IMG/VR virus record: IMGVR_UViG_3300027822_000016
Span: 1 to 55,299 of that record
Source of the DNA: a virus
Taxonomy: Duplodnaviria; Caudoviricetes
Direction: 5' to 3' (one strand)
DNA: 55,299 nucleotides
Shown: piece after piece, positions 1 through 55,299 of the stretch
How the letters are laid out: each line of letters opens with the position of its first letter
Numbering within the stretch: position 1 is the stretch's first letter
Made by a program: the position numbers and the translations under genes
Notes under the pieces: generated by a model
Told to the model about the DNA's origin: nothing
Database searches by the model: none
What the model saw: the letters and a program-made list of their open reading frames with translations, nothing else

Positions 1-256
1 TCAACAAACCCGTACCACTAAAAAAGTCCTTCGCCAACAACACCGGATCGGTGTCTTCCGTCCCCCCAATCTGCACACGCAACAATCGACCCTCATCCAG
101 AGAGAACGGCGGAGTATTCAAAGGAGAAGCAGCATTGAAAAACGAAAACCGGTCATCCGAATTGTCAAGAGTCGCACGAAACCTCCCCGGACTGACCTTC
201 CCGTTCAACTGACTCGCGCTATCCCGCCCCGCACTCGTCTCCGCACCCAAAACATA
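1..256. repeat. Terminal direct repeat/assembly overlap, copy 1 (matches 55044-55299)
   Basis: 256 bp identical to the window end except at 128, 155 and 209. Confidence 0.97.
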
Positions 257-1066
257 TGAAGTAATATCCTCTTCTACCTCGGAAAAATCCCCATCCCCAT
301 CGAAATCCCAAACAATCTCAATATCACTCTCCACCTGGCTTATTTCTTTGGCGGGAACAAACACAGCAGTGCCCGCCCCATCAACAATCAGCCCACCAGG
401 TTGACGCAACGTCGGAGCCAAAAGCACTGAAAGCGGAGACAACACCAATGTATAGACGTTATAACTCTCCGACTCCGAAAGCGTCAAAGCCGCAGGATCA
501 TCCGTTACCGCGTCCAACTGTCTCGCGGCAAAGAAACTCGTCGAACCATTGTTCAGGCCGCCACCGCCATTGACCTGCGTCTGCCGATGCGTATAATTCG
601 TCGGCCACCCCGTCACCGTCGCATCATCATCGGCCGCACCACCGACAACGATAAAAAGATTTTTCTCCGTCCACGAACCAGTCACAGAAGGAGGATTCAC
701 ACTGGAACCGGCACCAGAAACCCCAGACGAAATGGTGAACACCGTCGGGTCAGCATTACGGATCACCCAGGTGATCGCAGAACCACTCGCAGACGTTGGT
801 AGATCAACGTCATGCGTATCAGACGAGTCAAATCCATCGGAAGCTTTGCCAAAAAGCAGCATCGTGGCGCCGGTATCCGACCGTGCCATCTCCGTGAAAT
901 CACCTGTCGTGGGGAATGCCGCGTCCGCTCGCACGCCCTCCAGGTTGACCGAGCAGAGGATAATGTCATCCTCTTGAATTCCTGATGGGAGGGTGACAGT
1001 AAATGTGTTGACATTTGTCGTGTAATTATCTGTGGATTCTGCGACCCACGAGGGGAAAACAGCCAT
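1..1066 (-). CDS. Large minor tail protein, 5' part (continues across the circular junction into 55043-52876; about 1077 aa in total)
   Basis: Manual translation from ATG at 1066 (MAVFPSWVAES...VWDFDGDGDFSEVEEDITSYVLGAETSAGR) is open and in frame with the 52876..55293 ORF; follows the tape measure and collar genes. Confidence 0.85.
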   Translation of the reverse strand, partial: MAVFPSWVAESTDNYTTNVNTFTVTLPSGIQEDDIILCSVNLEGVRADAAFPTTGDFTEMARSDTGATMLLFGKASDGFDSSDTHDVDLPTSASGSAITWVIRNADPTVFTISSGVSGAGSSVNPPSVTGSWTEKNLFIVVGGAADDDATVTGWPTNYTHRQTQVNGGGGLNNGSTSFFAARQLDAVTDDPAALTLSESESYNVYTLVLSPLSVLLAPTLRQPGGLIVDGAGTAVFVPAKEISQVESDIEIVWDFDGDGDFSEVEEDITSYVLGAETSAGRDSASQLNGKVSPGRFRATLDNSDDRFSFFNAASPLNTPPFSLDEGRLLRVQIGGTEDTDPVLLAKDFFSGTGLL

Positions 1067-1080
1067 AAAAAACTACTCTC

Positions 1081-1992
1081 TCACGTCGCACGGATGATGC
1101 GTGTCACCGCGAGATATGCCGGATTCGCCCCCAGCGTGTAACCCTGCAACGATGTCCCATCGGTTTTTATCCCCGTATCGACAGAGACGACATCCCCCGT
1201 TGCGTTGTACGCACGTCCCGCAGGCCATGACGTGAGCGTTGTCAACCCGCCAATAACAGCATCCGACGCTTCATCCAAAAAAATTTCTGCCCCTGCCCCC
1301 ACCCCATTGAGATCATGCGTGTGGTCCAACGTTCCGCCCGTCTCCCCCAGAACAGATCCAACACCTGATGCGGCGAGACCGAGCGAAAATTTGCCGCGAG
1401 TATCCGGCAATGTGAACGTCGTCGACCCATCACCAACACCATAGGTCGTCCCTATGACCGCAAAAAGATCCGCATACGTTGTCCTCGAAATGTTACTGCC
1501 GTCCTCAAGCAAATATCCATCAGGGGCAGTTGACCCACGAAAATCGACACTCGATCCTATCGGCACGGTATCTCCTGCCCCATCGGAAAAATGAATCACC
1601 GGAGTGATCTCAATTTCGTCACCCTCAGATGTTATGGACATAGGCGCATCCAACTGGCGGAAACCTCGAAGCTTCCCGCCAACGGATTTCGTATAGTAGT
1701 AGCCATAAATTGTCTGCGCCGACCCGGACGATGACCTGGTGAATGTCTGTGTTGCATACGAACCGGACGCGGGATCGCCTTCGGCCGTCACCCACGACGC
1801 AACAACCAGCGTAACATTCGCATACCCTGGAAAGTTTGCCTCCGTAAAATCTGTCTCGTCCAATGCCTCGATCTGTGCTGGGGTCAGGCCGCCTATCACA
1901 TCATTTTGAAAAAGGTGCAGCTTCCAATCCTCCCCCAAAATGAGGTCGAGCATGGCGAGCTCTGCTTCGTCGGGCACACGAAATTGGCTCAA
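1081..1992 (-). CDS. Minor tail protein with tail-collar domain
   Basis: PIGSSVDFRGSTAPDGYLLEDGSNISRTTYADLFAVIGTTYGVGDGSTTFTLPDTRG is a typical tail-collar motif; lies just after the tape measure gene. Confidence 0.85.
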   Translation of the reverse strand: MSQFRVPDEAELAMLDLILGEDWKLHLFQNDVIGGLTPAQIEALDETDFTEANFPGYANVTLVVASWVTAEGDPASGSYATQTFTRSSSGSAQTIYGYYYTKSVGGKLRGFRQLDAPMSITSEGDEIEITPVIHFSDGAGDTVPIGSSVDFRGSTAPDGYLLEDGSNISRTTYADLFAVIGTTYGVGDGSTTFTLPDTRGKFSLGLAASGVGSVLGETGGTLDHTHDLNGVGAGAEIFLDEASDAVIGGLTTLTSWPAGRAYNATGDVVSVDTGIKTDGTSLQGYTLGANPAYLAVTRIIRAT

Positions 1993-3557
1993 TTCATTCC
2001 CCCGAATCCCCCGCGAAGGAGTTCATCGCGCACGACAGCGACCAGTTCTCTTTCCGAGATGACGCTTCCGGATACGTTCACGACTACCGATGTCCCTGCG
2101 CCTTGTTGTCCACGCATCATTCTTTCGGTGTCCGGGCCAGAGACAACTCTCCGGCCTGCGCCTTGGATAATTTCTCTTCCGCGTTCTCCGACAGTTGACA
2201 TTCCCGATCCGGTGATGCCTCCATGTTGAAAACCGAGGATGTTTCGTACAGCTCCAACACCAGGTATTTTACTGAGCGCATTCACGAGAGAACGTAACTG
2301 TTTTTTCATGAAATTGATAGAACTCACAACAGTATTCTTGATTTTTCCGAATATGTTGCTCACAATGTTGAAAAGTCCGCTAAAAACGGATTGCCCCACG
2401 GAAATGATGGTGCGTAAAACGGACAGTACGACATCTATTGACACTGACACCACTGAAGCAATCGCCCCGAATACCGCTTGTGCCACGGCCAGAAGGCCAT
2501 TGAAAATCGGTGTGCCGACGAAAAGGAGCGCCCGGAATGCCGCGGTTGCCACTGTGGTGATGATTTTGAAGACGATCCGTAGGTAGGCGAGATAGACTTT
2601 TGCGACGACCGAGAGAGCTGCGAACACTGGTTTCGCCACGGCTTTTATAACGTTAAACGACACTGTTGCCAGGGTGGAGATCGCTTTGAACGTGACTCGC
2701 ATGGCGGCGGAGAAGCTGTCGGCGAGGACAGACATTGCAAAAAAGGATGCTTTCGCGATGACGCTAATACCACGAAAAACTTGTACGCCTGTCCGGTAGA
2801 CCACTCCGAGTAGGTATCCCACCAAGTTGAGTGCCACTTTCGCGGTGAACGCCACTGCCTGGAAGGCCGGTTTGGCAACTGCGACAATCCCACCGAATAC
2901 CGTTTTCACCACGGTGAGAATCCCGGAAAACGCGGCTTTTATCGCGTCAAATGCTGCGACAGCTGCGTCTTTTACAAACGTGAAGCTTTTTTCCAGAAGT
3001 GGGCCAACGGGGGCGAAGAAGTCTGCTATTTTCCTGACGGCATCTTTGACAGCATCAGTGACACTTTTCCACACACTGAGCGCGACTTCTCGTACTGTAT
3101 CCCAGTTTTTTACAAGGAGTACGACGACCGCGATCACTGCAAGAACGGCGAGGATGAGTGGACCCATCGAAATTGCCCATGCAGCAGCGTTTTTTATCCA
3201 GGCGACAGAGTTTGCGACGATCACTTTCGTAAAATTTGCTATCGTCGGGACGATAAAATTTGCTATTCCCGATGCGAGGTCTCCGAGACCGGTGAGATAA
3301 TCGACTGGTCCTTCTGCGGTGGAGAGGTCTTCGAGGCCGGTGAAAACGTCGCGTAATCCCAGGATACGTTGTTCTGTGCCGTCTGCCGCGTCTGTCGCTT
3401 TGTCGAATCCTTCGTCGCTTGTTCGTCTGAGTGCTCTGGTTGCATTGTCTGATGCGCCGACGAGTCCGCCTAGACTTTTTTCGGCGTTGTTGAATGCTGG
3501 TGCGGAATCGTCTCTGCCGGTGATGACAATTTCTATTGCGTCCGATCCAGCGGCCAT
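1989..3557 (-). CDS. Tape measure protein
   Basis: 522 aa; N-terminal IVITGRDDSAPAF; hydrophobic segment followed by periodic Ala/Val/Phe amphipathic repeats; C-terminal GERGRE; follows the chaperone pair. Confidence 0.88.
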   Translation of the reverse strand: MAAGSDAIEIVITGRDDSAPAFNNAEKSLGGLVGASDNATRALRRTSDEGFDKATDAADGTEQRILGLRDVFTGLEDLSTAEGPVDYLTGLGDLASGIANFIVPTIANFTKVIVANSVAWIKNAAAWAISMGPLILAVLAVIAVVVLLVKNWDTVREVALSVWKSVTDAVKDAVRKIADFFAPVGPLLEKSFTFVKDAAVAAFDAIKAAFSGILTVVKTVFGGIVAVAKPAFQAVAFTAKVALNLVGYLLGVVYRTGVQVFRGISVIAKASFFAMSVLADSFSAAMRVTFKAISTLATVSFNVIKAVAKPVFAALSVVAKVYLAYLRIVFKIITTVATAAFRALLFVGTPIFNGLLAVAQAVFGAIASVVSVSIDVVLSVLRTIISVGQSVFSGLFNIVSNIFGKIKNTVVSSINFMKKQLRSLVNALSKIPGVGAVRNILGFQHGGITGSGMSTVGERGREIIQGAGRRVVSGPDTERMMRGQQGAGTSVVVNVSGSVISERELVAVVRDELLRGGFGGMN

Positions 3558-3805
3558 TACAATCCCAAGTTTTCTACATCATGTGTGTCAGTATCTGTCT
3601 CGAATTTGTCCGGATGCGCAATCGACTCTATCTCCAGTAAGCGCAGTAGACTCGCCCCTTCATTGTTTACCTGAGACGGTAGACAGTGAAATCTATCGCA
3701 AATCCCGAGTACAAGATCTGCGTCTATTAGCTCGTTAGGTGCGTCTTCAAAATCTCCTGCGAAATTTCCACTGGCATACCACTGCCCGAGCGATGCTCTA
3801 AAGGG
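3557..3805 (-). CDS. Tail assembly chaperone, -1 frame extension (GT-like part)
   Basis: Overlapping ORF ending at the tape measure start, with motif RFHCLPSQV; entered by -1 slip at C CCT TTA. Confidence 0.7.
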   Translation of the reverse strand, partial: PFRASLGQWYASGNFAGDFEDAPNELIDADLVLGICDRFHCLPSQVNNEGASLLRLLEIESIAHPDKFETDTDTHDVENLGL

Positions 3806-4158
3806 GTGGAGATTTGTGCCACCTCTTCCATCCACGTATTGATAATTTTGATGACGCTTGCAAGTCCGAGGTAGTCAAGACCTTCGGTGTTCGCTGGGAC
3901 TGGAATATTGTTTTCGTCGACAATATTCCAGCTGATGAGGGATCTTCCAAAAAAATCGAATACTTTTAGGGCGTTTTCGGTATTCACGCCCACTTGTTCG
4001 CTGCTGATTGCACCTTGAATCCGCATGAGTGAGCGTAACTCGCCAATGGTGAACTCATGTACAGTGATTTCCAGTCCCAGCAGATCATCGTTCGGGTCCG
4101 CAAAAACTATCTTGTACGAACTCTTTTTAGGGCTGAATCCGCTACTTGTTACGACCAC
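3727..4158 (-). CDS. Tail assembly chaperone (G-like)
   Basis: 143 aa between tail tube and tape measure genes; ISWNIVDE motif; in-frame slippery heptamer. Confidence 0.75.
   Translation of the reverse strand: MVVTSSGFSPKKSSYKIVFADPNDDLLGLEITVHEFTIGELRSLMRIQGAISSEQVGVNTENALKVFDFFGRSLISWNIVDENNIPVPANTEGLDYLGLASVIKIINTWMEEVAQISTPLEHRSGSGMPVEISQEILKTHLTS
3799..3805 (-). other. Programmed -1 frameshift slippery site CCCTTTA
   Basis: X XXY YYZ heptamer in the correct phase; the -1 frame is the 3557..3835 ORF. Confidence 0.75.
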
Positions 4159-4556
4159 GTAGGCACCGTCCCGTCCCCCAGAGTAAATGGGACAGAAAAC
4201 GTAAGCTCTCCCGATGAAGCCCTGGTAATCACATAGTCAGTGAGATAGCATTCGTTCGCGAGTGTCTGGCCGTCAACCACCATAGTGATTGTGCGTAGAG
4301 CACTCGTGGACGGGATCGTTTTGAACACGTCGTGTGCCTGATCTGTCGCAGAATCGAAAACGCCCGCCATCGTCCCGGAAAAGTCCGCAAGCAACAACAG
4401 CCGTTCAAATGCGGATTTATCAAGACCGGTAATGTCCTGCACCCCGCGCGGCATTGCGACGTCCAAGCCCGTGATATTCTTCCGCAAACCCTTGGCAGCG
4501 CCCGCGGCGTTGTCGACATCAAGAGTGGTCCATGCGAGACCTGATACTGCAGCCAC
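4149..4556 (-). CDS. Tail tube (major tail) protein
   Basis: 135 aa, Thr/Gly/Ala-rich beta-type sequence (DITGLDKSAFERL), directly upstream of the chaperone. Confidence 0.7.
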   Translation of the reverse strand: MAAVSGLAWTTLDVDNAAGAAKGLRKNITGLDVAMPRGVQDITGLDKSAFERLLLLADFSGTMAGVFDSATDQAHDVFKTIPSTSALRTITMVVDGQTLANECYLTDYVITRASSGELTFSVPFTLGDGTVPTWS

Positions 4557-4741
4557 TATCGCTCACCCCTTTGCATATCTTTATAAAATTCCCACTGTTG
4601 CTCCGGACCCCACCGGTCATCCCGTGATTCTTGCGCTGGAATGGGACGGATGCTCGTATTGCCGTCATATATGGGTTTTGCGAGGGATTCAAGATCTTCG
4701 TACTCGCCTATAACCCACTTGAAACCAGGAATTCCCCACAT
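4556..4741 (-). CDS. Hypothetical protein (61 aa)
   Basis: Fills the gap between co-oriented genes with abutting ends. Confidence 0.55.
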   Translation of the reverse strand: MWGIPGFKWVIGEYEDLESLAKPIYDGNTSIRPIPAQESRDDRWGPEQQWEFYKDMQRGER

Positions 4742-4743
4742 TG

Positions 4744-5154
4744 CTATTCCTTACGTATTTTGTCGAGGGATTCGGAGAAATGCTCCACCCACAAACCCGG
4801 TTTCTTATGCTCCACCTGCAATGATTCCTTTCGCTTTCCCCTACCATCGAACACCAAAAAATTCTCTTCTCGGATCTGTATTCGGTGTTGTGCTGCCCGA
4901 AAACAGGTCTGGCCAGGGGGGAAGACGAATTTGAGCATGTCGTCCGCGACTTTCTCAACCGTGAATTGCCGCCCACTGTACGTACGAATGTAGAACTCCT
5001 GCCTTCTTCCGAGGTCGGTGCGTAGATCCAGCACCGTTTTCCATCCCTTTTGGTACGCCTGGCAGTCTGCTTCTTGGCAGCTGATCGTTTTCCAGTGTGT
5101 GTCCGCTGGGGAATTGAGAGTGAAAATTTCGGTTGGCGTGGGTCTTACATGCAT
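4744..5154 (-). CDS. Hypothetical virion-region protein with Cys/His motif
   Basis: THWKTISCQEADC...CFRAAQH; tightly packed in the tail operon. Confidence 0.7.
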   Translation of the reverse strand: MHVRPTPTEIFTLNSPADTHWKTISCQEADCQAYQKGWKTVLDLRTDLGRRQEFYIRTYSGRQFTVEKVADDMLKFVFPPGQTCFRAAQHRIQIREENFLVFDGRGKRKESLQVEHKKPGLWVEHFSESLDKIRKE

Positions 5155-5155
5155 G

Positions 5156-5875
5156 TCATGGGTTCCTGGATACGGCGACGATCAGGTTGGCTGTGGTGAA
5201 TGTCCCGGTCACGGCGATGCGTAGCCATTGTTCAAGGTTCCCGGTAACGGCGATACGCTCTGATGTGACGTCTGTTGCGGTGGTGAATCCACCGCCTGTT
5301 ATGTTGGCATAGGGGTCTCCTGACCCATCATCAGATGATTCTTGCAGCGTGACTGTCATATCTGTCCCGGTGAACGCCGTGACATGCAAATACGCCTGCA
5401 ACCCACTGGTAGACGCTGCCCCTGCGTCCAACCCGCCCCCATTCCCGACACCAGCAAACGTCTGTATCCCAGTAGTGAGCAAGTTGCCGTGATCGAGCAC
5501 ATGCCCGCTCCCCTGCAACTCCGTCGTAAGAGCCAAAGATCCGTCCGTACCCCTCGACAAACTGTAGTCAACTTGCTTCGCCGAAATACTGGAGGACACG
5601 TACCCCAACGTCTGCCCGTAAGCGACAGTGCAAAGCACATTCGCCATAGGCAAAGACGCAAGAACAGGATGCAATTGCCCCGCAGAAGAGTCGAAAAACC
5701 CCTCAAAAGACATTTTGGCGTCATTCAACCCAGAAATACGCATATACGCATGCTTATCTATACCCGTGACGTCCAGCAACGCAATTTCGCTACTAATCTC
5801 CAGGGAACCAATATCAGCGGATAGATGGTATTGATCCAGGACCGCGAGCATCCCCAGGCCGGATTGACTAGCCAT
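5156..5875 (-). CDS. Tail tube-like protein with C-terminal extension
   Basis: Likely start MASQSG at 5875; N-terminal half resembles 4149..4556 (DVTGIDKHAYMRI vs DITGLDKSAFERL). Confidence 0.65.
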   Translation of the reverse strand: MASQSGLGMLAVLDQYHLSADIGSLEISSEIALLDVTGIDKHAYMRISGLNDAKMSFEGFFDSSAGQLHPVLASLPMANVLCTVAYGQTLGYVSSSISAKQVDYSLSRGTDGSLALTTELQGSGHVLDHGNLLTTGIQTFAGVGNGGGLDAGAASTSGLQAYLHVTAFTGTDMTVTLQESSDDGSGDPYANITGGGFTTATDVTSERIAVTGNLEQWLRIAVTGTFTTANLIVAVSRNP

Positions 5876-6332
5876 TTTGCACCCACACATCCCCGACAAT
5901 AATCGGGACCGTAAGATCCACCACCTGATAAAACCCGCTATCACCAGGAACAAACCCGGAAATTGCAGTCATCTCCACGCGCTCAATCTGAAAAATATCC
6001 GTCACAATGGCGTCCCCCGACAATCCGACTGAGGTGTGGATTTGCGCGAGCATCTTTTCCGCTGCATCCCACACAGCAACATCAATGAGATCTATCGGCG
6101 CAGTCATCTTGTTTTTATAAATTCGTACGGTGCAGGTCAGGGCCACGGACGTGCTGCTTAATCCAGAGAATGATGCAGATGGAGTGAGTGAAGTAGCGGA
6201 AATAGCGCAAGCAAGACCCGACGCGGGCAATGTGGTAGGCGAATTCCCGACAATTACCGCATCAAAAATACCAAGCGTTTCCGCATATGTCGTAAGACGC
6301 GCAAGAATTGCGCGAACATCAAGAGACGCCAA
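5868..6332 (-). CDS. Putative tail terminator/completion protein
   Basis: 154 aa; position in the neck region. Confidence 0.55.
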   Translation of the reverse strand: MASLDVRAILARLTTYAETLGIFDAVIVGNSPTTLPASGLACAISATSLTPSASFSGLSSTSVALTCTVRIYKNKMTAPIDLIDVAVWDAAEKMLAQIHTSVGLSGDAIVTDIFQIERVEMTAISGFVPGDSGFYQVVDLTVPIIVGDVWVQNG

Positions 6333-6338
6333 GAAATA

Positions 6339-6707
6339 TCACTTCCCCATCGACTTTTTCACACTCCGCCGAATTTCATCTTCCGTGCTCCGCCTGGACA
6401 CGCTAATCAACTCTTGATACGCTTTCCTCCACAACGCATACCCGGCAAAACCCCGCCCACCGAACTCCAACCACGGGCCATACGCCACACCACCATCAGT
6501 AATCGTCGTGGAATCTGCCGTTTTTATCTGGACGACACTTCCTTTGTAACGGCCTGTCGGGTGCTTATAGATTTTTGTGGACTGCCGAAAAAATCGCAGT
6601 GTGTGGCTTGAAAGTCCGACAATCGCCTCGTCTGTTGCCGCTTCGATGGCAACTTTTCCAACACCAGGGTAGGGAAAGTCCCCGACATTCAGCCTCACTT
6701 CTGCCAT
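6339..6707 (-). CDS. Putative neck protein (HK97 gp10-like)
   Basis: PTGRYKGS...YGPWLEFGG...FAGY motif and position. Confidence 0.6.
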   Translation of the reverse strand: MAEVRLNVGDFPYPGVGKVAIEAATDEAIVGLSSHTLRFFRQSTKIYKHPTGRYKGSVVQIKTADSTTITDGGVAYGPWLEFGGRGFAGYALWRKAYQELISVSRRSTEDEIRRSVKKSMGK

Positions 6708-6729
6708 TGATAACCCCTAAAAAATATGT

Positions 6730-7785
6730 CTACACAGAAAAAATGCGTGACCTGCGACGATAACTGTTACGTAACGCGACTCTCTCACTCTCAAGACCTG
6801 CACCGCGGGCTTCCCTCGTCCCATCCCCGGCACCTATTGTTCGGCCGTACGCACTCGCCTGTTGCTGCAGCATCACCGTTGCTTCCGCTATGACATACGT
6901 ACGCAATACACTTGGTACGTCCCAATAACAGACAGTCGTTCCACTATCGTGCGATGTTGCGACAGTCCCGAGGATTGCACGTTCCACCACCGCGTCCTTC
7001 TGTGCAAAAAGCGAATCCGTACCGTGTGATGCGAGGACCGATCCGTGAACTGCCCGCGTGACAGTAAGCTGCGTCGCAGAATCTACCGTCTCCACACGTA
7101 ATGTCTCTGCATCCAGTCGAAGAAACTGTCCGGAGGAGAACGTCGCAGTAGATCCCACCAAGAGCGTTTTGTCGTTACTCGCAGCGGTTAAAGAGTTTGT
7201 TGCGTCGACTGCCGTGTCACCCCAGGAACGTTCTATTACTCCCACCCACTCGTCGTCGATCTTCAGTAACGACCCAATCCCCCAGTGCAACGATGTGCCC
7301 AGGGAGATAACAGTATCCGACAAACCTATGAGTCCAGTTGAATTGCAAAAGGGTGTAGAGCTTGCCGTATAGCCGAACGTGCCTGTTATTTCTATCGCTC
7401 TCTGGCTGGTACTCCCACTGGAAAATGTCCCAGTGTCACTGTCTTTTTTGATCTCTATCGAGGAGTAGGGTGGCCCGACATTCACTGGCTCCAGGAAAAA
7501 ATCTGTGGACGGTATTGTTTGACCTGCGACAACAAGTGTGTCGACACTGATAATGTCGAATCCTTCAGCCCAGAGACGCCACGATTTTGATCGTGGTTTC
7601 GCAGGCCATTCCATATATTTTGTTGCGTTGAACGTGGGGTAAAAGACTCTGTTACAGAGTTCCCGGCTTTCGGCTTTTCGCGATGCCGATGCAATGACTA
7701 TGTCGATTTGGGCATTTATTGCAGATGAGTAGTACGTGTCAGGGGAAAATTGCAAATCCTCTCTTGTACAGTACCATATGCCCAT
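6730..7785 (-). CDS. Head-tail adaptor-like protein with beta-rich insertion
   Basis: Likely start MGIWYCTREDL; N-terminal helical connector signature, C-terminal VPSVLR. Confidence 0.6.
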   Translation of the reverse strand: MGIWYCTREDLQFSPDTYYSSAINAQIDIVIASASRKAESRELCNRVFYPTFNATKYMEWPAKPRSKSWRLWAEGFDIISVDTLVVAGQTIPSTDFFLEPVNVGPPYSSIEIKKDSDTGTFSSGSTSQRAIEITGTFGYTASSTPFCNSTGLIGLSDTVISLGTSLHWGIGSLLKIDDEWVGVIERSWGDTAVDATNSLTAASNDKTLLVGSTATFSSGQFLRLDAETLRVETVDSATQLTVTRAVHGSVLASHGTDSLFAQKDAVVERAILGTVATSHDSGTTVCYWDVPSVLRTYVIAEATVMLQQQASAYGRTIGAGDGTREARGAGLESERVALRNSYRRRSRIFSV

Positions 7786-7786
7786 G

Positions 7787-7969
7787 TTATGCCTTATCCA
7801 ACGGGTGCCCGGACCACTCCCATCCGTCAAATGGACAGACCAACCCACCCCTTGGACTCTCCAAAAGAGGCGTCCCATCGTTCGGGCACGCCTCAGGTGG
7901 GCTTTCCACCCACTCGGCAGTAAAATCGATATTTTGCCGCCGTATCGCTACAAGACTCTCCCACGACAT
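7787..7969 (-). CDS. Small zinc-ribbon-like protein
   Basis: CPNDG...CPFDG; abuts the downstream gene. Confidence 0.65.
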   Translation of the reverse strand: MSWESLVAIRRQNIDFTAEWVESPPEACPNDGTPLLESPRGGLVCPFDGWEWSGHPLDKA

Positions 7970-8104
7970 TACAAAACCCCGTAAAAATATGTGGCGGCAT
8001 GGAACCTACAAGGACACACGCACGTCCCATGCCTTGCCGACTGCCGTGTCGGCTACCAACAGTGTCAACCCCCTGTGACAACATCCGTACGATGTCGAGT
8101 CCTT

Positions 8105-8530
8105 TCACGCAATGAGATTGGAGGGCAGCGAACTCGGGTCGGCCATCTCTGCCAAATCGTAGATAAATGCCATACAAATACCGCCATCAACCGTCGCCTC
8201 GACAGAGTCAAACCCCTCGGACAGCTGACGGGCACGGATTGTCACAACCATTGAGTCGTTCACCGCATCACTCCCGAGATCAGCTGTTGCCGCTGCCGTT
8301 TGTGTGACCTCCGTCCACGCACCACCGACTCCAGGGGATTTCCAGAAGTGTTCAATCTTGACAAGATTCTGCTCCGATGCCCCACCGACCGACTCTTTCA
8401 AAGTAAGAATCGTCGAACCGTCAGCCTCGAATGTCACGAATGAAATTGTCTGTGCCCGTGTCATCGGAATATGTATGCCACTTGCAGCGGCGATGACGTT
8501 AAATGTAAAACCAAGTCCCTCAAAAGCCAT
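8105..8530 (-). CDS. Capsid-associated/hypothetical structural protein
   Basis: 141 aa, good RBS, downstream of the capsid gene. Confidence 0.65.
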   Translation of the reverse strand: MAFEGLGFTFNVIAAASGIHIPMTRAQTISFVTFEADGSTILTLKESVGGASEQNLVKIEHFWKSPGVGGAWTEVTQTAAATADLGSDAVNDSMVVTIRARQLSEGFDSVEATVDGGICMAFIYDLAEMADPSSLPSNLIA

Positions 8531-8549
8531 GTATACCTCTCGCTATAAA

Positions 8550-9020
8550 TTAGACTGCTACGATCGCTGCACCATTGTCAATGGGGTAGTACAGTAGCTT
8601 CCAAGAAACAGACCCCGTATTGCTCGCTCCACACTCCAGCTCGATCGCCCCAGGTTCAAGGTATAGCGGACTTGCCAACTGCAAGCTTGACACGAGACAT
8701 TGTAGTCCTGCTGTCATAGCGGTTGCTGCAGTCCCAGTGAGCGAATAAAACGTCCCTACCGCATCAGCAGTGATATCCAGTGTTGCACACAAGTCCGTAC
8801 TTGCGCCTGTCGCGGTCGGATTGAATACAAGTTTTGTAGCATTTATCTGTGTCTCGATCACCGTTGTCACCTCTCCAATAAGAGAGACAACATGCACACC
8901 GCCTCCGGTGATGGTGAAAAGTGATTCTGCCCCTGTCTGTGGTAGCGTCGCAGTCGCACGACTAACGAAAATACCTCCGGCAATCGCCCGTACCTCATCA
9001 CCCTGAATCATCGTCGTCAT
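8550..9020 (-). CDS. Capsid-associated/decoration-like protein
   Basis: 156 aa Thr/Ala/Gly-rich protein immediately after the capsid gene. Confidence 0.6.
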   Translation of the reverse strand: MTTMIQGDEVRAIAGGIFVSRATATLPQTGAESLFTITGGGVHVVSLIGEVTTVIETQINATKLVFNPTATGASTDLCATLDITADAVGTFYSLTGTAATAMTAGLQCLVSSLQLASPLYLEPGAIELECGASNTGSVSWKLLYYPIDNGAAIVAV

Positions 9021-9029
9021 AGCAGGACC

Positions 9030-10445
9030 TCAGGCTCTCGTCGCAAGCTTGACAAACGGGGACAACGTCGACGCACTTTTTCGAGGAGTGAGAGCAGTCG
9101 ACAGCCAGGGGCGGCCATCCACTCGCGATATCACCTTGAAATCGGTCTTGTCCGATGTGAAAGAAGAGTGCATGCTAGATGTAAACTGTATCGACTGCCG
9201 GTCACCCACCAGATAATACTTCAGGTCGACAAACATGATGTCCCCGGCTGTACCTAGCGTCTCCATTTTCTCACAGAAAAGAAGCGGACGGCCCAAAATA
9301 CTCATCGGCCGTGCCTCCTCCCCATTCTCCAGCCAAACAGCACTTCCACCTGTACCAACAGATTGCGCCATCGTCGCCAACTCGGGAAACGTATCCAGGT
9401 TCGCAATCCACACAGCATTATTCAACGACTGGGGAAGCATTCGGGAAAACATTTTCACCAAATTTTCCCACACAATGGTCGTCGCAGGCTGTCCCACCTC
9501 CGCAGCAACCTCCACCGCAGCAGAAGCATTCTTAAACCCCTGCGGACGAGACGTACCATTCCCGTCGATGAATGCAAGATCCTCAAAATACGCTTGCGCC
9601 ATTGGCATCGCGACCATAAACCAGCTCTCAAAAGCCGGACTATCAGCCATAAGCTCATTCGCCACAGACGAATTCAACATCAACTTTTTCGGCGAAAGCT
9701 CGATACCACGAAATGTCGCCGAAGTCGTCGCAGGGGCAGTAGCCTCATCCTGCCAGGTGGCAACAACACCACCGAAAACACTCTCGACATGCGAAGAACT
9801 CTCCACAGCAGGGATAATGACGTTCCCACCCTGCATGGTAATCGGGGTTGCACGCCCACGTACAATCGAGGCTTCCAGCGCAAGAGACATAATCTCTGCC
9901 CGGAGTGTCTCCGGAATGAGAATACCGCCCTCCGCAGGCAGTACCGTCCCGTAATCGTTGTTGTATTTCTGGCGTGCTGCCTCCGACTGGGCATGCAGCT
10001 CTTTGAGATTGAGTGGATCGACGACGTCACGTGCCCGCGAGGTCACCGCCATAAAATAGTCGTGAAGTGGACGTCTCAGACTGTCAAGTGGTGCGCCAGG
10101 AGCTTTTTTGTTCGGTAGATGAGCTTTTCTCCGTGTGTATATACGCCGTATATCATCCTCTTCCACCACGACAGACGCTTGCGTGGGAGGACGGTTTTCT
10201 GTGCTGTCGGGAAATTTTTTCAGCAGCTCTGTGAGAACGGCACCCATCTGAGCGTCGATCTGGTCATCGATGTGTGTCTGGTTTTCCGAGGCGAAATTTT
10301 TCAGATAGTTTTGCAGGAAAACGGGAAAGTTCCCCTTTTCGTACAGCTCGGAAAATTCTTTTGTGTTTTTTGGGTCCAGTAGGTTGGCAAGGTCCTCAGG
10401 CGTGTAGGCAGAAGTTTCGCCTGAGGATGTCATCGTCGCAGTCAT
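9030..10445 (-). CDS. Major capsid protein (HK97 fold)
   Basis: GGILIPE, ELMADS, EDLAFIDGNGTSRPQG, ILGRP, RVDGRP motifs. Confidence 0.95.
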   Translation of the reverse strand: MTATMTSSGETSAYTPEDLANLLDPKNTKEFSELYEKGNFPVFLQNYLKNFASENQTHIDDQIDAQMGAVLTELLKKFPDSTENRPPTQASVVVEEDDIRRIYTRRKAHLPNKKAPGAPLDSLRRPLHDYFMAVTSRARDVVDPLNLKELHAQSEAARQKYNNDYGTVLPAEGGILIPETLRAEIMSLALEASIVRGRATPITMQGGNVIIPAVESSSHVESVFGGVVATWQDEATAPATTSATFRGIELSPKKLMLNSSVANELMADSPAFESWFMVAMPMAQAYFEDLAFIDGNGTSRPQGFKNASAAVEVAAEVGQPATTIVWENLVKMFSRMLPQSLNNAVWIANLDTFPELATMAQSVGTGGSAVWLENGEEARPMSILGRPLLFCEKMETLGTAGDIMFVDLKYYLVGDRQSIQFTSSMHSSFTSDKTDFKVISRVDGRPWLSTALTPRKSASTLSPFVKLATRA

Positions 10446-11305
10446 GTGCGTGGAAACCTCTCTTTAAAACCGGCCAGAATATTTTGCATGCGCTCCGCAG
10501 AAAAACGATTCTGTGTCACAGGAGGCGTTGCAGTACCGGAACCGACGCCAGCAGGGACACCACGCCCAGAAACCAAAGCGGCAAAGTCATCTAAATCCAC
10601 CTCTGTATACAATTCTTCACTTTTTGTAAAATTAACATTCGGCTCAAGAACATCCGGAGCGGTCGCCCCACCACTGGTCGCACTCTCGTTGGACGCACCC
10701 TCATTGGACGTACCAAAATCGGCGACACTATCCGCAAGACCAACCTCAACCGCCTGCTCTGCGGTAAACATCGTGCCCAGATTTTTTTCGTTCGCAGTCA
10801 TAAATTCAAGCCACTTCTCCGCATCCCCCCCAGCCCGCAAGGCAAAAATCCCTGCGATGTTACGAGTCACCATCTCCACCGTATCCGCAATATCCCTAAG
10901 TGCCGAGGCAGTACCTGACGCATACGTATGCCCCTCATGCACAATCATCATACTGCCGGTATTCATAACAATCTCGTCACCCGCCATCGCAACCACTGCC
11001 CCGATGGACGCGGCCACCCCATCAACAATCACCCGCACTCTTGCAGCATGATTGCGCAAAGCATTGAATATCGCGACACCCTCGAAAACATCCCCACCCA
11101 GGGTGTTGATATGCAAATCAATCTTTGCCGTCCTGACATTTTCAAGCTCGCGCACAAAATCCTGTGCAGTCACATAAAAATAGCCAATGTCGTCCATGAT
11201 ATAGACAGACGTCGTGTCAGAATCCGCAGGGACACGATTCTGGAACCGGTACCAAGGCTGATTTGATGTCGGAAGAAGCCGCTGCACCCTCGTACTACCC
11301 ATCAC
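10442..11305 (-). CDS. ClpP-type prohead maturation protease
   Basis: HINTLGGDVFEG, DGVAASIG (Ser), MMIVH (His), FTAEQAVEVGLAD. Confidence 0.92.
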   Translation of the reverse strand: MMGSTRVQRLLPTSNQPWYRFQNRVPADSDTTSVYIMDDIGYFYVTAQDFVRELENVRTAKIDLHINTLGGDVFEGVAIFNALRNHAARVRVIVDGVAASIGAVVAMAGDEIVMNTGSMMIVHEGHTYASGTASALRDIADTVEMVTRNIAGIFALRAGGDAEKWLEFMTANEKNLGTMFTAEQAVEVGLADSVADFGTSNEGASNESATSGGATAPDVLEPNVNFTKSEELYTEVDLDDFAALVSGRGVPAGVGSGTATPPVTQNRFSAERMQNILAGFKERFPRT

Positions 11306-12410
11306 TTGCCTCTTCCTCTTCTTCGGTTTCTTTCACCGGCGAGTCGAAATCGAAATACAGACGCCGAAACCTGTCGGTACCTGCGAAACGGGGAAGAAAA
11401 CAGTTATTCAACCATTCCCGCAGGTCAACAAGAATGGGTTCTATCACCCATTTTGCAAAAACATACTCGGCAGTCTCAGCAGACGCCCTATTCACATTAT
11501 CCGTCTGCCCAAGCAAAATCTTCGGCACCCCGAACGTCTCCAAAACAGCATCACGCAAACCTGCACGTAACTCAGGAAACTGCATATTCCGAACATTTGT
11601 CTCACTCGGCCGCCACTTCCCCCCACTCGCGATGAATATACGGTGAGCGTTGTAGACACCTTTATGGGACTCTTCCAGCTGTTTGGTGATCTGGGCCATC
11701 TCATGATCCTCAAGCACCTGTTCGTACTCAAGTACTCCGCCAGGATTTGCAGAATTGATGAAGAAAAATCTCTGCCAATCAGACGCCAAAGCAGATGAAT
11801 GCAGCTCAGTGAAAAGCGATTTTACCGGGCCAATACCGGATATCGGGCTGGTCGGATCAATGTATCGCATGAAGTCGATATCCGATGCGTCATACATAAC
11901 TTGCCCGCCGCCACTGGGAGGGGTGTACCGGTAGCCTGTCGTCTCCCCGAGTTCGTCGGTGACAGGATCGGTCAGATCGGGGCGGAGGTTATAAATGTGC
12001 AGAGGGCGATTAAGAAAGCCCGGAGTGCCTGATTTTGCGACATAGATGTACGCCTTTCCTGTGAGATCTCTGTGTGCCTGCCAAGTGCGAAAAAACTCTG
12101 TGCGCGACGTCTCCGGATTCGGCTGCCGCAACACGACGAGAGCTGGATGATCTGTGATCTCCGTTGTGCTCCCACTCCCAATATTTCCACGGTACAGGCG
12201 GAATGTCGTTTTCGACACGGCATTCATCCGCAAGTTGATCGCGGCCCAGAGGGTGGAAACTTTTGAGAACATGTCCATTTGGGATCGGTCTGATCCGGCG
12301 AAAAAAGTCCCGATGCTGTTTGGTGGTGCTGTGATAGGCGCATTCGACGTGGAGGTGGTTTTTCGTCGGTTGAAAATTTGCCGTATATCACCAATCGTGG
12401 ATCTGGGCAT
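11295..12410 (-). CDS. Portal protein (HK97 family)
   Basis: HPALVVLRQPNP, LTGKAY, GIGPV, FFINSANPGG, FGVPKILLG; likely start MPRST at 12410. Confidence 0.93.
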   Translation of the reverse strand: MPRSTIGDIRQIFNRRKTTSTSNAPITAPPNSIGTFFAGSDRSQMDMFSKVSTLWAAINLRMNAVSKTTFRLYRGNIGSGSTTEITDHPALVVLRQPNPETSRTEFFRTWQAHRDLTGKAYIYVAKSGTPGFLNRPLHIYNLRPDLTDPVTDELGETTGYRYTPPSGGGQVMYDASDIDFMRYIDPTSPISGIGPVKSLFTELHSSALASDWQRFFFINSANPGGVLEYEQVLEDHEMAQITKQLEESHKGVYNAHRIFIASGGKWRPSETNVRNMQFPELRAGLRDAVLETFGVPKILLGQTDNVNRASAETAEYVFAKWVIEPILVDLREWLNNCFLPRFAGTDRFRRLYFDFDSPVKETEEEEEASDG

Positions 12411-12418
12411 GCAAAAAC

Positions 12419-12568
12419 TTATTCTTCCCTGTTCGAGACGCACCACTCAATATAGAGCAAAAAACAGCCCATCGTGAAATAGGCATACTGTATCCCATAG
12501 TGGTAAGCGAACAAAACAAAACATATCGCAGCAGCAATGGGAAAAATAGTCTGCAGACGCACACTCAC
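12419..12568 (-). CDS. Small membrane protein (49 aa) between terminase and portal
   Basis: Manual translation VSVRLQTIFPIAAAICFVLFAYHYGIQYAYFTMGCFLLYIEWCVSNREE; GTGA overlap with the terminase stop. Confidence 0.6.
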   Translation of the reverse strand: MSVRLQTIFPIAAAICFVLFAYHYGIQYAYFTMGCFLLYIEWCVSNREE

Positions 12569-13875
12569 ACCTCAACAGACAAAAACGATGGAGATTTCCG
12601 CAAATCCAGATGGGCAATCATATACCGAATACAGTCCACACCATGATCATTCACCTTCGTCGGCTGGTCAATCCCCGATTCTGTCTTCCGAGCCGACCAC
12701 ACATAACCCGCGATCTCCTCAACAGTCGAACACGGCTTCCCCGTATTGCGTAGTCGCAAATCACGCTCCAACAAGCTGTCGGAAAAAAAACATAGCCGTG
12801 GTTTTTTATCTTCCGGAATGCAAAATCTCGACTGTACCGCCTCTATACCACGCAATACATCTTTTCGTGCAGGTTTTATACTACGCCGCAAATATTTTTC
12901 CAGGGTTGCTCGTCCTTCCGCGTCGTGGTCTGCCAAAACAGCCTCAGGTATCACCCCATCAATATCAATGTGCTCCTGTATCTGCTTTGCATGGTCCTCC
13001 ACAAGACGTTTCGTACGATAAATCTCCCTATACATATATGCACGCCCCTCAGTATCAATCGCCCACCACTGGCACACAAACGGATTTGTGAACCCAAAAT
13101 CGATCGTCAAATACCGAAGCCAATCAGACGGAATAACAAACGGCTTAATAACATGCACACGCTCATGAAACCCAACAAAAATCGTCCCCTCCTCAGAAAC
13201 CCACCTACCCTCATACAACCTCTCACGACGCACCCCAGTGAGCGCACGCAAATGAGACAGATACGCCTCCCCCTTCGCCGTCCAGTCAGACTTTCCACTA
13301 TCCCAAAAAAGCGGATTATCCTGGTGTTTCGAGTGGAAAAGCGTCGTTTTCCCCTCATTGCACCGCTGTTTTATCCAATGGTGCTCGCTGGAGGGATTTG
13401 AGTCGGCAATGATCTGTTGATAAGAGATCCGCCCATTCCTCAGCCGTGAAACAAGCGTCTCCCAGTCAACAAGCGCAAGTTCCGTTGCCTCCTGCACATA
13501 AATCATGTCATATTCAGTACTGAGTACTCTGTCCGCATTGTTCATCCCGCCCAGCATGACGGATGACCCATTCGCGAATCGGTACTGTGGTGGCTCGACT
13601 GCAGAACCGCCATAGTAATTCAGCAGCCCGCACTTCACAGCAGGAGGTATCACATGTTTTCGCCACGTCACCAGCGCACTTGACGAAAGAGACGCTTGTA
13701 CTTTTCGCACGATAAGAAATCGTGCGCCATCGTTTGCAAAAGCACTTGCGTACAATTTCATTAGGCAGGCGTACGATTTTCCCGTCCCTGCAGGACCAGC
13801 AATCAATACTTCGGGGTCCCTGCAGCCGAAAAGCTTTTTTGCCGCACCCCAGGGTATGTAAGTTTGTTGCACCAC
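12565..13875 (-). CDS. terL: Terminase large subunit
   Basis: Walker A GPAGTGKS, Walker B YVQEATE, DSNP, nuclease motifs IDFG and DHGVDCIRY. Confidence 0.95.
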   Translation of the reverse strand: MVQQTYIPWGAAKKLFGCRDPEVLIAGPAGTGKSYACLMKLYASAFANDGARFLIVRKVQASLSSSALVTWRKHVIPPAVKCGLLNYYGGSAVEPPQYRFANGSSVMLGGMNNADRVLSTEYDMIYVQEATELALVDWETLVSRLRNGRISYQQIIADSNPSSEHHWIKQRCNEGKTTLFHSKHQDNPLFWDSGKSDWTAKGEAYLSHLRALTGVRRERLYEGRWVSEEGTIFVGFHERVHVIKPFVIPSDWLRYLTIDFGFTNPFVCQWWAIDTEGRAYMYREIYRTKRLVEDHAKQIQEHIDIDGVIPEAVLADHDAEGRATLEKYLRRSIKPARKDVLRGIEAVQSRFCIPEDKKPRLCFFSDSLLERDLRLRNTGKPCSTVEEIAGYVWSARKTESGIDQPTKVNDHGVDCIRYMIAHLDLRKSPSFLSVEV

Positions 13876-13884
13876 CGTGAAAAC

Positions 13885-14346
13885 TTACTGCAAATTAGTT
13901 GGGTCAATCCCACTGACCGAAACATGCAGACGGTCGTCCCCTCCCTGGCCGGGAACCTTTGCGTCCGACAGTTCTTCTCGGATGGTGCGTAGAACGTCCA
14001 AGGTCATGCCGAATACAGATGTACGTAGTGTCCCGTCGGTGTTGTAATAGTTTCTGCTACTTGACAGTGGGGCCAACATTTTCTGGTATATGAGCATTCT
14101 GCACGCCCGGTTTGCCCCCCAAAACACTGCTTCCAAATTATGTCCGTCTGCATCGCCCCGTATGAGTTCTTCTTGGGCGGCGATGATGAATGCTTTATTT
14201 TCGCCGTAGAACGCGAGGAGTGTTGTGGAGTCGGTGTGGTACCGCTCCTCAAGTTTTTCAATTTCTTTGATGTCTGCTGTGTCGGATTTTGCCATGTCGA
14301 AAATGAGTTGCATGGCGCGTTTTTCCGGGATGTTGTTTGTGTTCAT
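13885..14346 (-). CDS. Putative terminase small subunit
   Basis: 153 aa helical protein directly upstream of terL; call is positional. Confidence 0.5.
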   Translation of the reverse strand: MNTNNIPEKRAMQLIFDMAKSDTADIKEIEKLEERYHTDSTTLLAFYGENKAFIIAAQEELIRGDADGHNLEAVFWGANRACRMLIYQKMLAPLSSSRNYYNTDGTLRTSVFGMTLDVLRTIREELSDAKVPGQGGDDRLHVSVSGIDPTNLQ

Positions 14347-14449
14347 GGTGGGTCCATTTCTGGATGGGTGGGTGTTGTCGGCGCAGACGGCTTGTTTACT
14401 ACTTTACTCTACACTGTACACACATTTTTCCTGTGCTTGTCGATATCAC

Positions 14450-15005
14450 TCTGCGTGACGGACATATGTGGTCGAACGGTGTAAAAAGCTTACCTGCGTA
14501 CCTCAAAATACGATGACGATTATGAAAATATTCCGTCATTTTCTGTCATTTCTTGACAACTTGTCACCCTTTTCTGAGGGCAATCTGAGAGATATACTGT
14601 GTGTGCTAAAATAACGGTACTATTCTATTAGCACAGGAATGGAAAGAATAAAACGAGCATAACGTGCAAAACATTACGAAACACTCGAAAAAAGGTGACA
14701 AATGACAACTTTGCAAATGAACACATACATATTGTCACGGAAGTTGTCACTCCCAGGAAAAGATGTACGTCAGTAGAAATATGCTCTCCTAGCTGGGCAA
14801 ATACACGACACCTCCCCCAGGAAATAGGTACCTCTCTTTACAATGACTAAATGACAACTTTTCTAGTAAAAGTTTAGGGTAGAGAGAATAGAGTATAGTA
14901 GATAGGAGTGTACTATAGTAAATGGGTAAAGATAGGGTAGTATGAGGGGAATGAGAAATAACCCTATAGTGAAAAGGTTTTACCCAGAGAAAAGTCTGTC
15001 ACCAC
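14450..15005. other. Putative replication origin/divergent control region
   Basis: ORF-free and AT-rich; about 14 TGAC/GTCA motifs in both orientations, AAATGACAACTTT at 14700 and 14849; adjacent to the primase-helicase gene. Confidence 0.55.
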
Positions 15006-15169
15006 CTACCTCAGACATACAGATACCCACAAAGAGCGAGAAACCACATCCCTGGCAAACAGAACCCTCGACACGATAGAAAGAGAGACCAACACCGGCA
15101 CAGAATCACATTATGGCCGAGTCAGAAAAACTGTGATCCTGTCCATAAATTTCTTCCAAATATGTTAGA

Positions 15170-17818
15170 GTGAGTCCTCTACATGTTTGCAACCAAAAAT
15201 GTGGGTACACAATGGCGAAATTTGCCCCTACAAAAGGGCACACAACCCCATCCCTGGAACTGCACTCTCTCACAAAAACCAACACAAAATGCACACTCAA
15301 CCCGAAAGACCTCCTGTACCTCTCCGCAACATACGCGGAAAAAATGCTCCAACAACCCAACGGAAAATCGGCAGGAAGACTCAACCTCATCCACCGACCG
15401 GGAAACCCCTGGGCAGACAGCAAGGACACAAAAAGGAGCATCTGCCTCTTTTGTGGAGAAGTCGGCTGCAAACACCCCTACCGCTCCTGGAAAGATTTTT
15501 CCTGGGGTTCAGCAGCTCAACTCCTCGATGAAGTATCCAGATTGTCGTCTGCCGCACTGATCCCAGACCCCTGGATCACCCTGCAAATAGCCATACGGTT
15601 GGACGGACTGACTGTTCTGGACTGCGACCCACGACACAATGGGCCAGCCACACCAGAGGAAGCATGGGCATGGCTGGAGGACCTAGGGGTGTCTCTCCCC
15701 AACTCAGCAAGAGATACTCTTATTGTGCGTACAGGAGGTGGTGGCCTGCACATCTATTTTTCCGGAGCCACAAATTTTACCTGGGGGGACAGAAAGAGGA
15801 ATGAGGCGGTTTCGGTATTGTCCGGTGGTGGGAGACAGGCGACAGCTCCATTTTCGTACCACAGTGCCGGGGCGTTCTACCTCCCGGTCAACTGGGAGGG
15901 TATTCCGCTGCTCTCACCGAACGACCTTTTGCAAGTGGCAGGCAAAATACAGCCTTTCCCGGAAGAGGCGTTCAGGAGTTATACATGTCCGTCAAGAAGA
16001 GACGTCCAGCAGGAATCGTCTCTCACACCTACCGCGAGTATCCCAGGGAGATTTTCACCTCCGCCAACTACTCCTACCTCAGTGTTGATTGATGGGGTGG
16101 AGATTCCGGGCGACTGGGCGGAACGTTCACGGACATTGACAGACGGCAGGAATAATTTTCTCACACGGGCAAAATTTGCCTTTGTCGTGAATTACAGACG
16201 GGATGACAAAGAGGCGAATCGTCTTATCCGTGTACTGAATGGTACGTTTCCTGATCCTCTGGAGGAAAAAGAATTACTGGAGTCTGTTTTACGGCCGATT
16301 CCGGCAGAGAAAATTGATCCAGCACAAAAAAAAATCTCCGGAGCACCTGAAATTTCTCTTGGGGATCTTCTTCGCCCGAGCATGGATGACGCCGGAAATG
16401 CTGAACGGTGGATTTTGGTCTCTCCCGACCATCTCTATGTCCCGTCCTGGGGATGGGTGTGCTGGAATGGAGGGGTTTGGGAGCGTTTGCCGATTGATCA
16501 GCCTCCTACCAGGGAGTACACACAGCGTGTTGCACGGTCCATGCAGACTATTGCAAGGGAGATGGTCGAGCACACACAAGGAGACGATGACGGGAGATCA
16601 GAGGCACTACAAAAATACGCATCCGGCCTTGGAATGGAAAAATCCATCCTCAAAGCCCTGAATCTCGCACGAGTCAGACCAAGAGGAGAAACAAAATACC
16701 CCTCGGATTTTGACAACGAGCACACCGCAGAAATCCTCAACACTCCAAACGAAATCGTCAACCTACGCACAGGGGAATCCTTGCCCCACAGTGCAGAGTA
16801 TTTGGTGACAAAACAGACAAGTGTGCCCAGAGAAGATGGCACCCCAACACTGTGGACGAATTGCCTGAACACATGGCAACCCGACAAAGAAGTACAACAT
16901 TTTTTGCAGATGCTGGTCGGTTCCGGCCTCACAGGAGTCCCCCTGGACAAATTCGTCATCAATTCGGGGGACGGGGCCAATGGAAAATCGGTTTTTTGGG
17001 GGGCCGTATCGCGAATCATGGGTAGTTACGCGGGGATTCTCCCAGAGGATCTCATCATCAAAAATCCTCATACAGACCGCGAGCGATGTGTTGTGGAGAT
17101 TTCCGGGGTCAGACTTGCTGTTGCCAGTGAGCTGGCAAATGCTGCACAGATGAACGAATCGATGGTCAAACTCCTCACGGGAGGTGAAAGGCTGAAAGCA
17201 CGCCAGTTGTACAGGGAGTCATTCGACGTGACTCCCACGGGAACAATGGTCCTCCATACAAATGCTGAGCCGACTGTGCAAGGGACAGATCATGGCATCT
17301 GGAGAAGAATTTTGTACGTTCTTTGGGATGTACAAATCCCGGAGGGGGGGCAGGATAAACACCTTCTGCAAAAACTTGTATCCGATGAAGGGGGCCGGAT
17401 TCTCTCCTGGGCAGTGGAGGGGGCAAAGATGTTTTTGGAGAATGGGAGTGAGCTTGTTGTCCCGTCTTGTATGGAGTTGGTGAAAAAGGACCGCCAGGGT
17501 GCGTTTGACACGACTGCAGATTTTTTTCAGGAGTATTGTGTATTCGACGATGATAGTTCTATCGGCAAAGGTGATCTGTACAAAAAATATACGGAAATAA
17601 TGCGGCGTAACTTGCCGATTGAGCCACTGGTATCAAAAATTGCTCTGGGGAAAAGGTTGGAAGCTTACGCCAAGGCGAATGATTTTTCTGTGCGCGACGT
17701 GAGAGACAAAAAGAAGCGTATGTGGCAGGGCGTCGGCATACAGGCACAGAATATGCAAACTGCTTCATCCCCTTGGCAGGAGCAAAACACAAATGCTGCT
17801 CCACGTCCTTGGCAGTAG
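15170..17818 (+). CDS. Bifunctional primase-polymerase fused to D5/P4-type SF3 helicase
   Basis: LTVLDCDPRHNG and VRTGGGGLHIYF (prim-pol); DAGNAER, GDGANGKS, KLLTGGE, DHGIWRR (D5-like helicase); start may be the ATG at 15212. Confidence 0.93.
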   Translation: MSPLHVCNQKCGYTMAKFAPTKGHTTPSLELHSLTKTNTKCTLNPKDLLYLSATYAEKMLQQPNGKSAGRLNLIHRPGNPWADSKDTKRSICLFCGEVGCKHPYRSWKDFSWGSAAQLLDEVSRLSSAALIPDPWITLQIAIRLDGLTVLDCDPRHNGPATPEEAWAWLEDLGVSLPNSARDTLIVRTGGGGLHIYFSGATNFTWGDRKRNEAVSVLSGGGRQATAPFSYHSAGAFYLPVNWEGIPLLSPNDLLQVAGKIQPFPEEAFRSYTCPSRRDVQQESSLTPTASIPGRFSPPPTTPTSVLIDGVEIPGDWAERSRTLTDGRNNFLTRAKFAFVVNYRRDDKEANRLIRVLNGTFPDPLEEKELLESVLRPIPAEKIDPAQKKISGAPEISLGDLLRPSMDDAGNAERWILVSPDHLYVPSWGWVCWNGGVWERLPIDQPPTREYTQRVARSMQTIAREMVEHTQGDDDGRSEALQKYASGLGMEKSILKALNLARVRPRGETKYPSDFDNEHTAEILNTPNEIVNLRTGESLPHSAEYLVTKQTSVPREDGTPTLWTNCLNTWQPDKEVQHFLQMLVGSGLTGVPLDKFVINSGDGANGKSVFWGAVSRIMGSYAGILPEDLIIKNPHTDRERCVVEISGVRLAVASELANAAQMNESMVKLLTGGERLKARQLYRESFDVTPTGTMVLHTNAEPTVQGTDHGIWRRILYVLWDVQIPEGGQDKHLLQKLVSDEGGRILSWAVEGAKMFLENGSELVVPSCMELVKKDRQGAFDTTADFFQEYCVFDDDSSIGKGDLYKKYTEIMRRNLPIEPLVSKIALGKRLEAYAKANDFSVRDVRDKKKRMWQGVGIQAQNMQTASSPWQEQNTNAAPRPWQ

Positions 17819-17835
17819 ACGATTTTGAACAGACG

Positions 17836-17875
17836 GGGCCGGACAGAAGGAAAAAACTGTCCGGCCCTGTATTTT
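17836..17875 (+). terminator. Intrinsic terminator after primase
   Basis: GGGCCGGACAG/CTGTCCGGCCC stem followed by TGTATTTT. Confidence 0.6.
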
Positions 17876-17961
17876 GGGCCAATCTCCCGCTTACGATAAA
17901 GACCCGCGATCAGCATACTCTATGCTCCTCCTGGAAAAGACCGCGATGCCGCAGGAGGAAC

Positions 17962-18765
17962 ATGGAGCCACCAGGAAATCCGAGTCCCGCAGTGATCACC
18001 GATGCGATGTGGAACTTTTGGCTAGGGCTGAAAAGTCTTGAGCCGAACAGTCTTCTGTCGGGTATTTATGCCGCGAAGCCTGGTTATCACAATACCAGGA
18101 GGGGGAATCGTCCGGGTGATTACAGTGTCCGGGATGCTGTTGACACGGAAGGTCCTGCAGACAAATCGGCAGCGATTGACTGGACTTTTCCGGATGCCCA
18201 GCGTGGGGATTATCGCACGATACGGATATATGGTGTGCGGGTGGAGAAGGCTTTTGAGACGGATGATCCTCGGATGTGGGCGGTGCGTGAGGCACTGGGG
18301 CAGAGTGATTCTGATGAGGTCGCGGAGGGGTACGATTTTCGCACCAGGAGGACGAGGACGCCGTCAAAGTCTCATGTGTGGCATTGGCATTTTTCGTTCA
18401 ACAGACGTGACGTGGAAGACCCCAAAGGGTACAAAGACTGTCTTTCTGTCCTGTCCGGGGAGTCTTTGGAGGAGTGGAAAAAGAAGAATTCTCCTGAAAC
18501 ACCCCTAGATGCCGTTTTAACGCTCGACACTCTACTAGGCGACAACTATGCCACTGGATACGAGTTACGTACTGTGGGGCACGTTTTGGCGGACCTTTCC
18601 AACCTGCGAGACGGCCTACTCCGAAAACCTCTGGAAAAAATGGACCACAACGGCGAACCCTTTTGGCCTGAAGAGTCCGTTATAGGACTACTTGTACGAT
18701 TCCTCCAACGGGAAATGCAGCCAGACTGCCAACCAAAAAGAAAAGGGAAGCCAGATGTGGAATAA
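17962..18765 (+). CDS. Putative endolysin (zinc peptidase-like)
   Basis: AGGAGG RBS before ATG 17962; GYH...AAID...SHVWHWH metal-ligand pattern; directly upstream of the holin. Confidence 0.6.
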   Translation: MEPPGNPSPAVITDAMWNFWLGLKSLEPNSLLSGIYAAKPGYHNTRRGNRPGDYSVRDAVDTEGPADKSAAIDWTFPDAQRGDYRTIRIYGVRVEKAFETDDPRMWAVREALGQSDSDEVAEGYDFRTRRTRTPSKSHVWHWHFSFNRRDVEDPKGYKDCLSVLSGESLEEWKKKNSPETPLDAVLTLDTLLGDNYATGYELRTVGHVLADLSNLRDGLLRKPLEKMDHNGEPFWPEESVIGLLVRFLQREMQPDCQPKRKGKPDVE

Positions 18766-18976
18766 AGCTTTTTTTATTGACCTCGCCGAACGAGTCGTTG
18801 CAACTGCAGCGCAAGCAGCTGTCGCGATCATCGGCACCTACACGTTACTCAGCGATATCGACTGGGCGATCGTCCTCGGCACTACAGGGATCGCCGCGCT
18901 CACTGCCCTGCTGAAGGGATTCGTCGGTCTGCAGACAGGTGATCGCCGAAGTGCAGGAATTTTCGTCCGTAGATAG
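18755..18976 (+). CDS. Holin (r1t-like)
   Basis: MWNKAFFIDLAERVVATAAQA...DIDW; two hydrophobic segments; 73 aa. Confidence 0.85.
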   Translation: MWNKAFFIDLAERVVATAAQAAVAIIGTYTLLSDIDWAIVLGTTGIAALTALLKGFVGLQTGDRRSAGIFVRR

Positions 18977-18980
18977 GAAA

Positions 18981-19019
18981 GCAAAAGCCGGGTAGCACTA
19001 GAGTCTACCCGGCTTTTGC
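18981..19019. terminator. Bidirectional terminator-like hairpin
   Basis: 15-bp perfect stem GCAAAAGCCGGGTAG/CTACCCGGCTTTTGC right after the holin stop. Confidence 0.8.
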
Positions 19020-19210
19020 GGTGAGGGACGTGTGGGTGGCATTGCGTACTCTCGTCCTGGGGGGAAAATCGGAAAGAGCACTATCCCTCGCACGTAGTTC
19101 TCGCGCCACACGGGCCGCAAGTCACAACCACTCTCTCATCCCATAGGGCCGGGAGAACTACGATAGCCAATAGCGGGCAACTCGTACTGCCCGCTATTGG
19201 CTATGGCTGT

Positions 19211-19247
19211 AAAAAAGAACCACTGCTACAAATATAGCAGTGGTTCT
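19211..19247 (-). terminator. Intrinsic terminator for the minus-strand operon
   Basis: AGAACCACTGCTA/TAGCAGTGGTTCT stem with T-tract on the minus strand. Confidence 0.75.
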
Positions 19248-19286
19248 GTTCAATCACAAGGACAAATGCTGTGTAAGCCGTAAATG

Positions 19287-19997
19287 TTAGCCGATGTCCC
19301 CCCAGGCAGGGGGACTGTTGTCCGTGTGCTCCTGTGGGACATGTGACTGGGAGTACGGACTTACGACTTGCATCGGAGACTCTTTCGGCTGTCTCGCAAA
19401 GGACTGTCCTCCCGTACTGTTCCCAGGGACTTCAGGGTCGACAAAAGTGCCTTCATTTGTTGGTGGACGGCCTTCAAATGGCATCTCTCCTCCCAGTGTC
19501 TCGGGGAGGTGGAACCAGTTTGATTCTTTCATTTGTTCCCAAAGCGCAAAACAGTTTTCCAGCAGGAGTTTTATTTCGTCGGATGCGTCGTCGTAGTCGG
19601 GGAGGTGGACTCCCCATGCGAGCGTGCCACGTGAAGTTTCGGCCTTTCGCAGGATACCGGCGAGAGGGGTCCACTTGTCGACACCGTCGGTGGGGACAGT
19701 TGCGTGTTTCGCTCGTAGGTCTCGGCGGATGAGTGCCTGGATGATGGACTGATTCGGCCATATTTCGCAGCTGTCCAGGTCAGGGTATGCTTTTGTCGGG
19801 TTTTTTGCGGATGTGCAGAACACGGCGTCGGCGATGACTGCATCCACTTCTTTCGTTCGTGTGGGGTCGGGGCCGAATTTGTCGGGGATGATGATGGTTT
19901 TCATGCGCCGTGGGACGAGGAAGAGAAAACGTCTGTTGTTTGGTTTTGAGACGATTGGGTCTTCCGGCCATGATGTTGCTTCGACTGCCGTAAACAT
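19287..19997 (-). CDS. Putative ssDNA-binding/recombination protein
   Basis: Follows the exonuclease; disordered Pro/Gln/acidic tail ending PPAWGDIG; positional inference. Confidence 0.4.
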   Translation of the reverse strand: MFTAVEATSWPEDPIVSKPNNRRFLFLVPRRMKTIIIPDKFGPDPTRTKEVDAVIADAVFCTSAKNPTKAYPDLDSCEIWPNQSIIQALIRRDLRAKHATVPTDGVDKWTPLAGILRKAETSRGTLAWGVHLPDYDDASDEIKLLLENCFALWEQMKESNWFHLPETLGGEMPFEGRPPTNEGTFVDPEVPGNSTGGQSFARQPKESPMQVVSPYSQSHVPQEHTDNSPPAWGDIG

Positions 19998-20043
19998 TCT
20001 TGACTTCTCTTTCTGTCTGGATATGATCCTGTAATAAACTTTA

Positions 20044-20871
20044 TTATAGACTGTTATCTGCGTTCAAGTCAATTATTTGCTTGTAAATATTCACTGCTTT
20101 CACCCCGTATCCGTAGGGCACTTTCAGCGCTTGACACGTATCTCCGCCACGAGGCAGGTGGAAAATAATACCGTACCCATCCTCCCCACAAATGATGCCC
20201 TCAGGCATCGGCTCGTACCACTCTGTTGCCGGATTGTACGTGTAATCCGCACTCGCATAGAGGTAGAGCTGGGGGGAAAAACCCTTCACCGCATACGGTG
20301 CGACACTGCCGGTTTTTATATCCGCGATGACGTGTGTGCCGTCTGCCAGTCGTAAACACATGTCATAACGTCCTGCGACATTGTATTTGGTGTTGACGAT
20401 CACTCGTTCGGTGAGTTCCACAGGGTTTTTTGATCCTGTGAGGAGGACAATCTCCTGGCGGAGTCCTTTGAGTTGTGATTGCATTCCGGGAGTGAGGGAG
20501 GCAAATTTTGCTCCGGAAAGTCTTCCTGTGATGAATTCTTCGACGATTGCGTGTACTTCTGTGCCGTAACTTGCGGCGTTATTTCCTCCACCGGTAAGGA
20601 ATGCTTTTGAGAATATGTCGTTCAGTCGGCTGTTTATTTCTTTTTTTGGGAGGTCGTGAGAGCGTACTTCGGTGATTTTGCGTGCGAAATATTCGGGGTC
20701 CAGGCTGATCCCGAGGAGGGCGATACGTTGTATCCATTCGTTGAGGGCGGGTTTGTCGAGCATGCCGCAAAAACTTGAGACTCGAAGGAGTTCGAGTTTT
20801 TGTTCAACTCCTTCGATGGGGAGAGTGACGATGTATTTGTTTTGTTTGTTGAGGTACGGTGGCCTTTTCAT
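20044..20871 (-). CDS. PD-(D/E)XK exonuclease (RecB/Cas4-like)
   Basis: GTEVH, ERVIV, AGRYD, IADIKTG, QLYLYA. Confidence 0.88.
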   Translation of the reverse strand: MKRPPYLNKQNKYIVTLPIEGVEQKLELLRVSSFCGMLDKPALNEWIQRIALLGISLDPEYFARKITEVRSHDLPKKEINSRLNDIFSKAFLTGGGNNAASYGTEVHAIVEEFITGRLSGAKFASLTPGMQSQLKGLRQEIVLLTGSKNPVELTERVIVNTKYNVAGRYDMCLRLADGTHVIADIKTGSVAPYAVKGFSPQLYLYASADYTYNPATEWYEPMPEGIICGEDGYGIIFHLPRGGDTCQALKVPYGYGVKAVNIYKQIIDLNADNSL

Positions 20872-20929
20872 TCTTCATCTCTGTTTCTTTTTGTTGACCA
20901 ACGATGTGTCTTTATTGTAACACAATGAT

Positions 20930-21289
20930 TTAGACTACGTCAATATCTTGACGCTCTCTGGCAAGTTTTTGCTTCCCCGCATACTGGACTCCCACATACA
21001 CTCTCCACCGTAAAAGCTTCTCCACATCCCAGAGAGGTGGCCTCCTCCCGTCTCTCGTGACAACTGGGAGCGGAAATGATGTCGGTTGTTGTCGAATTTG
21101 ACGTGTGCGCAGACTGTTGATTGTGTTTTGTGCCACAGGATATGGGGTGCCGTGCTCATCGAGTTTCCGCGCTATGTCTCCCAGGGCTACCAAAGAGAGG
21201 TTTGCTGTTGCGAAAACTGCGCGTCGGCTCTCTTCTTTGGCTTGATTTTCCGGGGTGTCGTACTCTTCATCCATATACATGCAATTCAC
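20930..21289 (-). CDS. Hypothetical, possibly AlpA/excisionase-like DNA-binding protein
   Basis: FPLPVV...GRRPPLWDVEKLLRWR resembles a winged-helix AlpA-type end. Confidence 0.45.
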   Translation of the reverse strand: MNCMYMDEEYDTPENQAKEESRRAVFATANLSLVALGDIARKLDEHGTPYPVAQNTINSLRTRQIRQQPTSFPLPVVTRDGRRPPLWDVEKLLRWRVYVGVQYAGKQKLARERQDIDVV

Positions 21290-21419
21290 CGCTTCACGAA
21301 AAGAAAAAGAAATCTGTTACTGCCTACAACGGTAACAGATTTCTTTTTCTTTTCGTCTTATGCGTGTCGGAGACAGGTACAGCCAGAGAGAAAAAATCCC
21401 TGGCTGTACCTGTCGTGTG

Positions 21420-21770
21420 TCATGGAGCGAGGAATTGTATTGCCGGGCACTCCTCCCCGACCTTGCGTCGTAGTCTCTCGACGTGCCTTTGATGTTGCTT
21501 GCCGTGCTTCTCACACAGGTGGATGGCAAATTCGTTCGTTTTGTCGCCGTATGGGTAGATGCAGGGCACTTCGACGGTGCTTGTTCGTGCCTTCTTGCAC
21601 TCTCCGATCGAGCATGTATCCGAGTATACCTCTCTTAGCGTGTACAATTCTGCTTCGCTTTTTATAGCCTCACAATACACCCCGAAGTGTTTTGAAAGGA
21701 TGTCGATAGATCCCGTGTCGAGGTCTCCTGTTGAGGAGAAGGCGTGAGTGAAAAATTCCCAGAATTCCAT
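21420..21770 (-). CDS. MEFWE-family zinc-binding protein, copy 2
   Basis: Paralogue of the upstream gene; CSIGEC...LCEKH. Confidence 0.75.
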   Translation of the reverse strand: MEFWEFFTHAFSSTGDLDTGSIDILSKHFGVYCEAIKSEAELYTLREVYSDTCSIGECKKARTSTVEVPCIYPYGDKTNEFAIHLCEKHGKQHQRHVERLRRKVGEECPAIQFLAP

Positions 21771-21818
21771 TTTCTTTTCTCTCTTTCTTTTTGTTTCGTG
21801 AAGTTCGCTGGACGTGTC

Positions 21819-22124
21819 TTACAGGTTTCCCAGGTGTTCCAAGCATTCGTTGTAGTGTTTGGCGCATAGAGTGGCGACAAGTTTAATTTTGGATTCTTTT
21901 TTCGAGAGTATGTGCTTCGCTTTAAAAGCGTGGTCCCCGTGGTCGACACATCCTGTGAATGCACATATGGACAAAAAAGTATTTCCAGATGTACCAAATT
22001 CTGCTTCGTGTTTTATGTGCTCCGCAGGCACCTCGAAGTACTCTGCGATGCGGCTGGCAACCGTGTCGTCAATCTCCCCCGTAGGAGGAGAAAATGTCTG
22101 GGCGAGAATTTCCCAGAATTCCAT
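21819..22124 (-). CDS. MEFWE-family zinc-binding protein, copy 1
   Basis: Likely start MEFWEIL near 22124; CAFTGC...LCAKH. Confidence 0.75.
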   Translation of the reverse strand: MEFWEILAQTFSPPTGEIDDTVASRIAEYFEVPAEHIKHEAEFGTSGNTFLSICAFTGCVDHGDHAFKAKHILSKKESKIKLVATLCAKHYNECLEHLGNL

Positions 22125-22125
22125 T

Positions 22126-22524
22126 TTATTTTTCCTCTTTCCCTGTTTTTTTGTTTGGCCGGAAATCTTGCAACAGGATGACGTAGCCTGTTGCTGGTGG
22201 CAGTGGGTGTGACCCAAAGTACATGAGCAGTTCGCTGAGATTGAGATTGAGACTCCTGGCGAGCATCTGCATGTACCACGATTTTGGGGCGCAGCGCCCG
22301 TGCACCCATGAACTCATGGCTGCTCTACTGGCCCCGGATAGATCTGCGACGTTAATACCCATGAGTCCGTAGTATTCCGTGAGTTTCGCATAGTCGATGC
22401 GGGTATTGTGTTTTTCTCCGCTGTGGGGCGGTGGGGGCAGGGTGGGTACTTTCGGCAAGAGTTTGCGGTCTTGGCCGAGAAGATTTTCTATTGCGATTTC
22501 GGGTTCTTCTTTTTGGCTGTCCAT
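22126..22524 (-). CDS. Xre-family helix-turn-helix regulator
   Basis: VADLSGASRAAMSSWVHGRCAP...LARSLNLNLSEL. Confidence 0.8.
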   Translation of the reverse strand: MDSQKEEPEIAIENLLGQDRKLLPKVPTLPPPPHSGEKHNTRIDYAKLTEYYGLMGINVADLSGASRAAMSSWVHGRCAPKSWYMQMLARSLNLNLSELLMYFGSHPLPPATGYVILLQDFRPNKKTGKEEK

Positions 22525-22639
22525 TTGTCCGTCTCTCCATTTGTTTACGACTGTATTTTATCGGGTCCAACACTTCTTGTCAACAGAAGAGAACAATAGA
22601 CTCGAAGAAAAACCCACTTTTCGTGGGTTTTTCTTCGCC

Positions 22640-22819
22640 CTACTCCCCGTCTAGCCCCCTGCACCACCTGTACCAGTCCGCGTTCCTCGACGCTTCCTCA
22701 ACACGACCAATGAACTCTTGGCGATCCTGTTCTGACATGTTTTCCAGTCTGGCTTGGGTTTTCGCTGCACGAGCGTCATATTCTTCTCTTGTCAAGATGT
22801 CGTCGTTCTCTTCTGGCAT
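22640..22819 (-). CDS. Hypothetical protein (59 aa)
   Basis: Manual translation MPEENDDILTREEYDARAAK...RGLDGE; has its own promoter, RBS and terminator. Confidence 0.75.
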   Translation of the reverse strand: MPEENDDILTREEYDARAAKTQARLENMSEQDRQEFIGRVEEASRNADWYRWCRGLDGE

Positions 22820-22899
22820 TTGGTCTGTCTCCCTATTTGCTTATGTATGTATTTTATCGGGTCCAACACTTTTTGTCAACAAAAGAGGACAACAAACAC

Positions 22900-23041
22900 A
22901 AAAAAGAGCGAGAACCTGTTGAAGAGGTTCTCGCTCAGTACGGGCAGTAAAGGCAACTCACCGCCCTAGATCCTAAATTCTGGAGTGAGGACCCTATTCA
23001 GATAGTCCTCGCCCAGCATCCAATCACTAAATTCATTACTG
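22900..23041 (-). ncRNA. Predicted small RNA A (about 140 nt)
   Basis: TGGCCG-N17-TAGAAT (extended TG) at 23048-23076; two internal hairpins; terminator 22900-22936; no credible ORF. Confidence 0.6.
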
Positions 23042-23100
23042 TCTTAAATTCTAGCACGACCTGCCCGAGACGGCCACAAAAAAAATGTTCCGGCAGACAT

Positions 23101-23166
23101 AAAAAAAGGGCAAGGACTTGTACAAGAAGTCCTTGCCCCGTGTGGAGTCAGTAAACGTATTTACTG
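23101..23166 (-). ncRNA. Predicted small RNA B (about 65 nt)
   Basis: TGGCCG-N17-TAAAAT at 23173-23201; 5' hairpin CAGTAAA-TACG-TTTACTG; terminator 23101-23138. Confidence 0.6.
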
Positions 23167-23223
23167 TCTTAAATTTTAGCACGATCTGCCAAAGACGGCC
23201 ACAAAAAATATTCCGGCGGACAT

Positions 23224-23412
23224 AAAAAAAGGGCAAGGAGCTATTGAAGAGGCCCTTGCCCTTTAAATAATCAACTCTTTGGCAGGTCTGGAGTGCATAG
23301 CTCCGCCTGCCGTCTAGAACCCTTCACAGAAAAGAGACGTACTCACGAAAGACAACGTACCTACCATGAGAAATGCAACGTATCTACTATGAAGTCGTTA
23401 ATTTCTTAACTG
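23224..23412 (-). ncRNA. Predicted small RNA C (about 190 nt)
   Basis: TGGCTA-N17-TAGAAT at 23419-23447; three internal TACGT-containing repeats; terminator 23224-23261. Confidence 0.6.
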
Positions 23413-23467
23413 TCTTAAATTCTAGCACGACCTGCCTGAAATAGCCACAAAAAATGTTCCAGCGGAC

Positions 23468-23601
23468 AAAAAAGAGCGGAGACCTATTGTGGGTAGGTCC
23501 CCGCTCGGCAAGGAATTTTTATGCAGCTAGCACTGCGCTTGCTTCCTTCTTGCAAAACACCTGGATAGACCCAATGAATCTACTCTGATGATTATTCCCT
23601 G
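23468..23601 (-). ncRNA. Predicted small RNA D (about 135 nt)
   Basis: TTGCCG-N17-TATAAT at 23608-23636; 5' CAGGGAAT can pair with ATTCCTTG; terminator 23468-23506. Confidence 0.6.
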
Positions 23602-23658
23602 TGTCGAATTATAGACCATTCTGGTCGATACGGCAATAAAAAATGTTCCCGTGAAATG

Positions 23659-23841
23659 TTATCGGGCTTTACGCTCTTTGTATTTCTCACACCACGGGGC
23701 ATGCTCCCAGTCGTGTTCTTCGTCATCCTTGTCGGATGCCGCTAGGAAAGGTCCGACTATGTATGTGGCAAAGAGCAGCTGCATGGCGTTGAGGATGAGC
23801 CACCACGACACGAATTTTATAAAGTAGAGAAGTATGGCCAT
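23659..23841 (-). CDS. Small membrane protein
   Basis: Hydrophobic N-terminus, charged tail, RBS present. Confidence 0.7.
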   Translation of the reverse strand: MAILLYFIKFVSWWLILNAMQLLFATYIVGPFLAASDKDDEEHDWEHAPWCEKYKERKAR

Positions 23842-23872
23842 AGAGTGTCCCTCTTTTGCGTATAAGGATATT

Positions 23873-24277
23873 CTACTGAACCATGTCGGAAACGATTTCG
23901 TCCATCAGTTTCTTATGTTCATTGGCCAATTCGGCGTAGTCTTTCTCCAAGCCGGTATAAAGACTTTGTAGGTCCTTTAATTTATCCTCCAACTTGACAA
24001 TTGTGTCGGCTTCTGAATCTGCTCCTCCGTACGGAAAATCGCCTTTCAGCTCATTACTTTCATCTTCAAGCCCTCGTATTTCGTGCTTCAGTTCGCTGTT
24101 TTCGGCGATAAAACCACCAATTTCGGCTTTTAGGTCGTCGTTTTCACTCCTTAACACTTCATTTTCGTACTTCAAGTCCTTGTTTTCGGCGGTCATTGAG
24201 CGGATCTTGGCCTTCATGCCTCGTGCTCTCGTGACGGGATCGTTGCTGTCGTATTCTGCGTCCCAGTACTCTGTCAT
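23873..24277 (-). CDS. Acidic coiled-coil protein
   Basis: Heptads ENKDLKY-ENEVLRS-ENDDLKA; first gene of a cassette. Confidence 0.8.
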   Translation of the reverse strand: MTEYWDAEYDSNDPVTRARGMKAKIRSMTAENKDLKYENEVLRSENDDLKAEIGGFIAENSELKHEIRGLEDESNELKGDFPYGGADSEADTIVKLEDKLKDLQSLYTGLEKDYAELANEHKKLMDEIVSDMVQ

Positions 24278-24397
24278 TGTGTGTCCTTCTCTCTTTTTGC
24301 TTATGGGTGTATTTTATCTGGTCAAACACTACTTGTCAACAAACGAGGATAATACGGCAAATAAAAAAGGAGACCCACTGGGGGTCTCCAAATACGT

Positions 24398-24625
24398 TTA
24401 CGCTCCCATCAGTTCGTCAGTGCAGAGTTTGATGAGTGCCGTTTTTTTGGCCAGCTCTTCTTCGAGCTGCTCGGCTTCCGCTTTGAATTCTTGTATTCTG
24501 TTGTTCAACGCTTCAAGGAGTTCTTCAATCTCCTCGTCGGTACCTGTTCTGTTGCTTAACTCATCCAGGAGTCCTTTTGTGTCTGAGTCTATATCTATAG
24601 TGGTACAAATGTGCTGGTCTGCCAT
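24398..24625 (-). CDS. Small acidic coiled-coil protein
   Basis: 75 aa ending just before a terminator. Confidence 0.7.
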   Translation of the reverse strand: MADQHICTTIDIDSDTKGLLDELSNRTGTDEEIEELLEALNNRIQEFKAEAEQLEEELAKKTALIKLCTDELMGA

Positions 24626-24677
24626 TACGTTTTTAAACTCCCGTTATCCCGATCCCACGTATCCGGGATCAAATTTG

Positions 24678-25304
24678 TTATACGCTTCTCGACGGGAGCA
24701 AGTCAAGAACTCTTTTCACTGCCTCAGCGAAAAGATGAGCAACAGCACCCAACTCGATGGTGTCCGCATACATAATTTCTCGTACTCTGACGAGGGGAGC
24801 TGCGTTTTCTTCCGTTGACAGAGCAGTTTCAGGGAACCAAGAAGGTCCGTCTGTATACTCCTCAACCCTCTTTGCCCACAAACTCCTCTCCCAAACACGG
24901 CAATACACCCTCTCGTGGATGGTGCCCCTTGCGCACAGTACAAGGTTTTTCGCCGCGAGCTGCCCTTCCTTTTCCTGGAGAATCTCCCTTGCATCCTGCA
25001 CAGACGCTATTTTACTATCCCGAAGAAGAAGGGTTTTTTCGTAAGATCGTTCCGCCAGTTCCTCACCGACGATCCCGATAACCCTGGAGGCATCAAAAGA
25101 TAACTCCGACAGCTTCTTCGCCTTGGACGTAAGCCAAGATTCGTATTCGACAGTTTCCTCGTAAAAAGTGCGAACCTCCTCTGGGATTGGAGCTTCTGCG
25201 GAAAAGTGTGGAGCTTTTGCGAAAAGCTCGTGTTCTATGTACAGCAGCTCGGCGAGTGCCCGAACGAGTGATGCTTTTTCTGGTTTGGCTGTCTCTGAGT
25301 CCAT
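24678..25304 (-). CDS. Hypothetical helical protein
   Basis: 208 aa directly behind a class 1 promoter/RBS. Confidence 0.8.
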   Translation of the reverse strand: MDSETAKPEKASLVRALAELLYIEHELFAKAPHFSAEAPIPEEVRTFYEETVEYESWLTSKAKKLSELSFDASRVIGIVGEELAERSYEKTLLLRDSKIASVQDAREILQEKEGQLAAKNLVLCARGTIHERVYCRVWERSLWAKRVEEYTDGPSWFPETALSTEENAAPLVRVREIMYADTIELGAVAHLFAEAVKRVLDLLPSRSV

Positions 25305-25448
25305 CGCGTGTCCCTCTCTTTGCTTCCGTCTGGAAATTTTACTACGTCAAACACTATCTGTCAACAAAGAAGAACAAGAGTAGACGAAAAAGAGACTCCC
25401 AACTGGGAGTCTCTCCACACAAAAAGTGTTCTCGCTCAAGAATACACG

Positions 25449-26999
25449 TCAATGGCATGACCGCATCGCGTGCGCGATCGAATGACGAGCAGTTGACCTG
25501 TGAGGCAAATCCGTGACAGCCAGCAGTTCCCCGTGATGGTAGAAAAACATACGTACAATGTCTTGATCGTCTTGTTTTGTAGACCGCAATGCCATTGCCA
25601 GCTCGACAGGATCAACCGATACGTCTATCGACGCTCCCCGAAGAGAAAATGGCATCCTCTGGTATTCGATCTGGAGGTCAGTCGGCACAAGACTGTATTG
25701 TACATACTGTAGTGTATGTCCTGATCGGCTGATCTCCAGGACTGGTCCACGCTCGGAACTCTCCAAAGTCAAGGACAACTTGACAGGCATTTCGTCGTCG
25801 TCAATCGTTTCCGCACGTAGCCGAGACAGCCCGTGCAACAACATTGATGCGGGGAACATGCACGAATTATACAATCCCATCCATTTGTGCAGTTCCGTCC
25901 ACTGGTCGTACTTGCCAGAGTCGTCATATTCGACTTTCCAGTCGTCTTTCGTTCCAAGATTTCTGAAAAACTTCGCCCAACCAGCCCAACCCAAATCTTC
26001 GGGGGACGGATTCGCACTCATGTAAGGATGGCCGGCTTTTAACAGTGAATCCACGGGCACAAAAGTTTTCGGACCTTCGCTCAGAAAGTTGCTGAAATTG
26101 GCGATATTCGCCAAGGCCACGATCTCGTCAAAATGCTCTGTGTCAAGATAAATCTCCCCTCCATCAGGCAATATCTCATCGATACTCCCGTAGAGAGTCA
26201 CTTTTCGTATTCGATCCGGATTTGCCACGAATAGTTCCAGCTCTGGTCCGTATGTCTGTTTGCTCTCGTCCGGCTGGTCGCGGTGGAGCCAAACAGCTTG
26301 TACCGTGTTCGGTGCATATTCCTCAGGGTTTGAGGGGTCGTACTGCACTCCTTCGATCATGCGAAGGACCTTTTTTGACATCGTTGGTGTTGCGTCCACA
26401 TCATGTACCAGCTGAGCGAGTAACCCGGATCGAAGCCCCCGGTAAGGGATGCCTGTGCGTTGTTCGCCGATCAGTTTTGGCCCGCGATACACGAGAGAGT
26501 ATGCAGGATGGGTGTCAATTCTCGACACTCGTATGGAGACATAGCCGCCCACAGCATCAGGGGCAGATGAGGCGACTGGATGGCATCCGGTCGGTACACT
26601 GCTAATGTCGACTGGAGTTTGGTAGTCCGTCTCCGGTCGACATTCCGGATGGAATGTCGCATATTTGTTGTTGTATCGCAGTACTGCAACGCCCTTTCCA
26701 CGATCGACTTTTCGCCCGCAGGAGAAGCATTCGTTCGAGGATACATTCGGTGTTGCTTCGTAGCTCAGTGAGACTTTTCGACAGCCGTTTCGGCAGAGCC
26801 ATCCGGCGGACGAAATAGTCTCTGTACTTTTATCGTGACGGTCTTCCAGGTGGAGTGAATCTGGATTGTTCCAGGCGCAGTGTTGTCGTAGGGCTTGGCC
26901 GTATCGGCAGTGTCGTCCGCAGTCGTAGCAAAAAACGTCGCGGTCGTTGACCACTGTCGAGAATAGTTGTCCAAGTTCTTCGCTGTTTTTTCGTTTCAC
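25449..26999 (-). CDS. Cys-rich N-terminus plus a domain paralogous to 30467..31438 (possibly sliding-clamp-like)
   Basis: CYDC, CRNGC, CFSC...HPEC; shares blocks with the 30467 ORF. Confidence 0.75.
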   Translation of the reverse strand: MKRKNSEELGQLFSTVVNDRDVFCYDCGRHCRYGQALRQHCAWNNPDSLHLEDRHDKSTETISSAGWLCRNGCRKVSLSYEATPNVSSNECFSCGRKVDRGKGVAVLRYNNKYATFHPECRPETDYQTPVDISSVPTGCHPVASSAPDAVGGYVSIRVSRIDTHPAYSLVYRGPKLIGEQRTGIPYRGLRSGLLAQLVHDVDATPTMSKKVLRMIEGVQYDPSNPEEYAPNTVQAVWLHRDQPDESKQTYGPELELFVANPDRIRKVTLYGSIDEILPDGGEIYLDTEHFDEIVALANIANFSNFLSEGPKTFVPVDSLLKAGHPYMSANPSPEDLGWAGWAKFFRNLGTKDDWKVEYDDSGKYDQWTELHKWMGLYNSCMFPASMLLHGLSRLRAETIDDDEMPVKLSLTLESSERGPVLEISRSGHTLQYVQYSLVPTDLQIEYQRMPFSLRGASIDVSVDPVELAMALRSTKQDDQDIVRMFFYHHGELLAVTDLPHRSTARHSIAHAMRSCH

Positions 27000-27129
27000 T
27001 GTGCGTTCCTCTCTTTGCTTCCGTCTGGAAATTTTACTACGTCAAACACTATCTGTCAACAAATGAAGATGGCAGATTCGATAGAAAAGAGACTCCCAAC
27101 TGGGAGTCTCCCCACCGACTCAAACGATT

Positions 27130-27432
27130 CTACGCATACGTAGCAAGCATCTTGTTCAATGCCTCCATGTGGTCGACATCAAGCTCCAGCAACCGAAGTT
27201 CGAGTTGATGGATCTCCAATCGGAGTTTTTCGAGATCGAGTTCCATGAGCGCAGTATCAAAAGCCTCCTCCTCATCGGCGGACATATCCACGCTCTCACT
27301 GAGAGCGACGAGCAATGCTCTTTCTTTCTTGCACTCGTAGAGACCTATTATGATGGTTTTTTTCTCCTCTTCTATCCGCTTTCGGTGAACTTCGATTTCT
27401 GCTGTTGCCGCTGCGACTTTTGTTGCAATCAT
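27130..27432 (-). CDS. Acidic coiled-coil protein
   Basis: 100 aa single-gene cassette. Confidence 0.75.
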   Translation of the reverse strand: MIATKVAAATAEIEVHRKRIEEEKKTIIIGLYECKKERALLVALSESVDMSADEEEAFDTALMELDLEKLRLEIHQLELRLLELDVDHMEALNKMLATYA

Positions 27433-27576
27433 GATGTCCTCTCTTTGCTTATATATGTAAATTTTATCGCATCAAACTGATAATGTCAACAGAAGTAGAC
27501 AGTAGCGCCAATAAAAAAGGAGACCCACCTGGGGGTCTCCACACATGGAACGAGCTGTCGTAGCTCAGGGCCACAG

Positions 27577-28140
27577 CTATGTCAAAATCATTGAAAGTAG
27601 TCCGAGTATTGACTTTGTTATGCCAATCGCCTCAGACACTTCTGCATTCAGAGTATTGGAGTATCCAACGAGAGCATCTGTGCTTTTGATCAATTTTTCT
27701 GCGATGAACTCTGACATTGGAGCTTCTTTGGAAAATGCCCCCTGTTCTTTCATAAGTTCGCGCATTTTTTGGCTGAGTTCTTCCGCTTTTCCCTGCATCA
27801 GAGGTGCAGTATTGCGAGCTTCATCCCCCAAAGAGAGGACATTATTTCTTATTTCGTCCTCTTCTGCCAAGGCCATCTCCCACAGTATCTTTCCGATTCT
27901 CTCTGTTACTCCGCCGATGTTTCGCAGTGTTTGCGACAGATATCCGGCCTCGTCGGAGAGCCACATTGTGTCGTCCATCACTCGCCCATAGGACTTCACC
28001 ATCGAATCTTGCAGTTCCATCTCCCCGGAAAGTGCTTCTTTTGTGGCGGAGAGATTCACTTTGGTAGCCAGTAGCTCGTTCCTCGTAACAAGCAGCTTAT
28101 CTATGATGTCTATAAGGTTTCTTACTTCTAGGTCGATCAT
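27577..28140 (-). CDS. WLSxExG-family helical protein 4
   Basis: WLSDEAGYL, APMS; single-gene cassette. Confidence 0.8.
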   Translation of the reverse strand: MIDLEVRNLIDIIDKLLVTRNELLATKVNLSATKEALSGEMELQDSMVKSYGRVMDDTMWLSDEAGYLSQTLRNIGGVTERIGKILWEMALAEEDEIRNNVLSLGDEARNTAPLMQGKAEELSQKMRELMKEQGAFSKEAPMSEFIAEKLIKSTDALVGYSNTLNAEVSEAIGITKSILGLLSMILT

Positions 28141-28293
28141 CCGTCCTTCTCCCTCTCTTTGCTTCTATTTGTAAATTTTACTACGTCAAACCTTATATGT
28201 CAACAAATGGAGATAGTGGCACCAATAAAAAAAGGAGACCCACCTGGGGGCCTCCACACATGGAACGAGCTGTCGTAGCTCAGGACTCTGATT

Positions 28294-28872
28294 CTAGCAA
28301 AAATCACTCTTCTGTCCGGTGGAAAGCACCTTGAGAATTGCGTTCACCACGCTGTTCACCTCAGTCAATCCTTCGATCAGCAAATGAGTTCCGTTGATGA
28401 GAGATTCTGTGTCGTTGGTCAGTTTTTCTGCGACAGTCCAGGACATGGGGGCAGTCTCGGAAAAGCTTTTCTTCTCGTCTTCAATCCTCTGCATTTCTCG
28501 GCAGAGTTCAGCCGATTTCTTCTCCAGCGCAGGAGCTTTGCTTCTGGCTTCTATCCCCAGACTGCAGATACCCTGCTGCAGCCGCTTTTTATCCGCCCCG
28601 CCTATCTCCCAGAGATTCTTGTCGATCTTTTTTGTTACGGCGTGGAGGCATCTTGATGTCAGAGCGAGGCCACCGAATTCTTCGGAGAGCCACTTGATCT
28701 CTACAAGTACTTCTGCGTAGGACTTTACGATCGTCTTTTGGTTTTTCGGGTCCCAGGAGAGAGCATCTTTCATTTCGGGGAGGATGTTTCGGGCGGTGTC
28801 GCCCGCTTCGTAACTCTTGTAGAGGAGGTTTGCTACGGTGTCTACGAGGTTTTTTACTTCTGAGTTGATCAT
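28294..28872 (-). CDS. WLSxExG-family helical protein 3
   Basis: WLSEEFGGL, APMS; single-gene cassette. Confidence 0.8.
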   Translation of the reverse strand: MINSEVKNLVDTVANLLYKSYEAGDTARNILPEMKDALSWDPKNQKTIVKSYAEVLVEIKWLSEEFGGLALTSRCLHAVTKKIDKNLWEIGGADKKRLQQGICSLGIEARSKAPALEKKSAELCREMQRIEDEKKSFSETAPMSWTVAEKLTNDTESLINGTHLLIEGLTEVNSVVNAILKVLSTGQKSDFC

Positions 28873-29026
28873 CTTGCTACTTCTTTCTCTCCATTTGCTT
28901 ACATCCGTATTTTATCTGGTCAAACACTGTTTGTCAACAAAAGACGACGGAAATAAGGAAGGAAGAGTCCAGTCTTAATGACTGGACTCTTCCTGTGGAG
29001 AAATCAGGTTGCTTAGGAAAGTGTAC

Positions 29027-29623
29027 CTATGCTGTCTTTTGCAATTCCAGTGGAGGAAGAGGTTCGAGTATTTGCTTCATAAGTGAATGTACATCATCTA
29101 CTACATCTATTGCGATTTTAACCCCGTCGATAAGATCCCTCGTACTCCCCTCAAACCACTTCACAAACGTGAGACTCATAGGTTCTTTGCCAGAATGAAT
29201 AAAACTTTCGTCGAGGTACTTTTCTGTCTTTCGGTCGAATTCATAACGTGTGTATTCAAAGTGTTTTTCGTGTGTGTCAGAGGCTTTGTAGTTGCACTCT
29301 CTACCAGGAATGAGGATTGCTTGCAATGCCTCTTCGCTCATCAGCGACTCGTCTAGAATTTTTTTGTCAATTGCGTATGTCAAGGTGTAGATGTCTCTGT
29401 ATATCTGCGCCAAGTAGCCAAATTCTCCGGAGAGCCATTCTGTGTTCTGAACCAGTTCACCGTACATATCTGTGATAGATTTACCGATCGACTGGTAGAG
29501 CGAAAGAGCTATCACAGTGTTCGACAAGTTCTCTTCGCCTTCAGAAAGTCTCTTTTTTGTGGAACTGAGGCTTGCTGCGATGTCCCGGAGCTGTTTCACT
29601 TCTCTGTCGATTATGGTGGTCAT
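29027..29623 (-). CDS. WLSxExG-family helical protein 2
   Basis: Start MTTIIDREVK; WLSGEFGYL, EPMS. Confidence 0.8.
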   Translation of the reverse strand: MTTIIDREVKQLRDIAASLSSTKKRLSEGEENLSNTVIALSLYQSIGKSITDMYGELVQNTEWLSGEFGYLAQIYRDIYTLTYAIDKKILDESLMSEEALQAILIPGRECNYKASDTHEKHFEYTRYEFDRKTEKYLDESFIHSGKEPMSLTFVKWFEGSTRDLIDGVKIAIDVVDDVHSLMKQILEPLPPLELQKTA

Positions 29624-29759
29624 CTGATGTGTCCTTCTCTCCATTTGCTTACGTCCGTATTTTATCGGGTCACACTCTGTTTGTCAACATAGTGGAACAA
29701 GAAGCCAAATAAAAAAGGAGACCCACCTGGGGGTCCCCATGATACGCCCTTTTTGAATG

Positions 29760-30323
29760 TCAGCGTGGAAGCGGTTCGAGTACTCGCTTCATAAACAACT
29801 CTGCTTGATCTACTACTTTTATAGCAGTTCCAACACCTTCGATAAGATCCATCGTACGCTTTTTAAACCACTTCACAAACGGGGGACTCATAGGCTCTTC
29901 TTCAGAATGGTCGCCACCTTCGCTAAAATACCTTGCCGCTTTTCGACTGAATTCCTCGTAGTATATTTCGTGAATGTCGGAAGCTGTGAAGCTGCCTTCT
30001 TTGCCAAGATGAAGAAGGGTTTTTAATTTCTCTTCGCTCATCACAGGCTTGTCCCAGATTTTTTCGTCAATTTCCTTTGTCAGCGAGTAGACGTCTCTGT
30101 ATATTTGCGCCAAACACCCGAATTCCCCGGAGAGCCATTTTGTGTTCTCGATCAGTTCCGCGTAGGCGCCTGTGATGGATTTACCGTATGACTGATAGCG
30201 AGGAAGATTTCTCTCTATGTATGACAAAGTTTCTTTTTTTCCGGAAAGTCTCTTTTTTGTGGCACTGAGGCTTGCTGCGATGTCCCGGAGCTGTTTCACT
30301 TCTCTGTCGATTATGGTGGTCAT
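29760..30323 (-). CDS. WLSxExG-family helical protein 1
   Basis: Start MTTIIDREVK; WLSGEFGCL, EPMS. Confidence 0.8.
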   Translation of the reverse strand: MTTIIDREVKQLRDIAASLSATKKRLSGKKETLSYIERNLPRYQSYGKSITGAYAELIENTKWLSGEFGCLAQIYRDVYSLTKEIDEKIWDKPVMSEEKLKTLLHLGKEGSFTASDIHEIYYEEFSRKAARYFSEGGDHSEEEPMSPPFVKWFKKRTMDLIEGVGTAIKVVDQAELFMKRVLEPLPR

Positions 30324-30466
30324 CTGATGTGTCCTTCTCTCCATTTGCCTATAAGACTATTTTATCGGGTCACACTCTGTTTGTCAACAAAATAGAACAA
30401 CAATTTCAAGAAAAAAGAGCGGGAACACATTCCGAACGTGCCCCACTCTCTACCCAGTCGACAGCC

Positions 30467-31438
30467 TCAAAAATCTGCTTGGCGAAGCACATGCACACAG
30501 CAGCTAGATCCCAAAAAAGATCCATCCACTGGGGAAGAACGCGGGACGTCCGTCACATACAGGTACTCATCAGAAAACACGATACGCGCGGACCCATTCG
30601 GTTCGTTTGCCGACAGTTCATAGTCCGGGCAACTCTCAAGGGCTGCCCGAAACTGTCCAGAGTACGGAACAAACTGCTGGGATTCTGTCGGAAAGACAGA
30701 GAATTCCTCGGGGCGGTACTCGGAAAAATCCATGCCGAGATCGTCAACGAGTTCCCGCAAAAACATCGGGAATTCCTGACCATTCTGACCATTCTGGCCA
30801 AGAGTTAGACAAAAGCTGTCATCTTTGCCGTCAAGAGTCAGTTGCACTGGCTTGTCTTCGCCATATTCGTCAATCAGCTGCATCTTGTCGAGCGTTTCGA
30901 GCAGCATGGGAATCGACATGACGTACGCCCCAGTGGCATCCTCTTGACTGTTTTGCAGTACATTGGGCCAGCTTGACCAGCCGAGTTGATGAGGGTAGGT
31001 GAAATCTTCGAGGACTCCACTCTCGCCGACGATCGACCCGAAATCAATGTCCCAGTGGATTGGCAGGTGTTGTGCTGCGGCAATGAGCGCCATTGCTTGT
31101 GGGACGGGCAAGGAATGTATTTTATCTGCCCCTGGGGAATGGTAGTCCATAAATGTCGGACTATTTATGTATGGCCAATGTCCAGAGAGACGTACAACGC
31201 TCAGCATCTCTCTGTTGGCGGCCAGTATGAATGTGTTCCCCCATTTTTTGTGGGGTGGGTATGGTTTGTCGGATGGGCAGGGACGGTAGAGCCAGATGGC
31301 TTTCGGGCCACCAGTCGTTCGGTAGGGCCAGAGGAGCGTTTCGTGCAGGTTGCGTAGTGATCCTGCTGAGATGGTCCTACGAGTTGGGTTGTCTGTCAAG
31401 GACAGGCCGAATGACAGGGTGGATCGGTCGGTGATCAT
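30467..31438 (-). CDS. Hypothetical protein, paralogue of the C-terminal part of 25449..26999
   Basis: LGWSSW vs LGWAGW, PVQLTL vs PVKLSL, YVTDVP vs AVTDLP. Confidence 0.75.
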   Translation of the reverse strand: MITDRSTLSFGLSLTDNPTRRTISAGSLRNLHETLLWPYRTTGGPKAIWLYRPCPSDKPYPPHKKWGNTFILAANREMLSVVRLSGHWPYINSPTFMDYHSPGADKIHSLPVPQAMALIAAAQHLPIHWDIDFGSIVGESGVLEDFTYPHQLGWSSWPNVLQNSQEDATGAYVMSIPMLLETLDKMQLIDEYGEDKPVQLTLDGKDDSFCLTLGQNGQNGQEFPMFLRELVDDLGMDFSEYRPEEFSVFPTESQQFVPYSGQFRAALESCPDYELSANEPNGSARIVFSDEYLYVTDVPRSSPVDGSFLGSSCCVHVLRQADF

Positions 31439-31479
31439 AGTTCGGTCGCTTTCTCTTTGCTTATACGTCAAAATTTTAT

Positions 31480-31746
31480 CTAGTCTGAAGATTCGGCCTG
31501 TTGCTTCTTTTCCTGCTCCTCGAAGAACTCGTGTGGGTCTTTTCGGATACTGTCATACTGGTCAGGTGGGAGTTCGTGGATGTAGTCCATGACATCCGTA
31601 AACATGGCCCGGTATTTCGCTTTGTCCTGCTTGTCTTTTTCGTTTTTTCTCACCAGCCAAGCGGTAAGAGGTTTCAGCACAAACAGTACGAATAGTGCCC
31701 AAAGGGTGTACAACCCGATAAGTGTTGTTAGTACGAACTTGATCAT
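31480..31746 (-). CDS. Small membrane-anchored protein
   Basis: N-terminal transmembrane segment; cassette promoter upstream. Confidence 0.75.
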   Translation of the reverse strand: MIKFVLTTLIGLYTLWALFVLFVLKPLTAWLVRKNEKDKQDKAKYRAMFTDVMDYIHELPPDQYDSIRKDPHEFFEEQEKKQQAESSD

Positions 31747-31867
31747 ATGAATCTCTCTGTTTCTTTGCCCATAGAACTATTTTACTACGTCAAAGTTGAA
31801 CGTCAACAAAATAGAACGGTACATTTGTGAAAAAAGAGGCCGCCTTTCGACAGCCTCCTCGCAATCA

Positions 31868-32230
31868 CTACGACAGGTCAGCCTCAAGAAGAGACTGCAG
31901 ATACGTTGTCGACAGGTCAGAATCCGGATAGACACGTAGCTCGGGAGTCTTCAAATCCCGTGTGTACTGGTTGAGCTGAGCGCAGGCAGCTTGGGATAGA
32001 CAACGGTAGTGGTTGATTGTGGCGAGAAGCTTCCATATGTCATGTCCTGGTGTGCCAGGTGTCATGTCTGGATCTTGTTCTTCCATAGCCTTTCGATTCA
32101 GAGCGCAGTAAACTTCAAACGCTTTGGCGTAAGACTGGAATGTTTTCACTTGGCGCTTGCTGTGGGCGACGATTTTTTCAATCTCGTTCTGGATTTGTTT
32201 TGCTTGACTGGTTGCGACAGAGTCGACCAT
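31868..32230 (-). CDS. Hypothetical helical protein
   Basis: 120 aa single-gene cassette. Confidence 0.75.
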   Translation of the reverse strand: MVDSVATSQAKQIQNEIEKIVAHSKRQVKTFQSYAKAFEVYCALNRKAMEEQDPDMTPGTPGHDIWKLLATINHYRCLSQAACAQLNQYTRDLKTPELRVYPDSDLSTTYLQSLLEADLS

Positions 32231-32461
32231 TTTTTGTTCTCTCTCTCTTTTGCGTATGTGTGCATTTTACTGCGTCAAACTTAGAATGTCAACAGAAGAG
32301 AACACAGATACGAATTTTCTTTTACTCCCCCGCCCATGTCGACTAGCATGAGTTGGGTACTCGTTCTGTTCCGTTCGAGCATCTTTCTCTCTTTGCTTAT
32401 GGAGAAAACGAAAATCCCACCCTCGTTCATTCGGGAGTGGGATTTTCTCATGTTGCGGCGA

Positions 32462-32641
32462 CTAATTCTGGCATTCCTCGCCTCTGTCATGTACCGTGTG
32501 ACATTTGAAACACGGTGTACCTATGATTGCAAGATTGACGAAAGGATGACTCGACGTCAATCTCTGTACACTCTGGACGTGAGGAGTTTGATCTTCCTCT
32601 TTCTCTTCCTCTTCCTTCTTCTTCTTCTTTTTCTTACCCAT
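32462..32641 (-). CDS. Small Lys/Glu-tract protein with CxxCxxxH-C zinc finger (59 aa)
   Basis: Manual translation MGKKKKKKKEEEEKEED...CFKCHTVHDRGEEC. Confidence 0.65.
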   Translation of the reverse strand: MGKKKKKKKEEEEKEEDQTPHVQSVQRLTSSHPFVNLAIIGTPCFKCHTVHDRGEECQN

Positions 32642-32646
32642 ATCTG

Positions 32647-32841
32647 TTACCCAACCTGGTGGGGAGTGCCGGGCTTATGCACACCGTGACACGTTGGGCA
32701 CACCCAACATGTGTCCCGTGGGTTGGAGGCGTCGTGTACAAGACCGCATTTCGGGCACTCTACACAGCGAGTCTCCAGTGGTCCGTCCCAGCAATGATTT
32801 GATGGAGAGCACGGCTTCGTAGGGTCGAATGTGTTTGTCAT
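32647..32841 (-). CDS. Small CxxCxxxH zinc-finger protein
   Basis: CWDGP...CPKCGLVH...CPTCHGVH. Confidence 0.75.
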   Translation of the reverse strand: MTNTFDPTKPCSPSNHCWDGPLETRCVECPKCGLVHDASNPRDTCWVCPTCHGVHKPGTPHQVG

Positions 32842-32868
32842 TGTCTACTTCTTTGTTTCGCTTACTGC

Positions 32869-33240
32869 TTAAAGTGGAGAGCCACGCCGGTAGTCTTCGC
32901 CGCAGCCTTTTGGGTTGAACTTGATGGGGGGCTTGTGGCGAAGTGCCTCATCCATAACAGCTTGTTCTCGCGGGGTGAGGTCGTCGCTATCTCTCACCTT
33001 GGCAGTAGACATTTTGATATAGAAATTTTCTCCGACGAAATGTCCTTTCCCATCTGAGTGCTTTATTACGCTACGCATAAAAGCGTTTGTAGGTTGCAAT
33101 GCACCATCAAGCTTTCGTAATGCGCTGTCGGACATTTTCTCTACCGGTACATCTGATCTAGTTTTCTTGGGACTCTTGGGCTTGTGCCCTCTTGCCTCTG
33201 GTTGCCACGATTCGACTCTCGATCGTCTGAACAATCCCAT
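32869..33240 (-). CDS. Hypothetical basic protein
   Basis: AGGAG RBS; ends KFNPKGCGE, similar to RFNAEEGCGE in 33343..33591. Confidence 0.7.
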   Translation of the reverse strand: MGLFRRSRVESWQPEARGHKPKSPKKTRSDVPVEKMSDSALRKLDGALQPTNAFMRSVIKHSDGKGHFVGENFYIKMSTAKVRDSDDLTPREQAVMDEALRHKPPIKFNPKGCGEDYRRGSPL

Positions 33241-33265
33241 TTCCTACTCCTTTTAGTGTCCTAGA

Positions 33266-33300
33266 GAGTAATAGCGCAAGAAAATCTTGCGCTATTACTC
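33266..33300. terminator. Perfect 15-bp hairpin
   Basis: GAGTAATAGCGCAAG/CTTGCGCTATTACTC. Confidence 0.55.
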
Positions 33301-33342
33301 ACCAATTACTTTGTTTTCGTCTATTTTCTTGTCTATTCGGCT

Positions 33343-33591
33343 TTAACTGGCTGGTTTTCCGCCTCCGCCAAAATGAACACTCTCACATTCACTGCCTGTT
33401 TCACATGAGTCTTTGGGGCTGTGTGCGACACCGCATGTAGGGCAATCACGGCAAAAACCGTCTCTTGGGCCATACCAGCAACGATTTCCCTCGCCGCAAC
33501 CCTCCTCTGCATTAAAACGTAACTTCACTCTACTTCCGGCATTCGGAGCTTCATTTTTCCGTCTTGGCAGCAGTCTCATCATTTTCTCCAT
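33343..33591 (-). CDS. Small CxxCxxxH zinc-finger protein
   Basis: CWYGP...CPTCGVAHSPKDSC. Confidence 0.75.
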   Translation of the reverse strand: MEKMMRLLPRRKNEAPNAGSRVKLRFNAEEGCGEGNRCWYGPRDGFCRDCPTCGVAHSPKDSCETGSECESVHFGGGGKPAS

Positions 33592-33615
33592 CTCTTGTTG
33601 TTACAAGTTGTCTCT

Positions 33616-33822
33616 TTACAGGAGCACACTTTCACGTGCCCTGCTCGTCTCGCATGACTCATTTGGACTGTGCGAACGACCGCACACAGAGCACTCCCTG
33701 AAGAACATGTTTATCGGTCCGTGCCAGAAGTGTTTTTCATCCTCGCGCCCTTTGGCTTCATCAAATGTCAGCTCTACCTTTTTCCTGGGCATCGAACTTA
33801 TTGCTTTTTGTAGTAATCGCAC
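33616..33822 (-). CDS. Small CxxCxxxH zinc-finger protein
   Basis: FWHGP...CSVCGRSHSPNESC; true start may be the internal MPRKK. Confidence 0.7.
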   Translation of the reverse strand: MRLLQKAISSMPRKKVELTFDEAKGREDEKHFWHGPINMFFRECSVCGRSHSPNESCETSRARESVLL

Positions 33823-34237
33823 TGGTTGCTCCTTTTTGTAGGGAAACGAGACCTTGTTCCGTTCGAGTGAAGAAATTTACGGGTAGTTCCCTGTCGGGAA
33901 GCTCCTTTTTTGCCGCCAGCTCAATGTCAATTGCTGTGTCGCAGTACGTGCTGTAGTGGGTTGCACATAGGCTGCAAACAGGTTGTGTGTCGTCGGGCTT
34001 ATCGACATAGACGTGAGGTTCGCCTGCATACACGTGTATGTTCATTGTGGCAGGCTTCGTGCACTCATCAGCAGAACACACTCCCTCGTCAATAAGCCAC
34101 TTCGCACGACTCGAAATTTTCCTCTGTACCTCCCATTCGGGGACTTTGAAAGTGTTTGCCAGGAGAGTTACGAGGTATCTGTCCGGAAAAGCCTCCGAAC
34201 TTTTCAATGCCTCAATAAATACGTCTACCATTTTCAT
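33761..34237 (-). CDS. Zinc-binding protein related to the MEFWE family
   Basis: LANTFKVP...CSADEC...LCATHY. Confidence 0.7.
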   Translation of the reverse strand: MKMVDVFIEALKSSEAFPDRYLVTLLANTFKVPEWEVQRKISSRAKWLIDEGVCSADECTKPATMNIHVYAGEPHVYVDKPDDTQPVCSLCATHYSTYCDTAIDIELAAKKELPDRELPVNFFTRTEQGLVSLQKGATSAITTKSNKFDAQEKGRADI

Positions 34238-34260
34238 ATGTCTGTACTCCGATCCTGTTC

Positions 34261-34575
34261 TTAGCGTTCTGTGTTGCTGATTTGTTTTCGTGCGCCAGCG
34301 CTTCTGATCTCGCGACCGTCTGCCCAGGTGTCCAACAGTTGTCCGATGACTGCTTGTACAGTCTCTTTCTCGAACGAGACCTCCACTGACACTGGGGCGC
34401 CGTCATCATGGAGGATCGATCCGCCACTTGCACCTATTTCTTTTTGCTGAGGCGGTCCGAAGAACTTCCCGACAAATCTGCTTGGGAGCGTCACTTTTAC
34501 ATTCATAGCAGTACTCGTTCTCTTTCTGTTGCTTACTGTTGTGTGCATTTTAGTTCTTTGTTGTTGATCTGTCAA
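34261..34575 (-). CDS. Hypothetical protein
   Basis: 104 aa ORF in the operon direction; start uncertain. Confidence 0.55.
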   Translation of the reverse strand: MTDQQQRTKMHTTVSNRKRTSTAMNVKVTLPSRFVGKFFGPPQQKEIGASGGSILHDDGAPVSVEVSFEKETVQAVIGQLLDTWADGREIRSAGARKQISNTER

Positions 34576-34727
34576 TAATTATCTTTACCCAATCATACTT
34601 GCAGAAATAAAAAAACAGACACCAGGAGGGTGTCCGTTTTCTCAGCAAGTATCGCGTCCCGAGAGACACGACACTCTGCACATTGATGTTTGCAACACTA
34701 CTAGTGTAGTGCGCTTCTCCATCCGCG

Positions 34728-36866
34728 TCAACGATTCCGCCGGAGAACACTCCTCGTGTGCAGATCGTCGAAATCCTCAAACAGCATTTCGTACGCTTTC
34801 ATCGCTTCTCCGTGCAGCTTTTCATATTTTTCTTTCTCTTCCGGTGAGGACGCCTCTTTGAGGGCGTTTGCAAATATGTTGACTTGCCGACGACTCGCAT
34901 CGAACCACGACAGTATTTCAATACAGTCATCCTCGTGAGCATTTGCGACTCCTTCGTACGGGTGGTGGAAACGGTTTGGGACCTCCAGGTAGGCTCGCAA
35001 TTCTGCGGAATCGTACTCCCGAATATCTGGTACAGACTGTTCACCCATTGTTGTGCCTCTTCTTTTCTTCGCTGGTTGTGCCTGCCGTACTGGCGGCTGT
35101 CTTCCAGGCACCTGTTTTACTTGTGCTCGTTCTGTTCGTTTCTGGGCTTGACGCTCTGTCACGCTACGGACAAATAACACTCCTGATATTGCCCCGGAAA
35201 GTTCGCCTTTCGTTGGGTACTGGTTGAGATCGAGACCAAGCGTTCGAGCAAATTTTATTTGCCCTGGTGTGGGGTCTTCTTTTCGCCAACGTGCTGTCGT
35301 ACGCACCAAATTACTTGCGTCGCCCAGTGCAATGCGGTTGCATAGTTCAACCGCCTTCGCCCATGAAAGATCTCGTCTTTTTTGAAAAAACTTTGTTTCG
35401 TAAGCCTGTGTCTTCTCTATTGCCCAAACATCCCAAAGACCTTCTACTGCCGATGGCCAGGGAAAATACGTAGTTGTTCCGCATGGCAGGCACCATAGGC
35501 CGTCTGTCCCGCGTAGAGCCATCACCCAGGCGCATGTTTGCCCCTCAAAGAGGTTGATGTCCTCGAATGTCAACTCCTCCATTCCTGGGAGGTCGGAAAT
35601 GTGCTGCAACGATTTTTCTATTCGCTCCCTTTTTTCGGTTTTGTCCCGTTCTTCGCGTTCCTGCTTTTCTTTCTCCTCTTTATCCGGAAATACCACAGCA
35701 GACGTGCAAAGACTGTGCTTTGCGGACACACCGACAACATCGATGATGAGCGCCGATTTCCCCTCGTACGGACGTAATACCCGTCCCACCATCTGCCTGT
35801 ACAGCCCTTCCGATCCTGTAAGACGAGTAATGATGACACATTTTGCACAGGGAGCGTCAAAGCCCTCCGTCAACACCATGCAATTCACCAAAAATTTCGT
35901 CTCCCCAGAACCGTACCGTCCATAAATCGCTGTCCTGTCCTCCACCGGAGTATCCCCAGTGATCATCTCTGCCCGGTGATGCCCTCGCTCGCTGAAATAC
36001 CCGTTAAAAAATTCGGTCCAGTCCTCACCGGTTTGCACTGACGGGCAGAAAATAATCGTCTGCCGTCCTCCGGCATGCTCCACCCATTCCGACGCGACAC
36101 GAGTTTTCGCAGACTCAGACTCTTTCAGCGCCTCCGCAAGATCGGCAGCGGCAAAATCTCCACCTTTCATCTTGACTTTTGAAAGGTCAAAGTCGTCCAG
36201 CTGCACTGTCCTTCCGGAAAGAGCGCAAAGATACCCTTCTTCGATTGCGTCTTCCATCTCGTAGTTGTAGACGACACCGTCCCAGACAGTGCTCAGATCG
36301 TCTTTTCCAGCCCGCATCATTGTGGCGGTAAACCCGACTTTTTTCGCTTCCGGAAAAAAGTCCAAGATTTTTCGGTAGCTGGCTGCAGTGGCGTGATGGC
36401 ATTCGTCCACGATAATGAGCAAATTTTCATCGTCATTATGGGCGAGTGCGTTTCTTAGGGCTGTGAGACGGTTCGCCCGACTGGCAGTCTGTACACTGGC
36501 GATGAGGATGTCTGCATCATGCTGGTTTTTGCGTCCTTTGATGATTCCTGTGGTCGCGTTGAATCCGTCCATGCCTGCGACGCATGTGTCGATACGATTT
36601 TTCGCTTGGGTCAGGAGTTCGTTTCGGTGGGCGATGACAAGTACTTTTGCTTCCGGTTTTCGTTCGAGAAATCGTAGTGCGAGAGCGGTGAAAATAGTTG
36701 TTTTGCCTGTCCCGGTGGCAGCAACGACAGATGCGCGATAGGCGCCGTGGCCATTTGGGCTTCCCTTTTTGTATGTATCTTCGACTTCTCCTATTGCTCC
36801 TTCTTGGTAGTCTCGTAGTCCCAGTTGGGCATGTATTTTTTCGTGTGTAGGGGGCATTCCTGTCAC
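34728..36866 (-). CDS. SF2 DExH-box DNA helicase
   Basis: LRDYQ, AATGTGKT, DECHH, TAT, LTEGFD, QMVGRVLR. Confidence 0.93.
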   Translation of the reverse strand: MTGMPPTHEKIHAQLGLRDYQEGAIGEVEDTYKKGSPNGHGAYRASVVAATGTGKTTIFTALALRFLERKPEAKVLVIAHRNELLTQAKNRIDTCVAGMDGFNATTGIIKGRKNQHDADILIASVQTASRANRLTALRNALAHNDDENLLIIVDECHHATAASYRKILDFFPEAKKVGFTATMMRAGKDDLSTVWDGVVYNYEMEDAIEEGYLCALSGRTVQLDDFDLSKVKMKGGDFAAADLAEALKESESAKTRVASEWVEHAGGRQTIIFCPSVQTGEDWTEFFNGYFSERGHHRAEMITGDTPVEDRTAIYGRYGSGETKFLVNCMVLTEGFDAPCAKCVIITRLTGSEGLYRQMVGRVLRPYEGKSALIIDVVGVSAKHSLCTSAVVFPDKEEKEKQEREERDKTEKRERIEKSLQHISDLPGMEELTFEDINLFEGQTCAWVMALRGTDGLWCLPCGTTTYFPWPSAVEGLWDVWAIEKTQAYETKFFQKRRDLSWAKAVELCNRIALGDASNLVRTTARWRKEDPTPGQIKFARTLGLDLNQYPTKGELSGAISGVLFVRSVTERQAQKRTERAQVKQVPGRQPPVRQAQPAKKRRGTTMGEQSVPDIREYDSAELRAYLEVPNRFHHPYEGVANAHEDDCIEILSWFDASRRQVNIFANALKEASSPEEKEKYEKLHGEAMKAYEMLFEDFDDLHTRSVLRRNR

Positions 36867-36940
36867 TCTCCTGTGCTGGCGCTGACATTGATAACTGCCC
36901 CCTCCACAACAAGGGGGCAGTTATCGGGCGCTACCGTGTT

Positions 36941-37312
36941 CTAGCGTTTTTTTGCACACTCGGGGCCGACACCATTTTCGATGCTCGCTTTTGCGCTGAG
37001 CTTTTTTGCGCATTTGCCGCACCGTGCGGCACTTTTGGCAAATGTCACCATCGATGCGGTGGGGTCTTTCACGATTTTTTTCAATTCGTCGACGTCGTAG
37101 CCGTTGTATGCCCGGTAGCCTTTTTGGCTTCCTACGAGTGTTCCCTTGCTATGTAGACTTTTGAGGTCTTTGTCGCCTACTTTTCGCACATAGATATTGT
37201 CTAGTTGTGTTTTTTGGCTCAACTGTCGGATGACTCGTAGTACCTCTCCTTTTTCTGTCCGGTAGTATCCTGCTGGGAGGTATTGGAGGTCCATTTGAGT
37301 CTTCCTGTCCAT
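36941..37312 (-). CDS. DUF6011-like zinc-finger protein
   Basis: RCGKCAKKLSAKASIENGVGPEC; class 1-like promoter at 37340-37369. Confidence 0.7.
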   Translation of the reverse strand: MDRKTQMDLQYLPAGYYRTEKGEVLRVIRQLSQKTQLDNIYVRKVGDKDLKSLHSKGTLVGSQKGYRAYNGYDVDELKKIVKDPTASMVTFAKSAARCGKCAKKLSAKASIENGVGPECAKKR

Positions 37313-37459
37313 TCCTTGTTTCTCTTTGCTTACATTGTTATTCTAACACACTATCTGTGATTCCGTCAACATATTGCGACATGTTTCTCTCTCCATCGAA
37401 AAGAAAAAACCCCTTCCCACCAGCAATATCAGTGGGAAGGGGTTTTCCATGGAAAAAAA

Positions 37460-37678
37460 TTAAGAATCCGACACCCTTTTTACGGTAGATTCCCCGTACA
37501 AAAATGCGGCACGCGTTTCGCAGCAGTTGAGACATATACGATTGGAACCATCAAATGGATCTCTGTCGAAATGCCAGGTTAGAGAAGGTCGAGAACAGTT
37601 TGTACACTCTATCTTTTTAAACTTTTTGTTTATCAGATCTTGTAGTGTTGCAACGTTATTCGTGTCTGTATTTTCCAC
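37460..37678 (-). CDS. Small CxxC-CxxC protein
   Basis: CTNC...CLNC. Confidence 0.65.
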   Translation of the reverse strand: MENTDTNNVATLQDLINKKFKKIECTNCSRPSLTWHFDRDPFDGSNRICLNCCETRAAFLYGESTVKRVSDS

Positions 37679-37708
37679 TGTTGTTCCGTTTCTTTTTGCT
37701 TCTGGAAT

Positions 37709-37864
37709 CTACGGATACCTATTGAAGCATGCGCTACACACATACTGATCAGTACCGTTTACCTTTACAGGGGTGCTGCTGAAAGCGTCATTTCGACATT
37801 TCTGCCCACATCCAGCACAGGTAAAGGTGTCGTCGGGGTCAGCAGTTACCAGATACAGTTCCAT
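37709..37864 (-). CDS. Small zinc-ribbon protein (51 aa)
   Basis: Manual translation MELYLVTADPDDTFTCAGCGQKCRNDAF...VCSAC; matches the repeats in 38626..39108. Confidence 0.65.
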   Translation of the reverse strand: MELYLVTADPDDTFTCAGCGQKCRNDAFSSTPVKVNGTDQYVCSACFNRYP

Positions 37865-38030
37865 CTATTTCCTGCCTTCGTTTGCCACCACGGCATCGAC
37901 ATTCGTGTCGACGCCCAGTTCTGGCCGCCAACGCATGCCGCCAGGAAGACGATAATCCTCCGATGGGAACTGGGACCCGGACGGATCATATTCCTGGTCC
38001 TCGCCAGAATCGGTAGTGTCTGTAGCCATA
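37865..38030 (-). CDS. Small acidic hypothetical protein
   Basis: Likely start MATDTTD behind a class 2 promoter; start coordinate approximate. Confidence 0.55.
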
Positions 38031-38173
38031 ATATTTTCCTTCTCTATTCGTATCCTTGACACTACTAACTATACACCATTTTATGACTGTATCAAGATAT
38101 TGCCTGTATTGGCGAAAAGAAAAGCCTCTTTGCCATTGTGTGCGACAAAGAGGCTTTCTCATTTCGTGGCTAT

Positions 38174-38371
38174 TTACATGGGATCGTATGCGCACCCCTT
38201 CGGAGTCGAAACAGCATCAACACAAACGGGGCACAAAAAGTAGAATTCGTCGCCCCTCGACACGTAAGGATTGAAACCGAAAAGACAGAGAAGACAGCTG
38301 TAGCCGCAGCCTGGGCATCTCATTCTCTCCCACATAAAGCATGCCAGTGTGTGCAGTGTGTTCATGTCCAT
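38174..38371 (-). CDS. Small Cys-rich protein
   Basis: CPGC...CLLC...CPVC; followed by a terminator at about 38119-38160. Confidence 0.6.
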   Translation of the reverse strand: MDMNTLHTLACFMWERMRCPGCGYSCLLCLFGFNPYVSRGDEFYFLCPVCVDAVSTPKGCAYDPM

Positions 38372-38374
38372 GTC

Positions 38375-38791
38375 TCAGAGCTTCCCAGTGCGAAACATCT
38401 CACACGCATCACGCAATCTATCCACGTCATTATACAAATGCGGATAGAAATAGTAGGTAGTATCCGCTACCTGAAGGCTATACACACCTGGTGGAAGGTC
38501 AGGCAGCGATGTCGTATGGACAGTTATGTCAGGCGGCGACGTGGCATGCACCCCAAATCGGCCCCTTCGGGGAAAAACTTCCGTTATCTTGTACGTGCAG
38601 GTGAATACGTCATCCGCAACCTTTTTTATATGCACGCCAAGGTGAAAAATGTTTGAGTCCTTCGAGAACTTCGCACATTCCTCTTTGGTGGAGACAGAGA
38701 TTGTCGTGTTGTACGATTTAAATTCCAGTATTCCAGCATCCATAGGTTCGTTCCGTCCTTTCGTAATCCGGGAAGTTTTTTTCCCCCCCAT
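38375..38791 (-). CDS. LP-x-Y family protein 4
   Basis: FHLGVH...LPDL...LQVADTTY; similar to three upstream ORFs. Confidence 0.65.
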   Translation of the reverse strand: MGGKKTSRITKGRNEPMDAGILEFKSYNTTISVSTKEECAKFSKDSNIFHLGVHIKKVADDVFTCTYKITEVFPRRGRFGVHATSPPDITVHTTSLPDLPPGVYSLQVADTTYYFYPHLYNDVDRLRDACEMFRTGKL

Positions 38792-39108
38792 ATCCGGATG
38801 TACTCCTCATTTTCTGCATAACAATTTCGGCATACGATATGTAGTAATCCTTGGTTTTGTATGGCCCTGTTCGCGCACGAACTGTTTGGCTTGCGTTTTT
38901 CGCACTTCCAGCAGATAAAATTTCCGGCCAGTTCTGTAGCATTCTGCTGCTCTGATGCTGCGTATTTTTCGCAGCACGAGCGGCATACGTCGAGAAAAAC
39001 CCCATCAACAAGTAGGACATCGGCATCGAACGCATCATTTCGTTTGCGTACTTTACACTTCCGACAGATGAATTCCTCCTCTGGGGCCAACCCAAATACA
39101 CGCACCAT
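38626..39108 (-). CDS. Tandem zinc-ribbon protein
   Basis: FICRKC...VCRSC and FICWKC...VCRNC; AGGAGG RBS. Confidence 0.75.
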   Translation of the reverse strand: MVRVFGLAPEEEFICRKCKVRKRNDAFDADVLLVDGVFLDVCRSCCEKYAASEQQNATELAGNFICWKCEKRKPNSSCANRAIQNQGLLHIVCRNCYAENEEYIRIWGGKKLPGLRKDGTNLWMLEYWNLNRTTRQSLSPPKRNVRSSRRTQTFFTLACI

Positions 39109-39146
39109 AGCATCCTCCTTTTTCCAATACGATAATGGACATTCTG

Positions 39147-39560
39147 TCAGTTTTTGAGTTTCTCCAACTGTTCGGCAATCATCTCCAGTTGTTCTGTTTC
39201 AACTTTGTCCACCACAACGTAGGTCACACCATCCACGCATACGGTGCGCTTTGCTAACGAAACCACTGGAAGATCTTCGTTTTCAATCACCACTTTGTCC
39301 TGTATGCCTCTAACATTGTGCATGCCGAGAATGGTGTGAGAAAAAGATGGCTTATTGGCGTTGCTGCAACAGGAAAACTTGTAATCGTACTTTTTAAGTC
39401 CGTGGATCATGTACAGGCTGAATCTAAAATCTCTGTTCTCCCGTTTCGCGTCTGCTGGAATCGCTTCCGCTCTTGATTTCCTTCGCATCATCATTCTCCA
39501 TCTCGCTTTGTCGACACAGGCACTCCCGTAACATTCAATACGTGTACTGTGCCAATTCAA
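39147..39560 (-). CDS. LP-x-Y family protein 3
   Basis: FRFSL...LPVVS...VDGVTY...EQL; start uncertain. Confidence 0.7.
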   Translation of the reverse strand: MNWHSTRIECYGSACVDKARWRMMMRRKSRAEAIPADAKRENRDFRFSLYMIHGLKKYDYKFSCCSNANKPSFSHTILGMHNVRGIQDKVVIENEDLPVVSLAKRTVCVDGVTYVVVDKVETEQLEMIAEQLEKLKN

Positions 39561-39987
39561 TACTGCCCGTTTCGTCTACACCACACTTGTCGTGATACCC
39601 CTGCTCAAGGTAGATATCACTCATGTCTCTCGCTGTTGCGCAAAATGCGCACCGTCCTGTCTCCCTGGCAAAAAATGCCCTGTACTTGTCAAGTCCGTAC
39701 GGCGAGAGTCTCGTCAACATTTTCATCGGACCCTCATACTCCCCCTGGTACTTTTCGTAGCGTGCAAAAGCAGCTATGTACTGCCTGCCGACGACTACCC
39801 CTGATCGGTAGTCCCGCAATGAGGTACCCGACAAGGGCACAGCAAGGACTATCCTCTCGACACGACCAGAAGGGATCACCCGAAAAGCCGTGTTTTTCGG
39901 CCATTCCACTTTCTCGATTGTTTCAAGACCGTCCGGTGTATCGAGATAGTAAAATCCGTTTGGTATGACATCAAGGTTTACTTCCAT
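39535..39987 (-). CDS. Second DUF6011-like protein
   Basis: LDVIPNGFY...VGRQ...Y.G...RCAFC...C, colinear with 36941..37312. Confidence 0.65.
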   Translation of the reverse strand: MEVNLDVIPNGFYYLDTPDGLETIEKVEWPKNTAFRVIPSGRVERIVLAVPLSGTSLRDYRSGVVVGRQYIAAFARYEKYQGEYEGPMKMLTRLSPYGLDKYRAFFARETGRCAFCATARDMSDIYLEQGYHDKCGVDETGSIELAQYTY

Positions 39988-40192
39988 CGATTCTCATTTC
40001 TGTTCCTCTTGCTGACGTTACCAACTCTAGCTTGTTTCTATGACCACATCAAGAATCTATTCTGTTCTTTAGTGACTCTCTCATTCCGGACAGAAAAAAA
40101 CCCCTACTCATGTCGACAACATGAATAGGGGTTTGAGTCACATATCAGACTTATGTCTGGTGTCTCCTCCACTTGCTATTCCGGAATACCAT

Positions 40193-40759
40193 TCATCGGG
40201 GCATCCCGACCTCGTATTCGTCGCGAAGAGCAGGTGGATGGGCGTCGACATCGGCTGCATCCGCGACCGCAAACACCAAAAGATATCGAAAGAGCCAAAG
40301 AAGTCGAGCAGTCCGAGCAGCAACGAGACCACTCGCGTGCAGAACGGCAAGCTCCCACTGTGCCCCTGTGTCGGGAGGACCGTCGAAAAGGAATGCAGCA
40401 AGGAAAATAGGGAGCATCAGGAGTGGTAGACGAATAACACTTACCCATATGGATACGATACTATCCCCGGATTTTCGCATGACGTTAGGTACACGAGATC
40501 CTGCCCCGCGGAAAAGTAGGATGCCATAGGAGGTCATTGTGAACACGACAATGATACTGGTGATCTGCGCGAGTAGCGCATAGAATCCTTGGCGCGTCAA
40601 AAGGTTAACCTCTTCAAGCGGTGCGCCAAGAAGAATGAGTGTCTCATGGATGGCGACGCCGATGGCGAGGCCGATATTGATGTCCAGGAGGGGATGTTTT
40701 GCCCACATGTCCGCGCACCATTCTGAGGCGACGCGAAAACTGGCCGGTTTTCTGATCAT
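40193..40759 (-). CDS. Four-TM membrane protein
   Basis: About four hydrophobic segments; own promoter (40799-40826) and terminator (about 40095-40135). Confidence 0.75.
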   Translation of the reverse strand: MIRKPASFRVASEWCADMWAKHPLLDINIGLAIGVAIHETLILLGAPLEEVNLLTRQGFYALLAQITSIIVVFTMTSYGILLFRGAGSRVPNVMRKSGDSIVSIWVSVIRLPLLMLPIFLAAFLFDGPPDTGAQWELAVLHASGLVAARTARLLWLFRYLLVFAVADAADVDAHPPALRDEYEVGMPR

Positions 40760-40861
40760 TTTTTGTGCTTTCTGCCGTACGTGTTGGTGACACTACCTAT
40801 TCTATGCGATTTTATGATCCAGTCAAGAATCTTCTGCTTGGGGCTTTCATTCTGGGCATAG

Positions 40862-41017
40862 AAAAAGCCTCTGTCCCTGACATCGATAGGGACAGAGGCT
40901 TCCACTTCAGAGTCGCAAAAAATTTCTGGCGAGCTGTTTTGCGGACGTCTCACCAGAAATATGTAATAGTACCTAGAGGTATCAACTCGAATGGAGACAC
41001 CTACGATCTACCTTGCA
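40862..41017 (-). ncRNA. Predicted small RNA E
   Basis: TTGACA-N17-TATTCT at 41024-41052; terminator 40862-40901; no credible ORF between them. Confidence 0.45.
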
Positions 41018-41056
41018 TTTTCCAGAATACATGATTTCTGTGACTCTGTCAAGCAT

Positions 41057-41428
41057 TCAAAGGTAAAGCTCCTTTATCTCCTCCAACTGGGCATTCACCC
41101 GCTCCAGATATTGTCTATCCGCTTTAAGCGGGACGTCATATTCAACGCCGTCCAGGTAGAGGACACGTTTTTCGGGGTCAAGTGCCGGGAGTACATCAGT
41201 TTTGCTGTAGAGGACATCGTCATGGCTTCCGATATTGTACTTGCACTCTATATGGTGGTCGTAGAGGCCGCCCCCAACTCTGTGTGACTTGACCACGATG
41301 TCACAGCGAATTTCGTAGAGCATGTCGCGTCCGACGTCTGTGTAGTGGACGGGCAATCGAAATACGTACGTTCTTTTTTCGTCTGTTGGCATGGTATCTC
41401 TCTTTGTAATTACGGTAACACTACCCAT
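41057..41428 (-). CDS. LP-x-Y family protein 2
   Basis: YVFRLPVH...LPALD...LDGVEY...QL; likely start is the internal MPTDEK. Confidence 0.75.
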   Translation of the reverse strand: MGSVTVITKRDTMPTDEKRTYVFRLPVHYTDVGRDMLYEIRCDIVVKSHRVGGGLYDHHIECKYNIGSHDDVLYSKTDVLPALDPEKRVLYLDGVEYDVPLKADRQYLERVNAQLEEIKELYL

Positions 41429-41496
41429 TCCATACGACTCTGTGACCCAGTCAAGAATCTTCTACTGGCAGTGATGAGGTGGAGAGACTTGCATTT

Positions 41497-41554
41497 CAGA
41501 AACACGATTCCCGGCGAGAAATTTGCAAAAAACTCGCCGGGAATCGTGTTTCTG
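41497..41554. repeat. Perfect 22-bp inverted repeat
   Basis: CAGAAACACGATTCCCGGCGAG (41497-41518) and its complement (41533-41554). Confidence 0.9.
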
Positions 41555-41668
41555 TGTTTGGAACTTGAGGACAGTATTCTCATTTCTCCCATAAAAACAC
41601 TGACTCAAATACCTTCGCCTATCATACCAAAAAATTATGACTGCGCCAGTTTTTTCTATGCTGCAGAC

Positions 41669-41818
41669 AAAAAGAAAGCGAGGACCTCGTTACAGATCCT
41701 CGCTTCCCAAGCGGGTGACTCTCCGGCAGACTAGGAGCGTAACGACTCTATCCGCCGTCGAGAAATCACTCACATTCCCAGAAAGGGTAGAGAAAGACGC
41801 ACTAAAATCTCTACTCCC
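41669..41818 (-). ncRNA. Predicted structured small RNA F
   Basis: TTGACG-N17-TAGCAT at 41825-41853; long imperfect stem 41715-41769; terminator 41669-41705. Confidence 0.55.
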
Positions 41819-41849
41819 ACATTCATGCTACACCGATACTATGACACCG

Positions 41850-42296
41850 TCAAGAAACAACTTTTTCCGTCCAATCTCCAAAGCGGACTTTCAGCTGCTC
41901 GGAGACCCCTGCCAAATAACTTGTCTCCACAACATCTGCTACGTCGTAGGTTTTTTCATTCACTCGTATCGTATGCTCTACGATGGATATTTTTGGGAGC
42001 GCACTATTTACAGTGACAGATATCGAGGTGACTGATCCGTCCACCAGTTCTGTGATTTTGTGTCCGCACACCAAGTTGTCGTCATTACTCCCGGAGAATA
42101 TGTACACTAATTCGCCTACCTGGCCACCTGGTAGTTCTTCTGTCTCAATGATTGGCAACTTGAAAGCGTAGATCGATCGCGGTTTTTCTCTTTCTTCGTG
42201 TCTTACCTCCCCTTTGTATTCTCCCCATTCCGCACGGTCTCGCTCCAGTTCTGCAAATCCCTCGAATCTCACGTCTTCGTTTTTTTCGTGCTGCAT
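41850..42296 (-). CDS. LP-x-Y family protein 1
   Basis: YAFKLPI...LPKIS...VNEKTY...EQL. Confidence 0.75.
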   Translation of the reverse strand: MQHEKNEDVRFEGFAELERDRAEWGEYKGEVRHEEREKPRSIYAFKLPIIETEELPGGQVGELVYIFSGSNDDNLVCGHKITELVDGSVTSISVTVNSALPKISIVEHTIRVNEKTYDVADVVETSYLAGVSEQLKVRFGDWTEKVVS

Positions 42297-42482
42297 TCTT
42301 TCCCATCTCTGTTTTGCTTATTGACACCATCAACTTTACTCTATTTGTATGGCCCAGTCTAGAGATCTACTGGTTGCAGGGGCACAAAAAAATCTCCCGC
42401 CACCAACAGAGATGGTAATGGGAGATTTTATCGGTAGAATAATGTTTTTGTTGTGACACTGCAAGTTTATCGTGGGATGCCC

Positions 42483-43106
42483 TCACCGACTACGATCTTG
42501 CCTTGTCTTTTTCGCAATCGCAGGAAAAATTGCCATCAGCGTCTCCATTTTCATCAGCCCAAGAGAGACACGAATCTTGCATGTGACATAGTCGGCAAGC
42601 TGTTGCCTTGCCTCCTGCTCACTCTGATCTTCGGCGATCCATTTTAGGTACTTCAACCCTCCGAACACTGTCGGTAGCCAGTCAGCCACCGCTACCAGAT
42701 CGTATATTTTGCCGCGGTACAGTGTGCCGTCCAGTGGGCGGGGGAAATTTTCACCTATATGCACGCGACCATCGACAACGTTGCTTACGTTTTGGGTTTC
42801 GAGTCGTTTCGGACTCCCGACATAAACGGTAAAAATGTCCCGCACCTCACCAAGACCACCGATTAACAGGGCACTTTTGTATATTGCGTCCTGGAGTGCC
42901 CCTTCCAAGATCAAACGACTGGATTCGGCACTCACTTTCTGGCTGCAGGATAACGAGATCTCTTTAATGTCGAGAGATTTGAGCAGTCTCTCGACGTTGA
43001 TGGCCGGGGTGTGGACGAGGTCACCGTTGTCGTCTCTCGGGGCATAGAATCCCATAGGAATGGGTTGTTTCTGCACTTGACTTGCGTCTTTTATAAGCAT
43101 TTCCAT
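42483..43106 (-). CDS. Hypothetical protein
   Basis: 207 aa abutting the resolvase gene. Confidence 0.7.
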   Translation of the reverse strand: MEMLIKDASQVQKQPIPMGFYAPRDDNGDLVHTPAINVERLLKSLDIKEISLSCSQKVSAESSRLILEGALQDAIYKSALLIGGLGEVRDIFTVYVGSPKRLETQNVSNVVDGRVHIGENFPRPLDGTLYRGKIYDLVAVADWLPTVFGGLKYLKWIAEDQSEQEARQQLADYVTCKIRVSLGLMKMETLMAIFPAIAKKTRQDRSR

Positions 43107-43111
43107 TTTAT

Positions 43112-43534
43112 TTAGCTCCCATCATTAATATTTTTCATACCTATTAAATCATTAATTATATGCCTTGCACAAGGCCAATTTTCCCGGCGCATGCTGGGAA
43201 TTCTCTCGCCAGTGAGCAGGTAGAATACATCTGGAGTGCGCCGACCTTTCACCACATCGCCTTGTTGCGCCACTATGGGGTAGACCGGTAGCCCGTACTC
43301 CTTCCACATGACATTTGTGACAATGTTATAAAAACTATTCCATTCCCCAGCGGATATCGATTTCGCCCCAGTCTTGCACTGCACAAGCAAAATTTGTCGA
43401 TGCCCCATTGCAATAACATCTGCGCCCATAGCACTTTTGCTCCCGGCAAAACGTGCCGCCACATACCCCACGTCCGACAAGGACGCAACGACGACACGCT
43501 CAAAAGCCGCACCTCTCTGATAATTCGTCATCAC
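43112..43534 (-). CDS. Holliday junction resolvase (Hjc-like PD-(D/E)XK)
   Basis: YQRGAAFER...AGSK...ADVIA...LVQCK. Confidence 0.82.
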   Translation of the reverse strand: MMTNYQRGAAFERVVVASLSDVGYVAARFAGSKSAMGADVIAMGHRQILLVQCKTGAKSISAGEWNSFYNIVTNVMWKEYGLPVYPIVAQQGDVVKGRRTPDVFYLLTGERIPSMRRENWPCARHIINDLIGMKNINDGS

Positions 43535-44583
43535 ACAACCTCCTTCGCCTTCATCTCGGCCTTGACTTGTTTTCTCCGATCCTTGAACCCTTCATGTCTG
43601 CAGATGGATGATGGGGATACGCCAATCTCCTCTGCAATGATGTTGTCCATTTTCATGCGTCCTTCATCGTCGAACCAGTTCCCGGATTGCACACCAGCGT
43701 CATCCAGCCAATCCTCAATTGCAGTACGTGCTGTGCCTCGTTTGATCGGGATCACACCCGCCGCAATTTCACGGGCTGATTGCAATGCAATTTCATTTTC
43801 ACGATCCAACCCCGCTGCAATTTCACGAGCTGATTGCAATGCAATTTCACTCCTTGGATTCTGTGCAATTTCATGCGCTGCCTCCTCTGCAATTTCATAC
43901 GCTGATTTCACTGCAATTTCATGCGATGATTTCACTGCAATTTCACTCCTCGGATTCTGTGCAATTTCAGGCTGCACCACAATTTCAGACTTCATCGCCT
44001 CAACATGACTGCGATTCACCACAGCAAAAAGCCTCGTCAACCGCAGCACGCCCTCGATTAAGAGGACAAATACTGTCGATGGCAGAGCTTCAAAAATCGC
44101 ATACCCCGCGTGCCCCACTACAAATAGGGCATACGACGCATTGAGTACGAGCGTGGAGATACCAACACCAAGCATCGCCCAGCGAAAAAGTTGCATCGCA
44201 CTGGCATGCTCCCTCTGCAGCTCTTTCTCGTCATCACCTGGCGAGAGCAGCACAAAAATCAAATTCACACTAACCAGAAAGAGCAAAAACGTATCTAGCA
44301 TTGGTGCTACCAACACTGACAAATTGTCAGGGACACCCAGATAGGCTCCCAATCCCTGGATATTTCGGAACGAAAAAAGATACGCGCACCAAATCAATGC
44401 CCCCGTTGTTGCAAACGATGTGAGAAACATCAATCCCAACACATCGTTACGGACATTGAAAATTCTGTTTTTCAATGTCCGTAACGAATGCACAAAACGT
44501 TGCTTCCGAGCGGCACGAGCGCTCTCACGCACCATTTTCCTCTCCCGTTTCTCCCTCATTTTCACCTGATATTTCGTCTCCAT
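43531..44583 (-). CDS. DUF2637/Spd-like membrane protein with EIA repeats and C-terminal HTH-like motif
   Basis: Four TM segments with SF..I..L, PMLD, LN and LP...E pattern; IAEEIGVSPSSICR at the C-terminus. Confidence 0.65.
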   Translation of the reverse strand: METKYQVKMREKRERKMVRESARAARKQRFVHSLRTLKNRIFNVRNDVLGLMFLTSFATTGALIWCAYLFSFRNIQGLGAYLGVPDNLSVLVAPMLDTFLLFLVSVNLIFVLLSPGDDEKELQREHASAMQLFRWAMLGVGISTLVLNASYALFVVGHAGYAIFEALPSTVFVLLIEGVLRLTRLFAVVNRSHVEAMKSEIVVQPEIAQNPRSEIAVKSSHEIAVKSAYEIAEEAAHEIAQNPRSEIALQSAREIAAGLDRENEIALQSAREIAAGVIPIKRGTARTAIEDWLDDAGVQSGNWFDDEGRMKMDNIIAEEIGVSPSSICRHEGFKDRRKQVKAEMKAKEVV

Positions 44584-44678
44584 TTTCTTCTCCTCTCCCC
44601 CTAAGAACCCCGAAGGGGTTGCCGTCGATTTTTATGCGGTCTGACCTGCACTTTTCAATTTTTGATTCCGGACAGTTC

Positions 44679-45716
44679 CTAGTCATTTCCTGGTCGGTTT
44701 CCCACTCGATCTCCCGTTCGGTTTCCCACCCGGTTTCCCACTCGATTTCCCGTTGGGTTTCCACCGTTCTCAATGCTCCTGCGCTTTGGCGGAGCCAAGG
44801 AGAAGAGGGTCATCGGTCGGTCCTTGGCAGCATGGCTTCCCAGTTTTCCCCATATTGCGGAGAGGGCGCCATGCTCGTAGTCGGGTGTGAAGAATGCCTT
44901 TTTTGTAGCGACGCCGACGTTAAAACCTGGGGGCATTTCGGTGTTTCTGTGGGTTTCCCAGATTGCTTTTGCGCATTCTTTGCCGCCGAATCCACGCCGG
45001 TCGTCTTCTGTAATGATGAGTAGGCGGGGGAATTCTCCTCCGGGGAAGCGTTCTCGCCATGCGTCTGGGGTGTTGTACAAATGCTTATATTTTTGCACTT
45101 TTTCTGCTAGTTTGCTTACTCCTTGTGTGCCTCTGTCCAGCTCAATGATGAGTGGCACTACTGTTATCTGCCCGTTGCGCACCGCGATGTAGTGCAGGAT
45201 CATGTCGGAGATCAGCAGTTGCTCATCACCTCGTTTTGTTTTGCGGTACTTGAACGCAATTTCGTGCTCCCATGCGTATGGGTCGCACTGGTCGCCCATT
45301 GTTAGTGCGATTTCGCAGAATCGCAGTCCGACCCGGTTGGCGAGGAGCGGATGGTAGGGCCATATTCTCCCTGTTGGGTTGTGCAGCCATCCACGGTCAA
45401 GCTTTGGATTCCCTTGGCATACTGCGTCGATTCCTTTTTCCGTCGCATGCCAGCAGACCCGATTTTTCTTGCCGACCTCGCCAGTGCGTTTGTTGATGTA
45501 CTCACCATTTTTCAGTGTTGTCAAGTGGTCGTTAAATTTACTCAGGGGTGATAAGCCCAGGTAGAAATGCATTTTTTGTAGTGTGCTGGAGGTGATGTAT
45601 CTGTGTTGGGTAAGTAACGTCACCGTGGTGGCTTGCCGCTCGGAAAACACAGATGCGCCACTTTCCCCCCCTTTCTCTGGTGGTGTCCCTCGCGGTTTTG
45701 TCTCTGTCGCTCGCAT
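44679..45716 (-). CDS. Replication-relaxation family protein (putative relaxase)
   Basis: L.QHRYITS winged-helix start, W.AT.KG, HPLLAN, WEHE, SD, IELDRGT, KVQKY, FPRLLII. Confidence 0.8.
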   Translation of the reverse strand: MRATETKPRGTPPEKGGESGASVFSERQATTVTLLTQHRYITSSTLQKMHFYLGLSPLSKFNDHLTTLKNGEYINKRTGEVGKKNRVCWHATEKGIDAVCQGNPKLDRGWLHNPTGRIWPYHPLLANRVGLRFCEIALTMGDQCDPYAWEHEIAFKYRKTKRGDEQLLISDMILHYIAVRNGQITVVPLIIELDRGTQGVSKLAEKVQKYKHLYNTPDAWRERFPGGEFPRLLIITEDDRRGFGGKECAKAIWETHRNTEMPPGFNVGVATKKAFFTPDYEHGALSAIWGKLGSHAAKDRPMTLFSLAPPKRRSIENGGNPTGNRVGNRVGNRTGDRVGNRPGND

Positions 45717-45746
45717 ACTTTGGCCCCATTTCGTGAAATTTCACAG

Positions 45747-45825
45747 GAAATTGCACATCCGTCATTGTCGTTACTCCGTCAACACATTTATTACGTAGTA
45801 TAGTTGTGCAATTTCATCCACGCCA
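45747..45825 (-). promoter_or_regulatory. Inverted-repeat-flanked core with promoter (candidate oriT/operator)
   Basis: GAAATTGCACA 45747-45757 and TGTGCAATTTC 45805-45815; TGGCGT-N17-TATACT at 45797-45825. Confidence 0.5.
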
Positions 45826-45840
45826 TCTAGAATTTTTGAC

Positions 45841-46402
45841 CGTGAAATTTCACGAGCTAATTTCATGAGCAATTTCACGAGCCAATTTCATGAGCAATTT
45901 CACGAGCCAATTTCATGAGCAATTTCACGAGCTGATTTCACAAGGCAATTTCACGAGCTGATTTCATGAGTAATTTCACGAGCTGATTTCACAAGACGAT
46001 TTCATGAGCAATTTCACAAGGCAATTTCACAGGCAATTTCACAAGGCAATTTCACAGGCAATTTCACAGGCAATTTCACGAGCAATTTCACTAGCCAATT
46101 TCACAAGGCAATTTCACGAGCTGATTTCATGAGCAATTTCACGAGCTGATTTCACAAGGCAATTTCATGAGCAATTTCACGAGCAATTTCATGAGCAATT
46201 TCACGAGCAATTTCATGAGCAATTTCACAAGACGATTTCATGAGCAATTTCACGAGCAATTTCACAGGCAATTTCACTAGCCAATTTCATGAGCAATTTC
46301 ACTAGCCAATTTCATGAGCAATTTCACTAGCCAATTTCATGAGCAATTTCATGAGCAATTTCATGAGCAATTTCACTAGGCAATTTCATGAGCAAATTTC
46401 AC
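45841..46402. repeat. Tandem array of about 45 (A/G)ATTTCA-core repeats, 12-13 bp period
   Basis: Counted by eye; units include GCAATTTCATGA, GCAATTTCACGA, GCTGATTTCACAA, CCAATTTCA. Confidence 0.97.
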
Positions 46403-49254
46403 AACATATAAAAGGGGAGGCCGTCCCCGCCCGCAATTGTCTCTTCCTCGCTACCATCTGCAACTGCACAATCCATCGTGGAATCTTCCACTACAACAGC
46501 ACTGTCATCTGCAATTTCATCTGCGATTTCATCTGCGATTTCATCTGCAATTTCATCCAAATCAAAATCGATGATCCGTTGCACAAGAGTTTTTTGGTGT
46601 CGTGCAACTGTCTCAAATGACACGCCTTCGTCATCCCGTAATACCGGATAAGGCAATTCTCCCGGTTCTCCGAGTATTGCTTTTGCGTCCAGTCCATGCA
46701 GTAGGTGGTGCTGTAGTGGATTCGCCTGGTGGGGCGAACGTGCAACTGCACACATCTGATACTGCAACCCAGTGAGTGGTATGTGGTCGGGGACGAGCAA
46801 TTTTCTCCGAAATTTATCTGCGTCATCCTGCGTGTTGAATGCGACCTGCAGCAAACTTGCATTCGCCAGTACAACGTCTTCTATTCCATAGGGGAGTTGC
46901 CCAAAATTTTGTGCAGCGAAAATGAGGGGCATATTGCTCTTGCGCCCTTGGGTCAGAAGGAGATTTATGGAGTCTCGGAATGCCCCGATAAATGAAGGTG
47001 CCTCATCCATAATAATGAGATGTGGTGGGTGTTCTCTGGCGTCCGCCATGTCAGCCCGGCCGTACACTGATTGCCGCAGGTACGCTGCAATAAATGCGCC
47101 GAAAATGTTTCCAACATGCTGGTCTTTTCCCGTGCGAAGTTGAATGAGCGTGATTTTCCCGCGTCCGACATCCATTTGCGGGGACCATCGAGTTTTTGAC
47201 GATCCCAACATGGTGTACATCGTGTCGTCTACTTTTGCGCTGTCGATGATCTCAAGCGGACCTTCGACAGAACTCCGCTGCACCCTTTCCCAATCTCCTG
47301 CGATGTTTTCCGGCAGAAGAGAGACGATTTTCTCCTGGAATGCAATTGATTTTGGGTCTTCTCGGACCATCGTGGCGAGTTGGAATACTGTGGTTTGGAT
47401 GTCTTCCGGCAAGCGGCTGTTTGCCACTACCAGTGAGGTGATGAGTACTTTGAGTACTCGCCTGATTTTAGGGGCATTGTCCGTCCTCCACTCACCGGCA
47501 GAACAAAGCGCACTGAACGCACCACTCGCGATGTTATCCACCTGTCCCCTTTTTGCACCCTTCGGCACGAATAGAGGATTCATCGGCTTCTGTAACGACC
47601 CCTCCTCTTTATTGTCCATGTCAATAACATGGAGTCGTTCGCGCATGTGCGCGCGTGCATCTGGGCCATCACAATCCTGGAGGTAGTAGTTCAGAAGTTT
47701 CGCTGTTTGTGCATCAGGCACGATAATTGTTGCGGATGCGTCCTCCCGAGAAGAGAGATACGTCACAACAGCGGACACAAGCGCACTTGTTTTCCCCCCA
47801 CCAGAAGGGGCCACAAGCATCCAAGCAACAAAATCCTGCAAATCCGCAGCTTTTCTCTGCCCATCAATCTCCCCAATAGGGAGAGCGTACCGGGGATTTT
47901 CACTGTCCCAATCCGGTAGGGAATTTTCGTCTCTCCCCTGGCCTGCAATTTCAGTGAGCGTGACCTTATTTATAGGGGGCAAAAAGAGCGGGGTGAGCGG
48001 TCCGATTGCCATTGTCCACGCGCGTTGTTTGTCGATTTTCGCTGTCTTCATACTGGTGTCGAATCGTCGAGCAGCGGTGGCCCCGGATGAGTGGCTACGT
48101 TCTTGGAGGATGTTTTGTCCGGAATCCAACGCCAGTCGAAGAGCGGCGCTGATGTTTGTGGCGATTTGTTGTGCGCGTGTTTCGGTTGCCGCCACAGAAG
48201 CGATACTTATGTCGCATACTCCTATGGGGTCGGTATTTGTGAGCTGTGCGCCTGCATCGCGGGCGGCTTTGCGAAATTTTTCTGCGTCTCCCTGGTCGAC
48301 TGGCCCAACATCCACTACGACCCACACAGCGTCGGTGTCGGAAAAGTTTTTCGCCGCTTTCTCAATCTGGACGTGTGGGTCTTGTATGGTGATGGATTCC
48401 AGTGCGCCAACGAAACTGTTGCTACGGCGTTGTGGATGGAAACTCGCCCGTGCGACGCCTACGTTTGCGTTTTTGTGTGGCCAGTCTTCGAGGACTCTCC
48501 CTGATTCTCGTCGTACCTGTATCCCTTTTGGCATTTGTGCGGCAAAAACTTCTTCCATGTCGCTTGTCACCTGGACATAAATAGAAAGTGCGTCTCTCCT
48601 TACCTGCGTGATCCCACGTACGACAGTATTCGTTTCCCCTGCTCGTAGTACCGCCAATCCCAAAACTTTGCTCGCCTCTTCCAGTGGAAGGACGTCAAAG
48701 TCGCTTTCCGGGAGGAGTTGTAAAGTGACGATTTCTTCTTTCGGATTTTTCCCTCGCCAAAACATGGCCACTGCGTCCCTCAGGTCAAATTCTTTCCCGC
48801 TCCGTACACGAGTCAATAACACCGCTATGGAGTACACAACGAGCAAAAAAATGGTCAGGATGATACAGACTGCGCCCCAGAAGAGTATGAGAAAAAGAGT
48901 TCGGTGCAGTGTCCATGCGATCATAAAAAAGACCAGTGCGTAAAACCCGCACACCCACAACATGGCCAAAAGAGAATTCAAACCGGAAGCCAAAAGCGTC
49001 TGCAAAAGAAACAGTCCGTAGACGAACGATGCGATCGTCGACGCCCACGTCACCGACCAGCGCACACTCGTGCCGGATGAGAGCATTGCCAGGAAAATGG
49101 GCACCCAAATAGAAATGGGCACATAGAGCCATACCTTTATAGGCACACTAGGTACAACCACTCGCTCATTACCATCTCCATCATTTGACAAAGATCGCAG
49201 CAAGCGAATGTTTGCAACGTTTTCGAGTAGTTCTTTAAGATCGAGGAGAGCCAT
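46399..49254 (-). CDS. VirD4/TraG/TrwB-like type IV coupling ATPase with N-terminal TM segments
   Basis: Walker A APSGGGKT, MNPL, Walker B IIMDEAP, GRKSN...FAAQNFGQL...VLAN; three to four N-terminal TM helices. Confidence 0.82.
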   Translation of the reverse strand: MALLDLKELLENVANIRLLRSLSNDGDGNERVVVPSVPIKVWLYVPISIWVPIFLAMLSSGTSVRWSVTWASTIASFVYGLFLLQTLLASGLNSLLAMLWVCGFYALVFFMIAWTLHRTLFLILFWGAVCIILTIFLLVVYSIAVLLTRVRSGKEFDLRDAVAMFWRGKNPKEEIVTLQLLPESDFDVLPLEEASKVLGLAVLRAGETNTVVRGITQVRRDALSIYVQVTSDMEEVFAAQMPKGIQVRRESGRVLEDWPHKNANVGVARASFHPQRRSNSFVGALESITIQDPHVQIEKAAKNFSDTDAVWVVVDVGPVDQGDAEKFRKAARDAGAQLTNTDPIGVCDISIASVAATETRAQQIATNISAALRLALDSGQNILQERSHSSGATAARRFDTSMKTAKIDKQRAWTMAIGPLTPLFLPPINKVTLTEIAGQGRDENSLPDWDSENPRYALPIGEIDGQRKAADLQDFVAWMLVAPSGGGKTSALVSAVVTYLSSREDASATIIVPDAQTAKLLNYYLQDCDGPDARAHMRERLHVIDMDNKEEGSLQKPMNPLFVPKGAKRGQVDNIASGAFSALCSAGEWRTDNAPKIRRVLKVLITSLVVANSRLPEDIQTTVFQLATMVREDPKSIAFQEKIVSLLPENIAGDWERVQRSSVEGPLEIIDSAKVDDTMYTMLGSSKTRWSPQMDVGRGKITLIQLRTGKDQHVGNIFGAFIAAYLRQSVYGRADMADAREHPPHLIIMDEAPSFIGAFRDSINLLLTQGRKSNMPLIFAAQNFGQLPYGIEDVVLANASLLQVAFNTQDDADKFRRKLLVPDHIPLTGLQYQMCAVARSPHQANPLQHHLLHGLDAKAILGEPGELPYPVLRDDEGVSFETVARHQKTLVQRIIDFDLDEIADEIADEIADEIADDSAVVVEDSTMDCAVADGSEEETIAGGDGLPFYML

Positions 49255-49257
49255 GTT

Positions 49258-49722
49258 TCAACTCCCGTGACGTTCGTCCGCGGCCTTACCCAGCTGAGCC
49301 AGTGCAGTGAGAGCGATTTGGTCCTGGGGATTTGCAGCGAGCATGCTATTGATCCGAGTTTCCAGCTCTTCTGGGGTCGCGCCATGCATGAGCAGCTGCG
49401 TTGCCATATTGATGACAGCCGGATCGTATTTGCTGAGAGGTTTCGGTGGAGTGCCAAAATGCAGCTCCACCGAACCTTTTGCGCCTTTTGCATTCACGAA
49501 CAGATATTTCGGCATGCGTGTTGTTTGACTGTTGTCAATGGCGACATGCCGACTGGTGTCCGTGTGCGTGCTGGCGTTGACACTGACCTCGCCGATATCA
49601 GTGTCAACGACATTCGTATTTTCCATGTGTGTGCTTTCTTCTGGCGGTTTTTTTCTGTGAAAAAATTCCAGGTAAATGAGGAACGCCAAGGTGGAGAGCC
49701 AGAGAATTTCAAGCCCTGTCAT
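49258..49722 (-). CDS. Single-TM membrane protein
   Basis: N-terminal TM helix; abuts the ATPase gene. Confidence 0.75.
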   Translation of the reverse strand: MTGLEILWLSTLAFLIYLEFFHRKKPPEESTHMENTNVVDTDIGEVSVNASTHTDTSRHVAIDNSQTTRMPKYLFVNAKGAKGSVELHFGTPPKPLSKYDPAVINMATQLLMHGATPEELETRINSMLAANPQDQIALTALAQLGKAADERHGS

Positions 49723-50053
49723 GCTCCACCCGGCCGGAAAGCGCCTTCGCCTTCGACTTTTCGATTTTTACCTCTGCCCGTGTTTTCGACGGACTCACGC
49801 ATTGTGCGTGGAATGCGTCATTTGTGAGCACGTCGATGACGTGACGAACTCGAGAAATTGCTTGCACAGCAACGTACATGAGAGTGACGCAAAGGAAAAA
49901 GAGTGCGTCAATCCCCTGGTAGCCGCTTCGGTAGACGCCAATGACCCCGGAGAGAAACGCTCCTGCTTCTAGCATGGCGAGAAAAGTGTTTCTTCGCAGC
50001 CATCCCGCTGGGAGTTGGTCAAGTTTCTCTGAAATGTCCTTGTACCACTTCAT
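49709..50053 (-). CDS. Small two-TM membrane protein
   Basis: Likely start MKWYKD at 50053 with RBS; two hydrophobic segments. Confidence 0.7.
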   Translation of the reverse strand: MKWYKDISEKLDQLPAGWLRRNTFLAMLEAGAFLSGVIGVYRSGYQGIDALFFLCVTLMYVAVQAISRVRHVIDVLTNDAFHAQCVSPSKTRAEVKIEKSKAKALSGRVEHDRA

Positions 50054-50149
50054 TTTTGTTCCCTTCCTATAGAAAAACGGAAGGGTACGGAAATAAATCC
50101 CGTACCCTATAAATATTTTACCCGATCGCATATTTAATTGCCAGATATA

Positions 50150-52048
50150 TTATTTCCCCCACCTGGAAAGACCAGTCGCAGCATCCAAATAGACCTTTGT
50201 ATCGACAACAATAGGCACACCAAAAAAATGTCCCTCCCCACGCATTGCCTCCGCAAACAACTGTCTCATCTCCTCCACATCCGCACGGTCAACACACACA
50301 ACAGTCTCGTCGTGAATCAAATCCCAAATATGTCCAGCTATGCCCATCTCCAACATTCTCAACACCGCTCTCGCAAGCAGCTCCCTCGCAGTCGACTGCA
50401 CAACATAATTCAAATTCCTGTAGGTCGCCAGCTCCCCATTCTCCTGGCGAGACACAGGAATTTTTCTCCCGACAAACGTCTCCACGTAATCAGTGAATCG
50501 TGAAAGTACATCCCTGAACTCTTTCGCCTTCGGATAACTCCGCCAAAACCCTTGTACCATTTTCTGTGCCTCATCCATGCCACACCCTGCACGTACATTG
50601 ACCGCATTTGCTCCTCCGCCGTACACAACCATAAAATTAACAATTTTTGCCAATTTTCGGTCGCAGCCAATGAGATCTCTCGTTTGCTGGTGAAGATCCC
50701 CGCCCCGGTCATACACATCAAGCATTCGTGGCTCGCGAGCAAGACTCCCAAGCACACGCAACTCAACCTGCGAAAAATCGAAACCGATAATCACCTGGTC
50801 ATCATTGTGAGGAAGAAACAGCCTCCGTAGCTTCGGGTCGACATTCATGACATTCGGATCTGCGGCACTCAACCTCCCCGTTATTGCACCGACAACGTGG
50901 AAAGTCGGATGCACAAACCCATTACCGTCCACCCGTTCCAAATATCCTTTTGTGGAGGTAAGAGCATTCACCTCCTCGACAACCTGCAGATACAGGCGCA
51001 CAAACTCTCTCCCTTTTGCATCCAACGGTTGCTGCCGAAGAAGCGGAACATCTTTTTTATTAAAACTGACCCGACCTGTCTCTGTCATCGGATACGTGTC
51101 AGTGTCCAGGCCGTGCTCAATAATCCACTCCCCCAGTCGTTGGCGCTGCTTATAGTCATACCCAGTAACATGTTTGATGCCCACGTTCAAGGGGACAATT
51201 CTAGCGTTACACTCCTCGTACACTTTCTCTGCCTGCGGAATATCAAGACGCATCCCCCGATGACGCATCCCCACTGTCACCGCATTCAGAGAATTCGCGT
51301 CCGCTTTGAGCAGCGCATTCGGTGCCCCCGTCTCCGCACACAGCCTATCGAGTATCCTCCGCACCGCGATAGCGTCCATACCTGCATAGATGAGGTACCG
51401 CTCGTTGTCCAGAGAGATGTTCGCCCATCCCCACGACTCTGCTTTTTTCGATGCCTTCTTGAATCCCGCTTCTCGACGACCAATGTCAGAAAGCTCCGTC
51501 TTCAGGCAGTCCGCCAGATTTCCGAGCTGGGGCATTCCGTAGCATGTGGCAATATGTTTGAGGTCATATTTTGAAAATTGCCTGCCTTTTTTTGTCCAGT
51601 ACAGGAAACTTTGTTCGCTGTTCATCCTGGCGATGACGTGTGTGTTCCAGTTTCTTGCGCTTATGTCGATTCCGAGACCGGCTTGTAGGGCATGGACGTC
51701 TGCGTCGGTATGCGAGCAAAATTGGTTGCGTTCGTCCTGTAAAAATGCTGATACGATCGACATTTGGTAGGGATCGTTCGTTCGGAAAACCCACGCGTCG
51801 GTTTTACTCCCTATCTGCACCAGGCGGAGCGAGAAATCTGGTGCCCAGAATGATCCTTGTTCTTCGGGGATGGCGAATTCTGTGTCGAGTCCCCACATGG
51901 GGTGTTTTTCTGTCGTCCGAGAGAATTTTTCCCATTCCGGCAGCCATTCTCGTGTGCCATGTTCGGGGGCATGGACGTGTACAGTTTCGCCTCCGAGGGA
52001 TGTTTCCCATGTTCGGACATATCCTTTTTTTAAAGTGCTGTTCGGCAT
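50150..52048 (-). CDS. DNA polymerase, family A, with 3'-5' exonuclease
   Basis: LDTE, YAGMDA, TGRLS, DFSQVELR, KIVNF..VYG, IHDE. Confidence 0.95.
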   Translation of the reverse strand: MPNSTLKKGYVRTWETSLGGETVHVHAPEHGTREWLPEWEKFSRTTEKHPMWGLDTEFAIPEEQGSFWAPDFSLRLVQIGSKTDAWVFRTNDPYQMSIVSAFLQDERNQFCSHTDADVHALQAGLGIDISARNWNTHVIARMNSEQSFLYWTKKGRQFSKYDLKHIATCYGMPQLGNLADCLKTELSDIGRREAGFKKASKKAESWGWANISLDNERYLIYAGMDAIAVRRILDRLCAETGAPNALLKADANSLNAVTVGMRHRGMRLDIPQAEKVYEECNARIVPLNVGIKHVTGYDYKQRQRLGEWIIEHGLDTDTYPMTETGRVSFNKKDVPLLRQQPLDAKGREFVRLYLQVVEEVNALTSTKGYLERVDGNGFVHPTFHVVGAITGRLSAADPNVMNVDPKLRRLFLPHNDDQVIIGFDFSQVELRVLGSLAREPRMLDVYDRGGDLHQQTRDLIGCDRKLAKIVNFMVVYGGGANAVNVRAGCGMDEAQKMVQGFWRSYPKAKEFRDVLSRFTDYVETFVGRKIPVSRQENGELATYRNLNYVVQSTARELLARAVLRMLEMGIAGHIWDLIHDETVVCVDRADVEEMRQLFAEAMRGEGHFFGVPIVVDTKVYLDAATGLSRWGK

Positions 52049-52196
52049 TTCCGGCTATCCTCTGTACTGTCGTCTGTGACGGATGATCGCGAGATCAAGG
52101 ACAGAGTCCCACTCTTTTTATGCGTTCGGGAGTGGGACTCTTCTTTTCCTGGATTATTGGTGTTCGCTACACTAACAGTGTCATATGAAACGTTTG

Positions 52197-52802
52197 TCAC
52201 ACGATGATGTTTCCTTTTGGACATAGTTTGCTCGCGTGCCGCTGCCAGTAAAATTCCAGATTTACACAGACTGCCTGCGCAAATATCCTCTTTGGGTAGG
52301 TAATGTTTTGTTCGAGGAACGCTTGGTAGCAGAGGAGGAGCACCACTTCCATTGCGATGCTCACAGGACATCCGTCCAGCATGACGGATTCGTGCAACGT
52401 GCGCTTGAATGCTTGTTTTGCGGACAGTAGTTCTTGTGCTCTTTGTACCTCATAAGGGTAATCCCAATCCCCCCCTTCGTGTGCGCACAAACTGTACACT
52501 GTTTGCGCAACTGCGGAGGTAAAGTATACGATCTTGTCCACTGCTGGAATTCCCTGGAGATCCTGCACTATTTGGGGGATGTTCCCCATCTCCAGTGTGG
52601 AATTTTCTTTCGCTGTCGACATGGCGTCTGTCATGTGTCGGGATTGTTCGGTATTCATATTTTCTGAGATATTATGTATGTACTCTTTACGTACATCGTG
52701 CCAGTTCACAAGTGGCAGACATGTACGAAAGTAGTCTTCTTCTGAAGCCAGTTTGTGGGATTGTAGTTCCTCTGGCAGTAGGTCATTGTACGCTGCCCGC
52801 AT
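52197..52802 (-). CDS. Hypothetical protein
   Basis: 201 aa with AAGGAG RBS. Confidence 0.7.
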   Translation of the reverse strand: MRAAYNDLLPEELQSHKLASEEDYFRTCLPLVNWHDVRKEYIHNISENMNTEQSRHMTDAMSTAKENSTLEMGNIPQIVQDLQGIPAVDKIVYFTSAVAQTVYSLCAHEGGDWDYPYEVQRAQELLSAKQAFKRTLHESVMLDGCPVSIAMEVVLLLCYQAFLEQNITYPKRIFAQAVCVNLEFYWQRHASKLCPKGNIIV

Positions 52803-52875
52803 TTTTTACTCCTTACCAACTCTATTCTTTTATTGTATCACAAATTATAAGTGCCCACAATCCAGCTTCCTCGCC

Positions 52876-55299
52876 TCACACTGGGCTGAGGTCCCACTCC
52901 GTGACCCACGATGTCACTCCATGTGACCAACGATGACGTATAGCGACGATGAGAAAATTTCTCTCAATACCCATACCGGTATTTCCCGAGGCGATCAGAT
53001 GGATCTTGTCCCCGAACCTCCGTATGTACGCCTGGTAGCGGTAATCGCTTCTCTTCGTCGCGGTGAATGAGATCGTGAGAAGCGGCAACGGATCTGCATA
53101 TTTTGCGAGAACCTGAGAGTTAAAACTTTCTGCATCGGCGACAGAGCTAAAAACAGAGTCCGTGTGTTGCCAGGTTTTTATCGCCCCAAGTGCTGCCTGC
53201 GACGCCGTATTATCACTGGCGACAACTCTCCCACCAAGACTCGGAGGAGGCTGCCCCTCGTTCCCTCTTACCGCGAGAACGAGCGTCTCCAAGTGGTCAA
53301 AATTTACCGGTGGGTGGGTGAACCATCCAGGGGCGAAAACGTCTTGCGCCCGGTTCGCTCCCGCGATTTGATACCCGACATCAAATGCGTTTGTACCGCT
53401 TCCTTGCACGATACCGTCATCCAGCGCGTGCATCCGAAACGGGGTGTTGGAGAATGTAAGAGTGGGTACACTTCCTCCTCCCGTTCCGACATTTCCAACC
53501 ATTGCACCGATGTGCGCGAGAAAAATTGTTGCTGTCGCTCCCCAGGGTGAGCCTAATACTGGCGGGAAGTTTCGTCCTGCTCTGGCGAGGGACCCGGTTT
53601 CCGGTTCGCCGTACCCTGAGACCGCGAGTGCTGTGCCTGATTCGATGCTGCCGTACCAGTCACGTAGGTAGATTGCGTGTATACTCCATGCTCCGCCTGA
53701 AATTTCATCGTCGTTGTAAAATGTTGTGAGTGGTCGGCTGGCGACATCATAATCTGTCAATGTCTTTGCGTATACACGTATTTTTCCCAGTTCAGCACCA
53801 GCGCCACGCAAATTATCCCACCCAGGAGGGGTCAACCACTGTTCAGCCTTGTCGTACACCGTTGAGACGATAAACAGGACAGCCAGATCGCCCACTTCGA
53901 TAAGTGTCGAAGGAACCTGCATCTCTATTGCATTTGCTACTCCAGCACTCGTCGACCGACTCGACTCCCCCTTCGTCACGATATTCGGCAGAAATGGTGG
54001 AATAGGAGTGACCACACGATTCACCCGCTCCCCGCGCCAACTATGCAGCTGCAAAGATTCGTAAATAAATTGTCCCCCTGGGGCATCAGATAATTCTATT
54101 GTTGGCTGATTCGCACTAAGCATGTGATTGTACAAAAAGCAAATCCTGCCCTCGTTCCCTTCACATACATACCCCAAGTCTGTGTTTTCATATACTCGTA
54201 GGAGGCTTAGAAGATTCCGCTGAGCGTACGCATGCCCCCCACAATTCAACACCAGGTTGGAATTGAACGGATTTGTGTTGCCCGCAGGGTGCAACAATCC
54301 CCCCTGGCGTAACGCGTGTCCCACCGCAACCGCAACGGACGTCCCCACACTCGCTTCCTCATCGACTCCGACAGTCGCGATACTGTCTACCTCTGTATTT
54401 GCGGCCAGAGAGAGGGGACCTTCCGCCTCCAAAACCGCAAACTTCCCCTCCGTCGGACTCACGGACGGGATAACACTGGTCACACGCCCAGTCCAAATCA
54501 CATCAGCGTTTGTGAATCCGCCCCACGTATTCCAGACGAGAAATTCGTCCCATTCAGGAGCTTCTTTTGTCCGCCACTGGCTATAAAGACCGTATTTCTG
54601 TCCCCCCGTGCCGAATGCCACCGGATTGTCCTTCAGATCCCCATTGATAAAAATGTTCACGTTTGAGCCAGAAACGAACAATTGTAATGTCAGTTCTGGT
54701 GTGTCCTCTATCGTGAATTGGCTTGTTTTTGAAAGAGATCCTGCAGTTTTCGTCCAGTGTTGTATGTTCAAAAAATTTGATATGTCGACTTCTGCGAGGA
54801 CAAGTCCGTAGTTTGAGGCGTCTGTCAGTCTGTAGACGATCCCCAGGTCTGACCTTATGTCCTTCTTGATGTATGTAGCTTGCATGAAGCATGCATCAAC
54901 ACCGAGGTCGACGGCGTCAATCGAACGATAATCTGTCGACGCCACATGCGGACGCAACGGACGAGCAACACCTGACCCACTCCGGTAATGCCCCAAATTC
55001 TCTATCGCCTCCCACGTATTCCCCACCTCATCAAGCGACCCATTCAACAAACCCGTACCACTAAAAAAGTCCTTCGCCAACAACACCGGATCGGTGTCTT
55101 CCGTCCCCCCAATCTGCACACGCAACAATCGACCCTCATCCAGAGAGAACGGCGGAGTATTCAAAGGAGAGGCAGCATTGAAAAACGAAAACCGGTCGTC
55201 CGAATTGTCAAGAGTCGCACGAAACCTCCCCGGACTGACCTTCCCGTTCAATTGACTCGCGCTATCCCGCCCCGCACTCGTCTCCGCACCCAAAACATA
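52876..55299 (-). CDS. Large minor tail protein, 3' part (begins at 1066 across the junction)
   Basis: Open frame to the window end; Gly/Ser/Thr-rich beta content; C-terminal GDKIHL...IRHRW...W tail-hub-like ending. Confidence 0.85.
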   Translation of the reverse strand, partial: YVLGAETSAGRDSASQLNGKVSPGRFRATLDNSDDRFSFFNAASPLNTPPFSLDEGRLLRVQIGGTEDTDPVLLAKDFFSGTGLLNGSLDEVGNTWEAIENLGHYRSGSGVARPLRPHVASTDYRSIDAVDLGVDACFMQATYIKKDIRSDLGIVYRLTDASNYGLVLAEVDISNFLNIQHWTKTAGSLSKTSQFTIEDTPELTLQLFVSGSNVNIFINGDLKDNPVAFGTGGQKYGLYSQWRTKEAPEWDEFLVWNTWGGFTNADVIWTGRVTSVIPSVSPTEGKFAVLEAEGPLSLAANTEVDSIATVGVDEEASVGTSVAVAVGHALRQGGLLHPAGNTNPFNSNLVLNCGGHAYAQRNLLSLLRVYENTDLGYVCEGNEGRICFLYNHMLSANQPTIELSDAPGGQFIYESLQLHSWRGERVNRVVTPIPPFLPNIVTKGESSRSTSAGVANAIEMQVPSTLIEVGDLAVLFIVSTVYDKAEQWLTPPGWDNLRGAGAELGKIRVYAKTLTDYDVASRPLTTFYNDDEISGGAWSIHAIYLRDWYGSIESGTALAVSGYGEPETGSLARAGRNFPPVLGSPWGATATIFLAHIGAMVGNVGTGGGSVPTLTFSNTPFRMHALDDGIVQGSGTNAFDVGYQIAGANRAQDVFAPGWFTHPPVNFDHLETLVLAVRGNEGQPPPSLGGRVVASDNTASQAALGAIKTWQHTDSVFSSVADAESFNSQVLAKYADPLPLLTISFTATKRSDYRYQAYIRRFGDKIHLIASGNTGMGIERNFLIVAIRHRWSHGVTSWVTEWDLSPV
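55044..55299. repeat. Terminal direct repeat/assembly overlap, copy 2
   Basis: Matches 1-256. Confidence 0.97.

Follow-up and report, generated by a model that had tools for sequence, protein, structure and literature searches.

Four putative non-coding RNA units in tandem among the early genes of an uncultured marine tailed phage

Introduction

Can a lytic-type phage devote a row of transcription units to products that are RNA only? The question is raised by a stretch of about 750 bp in the early region of an uncultured marine tailed phage, represented here by a 55.3-kb window (the whole stretch of DNA that was analyzed). Phage-encoded small RNAs are understudied, and the known ones are mostly single, derived from untranslated regions (UTRs), or prophage-borne. 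The phage encodes an HK97-type capsid protein, a tape-measure protein, and a PolA-type polymerase whose best isolate match is 28% identical. A preliminary description of this DNA had read the stretch as an array of swappable cassettes, in which a repeat is the promoter of each small RNA and the variable part that follows is the RNA payload. Here, we follow up that reading and weigh it against other explanations.

Results

Repeats and promoters

On the minus strand, from 23650 to 22898, four tandem units (A to D) are predicted, each composed of a promoter, a short body, and an intrinsic terminator (Table 1). A repeat search recovered three members of a 77-nt family (23026-23102, 23151-23227, and 23397-23473), which are 71-81% identical to the reference copy and lie 125 and 246 apart. 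The three near-identical repeats of the preliminary description were thus found where it had placed them, and a fourth copy, the unit A promoter, is a diverged version of the same repeat. A second repeat of 62 nt (23077-23138 and 23200-23261, 84% identity) indicates that the repeated unit also takes in the preceding terminator. The 27-nt promoter core, GGCAGRTCGTGCTARAATTTAAGACAG, has three matches in the window, all within the array, against an expected count of 0.00 from 100 shuffles.

All four copies read, on the minus strand, GGAAYATTTTTT, a -35-like hexamer, exactly 17 nt, a -10 hexamer, and then ACAG. The 17-nt spacing is constant in 4/4 copies, and the T-run varies from 6 to 8; an ECF-sigma reading of GGAAC was ruled out because its distance to the downstream elements changes with the length of this run. 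The -35-like hexamers agree with TTGACA at only 3-4 of 6 positions. The three close copies (B, C, and D) carry TG at -15/-14, making an extended -10 element, and this dinucleotide is absent from unit A, whose promoter matches the sigma-70 consensus at 10/12 positions. TGnTAnAAT occurs at eight sites in the window, seven of them between ORFs and one across a stop codon, whereas simple arithmetic gives a chance expectation of ~6.8 over both strands, mostly inside genes, which suggests that the motif functions as a signal and is under selection. The array promoters (class II) would depend little on a -35 element, which would set them apart from the 12 -35-dependent early promoters of this phage (class I, below), and they may instead belong with its other extended -10 promoters, those before the polymerase, exonuclease, and primase blocks.

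Table 1. Predicted features of the array and its immediate flanks, in order along the minus strand
Feature	Position	Strand	Remarks
Upstream 60-aa ORF	23659..23841	-	No family match; no own terminator
Unit A promoter, diverged	23608..23649	-	GGAACA + T6 at ~23649-23638; -35 TTGCCG 23636-23631; 17-nt spacer; -10 TATAAT 23613-23608
Unit A predicted RNA	23466..23602	-	~137 nt; 95-nt body, predicted four-way junction
Unit A terminator hairpin	23506-23474	-	-22.6 kcal/mol, then T6
Unit B promoter	23419..23460	-	GGAACA-T6; -35 TGGCTA 23447-23442; 17-nt spacer; TGC + TAGAAT 23424-23419
Unit B predicted RNA	23222..23413	-	~192 nt; 5' hairpin GUUAA-GAAA-UUAAC
Unit B terminator, bulged	23264-23228	-	-19.2 kcal/mol, then T7
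Unit C promoter	23173..23214	-	GGAATA-T6; -35 TGGCCG 23201-23196; 17-nt spacer; TGC + TAAAAT 23178-23173
Unit C predicted RNA	23099..23167	-	~69 nt; perfect 7-bp 5' hairpin, UACG loop
Unit C terminator	23139-23107	-	-21.7 kcal/mol, then T7
Unit D promoter	23048..23091	-	GGAACA-T8; -35 TGGCCG 23076-23071; 17-nt spacer; TGC + TAGAAT 23053-23048
Unit D predicted RNA	22898..23042	-	~145 nt; two internal hairpins
Unit D terminator	22936-22906	-	-19.8 kcal/mol, then T6
Class-I early promoter flanking the array	22851..22879	-	Drives 59-aa ORF 22819-22640

Terminators and RNA bodies

Each unit closes with a GC-rich hairpin of 12-13 bp and a run of 6-7 T; the hairpins, at -19.2 to -22.6 kcal/mol, are stronger than the class-I terminators of the phage (-14.1 and -14.4 kcal/mol). 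A simple scan found seven terminator-like sites in 22000-24500, compared with 2.5 +/- 1.9 in shuffles, and caught 3/4 of the array terminators, the stem of unit B being bulged; the terminator of unit D also provides the protein-coding module that comes next with its stem-loop. The predicted lengths of 137 (A), 192 (B), 69 (C), and 145 (D) nt bear out the earlier expectation of RNAs of about 140, 65, 190, and 135 nt. At the upstream edge a correction is needed, as there is no terminator between unit A and the 60-aa ORF whose stop lies at 23659. That ORF and another (23841-23659 and 24277-23873) form the operon upstream of unit A, so unit A is also the 3' end of this operon, and read-through from the 60-aa ORF would end at the unit A terminator.

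Folding, which began at the second base (136, 191, 68, and 144 nt folded), showed the bodies to be more stable than shuffled sequences, with z-scores of -2.38 for A (equally good folds in 3/200 shuffles), -1.55 for B, -2.59 for C, whose body is just 27 nt, and -2.94 for D. These scores lend modest support to structured bodies, and the opposite strand folds about equally well for two of three bodies (z -2.23 and -2.78). Units B and C both have a tetraloop hairpin at +2/+4, built from different sequences, and in unit C nine unpaired nucleotides (ACUCCACAC) separate the 5' hairpin from the terminator. Unit B contains a 23-nt direct repeat in 2.8 copies that includes RTACGTY; TRF reported no tandem array in 22898-23650 at a score of at least 30.

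The bodies are mutually unalignable, with longest shared words of 0-9 nt, and MAFFT aligns promoter and terminator only. ACUCCA is common to bodies B, C, and D (p ~0.014, marginal), and a 9-mer is common to B and D (p ~0.05); ACUCCA / CACUCCAGA was nevertheless rejected as a shared seed, since its p is marginal and fold prediction shows it paired in both B and D. The idea of GGA loops acting as a CsrA sponge was likewise dropped, as a count by eye gave ~3 GGA per 100 nt and no enrichment.

The protein-coding cassettes as an internal control

The same early region holds 12 class-I promoters (TTGACA-N17-TAAAAT) between 22583 and 34575, two of which head units downstream of the array (22879, 22583). 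In 12/12 an SD-led ORF of 59-516 aa starts 28-40 nt after the -10 element, behind a conserved GAGAG/GGAG leader, whereas 0/4 array units have an SD-led ATG/GTG frame of more than 8 aa, and this contrast makes the non-coding reading much stronger. A stem-loop of the GGAGACCCCCAGGTGGGTCTCC-T6 type lies ~25 nt upstream of the promoter in 4/12 cases (24389, 27540, 28255, and 29738); at the remaining class-I copies another kind of stem-loop, or none, was listed. The array region does contain mechanical ORFs, the longest of 61 aa, but its earlier description as ORF-free holds in the useful sense that SD-led ATG/GTG frames reach at most 8 codons per unit. Further, no SD-led ATG frame of at least 12 aa was found inside any unit on either strand, and no candidate peptide is kept between units. 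The genes around the array are mostly of unassigned family: 6/10 neighbouring ORFs tested had no Pfam or PHROG match at E <= 0.01, and among the remaining four only the exonuclease match was informative, the others being coiled-coil noise or having E > 0.001.

Relatives, RNA families, and targets

Rfam at gathering thresholds gave no match in the whole window, and at E <= 10 the interval 22500-24000 yielded 16 weak hits, every one well short of its gathering score, the best with E = 0.12 and bits less than half the gathering score. ARAGORN found no tRNA or tmRNA in the window, and none in 22850-23700 at the 100% and 85% settings, with noise at 70%. At the DNA level, 22600-23900 had no match in 50,697 phage records. 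Neither of two array promoter patterns, nor the class-I terminator pattern, had a hit in IMG/VR; the class-I promoter pattern gave three single hits in IMG/VR and 10 single hits in GTDB (unrelated taxa), about the number expected by chance, and blastn of the window against the three IMG/VR loci found no match at E <= 1e-5.

Further searches were anchored on proteins. The exonuclease and the 516-aa ORF returned nothing in IMG/VR, but in metagenomes they led to one 6.35-kb contig (L004), which stops short of the array, and among 5.8 billion proteins the exonuclease has a single homologue, which is 98% identical and lies on a contig of 935 nt. The capsid search found one relative with a 94% identical capsid protein and 73-81% nucleotide identity over the shared region, on a 24.3-kb contig that covers the structural and polymerase sides only, and two further relatives at 43-44%; none of the capsid relatives has the array. 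The comparison of payloads among relatives that had been proposed earlier thus met no array-carrying relative in the collections searched and yielded no covariation evidence. A look-up of RNA data sets containing the stretch listed none.

The phage's own messages offered no clear target for the four RNAs. Their longest exact match elsewhere in the window is 12 nt, at chance level, and the best duplex energies against 85 phage start regions (-38.3, -42.9, -17.5, and -42.2) fall within those of 15 shuffled controls each, so that no complementarity to these translation-start regions exceeds the controls.

Strain variation

Variation in the natural population bears on whether the units behave as cassettes. 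A contig from run X2 (depth 13.1) joins 23197 to 23444 and skips 246 nt, so that exactly unit B is absent. The joint shares 12 letters, 23198-23209 being identical to 23444-23455, and to judge from this sequence the loss of unit B in a natural strain is a crossover within the promoter repeat, in its T-run/-35 part. In X2 and X3, contigs also differ from the window toward the 3' end of unit D, at positions below ~22961. The swappable cassettes of the preliminary description thereby gain partial support from the population, in the missing unit B (X2) and the variable end of unit D (X2, X3). Protein cassettes vary too: strain L004, 91% identical, has six class-I promoters where the window has seven, one protein cassette being missing.

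The retained array of the X2 strain shows 3-4 differences in 497 nt, compared with 22-23 in 1258 nt of coding flanks, a lower density by simple arithmetic (Poisson p ~0.03-0.07). The three located X2 differences all lie outside stems and hexamers, and the only located change in a terminator stem, at 22929 in run X3, turns A-U into G-U.

Discussion

What the array may be

We consider it somewhat better than even (roughly 0.55) that the array encodes four independently transcribed phage non-coding RNAs. At the level of sequence, the anatomy of the units, their lack of coding signals, and the loss of one unit in a natural strain are firm, and the division into promoter repeat and variable payload passes every sequence-level test that was run. 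Each unit would be an insulated transcription unit, in which a T-rich element, a weak -35, and, after a spacer of 17 nt, an extended -10 (TGC-TAGAAT; TATAAT without TG in the diverged unit A) direct a start at ACAG, followed by a body of 27-148 nt and a strong intrinsic terminator with a tail of 6-7 U. Host RNA polymerase would then produce discrete RNAs of the predicted lengths, which may affect host factors in trans, either by base pairing or as decoys. The conserved joint of terminator plus promoter would serve as a portable boundary, by analogy with the promoter-early stem-loop (PeSL) elements, mobile regulatory cassettes of T4-type phages (PMC2839356; PMC4122927), and homologous recombination between joints could add, remove, or swap whole units. 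Several observations count against the non-coding RNA reading: the -35 hexamers are poor matches to TTGACA, the opposite strand folds about equally well for two of three bodies, the four RNAs show neither a long match in the window nor complementarity to phage start regions above that of the controls, the motif common to B, C, and D is marginal, unit B is dispensable in a natural strain, and unit C, with its 27-nt body, is nearly bodiless and could be an empty cassette.

Empty cassettes could also be the general case. The units may be vestigial regulatory cassettes left by module duplication and recombination, with short RNAs perhaps still produced but the bodies functionless spacer or decayed module, a reading that we regard as rather unlikely. 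It would fit this explanation that both module classes vary in number between strains (unit B in X2; class-I promoters in L004), that the bodies defy alignment and share no word longer than 9 nt, and that unit C is nearly empty; the resemblance of the first hairpin of D to the terminator of C (p = 0.054) and of the repeat of B to the 5' end of C (p = 0.064) are weak hints of module-derived bodies, but such hints are non-significant throughout (local alignments, p = 0.054 to 0.87). Further, the class-II promoter type is confined to units without ORFs, so these are not simply class-I cassettes stripped of their ORFs, and the array has kept four strong terminators and intact -10 elements together with a density of differences below that of the coding flanks.

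A bolder form of the non-coding RNA reading, which we think doubtful, takes the array as an 'RNA cassette store' in which unrelated small-RNA cargos are shuffled, gained, and lost as units. A standard, -35-independent promoter and a terminator joint would move RNAs as PeSLs or integrons move ORFs. As decoys or regulators, the cargos would serve host takeover or anti-defence, and they would be expressed after the -35-dependent early promoters shut off. If true, viruses would have a means, so far undescribed, of carrying an arsenal of RNAs that can be exchanged.

Anti-defence RNAs of types already described, namely a type III antitoxin mimic (pseudo-ToxI), an RNA anti-CRISPR, or tRNA-like decoys, seem distinctly improbable. 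Although unit B has short direct repeats, the bodies are structured, and the units share with many counter-defence genes an accessory, strain-variable character, the repeat of unit B differs in length and copy number from those of ToxI-type antitoxins, and no toxin-like gene is adjacent, the neighbours having no Pfam or PHROG function. The pseudo-ToxI role suggested earlier would call for a tandem antitoxin repeat of 34-45 nt with a toxin gene, and it found no support. Rfam includes CRISPR-repeat families, and neither these nor antitoxin families come near threshold among the 16 hits at E <= 10; the anti-CRISPR role, also suggested earlier, found no support in this comparison with Rfam families, which is a weak test of likeness to the repeats of a host. 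ARAGORN, at default and 85% thresholds, argues against tRNA-like decoys.

It is a still poorer fit to take the stretch as a cis-acting DNA element, such as a transcription-activated origin, an RNA-polymerase entry or sink site, or an insulator between early units. The stretch is ORF-poor and repeat-rich, with T/A tracts and three to four co-directional promoters within 750 bp, and four consecutive terminators would stop read-through. Yet every promoter runs straight into a terminator of its own, which leaves no long transcript that could pull or prime DNA, and with two class-I early units further downstream the array does not separate one expression class from another. Elsewhere in the window, 45846-46402 is a far better candidate for an array that binds protein or serves as an origin.

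Least probable by our estimate, and very much so, are genes for micro-peptides or for type I toxin-antitoxin pairs, in which an antisense RNA accompanies a small toxic peptide: mechanical frames exist on both strands, for instance 17 aa (MVGTLSF...) in B and 15 aa over the promoter repeat, but the latter is frameshifted in D and has a TTG start in B, no frame is conserved between units, and the SD-led frames and leader of the coding cassettes are lacking.

Significance

The genome supplies its own control, with 12 cassettes that have a ribosome-binding leader and an ORF set beside four that have neither. This makes the array a clean, testable case of a lytic-type phage giving insulated transcription units to RNA-only products, and the movement of its units by PeSL-type recombination logic is equally testable. 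If the RNAs are real, the PeSL idea reaches beyond T4-type phages and beyond protein cargo, four new RNAs become available to test for host takeover or counter-defence, and a marine phage provides two compact promoter classes with strong terminators. If they are not made or are inert, the region is an example of module recombination that leaves empty cassettes.

Comparison with known systems

The array RNAs have the general build of terminator-tailed bacterial sRNAs of the Hfq type, as each would have its own promoter, no ORF, and a U-tail of at least six, the length that matters for Hfq binding. A second point of comparison is the type III antitoxin RNAs, which include AvcI, ToxI, and phage pseudo-ToxI. 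They too are non-coding RNAs with promoter and terminator, and unit B has short tandem repeats, but ToxI-type antitoxins are tandem repeats of about 34-45 nt, whereas the repeat seen here, confined to unit B, is 23 nt long and has 2.8 copies, and the array has no adjacent toxin gene.

Multicopy bacterial sRNA genes are another parallel. LhrC1-5 are one such set. Others are the tandem or multicopy PrrF1/PrrF2, OmrA/OmrB, and Qrr genes (bioRxiv 10.64898/2026.05.13.724894). Like the predicted units of the array, the genes of such families are small RNA genes that lie side by side, have a promoter and an intrinsic terminator apiece, and arose by local duplication. In these families it is the RNA bodies, seed included, that are conserved, whereas the array units are alike only in promoter, terminator, and the first 5 nt; unlike those of families of the PrrF, Qrr, and LhrC type, the array bodies are not homologous.

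Among phages, ONT-cappable-seq of virulent Pseudomonas phages has revealed non-coding RNA candidates (bioRxiv 10.1101/2023.10.13.562163) that, in the sections consulted, resemble the array RNAs in being short (~90-210 nt), structured, free of SD-led ORFs, bounded by terminators, and of unknown role. Those candidates are described there as mostly derived from 5' or 3' UTRs, single, and scattered, several being confirmed by Northern blot; unit A could likewise be 3'-UTR-derived. The array differs in its four predicted stand-alone units in a row behind a standardized promoter.

The nearest precedent is the PeSL, as portrayed in the excerpts cited. There and in this phage, a sigma-70-like promoter with an AT-rich upstream tract would stand beside a terminator stem-loop in repeated copies, the copies are dense in a region of small, non-essential genes, and recombination between neighbouring copies deletes or inserts the intervening DNA (PMC2839356). 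Here, the 12 class-I and four class-II copies are clustered in 22583-34575 in PeSL-like fashion, and recombination of the same kind is seen in the X2 joint of 23197 to 23444 and in the missing class-I cassette of L004. This likeness is one of layout, known from sequence alone. With this precedent, the preliminary ranking of the array among the best candidates for an undescribed system was too strong. The differences from PeSLs are nonetheless substantial: PeSL cargo, as far as described in those excerpts, consists of ORFans, whereas the four array units have no ORF and ORF cargo is found only in the 12 class-I units; the stems are not of the polyG/polyC type described there for the PeSLs of RB49 and phi1; the phage is not T4-like (HK97-fold capsid, tape measure, PolA-type polymerase); and it has, compared with PeSLs, two module classes, 12 coding and four non-coding, with different promoter logic.

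Phage genome and relatives

The 55,299-bp IMG/VR virus record has an estimated completeness of 83%. Its genes encode a large terminase, a tape-measure protein and a major capsid protein of HK97 type, as well as a helicase, a primase and a DNA polymerase of the PolA type. Among 50,697 phage records there was no close isolate phage and no DNA match to the array region, and no isolate has a polymerase more than 28% identical to this one. The stretch is present in five public runs from five studies, every one labelled marine metagenome, and one of these, which contains 0.97 of its words, may be the sample of origin. A related 24.3-kb phage contig (L005/L008, record G001; capsid protein 94% identical, DNA 67-81%) matches 587-14132 and 49897-52945, running from the structural genes past window base 1 into far-end-like sequence; by linking window-start-like with 49.9-52.9-kb-like sequence, it indicates a genome map that is circular or circularly permuted. 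Sequence and pattern searches of IMG/VR, JGI metagenomes and GTDB returned no relative that carries the array.

Elsewhere in the genome, a unit of 12-13 nt (minus strand, TGAAATTGCTCA / TGAAATTGCCT) is repeated head to tail about 45 times in an ORF-free gap at 45846-46402, between minus-strand ORFs 46399-49254 and 44679-45716. TRF fits the repeats either at period 12 (44.7 copies) or at period 25 (22.3 copies, 87% matches), and smaller repeats in the vicinity carry the same AATTTCA core. The candidate role of the region is that of a protein-binding array, such as an origin, iterons or a centromere-like element.

Coordinates of selected genes, repeats and promoter-like sites
Feature	Position	Strand	Context
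HK97-type major capsid protein	9030-10445		encoded in window
77-nt repeat family	23026, 23151, 23397		array
TGnTAnAAT	14604	plus	before primase block
TGnTAnAAT	20922	minus	before exonuclease
TGnTAnAAT	28299	minus	across stop codon of ORF 28872-28294
TGnTAnAAT	37348	minus	between ORFs
TGnTAnAAT	52840	minus	before polymerase block
Tandem paralogous class-I cassettes	28830-30454		ORFs 29623-29027 and 30323-29760
Smaller AATTTCA repeats	43815-43969, 45735-45757, 46505-46557		

Four predicted ORF-less transcription units

Reading the sequence places four units (A to D in transcription order) in a row on the minus strand, 23650-22898. A repeat search found a 77-nt family there, and a 62-nt repeat takes in the preceding terminator, which makes the terminator part of the repeated unit. 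The 27-nt promoter core has three copies in the window, all in the array, against 0.00 expected. All four promoter copies share, in order, GGAAYATTTTTT, a hexamer resembling a -35, a spacer of exactly 17 nt, TA(T/G/A)AAT, 5 nt and ACAG, with TG at -15/-14 in the three close copies, and every unit ends in a 12-13-bp hairpin (-19.2 to -22.6 kcal/mol) followed by T6-T7. Units A, B, C and D are predicted to give RNAs of ~137, 192, 69 and 145 nt. Repeats, layout and RNA sizes agree with the preliminary description of tandem promoter-repeat, body and terminator units, and as signals the four insulated transcription units without ORFs are very likely real.

The genome's own coding cassettes provide the comparison. 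A scan of 19-39 kb found 12 minus-strand copies of the early coding module, class I (TTGACA-N17-TAAAAT), spread over 22583-34575. The copies at 24389, 27540, 28255 and 29738 have a GGAGACCCCCAGGTGGGTCTCC-T6 type stem-loop/terminator ~25 nt upstream. In alignment, most of the 12 share the leader AAGCAAAGAGAGG and a start codon. All 12 have an SD-led start 28-40 nt past the -10 that opens a frame of 59-516 aa, mostly without known family. Within the four array units, SD-led ATG/GTG frames ahead of the terminator never exceed 8 aa, and the small frames present are not conserved from unit to unit. The strongest argument that the array would be non-coding is thus that the SD and ORF signals of the phage's own cassettes are exactly those absent from its units.

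Promoter type

The array -35 matches TTGACA at 3-4 of six positions, and the T-runs vary (6, 6, 6, 8) while -35 to -10 spacing is constant. The promoter fits a sigma-70 extended -10 type with an UP-like tract; the variable T-run with fixed spacing does not fit an ECF-type GGAAC box. TGnTAnAAT has eight sites in the window, seven between ORFs and one across a stop codon, where by our arithmetic chance would give ~6.8 on the two strands together, mostly within genes. The five besides the three array copies, none in an ORF body, suggest a second, -35-independent promoter class. We infer that the array may be expressed through this class and be insensitive to shut-off aimed at -35 recognition. At 28299-28228 on the minus strand, an extended -10 motif (CGGACA-16-TGC-TAGAAT) with a class-I terminator ~45 nt downstream may mark one more unit, a very short one of ~55 nt, or may be chance.

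Predicted RNA bodies

Folding was started at the second base of each predicted transcript. Bodies without terminators folded better than dinucleotide shuffles, with z = -2.38, -1.55, -2.59 and -2.94 (A-D), and the opposite strand gave -0.64, -2.23 and -2.78, a modest predicted signal whose strand specificity is not clear. A 5' hairpin is an RNA-stabilising feature. Such hairpins are predicted right after the start in B (GUUAA-GAAA-UUAAC) and, with a different sequence, in C (CAGUAAA-UACG-UUUACUG); that of D is imperfect and A has none. A 23-nt repeat with RTACGTY in B (2.8 copies), ACUCCA common to B, C and D (p ~0.014) and CACUCCAGA common to B and D (p ~0.05) are hints only. Alignments made to see whether the bodies are decayed module copies were not significant.

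Searches of the array found no Rfam family or tRNA. For two roles floated earlier, a ToxI-like type III antitoxin and an anti-CRISPR RNA, the searches returned no type III antitoxin layout and, among weak Rfam matches, no CRISPR-repeat family. Neither the genes of the phage itself nor its start regions showed complementarity to the array RNAs beyond chance.

Strain variation

Contigs from four of the five runs were compared with the window. In marine run X2, a 1428-nt contig of depth 13.1 runs from 23197 straight to 23444 and leaves out 246 bp, corresponding exactly to unit B and one copy of the promoter. The two ends meet within 12 nt, GCCACAAAAAAT, identical in two promoter copies, an identity too short for a 31-mer assembly collapse to explain the joint. 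Compared with the window, the X2 strain has 3-4 differences in the 497 nt of retained array (on one piece, 16 of the 17 differences are listed) and 22-23 in 1258 nt of coding flanks, a lower density in the array at Poisson p ~0.03-0.07 by our arithmetic. The located differences (23086, 23142, 23462) avoid stems and hexamers, and a change at 22929 in run X3 turns A-U into G-U in the terminator D stem. X3 and a second X2 contig, visible only as fragments, diverge within D's 3' portion, at positions lower than ~22961, which suggests an alternative 3' segment in these strains.

The coding modules vary similarly. Metagenome contig L004 is 91% identical to the window; over the shared range it has six class-I promoters against the window's seven, and therefore one protein cassette fewer: where the window has two tandem paralogous cassettes with identical leaders, L004 (3113-4000) has one. 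Together with loss of unit B, this shows whole-cassette gain and loss at repeated joints in both module classes. The proposal that cassettes are swappable has partial support from this variation.

Interpretation

Our best reading, at a probability of roughly 0.55, is that the units yield functional small RNAs. The sRNA array first proposed is partly supported: the ORF-less promoter/terminator units stand, and by sequence logic they would yield functional RNAs. The most likely mechanism would be RNAs acting in trans on host factors, in part because no target inside the phage was found. Empty or vestigial cassettes are the main rival, and a less likely one.

Comparison with known systems

Tandem bacterial sRNA genes such as PrrF1/2, OmrA/B and Qrr (named in bioRxiv 10.64898/2026.05.13.724894) conserve the RNA body between copies, whereas the array units do not. 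The ncRNA candidates of virulent phages are mostly UTR-derived and solitary (bioRxiv 10.1101/2023.10.13.562163). Promoter-early stem-loop cassettes (PeSLs) of T4-type phages pair sigma-70 promoters that have an AT-rich upstream region with a terminator stem-loop, are dense in hyperplastic regions, and recombine between copies to delete or insert the intervening ORFan (PMC2839356; PMC4122927). The architecture and dynamics of this phage's cassettes match these, and 22583-34575 reads as a stretch of PeSL-like cassettes in a phage outside the T4 type. A literature search found no description of ORF-less PeSL-type arrays. Because this phage is not T4-like, has two module classes, and carries four units without an ORF where the PeSL cargo described is an ORFan, we would say that the array works like a PeSL array, not that it is a PeSL; what appears new is that, in a marine phage outside the T4 type, PeSL-like cassettes carry RNA-only cargo.

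Follow-up and report, generated by a model that had tools for sequence, protein, structure and literature searches.

Architecture of the locus

The window analysed here, a stretch of 55,299 nucleotides, had been taken for a complete tailed-phage genome, and this reading held. It encodes TerL, a portal protein, a ClpP-like protease, an HK97-type capsid protein and a tail collar protein, and its first and last 256 nt are 98.8% identical. This overlap of the ends indicates that the genome is closed, and both window ends are parts of a single 1077-aa gene, which is intact in two related contigs, L005 and L002. The samples are marine and the window has a G+C content of about 50%; the closest cultured relatives of the phage infect Actinomycetota. 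The replication genes of the phage include PrimPol/D5, an SF2 helicase and PolA.

The cassette lies between the genes for a family-A DNA polymerase and an Hjc-like resolvase, where all of the predicted parts were found, co-oriented on the minus strand (Table 1). In the direction of transcription, it starts with two small membrane proteins. P0005 has one or two membrane segments in a hydropathy scan, with a hydrophobic segment at residues 71-95, and matched no family in Pfam, NCBIfam or PADLOC; position 50053, where the locus had originally been taken to end, is an internal ATG (an alternative start) of its ORF. P0004 has a single membrane segment (hydrophobic residues 3-21) and matched no family in Pfam, PHROGs, NCBIfam or PADLOC. 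The cassette is under purifying selection, with dN/dS values against the L002 orthologues of 0.13 for P0005, 0.21 for P0004 and 0.13 for the ATPase P0001. As predicted, no VirB4, integrase or ParA was found in a six-frame scan of the window (models AAA_10, CagE_TrbE_VirB, Phage_integrase, Resolvase and the ParA-type AAA_31; E<=0.01), and a Pfam scan of 40 ORFs showed no recognisable lytic transglycosylase. As neither an integrase nor a partition gene was found, a long-lived donor state is not evident.

Table 1 Features of the cassette and its flanks, in window coordinates
Feature	Position	Strand	Basis
Hjc/Mrr-like nuclease (flank)	43112-43534		E 3.5e-6
P0003, 350 aa, 4 membrane segments, (x)EIA repeat linker, probable C-terminal HTH	43531..44583	-	translation
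Motif copies in the P0003 coding sequence (TGAAATTGC, typical spacing 24 nt), oriented as the array	43765..43969	-	
P0002, 345 aa, Replic_Relax/MOBC-family nuclease	44679..45716	-	Pfam
Another 12-bp repeat (5.8 copies; GNRV repeats in translation), relaxase gene 3' end	44694..44762	-	TRF and translation
Leader of the relaxase gene	45731..45855	-	inverted-repeat scan (two inverted repeats, 100% complementary) and sequence reading
Palindromes CGTGAAATTTCACG in the relaxase leader	45842-45855 and 45731-45744		inverted-repeat scan
Inverted repeat GAAATTGCACA in the relaxase leader	45747-45757 / 45805-45815		around a 47-nt AT-rich core
Non-coding array, 44 head-to-tail units, core TGAAAT(T/C), 12 or 13 bp spacing, one orientation	45846..46402	-	TRF
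P0001, 951 aa, membrane-anchored P-loop ATPase, coupling-protein-like, acidic C-terminal tail	46399..49254	-	translation
Terminator-like hairpin and T run within the last ATPase codons, just before the array	46414..46428	-	consensus scan, pattern match only
Four in-frame motif copies (GATGAAAT(T/C)GCA, encoding DEIA x4) in the ATPase tail	46505..46557	-	TRF period 12, 4.4 copies, 95% matches
P0004, 154 aa, small protein, N-terminal membrane segment	49258..49722	-	ORF and translation
P0005, 140 aa, small membrane protein	49709..50131	-	ORF and translation
DNA_pol_A (flank)	50150-52048		Pfam E 1.1e-44

That mis-assembly fused the cassette or the array to the phage has a close to negligible probability. 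Only one contig contains the complete array, no contig of an independent run spans it entirely, the L002 contig stops 30 nt past the ATPase stop codon and the L005 contig stops within the ATPase gene. Against a chimera, however, contigs of the independent marine run X3 bridge both array edges (45758-45888 and 46355-46534) and zero-mismatch pieces from inside the array occur in X2. In addition, L002 and L005 share the order PolA, two small genes and ATPase, relatives of the relaxase and of P0003, 65-99% identical, occur in other samples, and the phage genome closes on itself. The contiguity of the locus is thus borne out at the array edges, with no single independent contig over the whole array.

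The ATPase P0001 belongs to the FtsK/HerA/coupling-protein superfamily

P0001 has about four membrane segments within residues 37-153 (hydropathy scan) and Walker motifs, of which G487, K488 and E751 are kept in at least 90% of 61 aligned sequences and D750 is invariant. We regard its membership of the FtsK/HerA/coupling-protein superfamily and its membrane anchor as established. P0001 itself matched no Pfam family at all and no coupling-protein model in NCBIfam. The Pfam families found among the 61 aligned relatives were TrwB_AAD_bind (23), DUF87 (12), T4SS-DNA_transf (11), TraG-D_C (11) and FtsK_SpoIIIE (4), and the distant relatives are mostly TrwB/VirD4-like; among the 10 nearest representatives, TrwB_AAD_bind occurred in one and no family in eight. 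When the 61-sequence profile was compared with the PDB, TrwB came out on top (E 3.6e-14), with HerA and DptH chains also among the matches, while a profile built from the four close relatives of P0001 reached nothing (best E 0.16). Atlas feature matches at 0.96-0.97 were coupling-protein-like clusters, mostly from Actinomycetota; the Atlas structure matches had TM scores of only 0.40-0.47 by query.

The best direct model match of P0001 in any library was PADLOC mad8 (E 3.2e-7, residues 458-788), and DndH matched at E 0.0051. The mad8 match appears to point only to the shared FtsK/HerA/coupling-protein superfamily. Of the predicted VirD4/TraG-like ATPase, the membrane anchor, the P-loop and the TrwB/VirD4-like distant relatives were recovered, but not a direct Pfam coupling-protein model, so that the label rests only on remote similarity and context. 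Correspondingly, the separation from HerA-type defence ATPases is not a clean one: the relatives are mostly TrwB/VirD4-like, but the best direct match is mad8. The DEIA repeat of the ATPase tail is absent from the L002 orthologue.

A Replic_Relax/MOBC-family nuclease is followed by a membrane protein with a likely HTH

P0002, predicted to be a nuclease of the replication-relaxation family, indeed matched Pfam PF13814 (Replic_Relax) directly (E 3.6e-11; 44 bits versus a cut-off of 25.3), as well as PHROG 9381, "replication initiation by nicking" (E 2.5e-8). In the available part of PMC5357655 (Table 1 therein), PF13814 is assigned to the CONJscan MOBC relaxase superfamily. An alignment of eight sequences has 25 invariant columns, including H122, N127, D142, E152, D171, E192, D194 and T197 in 8/8 sequences; four of these eight listed residues are acidic. 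An N-terminal winged helix is probable, as the N-terminus matched HTH_34 below the cut-off (E 0.0034). In tblastn searches with P0002, 70 plasmids were matched, 68 from Streptomyces and two from Kitasatospora. PADLOC assigned no family to any of P0002-P0005. The leader of the relaxase gene, with its palindromes and inverted repeat, is a candidate operator and/or nick region.

P0003 has its four membrane segments within residues 48-190 (hydropathy scan), and its N-terminal domain aligns with proteins of the distant relatives L007 and L008 (BLASTP E 6.8e-12). The originally proposed DUF2637 assignment stays below threshold, both for P0003 (E 0.19) and for its relative P0158 (E 0.0054); an Atlas feature score of 0.89 for this label serves as a lead only. 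A C-terminal HTH is likely, judging from sub-threshold matches of the L008 homologue to HTH_31 and HTH_23 (E 0.0014) and of P0003 to TetR_N (E 0.24). The repeat number varies between near-identical proteins (P0167, 351 aa; P0168, 315 aa). The marine samples, the G+C content and the sub-threshold DUF2637 match lend no support to spread across hyphal septa or to an Spd-like role.

About 60 co-oriented motif copies cluster around the relaxase gene

The predicted repeat array of about 560 bp corresponds to a 557-bp array in TRF (period 12, 44.7 copies, score 617; a period-25 row scores 657), which can be parsed into 23 units of 12 nt and 21 of 13 nt. No ORF of at least 50 aa was found in the array region (45803-46339). 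The array belongs to a set of about 60 co-oriented copies of the 9-base motif TGAAATTGC. It provides 44 of the sites, two flanking genes contain further ones, and palindromic versions surround the relaxase promoter, two in number. The string GTGAAATT occurs 33 times in the window versus 3.3 expected, a count reached by 0/100 shuffles, and all 33 occurrences lie between 43765 and 46402, that is, within 2.7 kb; likewise, 63 of the 69 minus-strand TGAAAT(T/C) sites are confined to three 1-kb bins.

At the EI(A/V) sites of P0003, TGAAATTG is kept in 10/10 cases and the following C, completing TGAAATTGC, in nine of them, while GAA and GAG are used 221:238 genome-wide. The residue before these sites varies (S, P, H, Y, R or N), and its codon ends in T in 10/10. 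Within the P0003 coding sequence, the DNA of the motif thus stays the same although the amino acid next to it changes.

Distant relatives keep the gene order and 12-bp arrays

The order ATPase to Replic_Relax is kept in L007, L008 and L009 (ATPase identity 28-30%) and in L006, where the contig then ends. L007 and L008 also have a gene that contains a 12-bp repeat and encodes a membrane protein with a likely HTH. Their relaxase stop codon is followed by a non-coding 12-bp repeat, at the same place as the 3' repeat of the P0002 gene. The long array is coding in both. The motif sequences differ among these distant lineages; the three genes together with 12-bp arrays are conserved.

Among 401 sampled genomes of Actinomycetota, 16 contained an ATPase homologue at E<=1e-6. 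Of the five best-matching ones, four have Replic_Relax directly downstream of the homologue and three have a VirB4-like AAA_10 gene on the same strand, 5-7 kb upstream; no Replic_Relax signal was found in 14 control genomes. One of these loci, L023, also carries a tyrosine integrase. On the Streptomyces plasmid NZ_CP107773.1, the ATPase-relaxase pair has as neighbours a lytic transglycosylase/C40 peptidase and also a large ATP-binding protein, the ATP/GTP-binding protein adjoining the relaxase matches P0001 (BLASTP E 4e-11), and a ParB-N protein comes after the relaxase. As the homologues are located upstream of Replic_Relax and near VirB4-like ATPases, the phage pair looks conjugation-derived. 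The predicted link to conjugation is thus supported by the MOBC family, the Actinomycetota context and the Streptomyces plasmid.

Comparison with known systems

On the enterococcal plasmid pAD1, oriT lies between the TraG-like gene traW and traX, with a large inverted repeat beside short repeats. The MOBC protein TraX is a PD-(D/E)XK-type relaxase with an N-terminal winged helix; its binding site consists of five direct repeats and lies 70-120 bp away from where it nicks (PMC12857230, accessible part). By description, the phage shares with it a relaxase of the Replic_Relax/MOBC superfamily with a probable N-terminal winged helix, and direct repeats that may be a binding site. However, the five repeats of pAD1 compare with 44 plus the copies inside genes in the phage, and pAD1 encodes its own T4SS whereas the phage has none. 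Streptococcal IMEs of class 8, as covered in the available text of PMC5357655, combine a VirD4 coupling protein, a MobC relaxase and a serine integrase, and resemble the phage cassette as a compact coupling-protein to relaxase module that has no mating channel and is read as hitch-hiking on a helper T4SS. Those IMEs are islands in an integrated state and carry both an integrase and a canonical VirD4, whereas the phage is a complete tailed-phage genome that lacks an integrase, has an ATPase far from VirD4 models and adds a membrane-anchored likely-HTH protein and a giant repeat array.

In the T4SS-type clusters of Actinomycetota (NZ_CP107773.1 and L023), a homologous ATPase (BLASTP E 4e-11; profile E 8.1e-39) is likewise encoded directly upstream of a replication-relaxation protein. 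The bacterial clusters additionally encode a VirB4-like ATPase and a cell-wall hydrolase (plus an integrase in L023), but they have no long array and no P0003-like gene after the relaxase. Streptomyces TraB is a membrane-associated FtsK-like ring ATPase that transfers double-stranded DNA, with nearby co-oriented clt repeats as recognition site. To our knowledge, TraB systems need no relaxase. P0001 has no FtsK_SpoIIIE match (a family present in only 4/61 relatives), and its C-terminus showed no gamma-type winged helix. The MAD7-MAD8 module of MADS and HerA-type modules, as far as their available descriptions go, also place a P-loop ATPase of the same superfamily beside a nuclease, but the phage differs in nuclease family, membrane anchoring of the ATPase and the conjugative context of its homologues, and its array has no counterpart there.

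Among phages, Bacillus phage Novomoskovsk (Andromedavirus; MT422786) is annotated with FtsK/SpoIIIE, Replic_Relax and TrbC/VirB2, and the accessible part of its paper reports the same gene set for phage Bolokhovo. Its ATPase has 427 aa versus 951 aa for P0001, tblastn of P0001 and P0002 against it gave no similarity at E<=1e-3, TRF found no tandem repeat, and the function of its cassette is likewise putative. The original prediction of an undescribed system was therefore too strong: a coupling protein with a MOBC relaxase is already a known mobilisation module, going by the available accounts of streptococcal IMEs, and the Bacillus phage that was checked already has an annotated set of a similar kind, FtsK with Replic_Relax.

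A possible mobilisation cassette and its alternatives

We tentatively propose, with a probability of roughly 0.4, that the cassette of this marine phage derives from conjugation and is of the mobilisation type, its array being an oversized, oriT-like binding array. In this reading, the repeats would be coated by the relaxase through its winged helix, by P0003 through its HTH or by both, with the palindromes as operators of the relaxase/P0003 operon. P0003 would tie the repeat-bearing phage DNA to the membrane beside the ATPase, the relaxase would nick within the adjoining inverted-repeat region, and the ATPase would feed the DNA into a channel that is not phage-encoded, the most plausible candidate being the T4SS of some resident conjugative element. 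The repeat binder, the nicking, the protein-protein contacts and the DNA transfer are all steps that we infer.

Several observations speak against mobilisation. The phage encodes no channel. P0001 lacks a coupling-protein model and has mad8 as its best direct match, the profile of its four close relatives reaches nothing in the PDB, only one of its 10 nearest representatives carries TrwB_AAD_bind, and its structure matches have low TM scores (0.40-0.47). The PHROGs name of P0002 and the position among replication genes point elsewhere, the 44-unit array far exceeds the five repeats of pAD1, and neither the Streptomyces plasmid nor L023 has a comparable array. Moreover, with the long array of L007 and L008 being coding, a peptide linker could explain part of the 12-bp periodicity.

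The cassette might instead serve replication or maintenance. Nicking by Replic_Relax at or near the array, priming rolling-circle replication or resolving replication products, appears rather unlikely to us, and so does a P0003 that tethers the genome to the membrane via the repeats with the ATPase as segregation or translocation motor, for example in a plasmid-like carrier state. Such roles would suit the PHROG 9381 match, the location between PolA and the Hjc-like resolvase, the ParB-N protein on the Streptomyces plasmid and the uniform orientation of the motif copies, which fits a directional translocase; as there is no integrase, any lysogeny would have to be plasmid-like. In the accessible parts of their papers, the authors on Bacillus phages read Replic_Relax and FtsK/SpoIIIE as plasmid replication and segregation genes (PMC9658697, PMC7685451). 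However, the six-frame scan detected no ParA-type NTPase, the phage is already equipped with PrimPol/D5, an SF2 helicase and PolA, and in bacteria the homologous pairs occur in T4SS-type clusters and not beside replication genes. We also know of no replication role for a coupling-protein-like ATPase with four membrane segments. A module directed against competing phages or conjugative elements (defence, exclusion or anti-plasmid), built from a HerA/MAD8-like ATPase and a PD-(D/E)XK nuclease, is improbable. It would account for the mad8 and DndH matches, the DUF87 relatives and the HerA and DptH chains, and MAD7-MAD8 is described as an ATPase-nuclease module in the available part of PMC13662399; but mad8 may merely share the P-loop core of the same superfamily, the nuclease is of the Replic_Relax/MOBC type and no known defence nuclease, with PADLOC silent on P0002-P0005, the bacterial homologues occur together with VirB4-like genes, and a defence role leaves the array and the membrane-anchored likely-HTH protein unexplained.

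The array itself could lack a function in cis, being a slippage-born or decayed copy of the P0003 tetrapeptide-repeat region or the ATPase tail, with the proteins acting independently of it; this we consider distinctly unlikely. In one frame, the array units read (H/R/S/C)EIA like the P0003 linker, the repeat number differs between P0167 and P0168, and the long array is coding in L007 and L008. As the units within a repeat share descent, the fixed codons are weak proof of selection. Nevertheless, the P0003 core is fixed where the adjacent codon changes its amino acid yet keeps its third-position T, palindromic motif versions lie on both sides of the relaxase promoter region, a non-coding 12-bp repeat also follows the relaxase stop in L007 and L008, and the mixed 12- and 13-nt units keep one orientation throughout the 557 bp.

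Taken together, the ATPase-relaxase pair, the membrane-anchored, putatively DNA-binding protein and the one-strand array suggest that this virus may process its DNA, or move it, much as plasmids do. If the mobilisation reading is true, the phage genome would be mobilisable as well as packageable.

A closed tailed-phage genome carries the cassette

The 55,299-bp IMG/VR virus record is that of a tailed phage. Pfam searches of the window recovered a large terminase, a portal, a ClpP-type protease, an HK97-type capsid protein and a tail collar protein and, on the replication side, a PrimPol/D5 protein, an SF2 helicase and a family-A polymerase. IMG/VR classes the record as linear, and CheckV estimates its completeness at 83%. 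Despite this class, the genome is closed at about 55.0 kb, since the window ends overlap by 256 nt (1-256 and 55044-55299, 98.8% identical) and the two end ORFs are the halves of one 1077-aa tail-fibre-like gene, which is intact in the close relatives L005 (99% identical) and L002. By large terminase, the nearest cultured phages are Thermobifida phage P1312 (50% identity) and Streptomyces phages, and the family-A polymerase matches mostly Actinomycetota phages. The G+C content of the window is about 50%. The runs holding this DNA are marine metagenomes, and we limit the habitat statement to 'marine metagenome'; run X1, where the window depth is very high, is the probable source sample, and run X4, with a share of only 0.11, was left out of all results. 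Origin mapping by GC skew was dropped, as skew tracks gene orientation alone. One further ORF of the window is rich in cysteine, has several CxxC pairs towards the N-terminus and matches no Pfam family; WhiB gave no match in six frames.

The cassette runs along the minus strand in the order PolA, P0005, P0004, P0001, array, leader, P0002, P0003 and Hjc-like nuclease. Compared with L002, dN/dS is 0.13 for the ATPase gene, 0.21 for P0004 and 0.13 for P0005, and these three genes are thus under purifying selection. The original observation that VirB4, integrase and ParA are lacking was borne out by a six-frame scan of the window, from which VirB4, integrase, serine recombinase and ParA are all absent. 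Against 50,697 GenBank phages, neither megablast with positions 43000-52100 nor tblastn with P0001, P0002 and the relaxase of the Actinomycetota locus L023 gave any match.

Features of the cassette and of related records, with positions in the respective record
Feature	Record	Position	Size	Strand	Remarks
PolA	window	50150-52048		minus	
P0005	window		140 aa	minus	1-2 membrane segments
P0004	window		154 aa	minus	single N-terminal membrane segment
P0001, ATPase	window		951 aa	minus	about 4 membrane segments in residues 37-153; acidic tail with four DEIA repeats
Terminator-like hairpin	window			minus	within last codons of ATPase gene
Non-coding array	window	45846-46402	557 bp	minus	
Leader with nested inverted repeats	window	45731-45855	125 bp	minus	between array and P0002
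P0002	window		345 aa	minus	
Second short 12-bp repeat	window	44694-44762			
P0003	window		350 aa	minus	four membrane segments, (x)EIA repeat linker, HTH-looking C-terminal stretch
Hjc-like nuclease	window	43112-43534		minus	
Cysteine-rich ORF	window	25449-26999	516 aa		
Short repeat at contig end	L002	12790-12850			
Non-coding 12-bp repeat	L007	3052-3103			
Non-coding 12-bp repeat	L008	3704-3771			
12-bp repeat	L023	14208-14272			5.4 copies
WhiB-domain protein	L006	806-1570	254 aa		
Annotated FtsK/SpoIIIE ATPase and integrase	L028 (P1312)	22485-24527			
'Intergenic' gap	L026 (Novomoskovsk)	43402-43665	263 bp		

A chimeric assembly, named as a possible flaw when the module was predicted, is extremely unlikely. 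Both array edges are bridged by contigs of the independent run X3, exact inner pieces of the array are present in run X2, and the order from PolA through two small genes to the ATPase is identical in L002 and L005. The array is not covered from end to end by any one contig, and L002 stops 30 nt beyond the ATPase stop, so that the exact number of units is uncertain. The L002 end falls in a different-looking short repeat (TGCAAC/TGCAAT), where the assembly probably broke at that phage's own array.

A one-strand field of motif sites surrounds the array

All 44 units of the array are arranged head to tail; unit length is 12 nt in 23 of them and 13 nt in 21, the repeat unit is TGAAATTGC and the core is TGAAAT(T/C). 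In the window we counted 33 copies of GTGAAATT where 3.3 were expected, every one of them within 43765-46402. On the minus strand, 63 of the 69 TGAAAT(T/C) sites fall into three 1-kb bins in this region, compared to 11 sites on the plus strand of the whole window. The motif is also present in coding DNA: four copies encode DEIA repeats in the tail of the ATPase, and the P0003 coding sequence holds ten, commonly spaced by 24 nt. At the P0003 sites the TGAAATTG core is invariant (10/10), the next C is retained in nine of these, the residue preceding the core changes (S, P, H, Y, R, N), and the codon of this preceding residue has T as its third base throughout; genome-wide codon use is GAA 221 : GAG 238 and ATT 134 : ATC 160 : ATA 95. 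This is the pattern that a DNA-level site would be expected to leave, although the fixed motif codons are not a clean selection test because the repeat units share descent. That the array is functionless repeat DNA, which we judged separately from the other readings, appears improbable.

Immediately upstream of the relaxase gene, two perfect palindromes (CGTGAAATTTCACG) and an 11-nt inverted repeat (GAAATTGCACA) are arranged around a 47-nt AT-rich core. This inverted-repeat region, 5' of P0002, adjoins the array, and the two together form a candidate oriT of MOBC type. TGA recoding, which would make the array coding, was dropped: translation table 11 suits the ATPase and its neighbours, and TAG is present in several units.

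The second short 12-bp repeat lies at the 3' end of the relaxase gene and encodes GNRV repeats. In the distant metagenome contigs L007 and L008, a non-coding 12-bp repeat occupies the same place just past the relaxase stop, and behind it come a conserved stretch and a hairpin rich in G+C; copy numbers in the window, L007 and L008 are about 3-6. Two near-identical relatives of P0003, P0167 (351 aa) and P0168 (315 aa), have repeat linkers that differ in length by 36 residues, which indicates that repeat number varies in nature. At the Actinomycetota locus L023, a 12-bp repeat lies in the 5' part of the gene for the ATPase homologue.

P0001 is a divergent ATPase

P0001 has a coupling-protein-type anatomy, with about four hydrophobic segments (residues 37-153) followed by a P-loop domain that contains Walker A (GGGKT, 485-489) and Walker B (DE, 750-751) motifs. 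Among 61 aligned sequences, G487, K488 and E751 are conserved in at least 90% and D750 is invariant. P0001 itself exceeded the cut-off of none of the Pfam coupling-protein models PF02534, PF10412 and PF12696, did not match the Pfam FtsK_SpoIIIE motor domain, and in NCBIfam matched no coupling-protein model, the sole entry being VirB4_CagE (E 0.055). Families carried by the 61 aligned relatives are TrwB_AAD_bind (23), DUF87 (12), T4SS-DNA_transf (11), TraG-D_C (11) and FtsK_SpoIIIE (4); among the ten nearest, one matched TrwB_AAD_bind and eight no family. As far as these comparisons go, the link to coupling-protein families is transitive, through relatives.

In a PDB search with the 61-sequence profile, TrwB ranked top (E 3.6e-14), followed by 9x1l (unnamed 'DNA helicase', E 3.4e-12) and then DotL, HerA and FtsK. 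The narrow profile A2, made from four close sequences, returned nothing meaningful from PDB, and P0001 alone had no match there. The Atlas model of P0001 has a pTM of 0.50, and its structure matches reach TM values of 0.40-0.47 by query. A predicted complex of ATPase residues 440-951 with P0003 residues 262-350 scored 0.00, which is evidence neither way. In PADLOC, P0001 matched mad8 (E 3.2e-7); P0002-P0005 matched no family, and no further mad gene was recognised. These mixed family, PDB and PADLOC matches identify P0001, by sequence alone, as a divergent member of the FtsK/HerA/coupling-protein superfamily, and homologue context is more decisive than sequence for this protein. Evidence for the earlier term 'VirD4/TraG-like' is remote and contextual. 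The family is very rare: matches at E<=1e-10 number 5 of 1.84 billion representatives, and a scan of genome contigs gave only one weak locus, L003.

P0002 belongs to the Replic_Relax family

P0002 matches Replic_Relax (PF13814) with 44 bits (gathering score 25.3, E 3.6e-11), as do its relatives P0159 and P0160 and the L023 protein. PF13814 is the family named MobC relaxases in CONJscan, according to the accessible text of PMC5357655. The MobC prototype, TraX of pAD1, is described in the accessible part of PMC12857230 as a relaxase of PD-(D/E)XK type that has a winged helix at its N-terminus and binds to five direct repeats at a distance of 70-120 bp from the nick site. The P0002 alignment has 25 columns invariant in all eight sequences, including H122, N127, D142, E152, D171, E192, D194 and T197, and E152, D171, E192 and D194 make up a predicted acidic core of the PD-(D/E)XK type. 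P0002 matches 70 plasmids, 68 of them from Streptomyces. Scans of IMG/VR with the relaxase relative P0164 and the relaxase alignment A3 yielded no confirmed locus; P0164, P0167 and P0168 are 65%-identical relatives of the relaxase and P0003.

The DUF2637 label once proposed for P0003 stays below threshold, as PF10935 scores 12.1 bits for P0003 and 17.1 bits for its relative P0158 against a cut-off of 22.8. The Atlas feature score of P0003 to DUF2637-named clusters (0.89) is a lead only, and the HTH matches of P0003 relatives are below cut-offs. No literature addressing the function of DUF2637 was found.

ATPase and Replic_Relax genes are neighbours in distant lineages

P0001 homologues (E<=1e-6) occur in 16 of 401 sampled Actinomycetota genomes. 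In four of the five best genomes, a Replic_Relax gene lies directly downstream of the ATPase homologue, and three of these five have, 5-7 kb upstream and on the same strand, a VirB4-like AAA_10 gene. At one of these loci, L023, a tyrosine integrase is encoded as well, with genes for a caspase/CHAT protein and a UvrD-type helicase beside it. On plasmid NZ_CP107773.1, a relaxase gene follows that of an ATP/GTP-binding protein aligning with P0001 over 589 residues (E 4e-11), and the pair shares a cluster with a lytic transglycosylase/C40 peptidase and a second large ATPase.

The relatives found comprise two near-identical contigs, L002 (80% identity) and the short metagenome contigs L006-L009. 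In the latter (G+C 57-64%) the ATPase is 26-30% identical to that of the window, and the order ATPase to Replic_Relax is retained in all four. L007 and L008, which continue further, carry a third gene with the same N-terminal membrane domain and a long 12-bp repeat region, and its protein has a probable HTH. Repeat motifs differ among lineages, and the long array is coding in L007 and L008. Conservation of the three genes at about 28% identity between lineages argues for a real function. L006 and the window have one small gene in common; two genes upstream of the ATPase homologue, L006 encodes a protein with a C-terminal WhiB domain.

Discussion

Our preferred reading, to which we assign a probability of about 40%, is that the cassette is a mobilisation-type DNA-processing module from actinobacterial conjugative elements and that the repeats are an oversized oriT-type binding site. 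From the observed anatomy, homology, context and conservation, we infer binding, nicking and transfer. The repeats would be coated by the winged helix of the relaxase, the HTH of P0003 or both, the palindromes would serve as operators, and P0003 would keep the DNA at the membrane beside the ATPase. The relaxase would then nick in the inverted-repeat region adjoining the array, and the ATPase would hand the DNA to a channel not encoded by the phage. Because VirB4, integrase, serine recombinase and ParA are absent from the phage, this model requires a host helper T4SS, as do, in the accessible text of PMC5357655, those streptococcal IMEs that pair a coupling protein with a MobC relaxase.

A role in nick-primed replication or membrane tethering is rather unlikely; in its favour, the best PHROGs family of P0002 is labelled 'replication initiation by nicking', and against it, a VirB4-like gene lies near the actinobacterial homologue in three of the five best genomes. 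We regard an ATPase-nuclease conflict module as very unlikely. MAD7-MAD8 is such a module in the MADS defence system, according to the accessible text of PMC13662399, and the concern that the ATPase might group with HerA-type defence ATPases is not fully dispelled, given its mad8 match (E 3.2e-7); no cognate mad partner was recognised by PADLOC in the cassette.

Among the closest known systems to the cassette are TraX of pAD1 with its direct-repeat oriT and IME class 8 (coupling protein and MobC relaxase), both as far as the accessible sources describe them, and the actinobacterial T4SS clusters of the L023 and NZ_CP107773.1 type. Streptomyces TraB systems use an FtsK_SpoIIIE motor for relaxase-independent transfer, whereas P0001 has no FtsK_SpoIIIE match and the conserved trio includes a relaxase-family gene. 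The record of Bacillus phage Novomoskovsk lists FtsK/SpoIIIE, Replic_Relax, TrbC/VirB2 and a ParG-like protein near a resolvase, but has no tandem array and no BLAST similarity to the cassette. There, the 'intergenic' gap ahead of the Replic_Relax gene, annotated as 91 aa long, resembles the winged-helix N-terminus of that protein, so that the gene start is probably mis-annotated. The annotated FtsK/SpoIIIE ATPase of Thermobifida phage P1312, which is accompanied by an integrase, has no BLAST similarity to P0001.

New features of the cassette are its carrier, a closed tailed-phage genome without integrase, the very divergent ATPase clade, a membrane-anchored protein bearing a likely HTH, and the one-strand field of 60 motif sites through coding and non-coding DNA. 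In the literature consulted on Replic_Relax, conjugative phages and phage-plasmids (including PMC12282955 and PMC7969092, the latter with a Table S4 of phages carrying conjugation or plasmid genes that may list such cases), no coupling protein with MOBC relaxase and repeat array in a tailed phage was found, and the word 'relaxase' does not occur in the accessible text on the conjugative prophage Phi1207.3.

It is rather unlikely that the phage spreads by two routes, in virions and by whole-genome delivery through a resident conjugative T4SS that uses the phage's oriT-like loading zone, relaxase and coupling ATPase. If so, the phage genome could reach cells without the phage receptor, and the 60-site array with a membrane-tethered HTH protein would represent a new type of relaxosome in which DNA is held at the membrane.

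Gene flow by phages and gene flow by conjugative elements are treated as two distinct routes, a divide that would be blurred by a complete phage genome in which a selected coupling-ATPase/relaxase pair is joined by a dedicated cis array. The array is a ready experimental handle for binding, nicking and mobilisation assays, and the cassette offers a concrete, testable case of either virion-independent virus delivery or conjugation machinery put to a new use in phage DNA metabolism.

Follow-up and report, generated by a model that had tools for sequence, protein, structure and literature searches.

Repeats that lie inside a gene and are bound by the product of that gene are known from phage replication origins. 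The account in PMC5043065 places the lambda ori within gene O, whose product binds ori, and PMC6316719 describes SPP1 gp38 as binding direct repeats in its own gene 38 (oriL) as well as a second, intergenic set (oriR). Short direct repeats can also mark the DNA that is to be moved. At the Streptomyces clt, 8-bp repeats are read for this purpose by the FtsK-like TraB, as outlined in PMC4447253. For TraX of pAD1, PMC12857230 describes an N-terminal winged helix-turn-helix (HTH) and a binding site of five direct repeats distant from nic. In tailed phages, Replic_Relax proteins have been noted to occur together with coupling-protein- or FtsK-like ATPases, an association that PMC9658697 leaves unexplained.

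The locus described here lies in a window of 55,299 nt from a metagenome assembly, which is the entire viral record of a marine phage, and the motif count is therefore genome-wide for this record. In an exact count over the window, TGAAATTGC was found 41 times, always on the minus strand, compared with a chance expectation of 0.87 (sd 0.93, maximum 4 in 100 shuffles). Nine copies are in the gene of a membrane protein (43763-43969), 29 in an intergenic array and its edge (45808-46388) and two in the tail of an ATPase gene (46511 and 46547). The single stray copy in the other roughly 50 kb is read in frame in the ATPase (47945, minus strand; LTEIAG). The initial annotation had likened the motif to the KOPS read by FtsK, which share with this locus a short oriented word and the hexameric DNA-pump superfamily (HerA-FtsK). 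However, KOPS are scattered replicon-wide with a strand bias, whereas 40 of the 41 copies here fall within 2.8 kb (43763-46555). The strand bias was thus found, the spread over the genome was not, and the analogy fails also on the ATPase, whose predicted fold is nearest to Cagbeta and TrwB.

The non-coding array consists of 45 consecutive units (45841..46401, minus strand), with 23 spacings of 12 nt and 21 of 13 nt. The core TGAAAT is kept in 45/45 units, while the remaining six to seven positions take 12 forms. The TGA of the first unit is the stop codon of the ATPase. The GC content of the array is 35-41% compared with 50% record-wide, and the ORF list of the window has no entry of at least 50 aa that runs across it on the minus strand. 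The number of 45 rests on short-read assembly, with no contig from four runs spanning the array; both edges are bridged by contigs from run X2 of another sample (45758-45888 and 46355-46534). An inverted-repeat region (45731..45855) lies at the relaxase-side end, with two copies of the palindrome GTGAAATTTCAC (45735-45746 and 45843-45854) and an inverted motif pair (45747-45757, plus strand; 45805-45815, minus strand). A sigma-70 promoter scan of 45700-45860 found nothing. On the other side, the last ATPase codons contain a terminator-like hairpin and T run, GGGGACGGCCTCCCC followed by TTTTATATGT (46414..46428, minus strand), by consensus match only. Rfam Gut-1 matched the array below threshold (21-23 bits versus a gathering score of 50), which was taken as chance on repeats.

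The same word is written into the gene of the membrane protein (350 aa, 43531..44583, minus strand), an ORF with four hydrophobic segments, a repeat linker and a putative C-terminal HTH. The in-frame linker (43763..43987, minus strand) contains 12 TGAAAT. Nine of these are read as xxT GAA ATT GCx (EIA), one as TCT GAA ATT GTG (EIV) and two, in a second frame, as GTG AAA TCA (Val-Lys-Ser, VKS). The initial annotation had reported about 12 copies, with Glu-Ile always as GAA ATT and in the orientation of the array. This was confirmed on all three points: nine of the 12 are exact TGAAATTGC, 10/10 repeat units use GAA ATT, and all coding copies run in the direction of the array. Beyond the repeats, the HTH part has an eleventh Glu-Ile, encoded by GAG ATT. 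The second reading frame had gone unnoticed.

The uniformity of these codons is not that of the phage at large. Outside the repeats, Glu-Ile is encoded by GAAATT in 15/51 cases and preceded by T in 10/51, and the genome-wide use is 52% for GAA, 36% for ATT and 36% for GCA. In the seven 24-nt coding units (xxT-GAA-ATT-GCA-xxG), the T-GAA-ATT-GCA columns and the third base of the next codon are 100% identical. The first two positions of the codon before the motif are only 29% and 33% identical, and those of the codon after it 24% and 43%. The residue preceding the repeat Glu is S, P, H, Y, R or N, always with a codon that ends in T. Except for a frame-restoring loss of 2 nt, the coding units match array dimers (24 nt versus 25-26 nt). 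Fixed third positions, variable non-synonymous neighbours and the use of two frames support the earlier proposal that the DNA motif rather than the peptide is constrained. Half of the second-frame copies in the window have decayed (TTGCAATCA, CAGAATCC and GAGGAGGC), so not every copy is protected.

The copies in the ATPase tail are a different case. Four DEIA units of 12 nt, GAT GAA AT(T/C) GCA, were found (46508..46555, minus strand), as the initial annotation had stated, but only two are GAA ATT and exact TGAAATTGC; the other two are GAA ATC (TGAAATCGC). In a relative of 80% identity, the position is taken by a single unit, GAT GCA ATT GCA (DAIAD), and run X5 contains, as a loose end, a variant that lacks the block. 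The four units look like a recent 12-nt expansion of the acidic tail, and they are the weakest part of the earlier reading. Acidic-tail expansions are ordinary in coupling proteins.

The 80%-identical relative (L126) was the only one found when viral contigs were searched with the ATPase, the membrane protein and the relaxase of the window. Its contig ends 30 nt past the ATPase stop; GCAATTGC occurs three times in the last 350 nt of the ATPase tail and the downstream sequence begins with TGCAACCTGCAACCGCAATTTGCAAT. A search with the 26-nt word at the end of this contig returned the same contig only. A tblastn search of GenBank phages with the window ATPase gave no match, nor did the window and L131 relaxases in phages, and the genome contigs gave one weak match, an Actinomycetota MAG without an array of this kind. 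The pattern TGAAATTG-4N-TGAAATTG was found in at least 116 stretches of viral contigs, with at most six motif copies among the loci fetched. In Streptomyces plasmids that have both DUF2637 genes and the ATPase-relaxase pair, no 12-nt arrays were found, and such arrays are therefore not needed by the wider family.

More distant relatives were informative. Two loci, L129 and L131, have the same gene order as the window and an ATPase of 26-30% identity, and the membrane-HTH homologue of each is encoded with an array of its own, in frame, with a period of 12 nt and unrelated in sequence to the window motif. The signature of DNA-level constraint is the same. In L131, Val is GTT in 34/40 repeat codons versus 17/148 outside, while in L129 Gln is CAA in 30/30 versus 22/52 and Ala is GCT in 18/18 versus 17/153. 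GC3 falls within the repeats of all three membrane-protein genes. The core GTTCC of L131 is read in two frames (28 and eight copies), whereas all 28 cores of L129 share one frame, so that the argument from two frames applies to two arrays out of three. Repeats without stop codons leave several frames open, and an open frame alone is therefore weak evidence. A tie between the period and the DNA helical repeat was considered and dropped, as the spacing is 12.4 nt in the window, 12 nt in L129 and, on average, 10.5 nt in L131, with no common value.

The motif also appears to follow the HTH, if coarsely. Three relatives, P0151 (97% identical) and P0153 and P0154 (65-67%), have the helix SSICRH in common and retain EI(A/E) repeats, and in L129 and L131 both the recognition helices and the motifs differ. 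The initial annotation had proposed to look for such co-variation with the ATPase or HTH sequence. Glu-Ile is followed in P0153 by A four times, by E twice and by S once, and 6/7 of these residues have codons that start with G, as the DNA word needs.

Taken together, these observations suggest that (R)TGAAAT(T/C)G is a cis-acting DNA site, maintained by selection at the level of DNA and laid out in unidirectional arrays that repeat about every 12 nt. The first would be the non-coding array between the genes of the coupling-protein-like ATPase and the Replic_Relax nuclease. The other would lie on the linker-coding part of the membrane-anchored HTH protein, where the linker may tolerate almost any peptide provided that the frame stays open. 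The likeliest binder would be the C-terminal HTH of the same membrane protein. That the arrays are cis sites for this HTH, overlaid on its own linker-coding sequence and present in a non-coding copy, we regard as about as probable as its opposite. The protein might coat the arrays and tether the phage DNA to the membrane near a hexameric ATPase and a nicking enzyme, in the service of replication start or of DNA pumping.

The HTH itself is proposed from a modest model and from sub-threshold Pfam matches in relatives. Residues 283-350 of the membrane protein are predicted as a small helical domain (pLDDT 65-83), and the rest of the model is poor. The DUF2637 profile scored 12.1 bits (E 0.19) against the window protein, with a cut-off of 22.8. 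At E up to 5 it matches four of seven family members, the best being P0155 (21.6 bits, E 2.2e-4). The C-terminal part of L131 has weak matches to HTH_31 (20 bits) and HTH_23 (19 bits), both under cut-off. A fold search with the whole model returned generic helical bundles only, over residues 45-197, and barely covered the HTH part. The protein has no match among the known origin-binding families of Pfam, PHROG and NCBIfam. A complex prediction of ATPase residues 440-951 with the HTH domain (276-350) scored 0.00; it gives no answer and weighs neither way.

If the HTH does bind these sites, the arrangement resembles that of lambda O and SPP1 gp38, in which the repeats are inside the DNA-binding protein's own gene. 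SPP1 is like the window in two further respects: there is a second, non-coding repeat set elsewhere in the genome, and its replication set includes a Holliday-junction resolvase, for which the window has a candidate following the membrane-protein gene. However, the phage origins have few, longer iterons (19 bp in lambda), whereas the window has 10-45 one-way units of 12-13 nt. The putative binder is a membrane protein with a C-terminal HTH that is not detectably related to O or gp38, and its neighbours are a coupling-protein-like ATPase and a MOBC-family nuclease.

A serious, though doubtful, alternative is that the repeats reflect neutral dynamics. The membrane-protein linker and the ATPase tail would then be slippage-born peptide spacers of variable length and the array an escaped, expanded copy, with identity kept up by recent duplication and gene conversion rather than by DNA binding at the coding copies. 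Frozen codons are also expected from recent tandem duplication, and relatives have higher-order units, 42-120 nt long, with 87-97% identity. Comparison of the window with P0151, a relative of 97% identity, shows the unit types exchanged, which indicates recombinational turnover of the repeat region. The array is 1.9 kb away, and gene conversion with it could hold the coding copies identical without any function of their own. The spacer CAGCTCG stands beside the motif in both coding and array units and points to their common descent, and the lack of the four DEIA units in the 80% relative and in the X5 variant fits as well. Two loci that were tried as array relatives after a doubled pattern match, and rejected, show the 20-nt pattern as acidic DEIE or SEID repeats in unrelated AT-rich viral contigs (L029 and L085). 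However, unequal crossing-over should homogenise whole units, whereas here only the motif columns are invariant and the other 15 columns of the 24-nt units average 55% identity. Zero synonymous and many non-synonymous changes in the same codons are the opposite of neutral decay. The non-coding core is invariant in all units despite their 12 types. The same linker also holds arrays of three unrelated sequences that share a period of about 12 nt. In-frame tandem repeats whose number varies between close relatives are found in the QQP repeats of F-like TraD. We know of no non-coding twin array for such TraD-type linkers and of no report of them in two frames or with synonymous sites fixed amid amino-acid change. 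Should neutral dynamics nevertheless be the cause, the locus would be an instructive case of slippage and gene conversion mimicking selection on DNA.

The candidate site and membrane protein are accompanied by a membrane-anchored ATPase of 951 aa (46399..49254, minus strand) with an acidic C-terminal tail. Inspection of the translation by eye showed long N-terminal hydrophobic stretches (residues ~40-150), and SGGGKTS (Walker A) and IIMDEA (Walker B) were read from it; the G and K of Walker A and the D-E of Walker B are invariant or nearly so in 35 aligned sequences. The AlphaFold model of residues 440-900 (pLDDT 90.4, pTM 0.90) has as top Foldseek matches Cagbeta (8dol, E 8.5e-11, TMq 0.63) and TrwB (1e9s, E 2.7e-9). 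The DotL complex 6sz9 is also listed and HerA chains score similarly, while FtsK entries are absent from the rows listed. The model thus predicts a type IV coupling protein (VirD4/TrwB-like) fold, with a RecA-like domain and an inserted all-alpha domain. By sequence, the ATPase itself has no Pfam match above cut-off, the coupling-protein profiles TrwB_AAD_bind, T4SS-DNA_transf and TraG-D_C included, and FtsK_SpoIIIE (PF01580) gives no match at E up to 0.01. Among 20 distant homologues scanned, four contain TrwB_AAD_bind (P0005, P0019, P0021 and P0028), and FtsK_SpoIIIE occurs once below threshold and once above cut-off beside stronger coupling-protein matches. ATPase and relaxase profiles found nothing meaningful among PDB sequences.

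These results bear on the comparison with TraB that the initial annotation had drawn. By its predicted fold, the ATPase is not of the FtsK/TraB type. A DNA-reading winged helix was not found in it, residues 900-951 being the acidic repeat tail without a domain match, although two distant homologues (P0010 and P0019) have a C-terminal HTH. TraB moves unprocessed double-stranded DNA, whereas the window locus has a predicted nicking enzyme. What survives is a fair functional analogy with a local clt-like or oriT-like array, namely short direct repeats that adjoin the gene of a membrane DNA pump. The window array has some ten times the size of the clt repeat set and, unlike it, a duplicate within coding sequence.

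The predicted nicking enzyme is a Replic_Relax protein of 345 aa (44679..45716, minus strand), with a PF13814 match over residues 33-221 (44.0 bits versus a cut-off of 25.3) and a match to phrog_9381, 'replication initiation by nicking'. It is 29-31% identical to the proteins that adjoin the ATPases of the relatives. The acidic residues E152, D171, E192 and D194 are invariant in three aligned sequences. PF13814 is listed as MobC/MOBC in the table of PMC5357655, and the locus could accordingly be read as an enlarged MOBC-type transfer origin. The repeats would bind the winged helix of the relaxase, the nick would fall in the adjacent inverted repeats, the ATPase would receive the DNA and the coding copies would be by-products. 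This we consider quite unlikely. The gene order, a coupling-protein-like ATPase followed by repeats with inverted repeats and then the PF13814 gene, agrees with it. The pAD1 oriT is likewise served by a relaxase family of PD-(D/E)XK type, and the five direct repeats to which TraX binds lie 70-120 bp from the nick. A coupling-protein gene (TraG-like TraW) is near the pAD1 oriT. In 2002, Francia and Clewell reportedly placed the origin between traX and a TraG-like gene, in a stretch with short repeats that recur every 11 bp. However, pAD1 has five repeats where the window, a tailed phage, has 45 and coding copies, and the relaxase gene of L129 and L131 directly adjoins the ATPase gene, without an intervening array. 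T4SS channel genes (VirB4, VirB6, pilin) were not recognised among the ORFs scanned in the window, most of which are without matches; the record is estimated to be 83% complete.

The repeat that does stay with the relaxase is another one. GGGAAA(C/T)CG occurs in five to six direct copies of 12-nt period (44685..44765, minus strand), about 110 nt from a conserved hairpin. Being conserved in sequence alongside the relaxase in relatives, GGGAAAYCG rather than TGAAATTGC is the better candidate for a relaxase site. In the window, the final ~30 residues of the relaxase (GNRVGNRV...) read through this repeat. In the relatives, it lies in the non-coding spacer that separates the relaxase gene from the membrane-protein gene and runs the other way, which indicates that translation of such repeats can be incidental.

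Selection on the EIA and DEIA peptides themselves, for example as a helical or acidic docking repeat with codon bias as the source of the uniform codons, is very improbable: EI(A/E) repeats persist in the 65-97% identical relatives, the repeat region is modelled as a helix with very low confidence (pLDDT 30-40) and docking through an acidic C-terminal tail is common among coupling proteins (e.g., F plasmid TraD-TraM), but the codon bias given above is insufficient, the invariant T sits in a codon whose amino acid varies among six residues, the motif is also read in a second frame and has 45 copies outside coding sequence, and the linkers of the relatives (QNGAQKT and DVPSGVPVGSH) differ wholly in composition.

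The preferred reading, in which the arrays are sites for the HTH of the membrane protein, can be taken further, to a possible but rather improbable scheme. This family of phage membrane proteins would carry the sites of its own HTH in its own gene, in a dual-coded region where the DNA word is primary and the peptide a passenger. The nascent protein would capture its own gene and the twin array, and so form a membrane-tethered loading site with a pump and a nicking enzyme. With such a site, a tailed phage could initiate its replication at the membrane, or even pass DNA to a neighbouring cell without a capsid. The preferred reading would itself, if it holds, be a clean natural example of overlapping codes, with a cis-acting array maintained through a translated region while the protein is free to drift, and one that recurs with unrelated motifs in distant relatives. 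A function would also be provided by it for the ATPase-Replic_Relax pairing and for the DUF2637-like membrane-HTH protein.

Two features flank the membrane-protein gene. The candidate resolvase is an Hjc/Mrr-like nuclease of 140 aa (43112..43534, minus strand; Pfam Hjc 27.3 bits, Mrr_cat 23.2 bits), whose gene overlaps the 3' end of the membrane-protein gene. Directly 5' of the ribosome-binding site of the latter is the hairpin AACCCCTTCGGGGTT (44606..44620, minus strand), which is kept in L129 and L131.

The window spans a whole IMG/VR viral record of 55,299 nt, with an estimated completeness of 83%, and carries structural genes (tail tape-measure, major head, portal, large terminase) and replication genes (family A DNA polymerase, primase-helicase, helicases). 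The locus of interest is read from the minus strand. It starts with an ATPase of 951 aa (49254-46399), followed by a non-coding motif array (46401-45841) and an inverted-repeat region (45855-45731). Next come the gene for a Replic_Relax protein of 345 aa (45716-44679; PF13814, 44 bits), referred to here as the relaxase, and a short hairpin-bearing spacer. A membrane-HTH protein of 350 aa (44583-43531), which combines four hydrophobic segments with a repeat linker and, at its C-terminus, a helix-turn-helix (HTH), and an Hjc-like nuclease (43534-43112) complete the order.

The TGAAATTGC motif occurs 41 times in the window, every time on the minus strand, against 0.87 copies expected from shuffles (maximum 4 in 100 shuffles). 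Since 40 of the 41 copies are confined to 43763-46555 and the ATPase has no FtsK_SpoIIIE match in Pfam, the comparison with FtsK and KOPS made in the initial annotation is wrong in its particulars. The short-read data assemble the array as 45 consecutive units of 12 types, each starting with TGAAAT, with a spacing of 12 nt in 23 cases and of 13 nt in 21; none of the contigs of four other runs spans it, and both of its edges are bridged by contigs of another sample's run. The first unit supplies, with its TGA, the stop codon of the ATPase gene, and the final codons of that gene encode a terminator-like hairpin followed by a T run (46399-46428 region). At the relaxase-side end of the array (45731-45855), TCGTGAAATTTCAC is present as two exact 14-nt copies 97 nt apart, each containing the palindrome GTGAAATTTCAC. 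The pair encloses an inverted motif pair and flanks an AT-rich stretch immediately upstream of the relaxase gene. Such a region could serve as an operator, as a nick region or as an unwinding element.

The initial annotation also claimed that the motif is written into the flanking genes in the same orientation, with constraint on the DNA rather than on the peptide. Its counts and the common orientation hold, and its DNA-level interpretation is the best supported one, given the invariant synonymous sites and the use of two frames. The core TGAAAT is found 12 times in the membrane-protein gene. Ten copies have the form xxT GAA ATT G.. (nine EIA, one EIV); the remaining two lie in another frame, GTG AAA TCA (VKS), which adds to the original observation. 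In the four DEIA units of the ATPase tail, Ile is encoded twice by ATT and twice by ATC. Across the seven coding units with a length of exactly 24 nt, the columns T-GAA-ATT-GCA plus the third base of the next codon are 100% identical, whereas the other 15 columns average 55% identity. Identity is only 29% and 33% at positions 1 and 2 of the codon preceding the motif, and 24% and 43% at those of the codon following it. The residue preceding Glu is S, P, H, Y, R or N, while its codon always ends in T. Codon bias of the phage cannot account for the uniform Glu-Ile codons: within their families GAA is used at 52%, ATT at 36% and GCA at 36%, and elsewhere than in the repeats, 15 of the 51 Glu-Ile pairs are written GAAATT and 10 are preceded by T.

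The coding units match array dimers including the spacer (TGAAATTGCATTG-CAATCAGCTCG in the coding sequence versus TGAAATTGCCTTG-TGAAATCAGCTCG in the array), with a length of 24 nt, which keeps the frame, versus 25-26 nt for the array dimer. By this resemblance, the coding repeats and the array are one DNA element, of which one copy is held in frame. Two unrelated AT-rich viral contigs (L029, 180-240; L085, 5990-6045) carry a motif-type 20-nt pattern that there encodes simple acidic repeats (EDEIED, SEID), so that an isolated DEIA-type repeat is not special on its own.

The main rival is that slippage and gene conversion produced and homogenised the repeats, which would account for the frozen codons, the shuffled units, a recent DEIA expansion and the shared spacers. 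It leaves unexplained the restriction of invariance to the motif columns and the synonymous sites that stay fixed beside changing amino acids.

Four metagenome contigs encode ATPases that are 26-30% identical. In two of these, L129 and L131, the ATPase gene abuts the Replic_Relax gene with no array between them, followed by a spacer of about 200 nt and a homologous membrane-HTH gene, whose linker is again an in-frame array with a 12-nt period, of a sequence unrelated to that in the window: CAAAATGGTGCT and similar units in L129, translated as QNGAQKT, and ATGTTCCGTCGG and similar units in L131, translated as DVPSGVPVGSH. The signs of constraint at the DNA level recur in these arrays. In L131, 36 of the 39 plus-strand copies of the core GTTCC lie inside the array, in two frames (28 GTT CC., 8 G GTT CC), and the repeats use GTT for 34/40 Val (17/148 outside) and GGT for 14/15 Gly (22/109 outside). 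In L129, CAA encodes 30/30 Gln (22/52 outside) and GCT 18/18 Ala (17/153 outside). All 28 cores of L129 are in one frame, so the two-frame argument rests on the window and L131. GC3 is lower in the repeats of all three genes than in the rest (window, 0.27-0.30 vs 0.43-0.63; L129, 0.23-0.30 vs 0.40-0.67; L131, 0.30-0.43 vs 0.60-0.80). Closer relatives of the membrane protein were compared as protein sequences. In P0151 (97% identical), the differences are mainly swaps of the spacer type that separates EIA units; P0153 and P0154 (65-67% identical) keep the recognition helix SSICRH and EI(A/E) repeats. In P0153, Glu-Ile is followed by A (four times), E (twice) or S (once), and six of the seven codons begin with G, as TGAAATTG requires.

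It is possible that the non-coding array is an oriT bound by the relaxase, a reading that the relatives do not favour, as they have no array at that position. PF13814 is described as a PD-(D/E)XK-fold family (PMC3424549) and is listed as a MobC/MOBC relaxase family (PMC5357655). The better candidate for the site of the relaxase is a second set of direct repeats, GGGAAA(C/T)CG, of which five to six units with a 12-nt period lie in the 3'-terminal part of the relaxase ORF (44685-44765, minus strand). In the window these are translated as GNRVGNRVGNRTGDRVGNR, a C-terminal tail that the relatives' proteins lack; in L129 (3045-3105) and L131 (3700-3770) they are non-coding, in the opposite orientation, and follow the relaxase gene within the spacer. 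This shows that a reading frame can take in a 12-nt DNA repeat incidentally. The preference for these repeats comes from their conservation along with the relaxase, as the word is kept across relatives with proteins about 30% identical, and from their resemblance to the TraX binding site of pAD1, described as a set of five direct repeats at a distance of 70-120 bp from the nick (PMC12857230). With this assignment, the arrays that vary between relatives would be left to the membrane protein's HTH, which is variable as well. A GC hairpin with a TTCG loop (CCCCTTCGGGG; CCCC(C)TTCGGGG(G)) is conserved in all three loci (window 44606-44620; L129 ~3167-3185; L131 ~3827-3845), immediately ahead of the membrane-HTH gene's ribosome-binding site and, in L129 and L131, about 100 nt beyond the GGGAAA(C/T)CG repeats. 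It is possibly a nick site, a terminator or a translational control element. A G run downstream could pair with the C arm of the hairpin.

Peptide-level selection on the repeats is the weakest rival. Synonymous sites fixed beside varying non-synonymous sites are the reverse of the pattern it predicts.

The anatomy, the statistics, the folds and the recurrence in relatives are observed; binding, the binder and the purpose, as proposed here, are inferred. The variable arrays would act in cis, as sites that the membrane protein most likely binds through its C-terminal HTH, with one copy overlaid on the sequence that encodes this protein's own linker. In the lineage of this phage a second and expanded copy, not bound by coding constraint, lies between the ATPase and relaxase genes. 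The HTH protein would coat 10-45 sites and hold the DNA at the membrane beside a hexameric ATPase and a nicking enzyme, for the start of replication or for DNA pumping. Binding sites inside the gene of the binder are known from the lambda origin in gene O (PMC5043065) and from SPP1, which has oriL in gene 38 and a second, intergenic set, oriR (PMC6316719). Such origin iterons in initiator genes, together with local clt/oriT repeat sets, are the closest working analogies.

The closest matches to the ATPase model (residues 440-900, pLDDT 90.4) are the coupling proteins Cagbeta and TrwB, with HerA next. The protein is rare: among 1.84 billion representatives scanned in full with HMMER, 157 were hit at E ≤0.001 and only four at E ≤1e-30. 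Homologues are found in 106 Streptomyces and Kitasatospora plasmid records, typed in PLSDB as non-mobilizable (88) or mobilizable (18). In both records examined (loci L134, L135 and L137-L140), a coupling-protein-like 'ATP/GTP-binding protein' adjoins a replication-relaxation protein beside conjugation-type genes, and strong DUF2637 genes lie 15-30 kb from the pair; 12-nt arrays were absent from the pair and DUF2637 loci of these two plasmids. Among 20 distant ATPase homologues scanned, four have TrwB_AAD_bind and two a C-terminal HTH. In the latter, P0010 and P0019, the HTH (HTH_23, HTH_38, sigma-70 region 4) is fused to the coupling-protein-like ATPase, so that DNA reading is built into the pump in part of the wider family.

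The contig L009/L126 (G001) encodes an ATPase that is 80% identical and ends 30 nt past its stop codon. Its ATPase tail has one DAIAD (GAT GCA ATT GCA GAT) versus four DEIA in the window. The palindrome GCAATTGC occurs five times in its 24.3 kb, three of them within the final 350 nt of the ATPase gene (L126 10500-10850; G001 23950-24300), versus one copy per 55 kb, the chance level, in the window. This hints, on a contig that stops before the array, at a motif in this relative that differs by a single base, with its coding copies altered to match. The sequence downstream of its ATPase starts with TGCAACCTGCAACCGCAATTTGCAAT, and where the contig breaks off a different repeat appears to begin. 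A variant in another sample's sequencing run (X5) departs from the window exactly at the DEIA block (46561) and has GCAATTGC there, as in the 80% relative.

Follow-up and report, generated by a model that had tools for sequence, protein, structure and literature searches.

The transfer origin oriT2 of the Enterococcus faecalis plasmid pAD1 reportedly lies between a TraG-like gene and a relaxase gene, and Francia and Clewell are said to have described there, in 2002, a large inverted repeat beside short direct repeats that set specificity. TraX of pAD1 is the prototype of the MOBC relaxases; it possesses an N-terminal winged helix-turn-helix (HTH) and binds oriT at 5 direct repeats located 70-120 bp from the nick, and endonuclease-like relaxases are described in the same source as forming no covalent DNA intermediate (PMC12857230). 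The corresponding Pfam family, PF13814 (Replic_Relax), serves CONJscan as its MOBC relaxase family, and VirD4 coupling proteins are its partners in streptococcal IMEs (PMC5357655); its name is described as covering replication as well as relaxation (PMC3424549). Features attributed to oriT regions include inverted repeats and AT-richness (PMC5587640).

A locus that may belong to this type is present in the window analysed here, that is, the whole 55,299-nt stretch from a tailed marine phage. The evidence supports its description as a non-coding, polar, cis-acting-looking tandem array tied to an ATPase/relaxase module. On the minus strand at 45853-46401 (549 bp), 44 direct units of 12 types can be parsed from 46401 to 45853, all in the same orientation, with TGAAATTGC as the commonest core and a variable linker of 3-4 bp. 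Unit lengths are mixed (23 of 12 bp and 21 of 13 bp), giving a mean period of 12.47 bp. TGAAAT is found in 44/44 units, and the constrained part of the unit consists of this hexamer and the bases after it, the linker being free. Tandem Repeats Finder places the array at 45846-46402, either as 44.7 copies of period 12 (score 617) or as 22.3 copies of period 25 (score 657), and it is the strongest in the window by a wide margin. The longer motif TGAAATYGC occurs 43 times in the window against an expectation of 1.54, always on the minus strand (43/43), and none of 100 shuffles attains this number. A 45th copy of the unit forms half of a palindrome, GTGAAATTTCAC, at 45842-45853. The gene for the 951-aa ATPase P0003 terminates at a TGA that is part of the first unit, and the array ends ~140 bp from the start (45716) of the Replic_Relax gene P0002; AT content in this region exceeds that of its surroundings. 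All six frames are closed, with 8-22 stops per frame and a longest open run of 59 codons. These results bear out the first-pass annotation, which had described a non-coding, polar array of about 45 copies between ATPase and relaxase, with a near-invariant core and the plus-strand linkers TGAGC, CGAGC, CAAGGC, CAGGC, CTAGCC and CGAGCT, every one of which was found.

A coding reading of the array was rejected: EIA-type peptides appear in three minus-strand frames, but stops occur every few units. Likewise, two matches to the RNA family Gut-1 score 22-23 bits, where the gathering threshold is 50, and are attributed to chance. No tRNA genes were detected across the window, and no RNA data containing this locus are listed among the sequencing runs. 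A terminator-like hairpin with a T-run (46414-46428, minus strand) overlaps the last P0003 codons just before the array and is weak, with 1 site found against a mean of 0.9 in shuffles.

The gap between the array and the relaxase gene is occupied by a nested inverted repeat that reuses the core of the array (45731-45855, 125 bp), a candidate nick region and/or operator. Its 14-nt outer arms (45731-45744 and 45842-45855) are 100% complementary and each contain the palindrome described above, the second copy of which ends 14 nt ahead of the relaxase ATG. The 11-nt inner arms (45747-45757 and 45805-45815) are also 100% complementary and carry TGAAATTGCACA in both orientations. Folding of this segment as single-stranded DNA gives z = -3.70, with 1 of 200 shuffles equally good. 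Within the inverted repeat lies a 48-bp block (45766-45813, minus strand), much better conserved than the sequence around it, that includes a TATACT -10-like hexamer (45797-45802) and TTGAC; a simple sigma-70 scan of 45500-46600 returned 0 sites and no promoter at the block. Its identity is 47/48 in the close relative L010 and 44/48 in L012, although the relaxase of L012 is only ~65-68% identical. In L012, an inverted repeat likewise follows directly after the array (z -2.2).

P0002 (44679-45716, minus strand) is a 345-aa protein of Replic_Relax/MOBC type, in which an N-terminal winged HTH and a PD-(D/E)XK-like nuclease core precede a tail of GNRV repeats. It matches PF13814 in Pfam (E 3.6e-11) and phrog_9381 in PHROGs, labelled 'replication initiation by nicking' (2.5e-8). 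The AF2 model (pLDDT 75.5, pTM 0.73) orders the elements as H-H-H-beta-beta followed by alpha-beta3-alpha-beta, and its Foldseek matches include FokI (1.5e-3), PadR/MarR winged helices (prob 1.0) and PaqCI. Across 26 homologues, W-x-HEIA, D171 and E192-x-D194 are invariant. A MOBC/Replic_Relax-family gene with a predicted winged HTH and PD-(D/E)XK-like core, as expected beside a MOBC-type oriT, thus adjoins the array. Between lineages, the winged helix is 60% identical (40/67) and the nuclease core 75% (123/165), a stronger divergence of the former that would be expected if binding specificity had moved together with the repeat unit. Neither tblastn of P0002 and P0003 nor megablast of 43000-52100 produced a match in 50,697 phage records. 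Plasmid matches of P0002 comprise 68 Streptomyces and 2 Kitasatospora entries among 70 records, 61 of these 70 records being typed non-mobilisable.

P0003 (46399-49254, minus strand) begins with transmembrane helices at its N-terminus, contains a Walker A (GGGKTS) and a Walker B (IIMDEAP) motif and, in its translation, closes with an acidic C-terminal tail. No family match was obtained in Pfam or NCBIfam. Its homologues offer some guidance: 3 of 24 match PF10412 (TrwB_AAD_bind; best E 2.7e-4), none of the 24, nor P0003 itself, matches FtsK_SpoIIIE in Pfam, and the ATPase preceding Replic_Relax in the distant locus L075 shares 24% identity with P0003 over 466 aa (E 2e-14). AF2 yields a poor model (pLDDT 48), for which the leading Foldseek matches in the PDB are TrwK/VirB4, DndH-C, HerA, DotL, Cag-beta and TrwB (E 2e-5 to 1e-3). 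P0003 therefore resembles an FtsK-HerA-superfamily ATPase of the conjugative VirD4/VirB4-like kind, a family placement drawn from a low-confidence model. A PDB sequence search with P0001, P0003 and the Replic_Relax profile gave no significant match. In the P0003 tail, four in-frame 12-nt units, TGAAATYGCAGA (46508-46555, minus strand), encode (DEIA)x4 and are built on the core found in the array; in L009, an 80%-identical relative, this position holds one GATGCAATTGCA (DAIA).

P0001 (350 aa; 43531-44583, minus strand) features a basic N-terminus, a transmembrane domain, an (x-EIA-x4) repeat linker and a C-terminal HTH-like domain, the last read from sequence, and may be an alternative binder of the arrays. 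The first-pass annotation had spoken of a DUF2637-like HTH. The Atlas clusters nearest to P0001, 'DUF2637 domain-containing' from Actinomycetota (score 0.89, 192/256 features), keep this label as a lead, and no match in Pfam or NCBIfam substantiates it. In-frame 12-nt periodic units within the gene (43763-43969, minus strand) consist of NNTGAAATTGCA alternating with GTGAAATCAGCG-type units, the same two core variants as in the main array; the segment holds 9 copies of TGAAATTGC spaced 24 bp apart and is assigned a period of 24/48 by Tandem Repeats Finder. In addition, a second polar 12-bp array of ~9 units with a GGAAAY core (44656-44775, minus strand) covers the relaxase 3' end and stop, directly upstream of P0001. 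Clusters of the main-array motif occupy both sides of the P0002 gene. The GGAAAY core and 12-bp period recur in L012, whose ORF is cut short by a stop within the array, so that this second array is conserved as DNA.

The pairing of ATPase and Replic_Relax genes is conserved among relatives, with strict linkage. All four contigs of close relatives (L009, L010, L011 and L012) break in an array at the same place. In L010, whose relaxase is 99% identical, the contig starts inside the array and retains 17 units, of which only 4 unit types are common to the window; in L011 and L012 (65%), the contigs start in an array with period 13 and core GCAATCT/GCAAKY; and in L009 (ATPase 80% identical) the contig ends 30 nt into the array, directly past the stop codon. 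The core in L012 is TGCAAT-like, with TGAAAT half-sites retained near the promoter. Relatives carrying the module without an array would have counted against the proposal in the first-pass annotation; the relatives with the module have comparable arrays. Further afield, 18 of the 23 distant loci with enough upstream DNA have a tandem repeat of ~12- or ~24-bp period between -600 and +150 nt of the ATPase start, against ~2 expected from background density; many of the 18 are near-duplicates, leaving about a dozen distinct unit sequences. These modules are mostly GC-rich and carry the repeats upstream of the ATPase rather than between the gene pair, the 12-bp repeats in L075 and L068 being intergenic; inverted repeats beside them were absent from 3 of 6 loci examined. 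Bacillus phage Novomoskovsk, the one cultured phage with an FtsK and Replic_Relax pair that was looked at, shows no array. A search by DNA pattern (three cores at 12-13-bp spacing) returned 1 viral and 34 genome stretches, with 3-9 cores each, which are considered unrelated because none of the 35 encodes a relative of P0001-P0003 (tblastn E <= 1e-3).

The copy number of 44 derives from a short-read metagenome assembly, to which the exact count is subject, and mis-assembly could in principle have created the array or its length, since 549 bp of 12-13-bp units is longer than short reads and no Logan contig in four runs spans the whole array. Nevertheless, array words occur in Logan contigs of four marine runs from four studies, three other assemblies break inside arrays at the same position, and in the richest run the array is covered no more than ~1.3 times as deeply as its flanks, which is weak evidence that it has not been collapsed. 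Stretches of the array left uncovered in the other three runs (X2-X4) count neither for nor against it. An artefact is extremely improbable.

The array is best explained as a site that acts in cis and binds protein, within a plasmid-type DNA-processing module carried on a phage. By analogy with the pAD1/MOBC type, it may represent an oriT-like series of relaxase-docking sites enlarged about ninefold, a reading to which we give roughly even chances. Each 12-13-bp unit would serve as a docking site for the N-terminal winged helix of P0002, and head-to-tail binding over ~550 bp would coat the DNA; given the 12.47-bp period, successive proteins would be turned by ~68 degrees, so the coat would spiral around the DNA. 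Such coating might concentrate the P0002 nuclease beside the 125-bp inverted repeat, where P0002 would nick the DNA at the repeat or its enclosed 48-bp block and could repress its own promoter at the same site, and the processed DNA would then be taken up by the membrane ATPase P0003. The locus would accordingly be a pAD1/TraX-type oriT whose 'bind' repeats have grown from ~5 to 44 copies. Several observations were counted in favour of this reading, namely that the array takes up the space separating the gene of a T4CP-like ATPase from that of a PF13814 protein, that TraX of pAD1 binds direct repeats and has a winged HTH such as is modelled for P0002, that the nested inverted repeat of the array core and the 44/48-conserved block adjoin it, that arrays of relatives lie at the same place, that 12-bp repeats accompany 18 of 23 distant loci, and that the units are constrained at TGAAAT and the next bases while the winged helix has diverged more than the nuclease core. 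What was observed is the anatomy and polarity of the locus, the constancy of its position and period in relatives, and the family to which P0002 belongs together with its fold; from these we infer the binder, the nick position and the outcome, be it conjugative mobilisation or nick-primed phage replication. Counted against the oriT-type reading are the gap between ~5 repeats at MOBC bind sites and 44 here, the upstream position of the distant repeats and the inconsistency of their inverted repeats, the lack of an array in Novomoskovsk, the origin of the P0003 placement in a pLDDT 48 model, and the result that Pfam scans of 30 window ORFs and PHROGs scans of 20 revealed no mating-pore, integrase or partition genes, the record being 83% complete. 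A single-binder model would also have to explain the TGCAAT-like core of L012 with its TGAAAT half-sites near the promoter. An extension of the oriT-type reading, in which the phage owns the whole DNA-handling half of a conjugation apparatus, with a coupling-type ATPase, a MOBC relaxase and a giant oriT, for virion-free genome transfer or for starting copying, is distinctly unlikely; such a self-mobilisable phage might transfer through a resident mating pore or between attached cells, and the ~ninefold-expanded array might act as both a high-capacity loading platform and a relaxase titration timer.

Alternative explanations assign the repeats to replication or segregation. If the locus were an iteron-type replication origin with copy control, P0002 would act as the Rep protein, opening or nicking DNA at the direct repeats and repressing itself at the palindromes, and the motif clusters beyond its gene might behave like a P1 incA-type control array; this is unlikely, yet it carries more than token weight. 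Direct repeats together with an operator-like palindrome of common core constitute the classic anatomy of iteron plasmids, and the same combination is seen here in an AT-richer region, with motif clusters flanking the gene. The locus is also embedded in a phage replication/recombination block, with PolA on one side and a Holliday-junction-resolvase-like gene on the other, and both the breadth of the family name and the PHROG label point towards replication. Iterons are, however, usually spaced by 11 or 22 bp (whole helical turns), whereas 12.47 bp is not a whole number of turns; no DnaA-box-like cluster lies near the locus (0 of 8 window matches fall within 37-49.6 kb); and P0002 is predicted to adopt a nuclease fold rather than a known iteron-Rep fold, leaving the core-sharing palindrome as the one iteron hallmark that fits. 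A separate candidate origin is offered by the AT-rich stretch of 820 bp between genes next to that of an 882-aa primase-helicase, where a motif peculiar to the stretch recurs, and homologous modules on Streptomyces plasmids adjoin a lytic transglycosylase/peptidase gene, which places them in a conjugation context. Quite improbable is a centromere or membrane tether, a role that the first-pass annotation had entertained, in which an adaptor such as the C-terminal HTH of P0001 would coat the array for anchoring or segregation in the manner of ParR-parC or TubR-tubC. In form, type II and III centromeres are similar to the array, with many short direct repeats in tandem, one to roughly each helical turn; P0001, from the same gene string, combines a membrane domain with an HTH-like C-terminus and has the conserved GGAAAY array directly upstream, and a ParB-N-domain gene follows Replic_Relax in one Streptomyces plasmid. 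Against this, no ParA, ParM or TubZ-like motor or partition NTPase was detected by Pfam in 30 ORFs of the incomplete genome, and the first-pass proposals of a centromere role and of binding by the HTH of the membrane protein are unsupported; there is no sign that the phage persists as a plasmid; and the HTH-like segment of P0001 (…SSICRH…) is identical in the window and L012 despite the changed array core.

The remaining alternatives concern neutral expansion and translocation of unprocessed DNA. A neutral minisatellite, arising as slippage or unequal crossing-over spread a 12-nt coding (EIA-type) repeat into the gap and 13-bp variants broke the frame, would account for the in-frame copies of the same 12-nt units in P0003 and P0001, for single array frames that give ...AHEIAREIAHEIA... 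between stops, and for a unit order so different between 99%-identical relatives that turnover must be fast. This origin is nonetheless improbable in view of the retention of an array at the same position in 65-80%-identical lineages despite changed unit sequence, the contrast between TGAAAT in all units and variable linkers, the core in both orientations in the adjoining inverted repeat, and the 12-bp repeats retained in distant modules. A clt-like site, from which P0003 as a TraB/FtsK-type dsDNA translocase would read the repeats and pump unprocessed DNA, is very improbable, although short polar repeats do adjoin a membrane translocase gene and the plasmid relatives of the module are actinobacterial. 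A clt-like loading locus had been put forward in the first-pass annotation, and its general part, a polar, cis-acting-looking array accompanying the module, stands; Streptomyces clt/TraB is not the closest model because FtsK_SpoIIIE matches are lacking, the poor structural model is VirB4/VirD4/HerA-like rather than FtsK-like, and the ATPase gene comes in strict linkage with that of a relaxase-like nuclease, which the TraB system is not known to need. The direct repeats at the 'bind site' of MOBC relaxases such as pAD1 TraX (PMC12857230) are a better match.

Should the array prove to be the docking site of a MOBC-type relaxase, it would constitute the largest 'bind' array known to us for any oriT-like site and a natural system for learning how endonuclease-like relaxases locate and hand over DNA. 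Its presence beside a coupling-type ATPase in a tailed marine phage bears on whether phages travel or start replication by plasmid-style nicking. The boundary between phage and plasmid-style transfer is described in reviews as still uncrossed (PMC12282955), and a conjugation-related element is reported in only 6 of 223 phage-plasmids of E. coli and S. aureus (PMC10123127). The 12-bp repeats of the distant loci may, in turn, help to find transfer origins in actinobacterial plasmids now typed non-mobilisable.

Compared with known systems, the locus shares with pAD1 oriT2 (TraX and TraG-like TraW) a PF13814 relaxase combining a winged helix with a restriction-endonuclease-like core, an adjoining gene for a coupling-protein-like ATPase, and short direct repeats, which in pAD1 lie apart from the nick site; it differs in having 44 units of 12-13 bp instead of ~5 short repeats and in residing on a tailed phage, with no mating-pore genes found in 83% of the genome. 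Firmicute examples are too distant from P0002 for tblastn detection in the phage collection, and its plasmid matches are confined to Streptomyces and Kitasatospora. The distant ATPase and Replic_Relax operons (L019-L086), GC-rich and probably belonging to actinobacterial plasmids or islands, have in common with the window the homologous gene pair, the 12-bp period, the polarity of the repeats relative to the genes and their intergenic position, but hold 3.6-6.4 copies of unrelated unit sequences upstream of the ATPase; we know of no description of 12-bp repeats at this position. Streptomyces clt/TraB is similar in its polar short-repeat array beside a membrane DNA ATPase and in its actinobacterial affinity, and differs in that no FtsK likeness can be recognised in P0003 and that the locus here includes a relaxase-like nuclease. 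Repeat centromeres (ParR-parC, TubR-tubC) and iteron origins (P1 incC/incA, pPS10-type) resemble the locus in their direct repeats in tandem, which here too would be covered by a small DNA-binding domain, in an operator palindrome sharing the core and in motif clusters on both sides of a gene, whereas the locus has a 12.47-bp period and no partition motor, known Rep fold or DnaA-box cluster was found with it. Taken together, these comparisons place the array as an enlarged form of a known type of site that is unusual within a tailed phage.

The main array is a single polar block of direct units lying between the genes for the membrane ATPase P0003 and the Replic_Relax protein P0002. Tandem Repeats Finder resolves 45846-46402 as 44.7 copies of period 12 (score 617) and 22.3 copies of period 25 (score 657), the next-best array of the window scoring only 182. 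On the minus strand, which carries all neighboring genes, the region parses into 44 units running from 46401 down to 45853 (23 units measure 12 bp and 21 measure 13 bp; mean period 12.47 bp; 12 unit types). All 44 units share TGAAAT without exception, followed mostly by TGC and then by a variable linker; across the window there are 43 copies of TGAAATYGC where 1.54 are expected, every one on the minus strand. Because of these results, and because all six frames are closed across the array, the first-pass annotation was right about where the array lies, how many copies it has, its polarity, its linkers and its lack of coding capacity. The figure of 44 derives from one short-read assembly; array words occur in contigs of four runs, and none of these contigs bridges the array. 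The TGA of the first unit is the stop codon of P0003, and about 2.9 kb around the locus contain four arrays of period 12.

Directly after the 44 units (minus strand, 5' to 3') lies a nested inverted repeat of 125 bp, whose outer arms (45842-45855 and 45731-45744) are two copies of the palindrome GTGAAATTTCAC and whose inner arms (45805-45815 and 45747-45757) carry TGAAATTGCACA in direct and inverted orientation. As single-stranded DNA, this repeat folds better than 199 of 200 shuffles. A block of 48 bp (45766-45813), overlapping the inverted repeat in part and mostly contained in it, is identical at 44 of 48 positions in the close-relative contig L012, compared with 65-68% identity for the adjacent protein, and contains a TATACT hexamer, a possible -10 element. 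The ATG of P0002 (45716) lies 14 nt downstream of the end of the second palindrome.

P0002 belongs to PF13814 (Replic_Relax, E 3.6e-11), and its structural model (pLDDT 75.5, pTM 0.73) shows a winged HTH of three helices and, after it, an alpha-beta3-alpha-beta core. Foldseek returns FokI (E 1.5e-3), PaqCI and many PadR/MarR winged helices, the latter with probability 1.0 over ~80 residues; since no match to P0002 reaches E <= 0.001, the nuclease-domain assignment draws mainly on Pfam and on two publications (PMC3424549, PMC5714925). P0003 (46399-49254, minus) has membrane helices at its N-terminus, both Walker motifs (A and B) and an acidic tail ending in (DEIA)x4, encoded by four 12-nt units with the core of the array (46508-46555, minus). 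It matches no Pfam or NCBIfam family and is homologous (E 2e-14, 24% identity across 466 aa) to the ATPase encoded ahead of Replic_Relax in distant loci, where 3 of 24 such ATPases match the coupling-protein domain PF10412. Its low-confidence model (pLDDT 48) resembles VirB4, DndH, HerA, DotL, Cag-beta and TrwB, and P0003 is tentatively assigned to the FtsK-HerA superfamily as an ATPase of conjugative type, with no finer call.

A second polar array of 12-bp period (44656-44775, minus; ~9 units, core GGAAAY) covers the 3' end and stop codon of the P0002 gene. In L012 (1318-1410) its core is unchanged at 65% protein identity and the ORF stops early inside it, so this array is kept at the DNA level; a different protein may bind there, such as the membrane protein P0001, encoded next. 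Between the GGAAAY array and the P0001 ribosome-binding site, the GC hairpin AACCCCTTCGGGGTT (44606-44620, minus; about 1465-1480 in L012) is conserved in both lineages. P0001 comprises a membrane domain, a linker of in-frame 12-nt units and an HTH-like C-terminus; the linker units (43763-43969, minus) again carry TGAAATTGC and TGAAATCAGC, share the core of the main array and encode EIA-type octads. These coding repeats are kept at the protein level in L012 and may therefore be unrelated to binding. No family was found for P0001; its nearest Atlas clusters are DUF2637-like and actinobacterial (0.89), a lead only.

Across the close relatives (contigs L009-L012), the main array keeps its position and period, and its unit sequence changes. 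Each of the four contigs breaks off at the array site, as expected of assemblies at repeats. L010, with a relaxase 99% identical, starts within a 17-unit array in which 9 of 17 units are TGAAATTGCCTTG; only four unit types are common to it and the window, so unit order turns over quickly. L012 and L011 (65% identical) start in a period-13 array of GCAATCT/GCAAKY, followed by an inverted repeat and the conserved block, and L012 retains TGAAAT half-sites close to the promoter despite the changed array core. Compared between the window and L012, P0002 shows 60% identity in its winged helix and 75% in its nuclease core. In L009, whose ATPase is 80% identical, the contig stops after 30 nt of a TGCAAY-type array that comes right behind the stop codon, and at one place the ATPase tail reads GATGCAATTGCA versus GATGAAATYGCA in the window. 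Tail motif and array core both have TGCAAT in L009 versus TGAAAT in the window, which hints at covariation of array and coding DNA or at gene conversion.

The distant set comprises another 77 metagenome loci that encode Replic_Relax at 23-37% identity. In 33 of them, the Replic_Relax start coincides with the end of a plus-strand ORF of 500 aa or more, the other 44 being mostly contigs with too little upstream DNA to judge. Among the 23 loci scored, namely those with more than 300 nt upstream of the ORF, 18 carry tandem repeats whose period is 11-13 or 23-25 (2.0-6.4 copies) between -600 and +150 nt of the ORF start, against about 2 expected from a background of 78 such repeats per 637,836 bp elsewhere; since several loci are near-duplicates, the independent unit sequences number about a dozen. 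Of the five negatives, two (L017 and L035) contain a repeat of this kind within a first-start ORF that is over-long, and one is present anyway in 4 of 10 loci with too little upstream DNA. These operons are mostly GC-rich, with the repeats just upstream of the ATPase gene, as in L075 (5191-5257) and L068 (5095-5149), the two loci inspected for this, where they come directly after a C5 DNA methyltransferase gene. Plasmid matches by tblastn are confined to Streptomyces (68 records) and Kitasatospora (2), and one such plasmid carries the gene pair near a lytic transglycosylase/peptidase gene, ahead of a ParB-N gene. The distant 12/24-bp direct repeats are candidate transfer origins of plasmids typed non-mobilisable. 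Bacillus phage Novomoskovsk (L091, MT422786) has the gene pair and lacks an array. By eye, the 262-bp "gap" (43403-43664) that separates FtsK from the annotated 91-aa Replic_Relax gene appears to extend the reading frame upstream, so the annotated Replic_Relax start may be too late.

The window is an entire IMG/VR virus record, linear (55,299 bp; CheckV-estimated completeness 83%). Since tail genes occupy its left end (2-3557) and an 805-aa ORF its right end (52876-55293; no family, tail-like by composition), it is probably a permuted or cut circle. The gene set is siphovirus-like (large terminase, portal, major head protein, tape measure), with phage-encoded replication genes for an 882-aa primase-helicase, a helicase and a family A DNA polymerase, and words of the locus occur in marine metagenomes (five runs, five studies). 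An Hjc/Mrr-like nuclease (43112-43534; PF01870, 3.5e-6) directly follows P0001 and a PD-(D/E)XK nuclease (PF12705) is encoded at 20044-20871; with P0002 included, the phage thus has at least three PD-(D/E)XK-type nucleases. An AT-rich non-coding region of 820 bp (14350-15170) separates a leftward 153-aa ORF (13885-14346), upstream of the large terminase gene, from the rightward primase-helicase gene. Four of the seven copies of GACAACTT in the window (2.2 expected across all of it) fall in this region, which may serve in regulation or as a replication origin.

The anatomy of the locus and the family assignments are the demonstrated part; on the oriT-like reading, we infer that P0002 monomers would dock head to tail along the units. 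The coated array would raise the local nuclease concentration beside the inverted repeat, and core copies in opposite orientation could pair two nuclease domains, as FokI-like enzymes do. The nick would fall in or near the 48-bp block, the ATPase P0003 would take over the DNA, and the palindrome ahead of the P0002 ATG may serve autoregulation. Nick-primed replication instead of transfer is a live alternative, because the locus sits amid replication and recombination genes. The oriT-like reading is not rated higher owing to that setting, to the phage nature of the element, and to the finding of no mating-pore, integrase or partition gene among the window ORFs scanned against families. The Novomoskovsk pair without an array, the half-sites kept in L012, the P0001 repeats kept as protein and the separate origin candidate beside the primase gene weigh in the same direction.

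In work by Francia and Clewell from 2002, pAD1 oriT2 reportedly lies between TraG-like and relaxase genes, and direct repeats are said to set its specificity. PF13814 represents the MOBC relaxase family, which streptococcal IMEs combine with VirD4 coupling proteins (PMC5357655). In the studied prototype, pAD1 TraX, a winged HTH forms the N-terminus; the protein binds five direct repeats of oriT that lie 70-120 bp away from the nick, and no covalent intermediate has been detected (PMC12857230). The oriTs of pAD1 and pAM373 contain inverted repeats and AT-rich DNA (PMC5587640). The parts of the phage locus resemble those of the pAD1 oriT and come in the matching order, with the repeats multiplied about ninefold. 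As a kind of site, direct-repeat binding sites of endonuclease-like relaxases are already known; what is new is the size, the combination of several arrays, with in-frame copies in both flanking genes, and the occurrence in a tailed marine phage.
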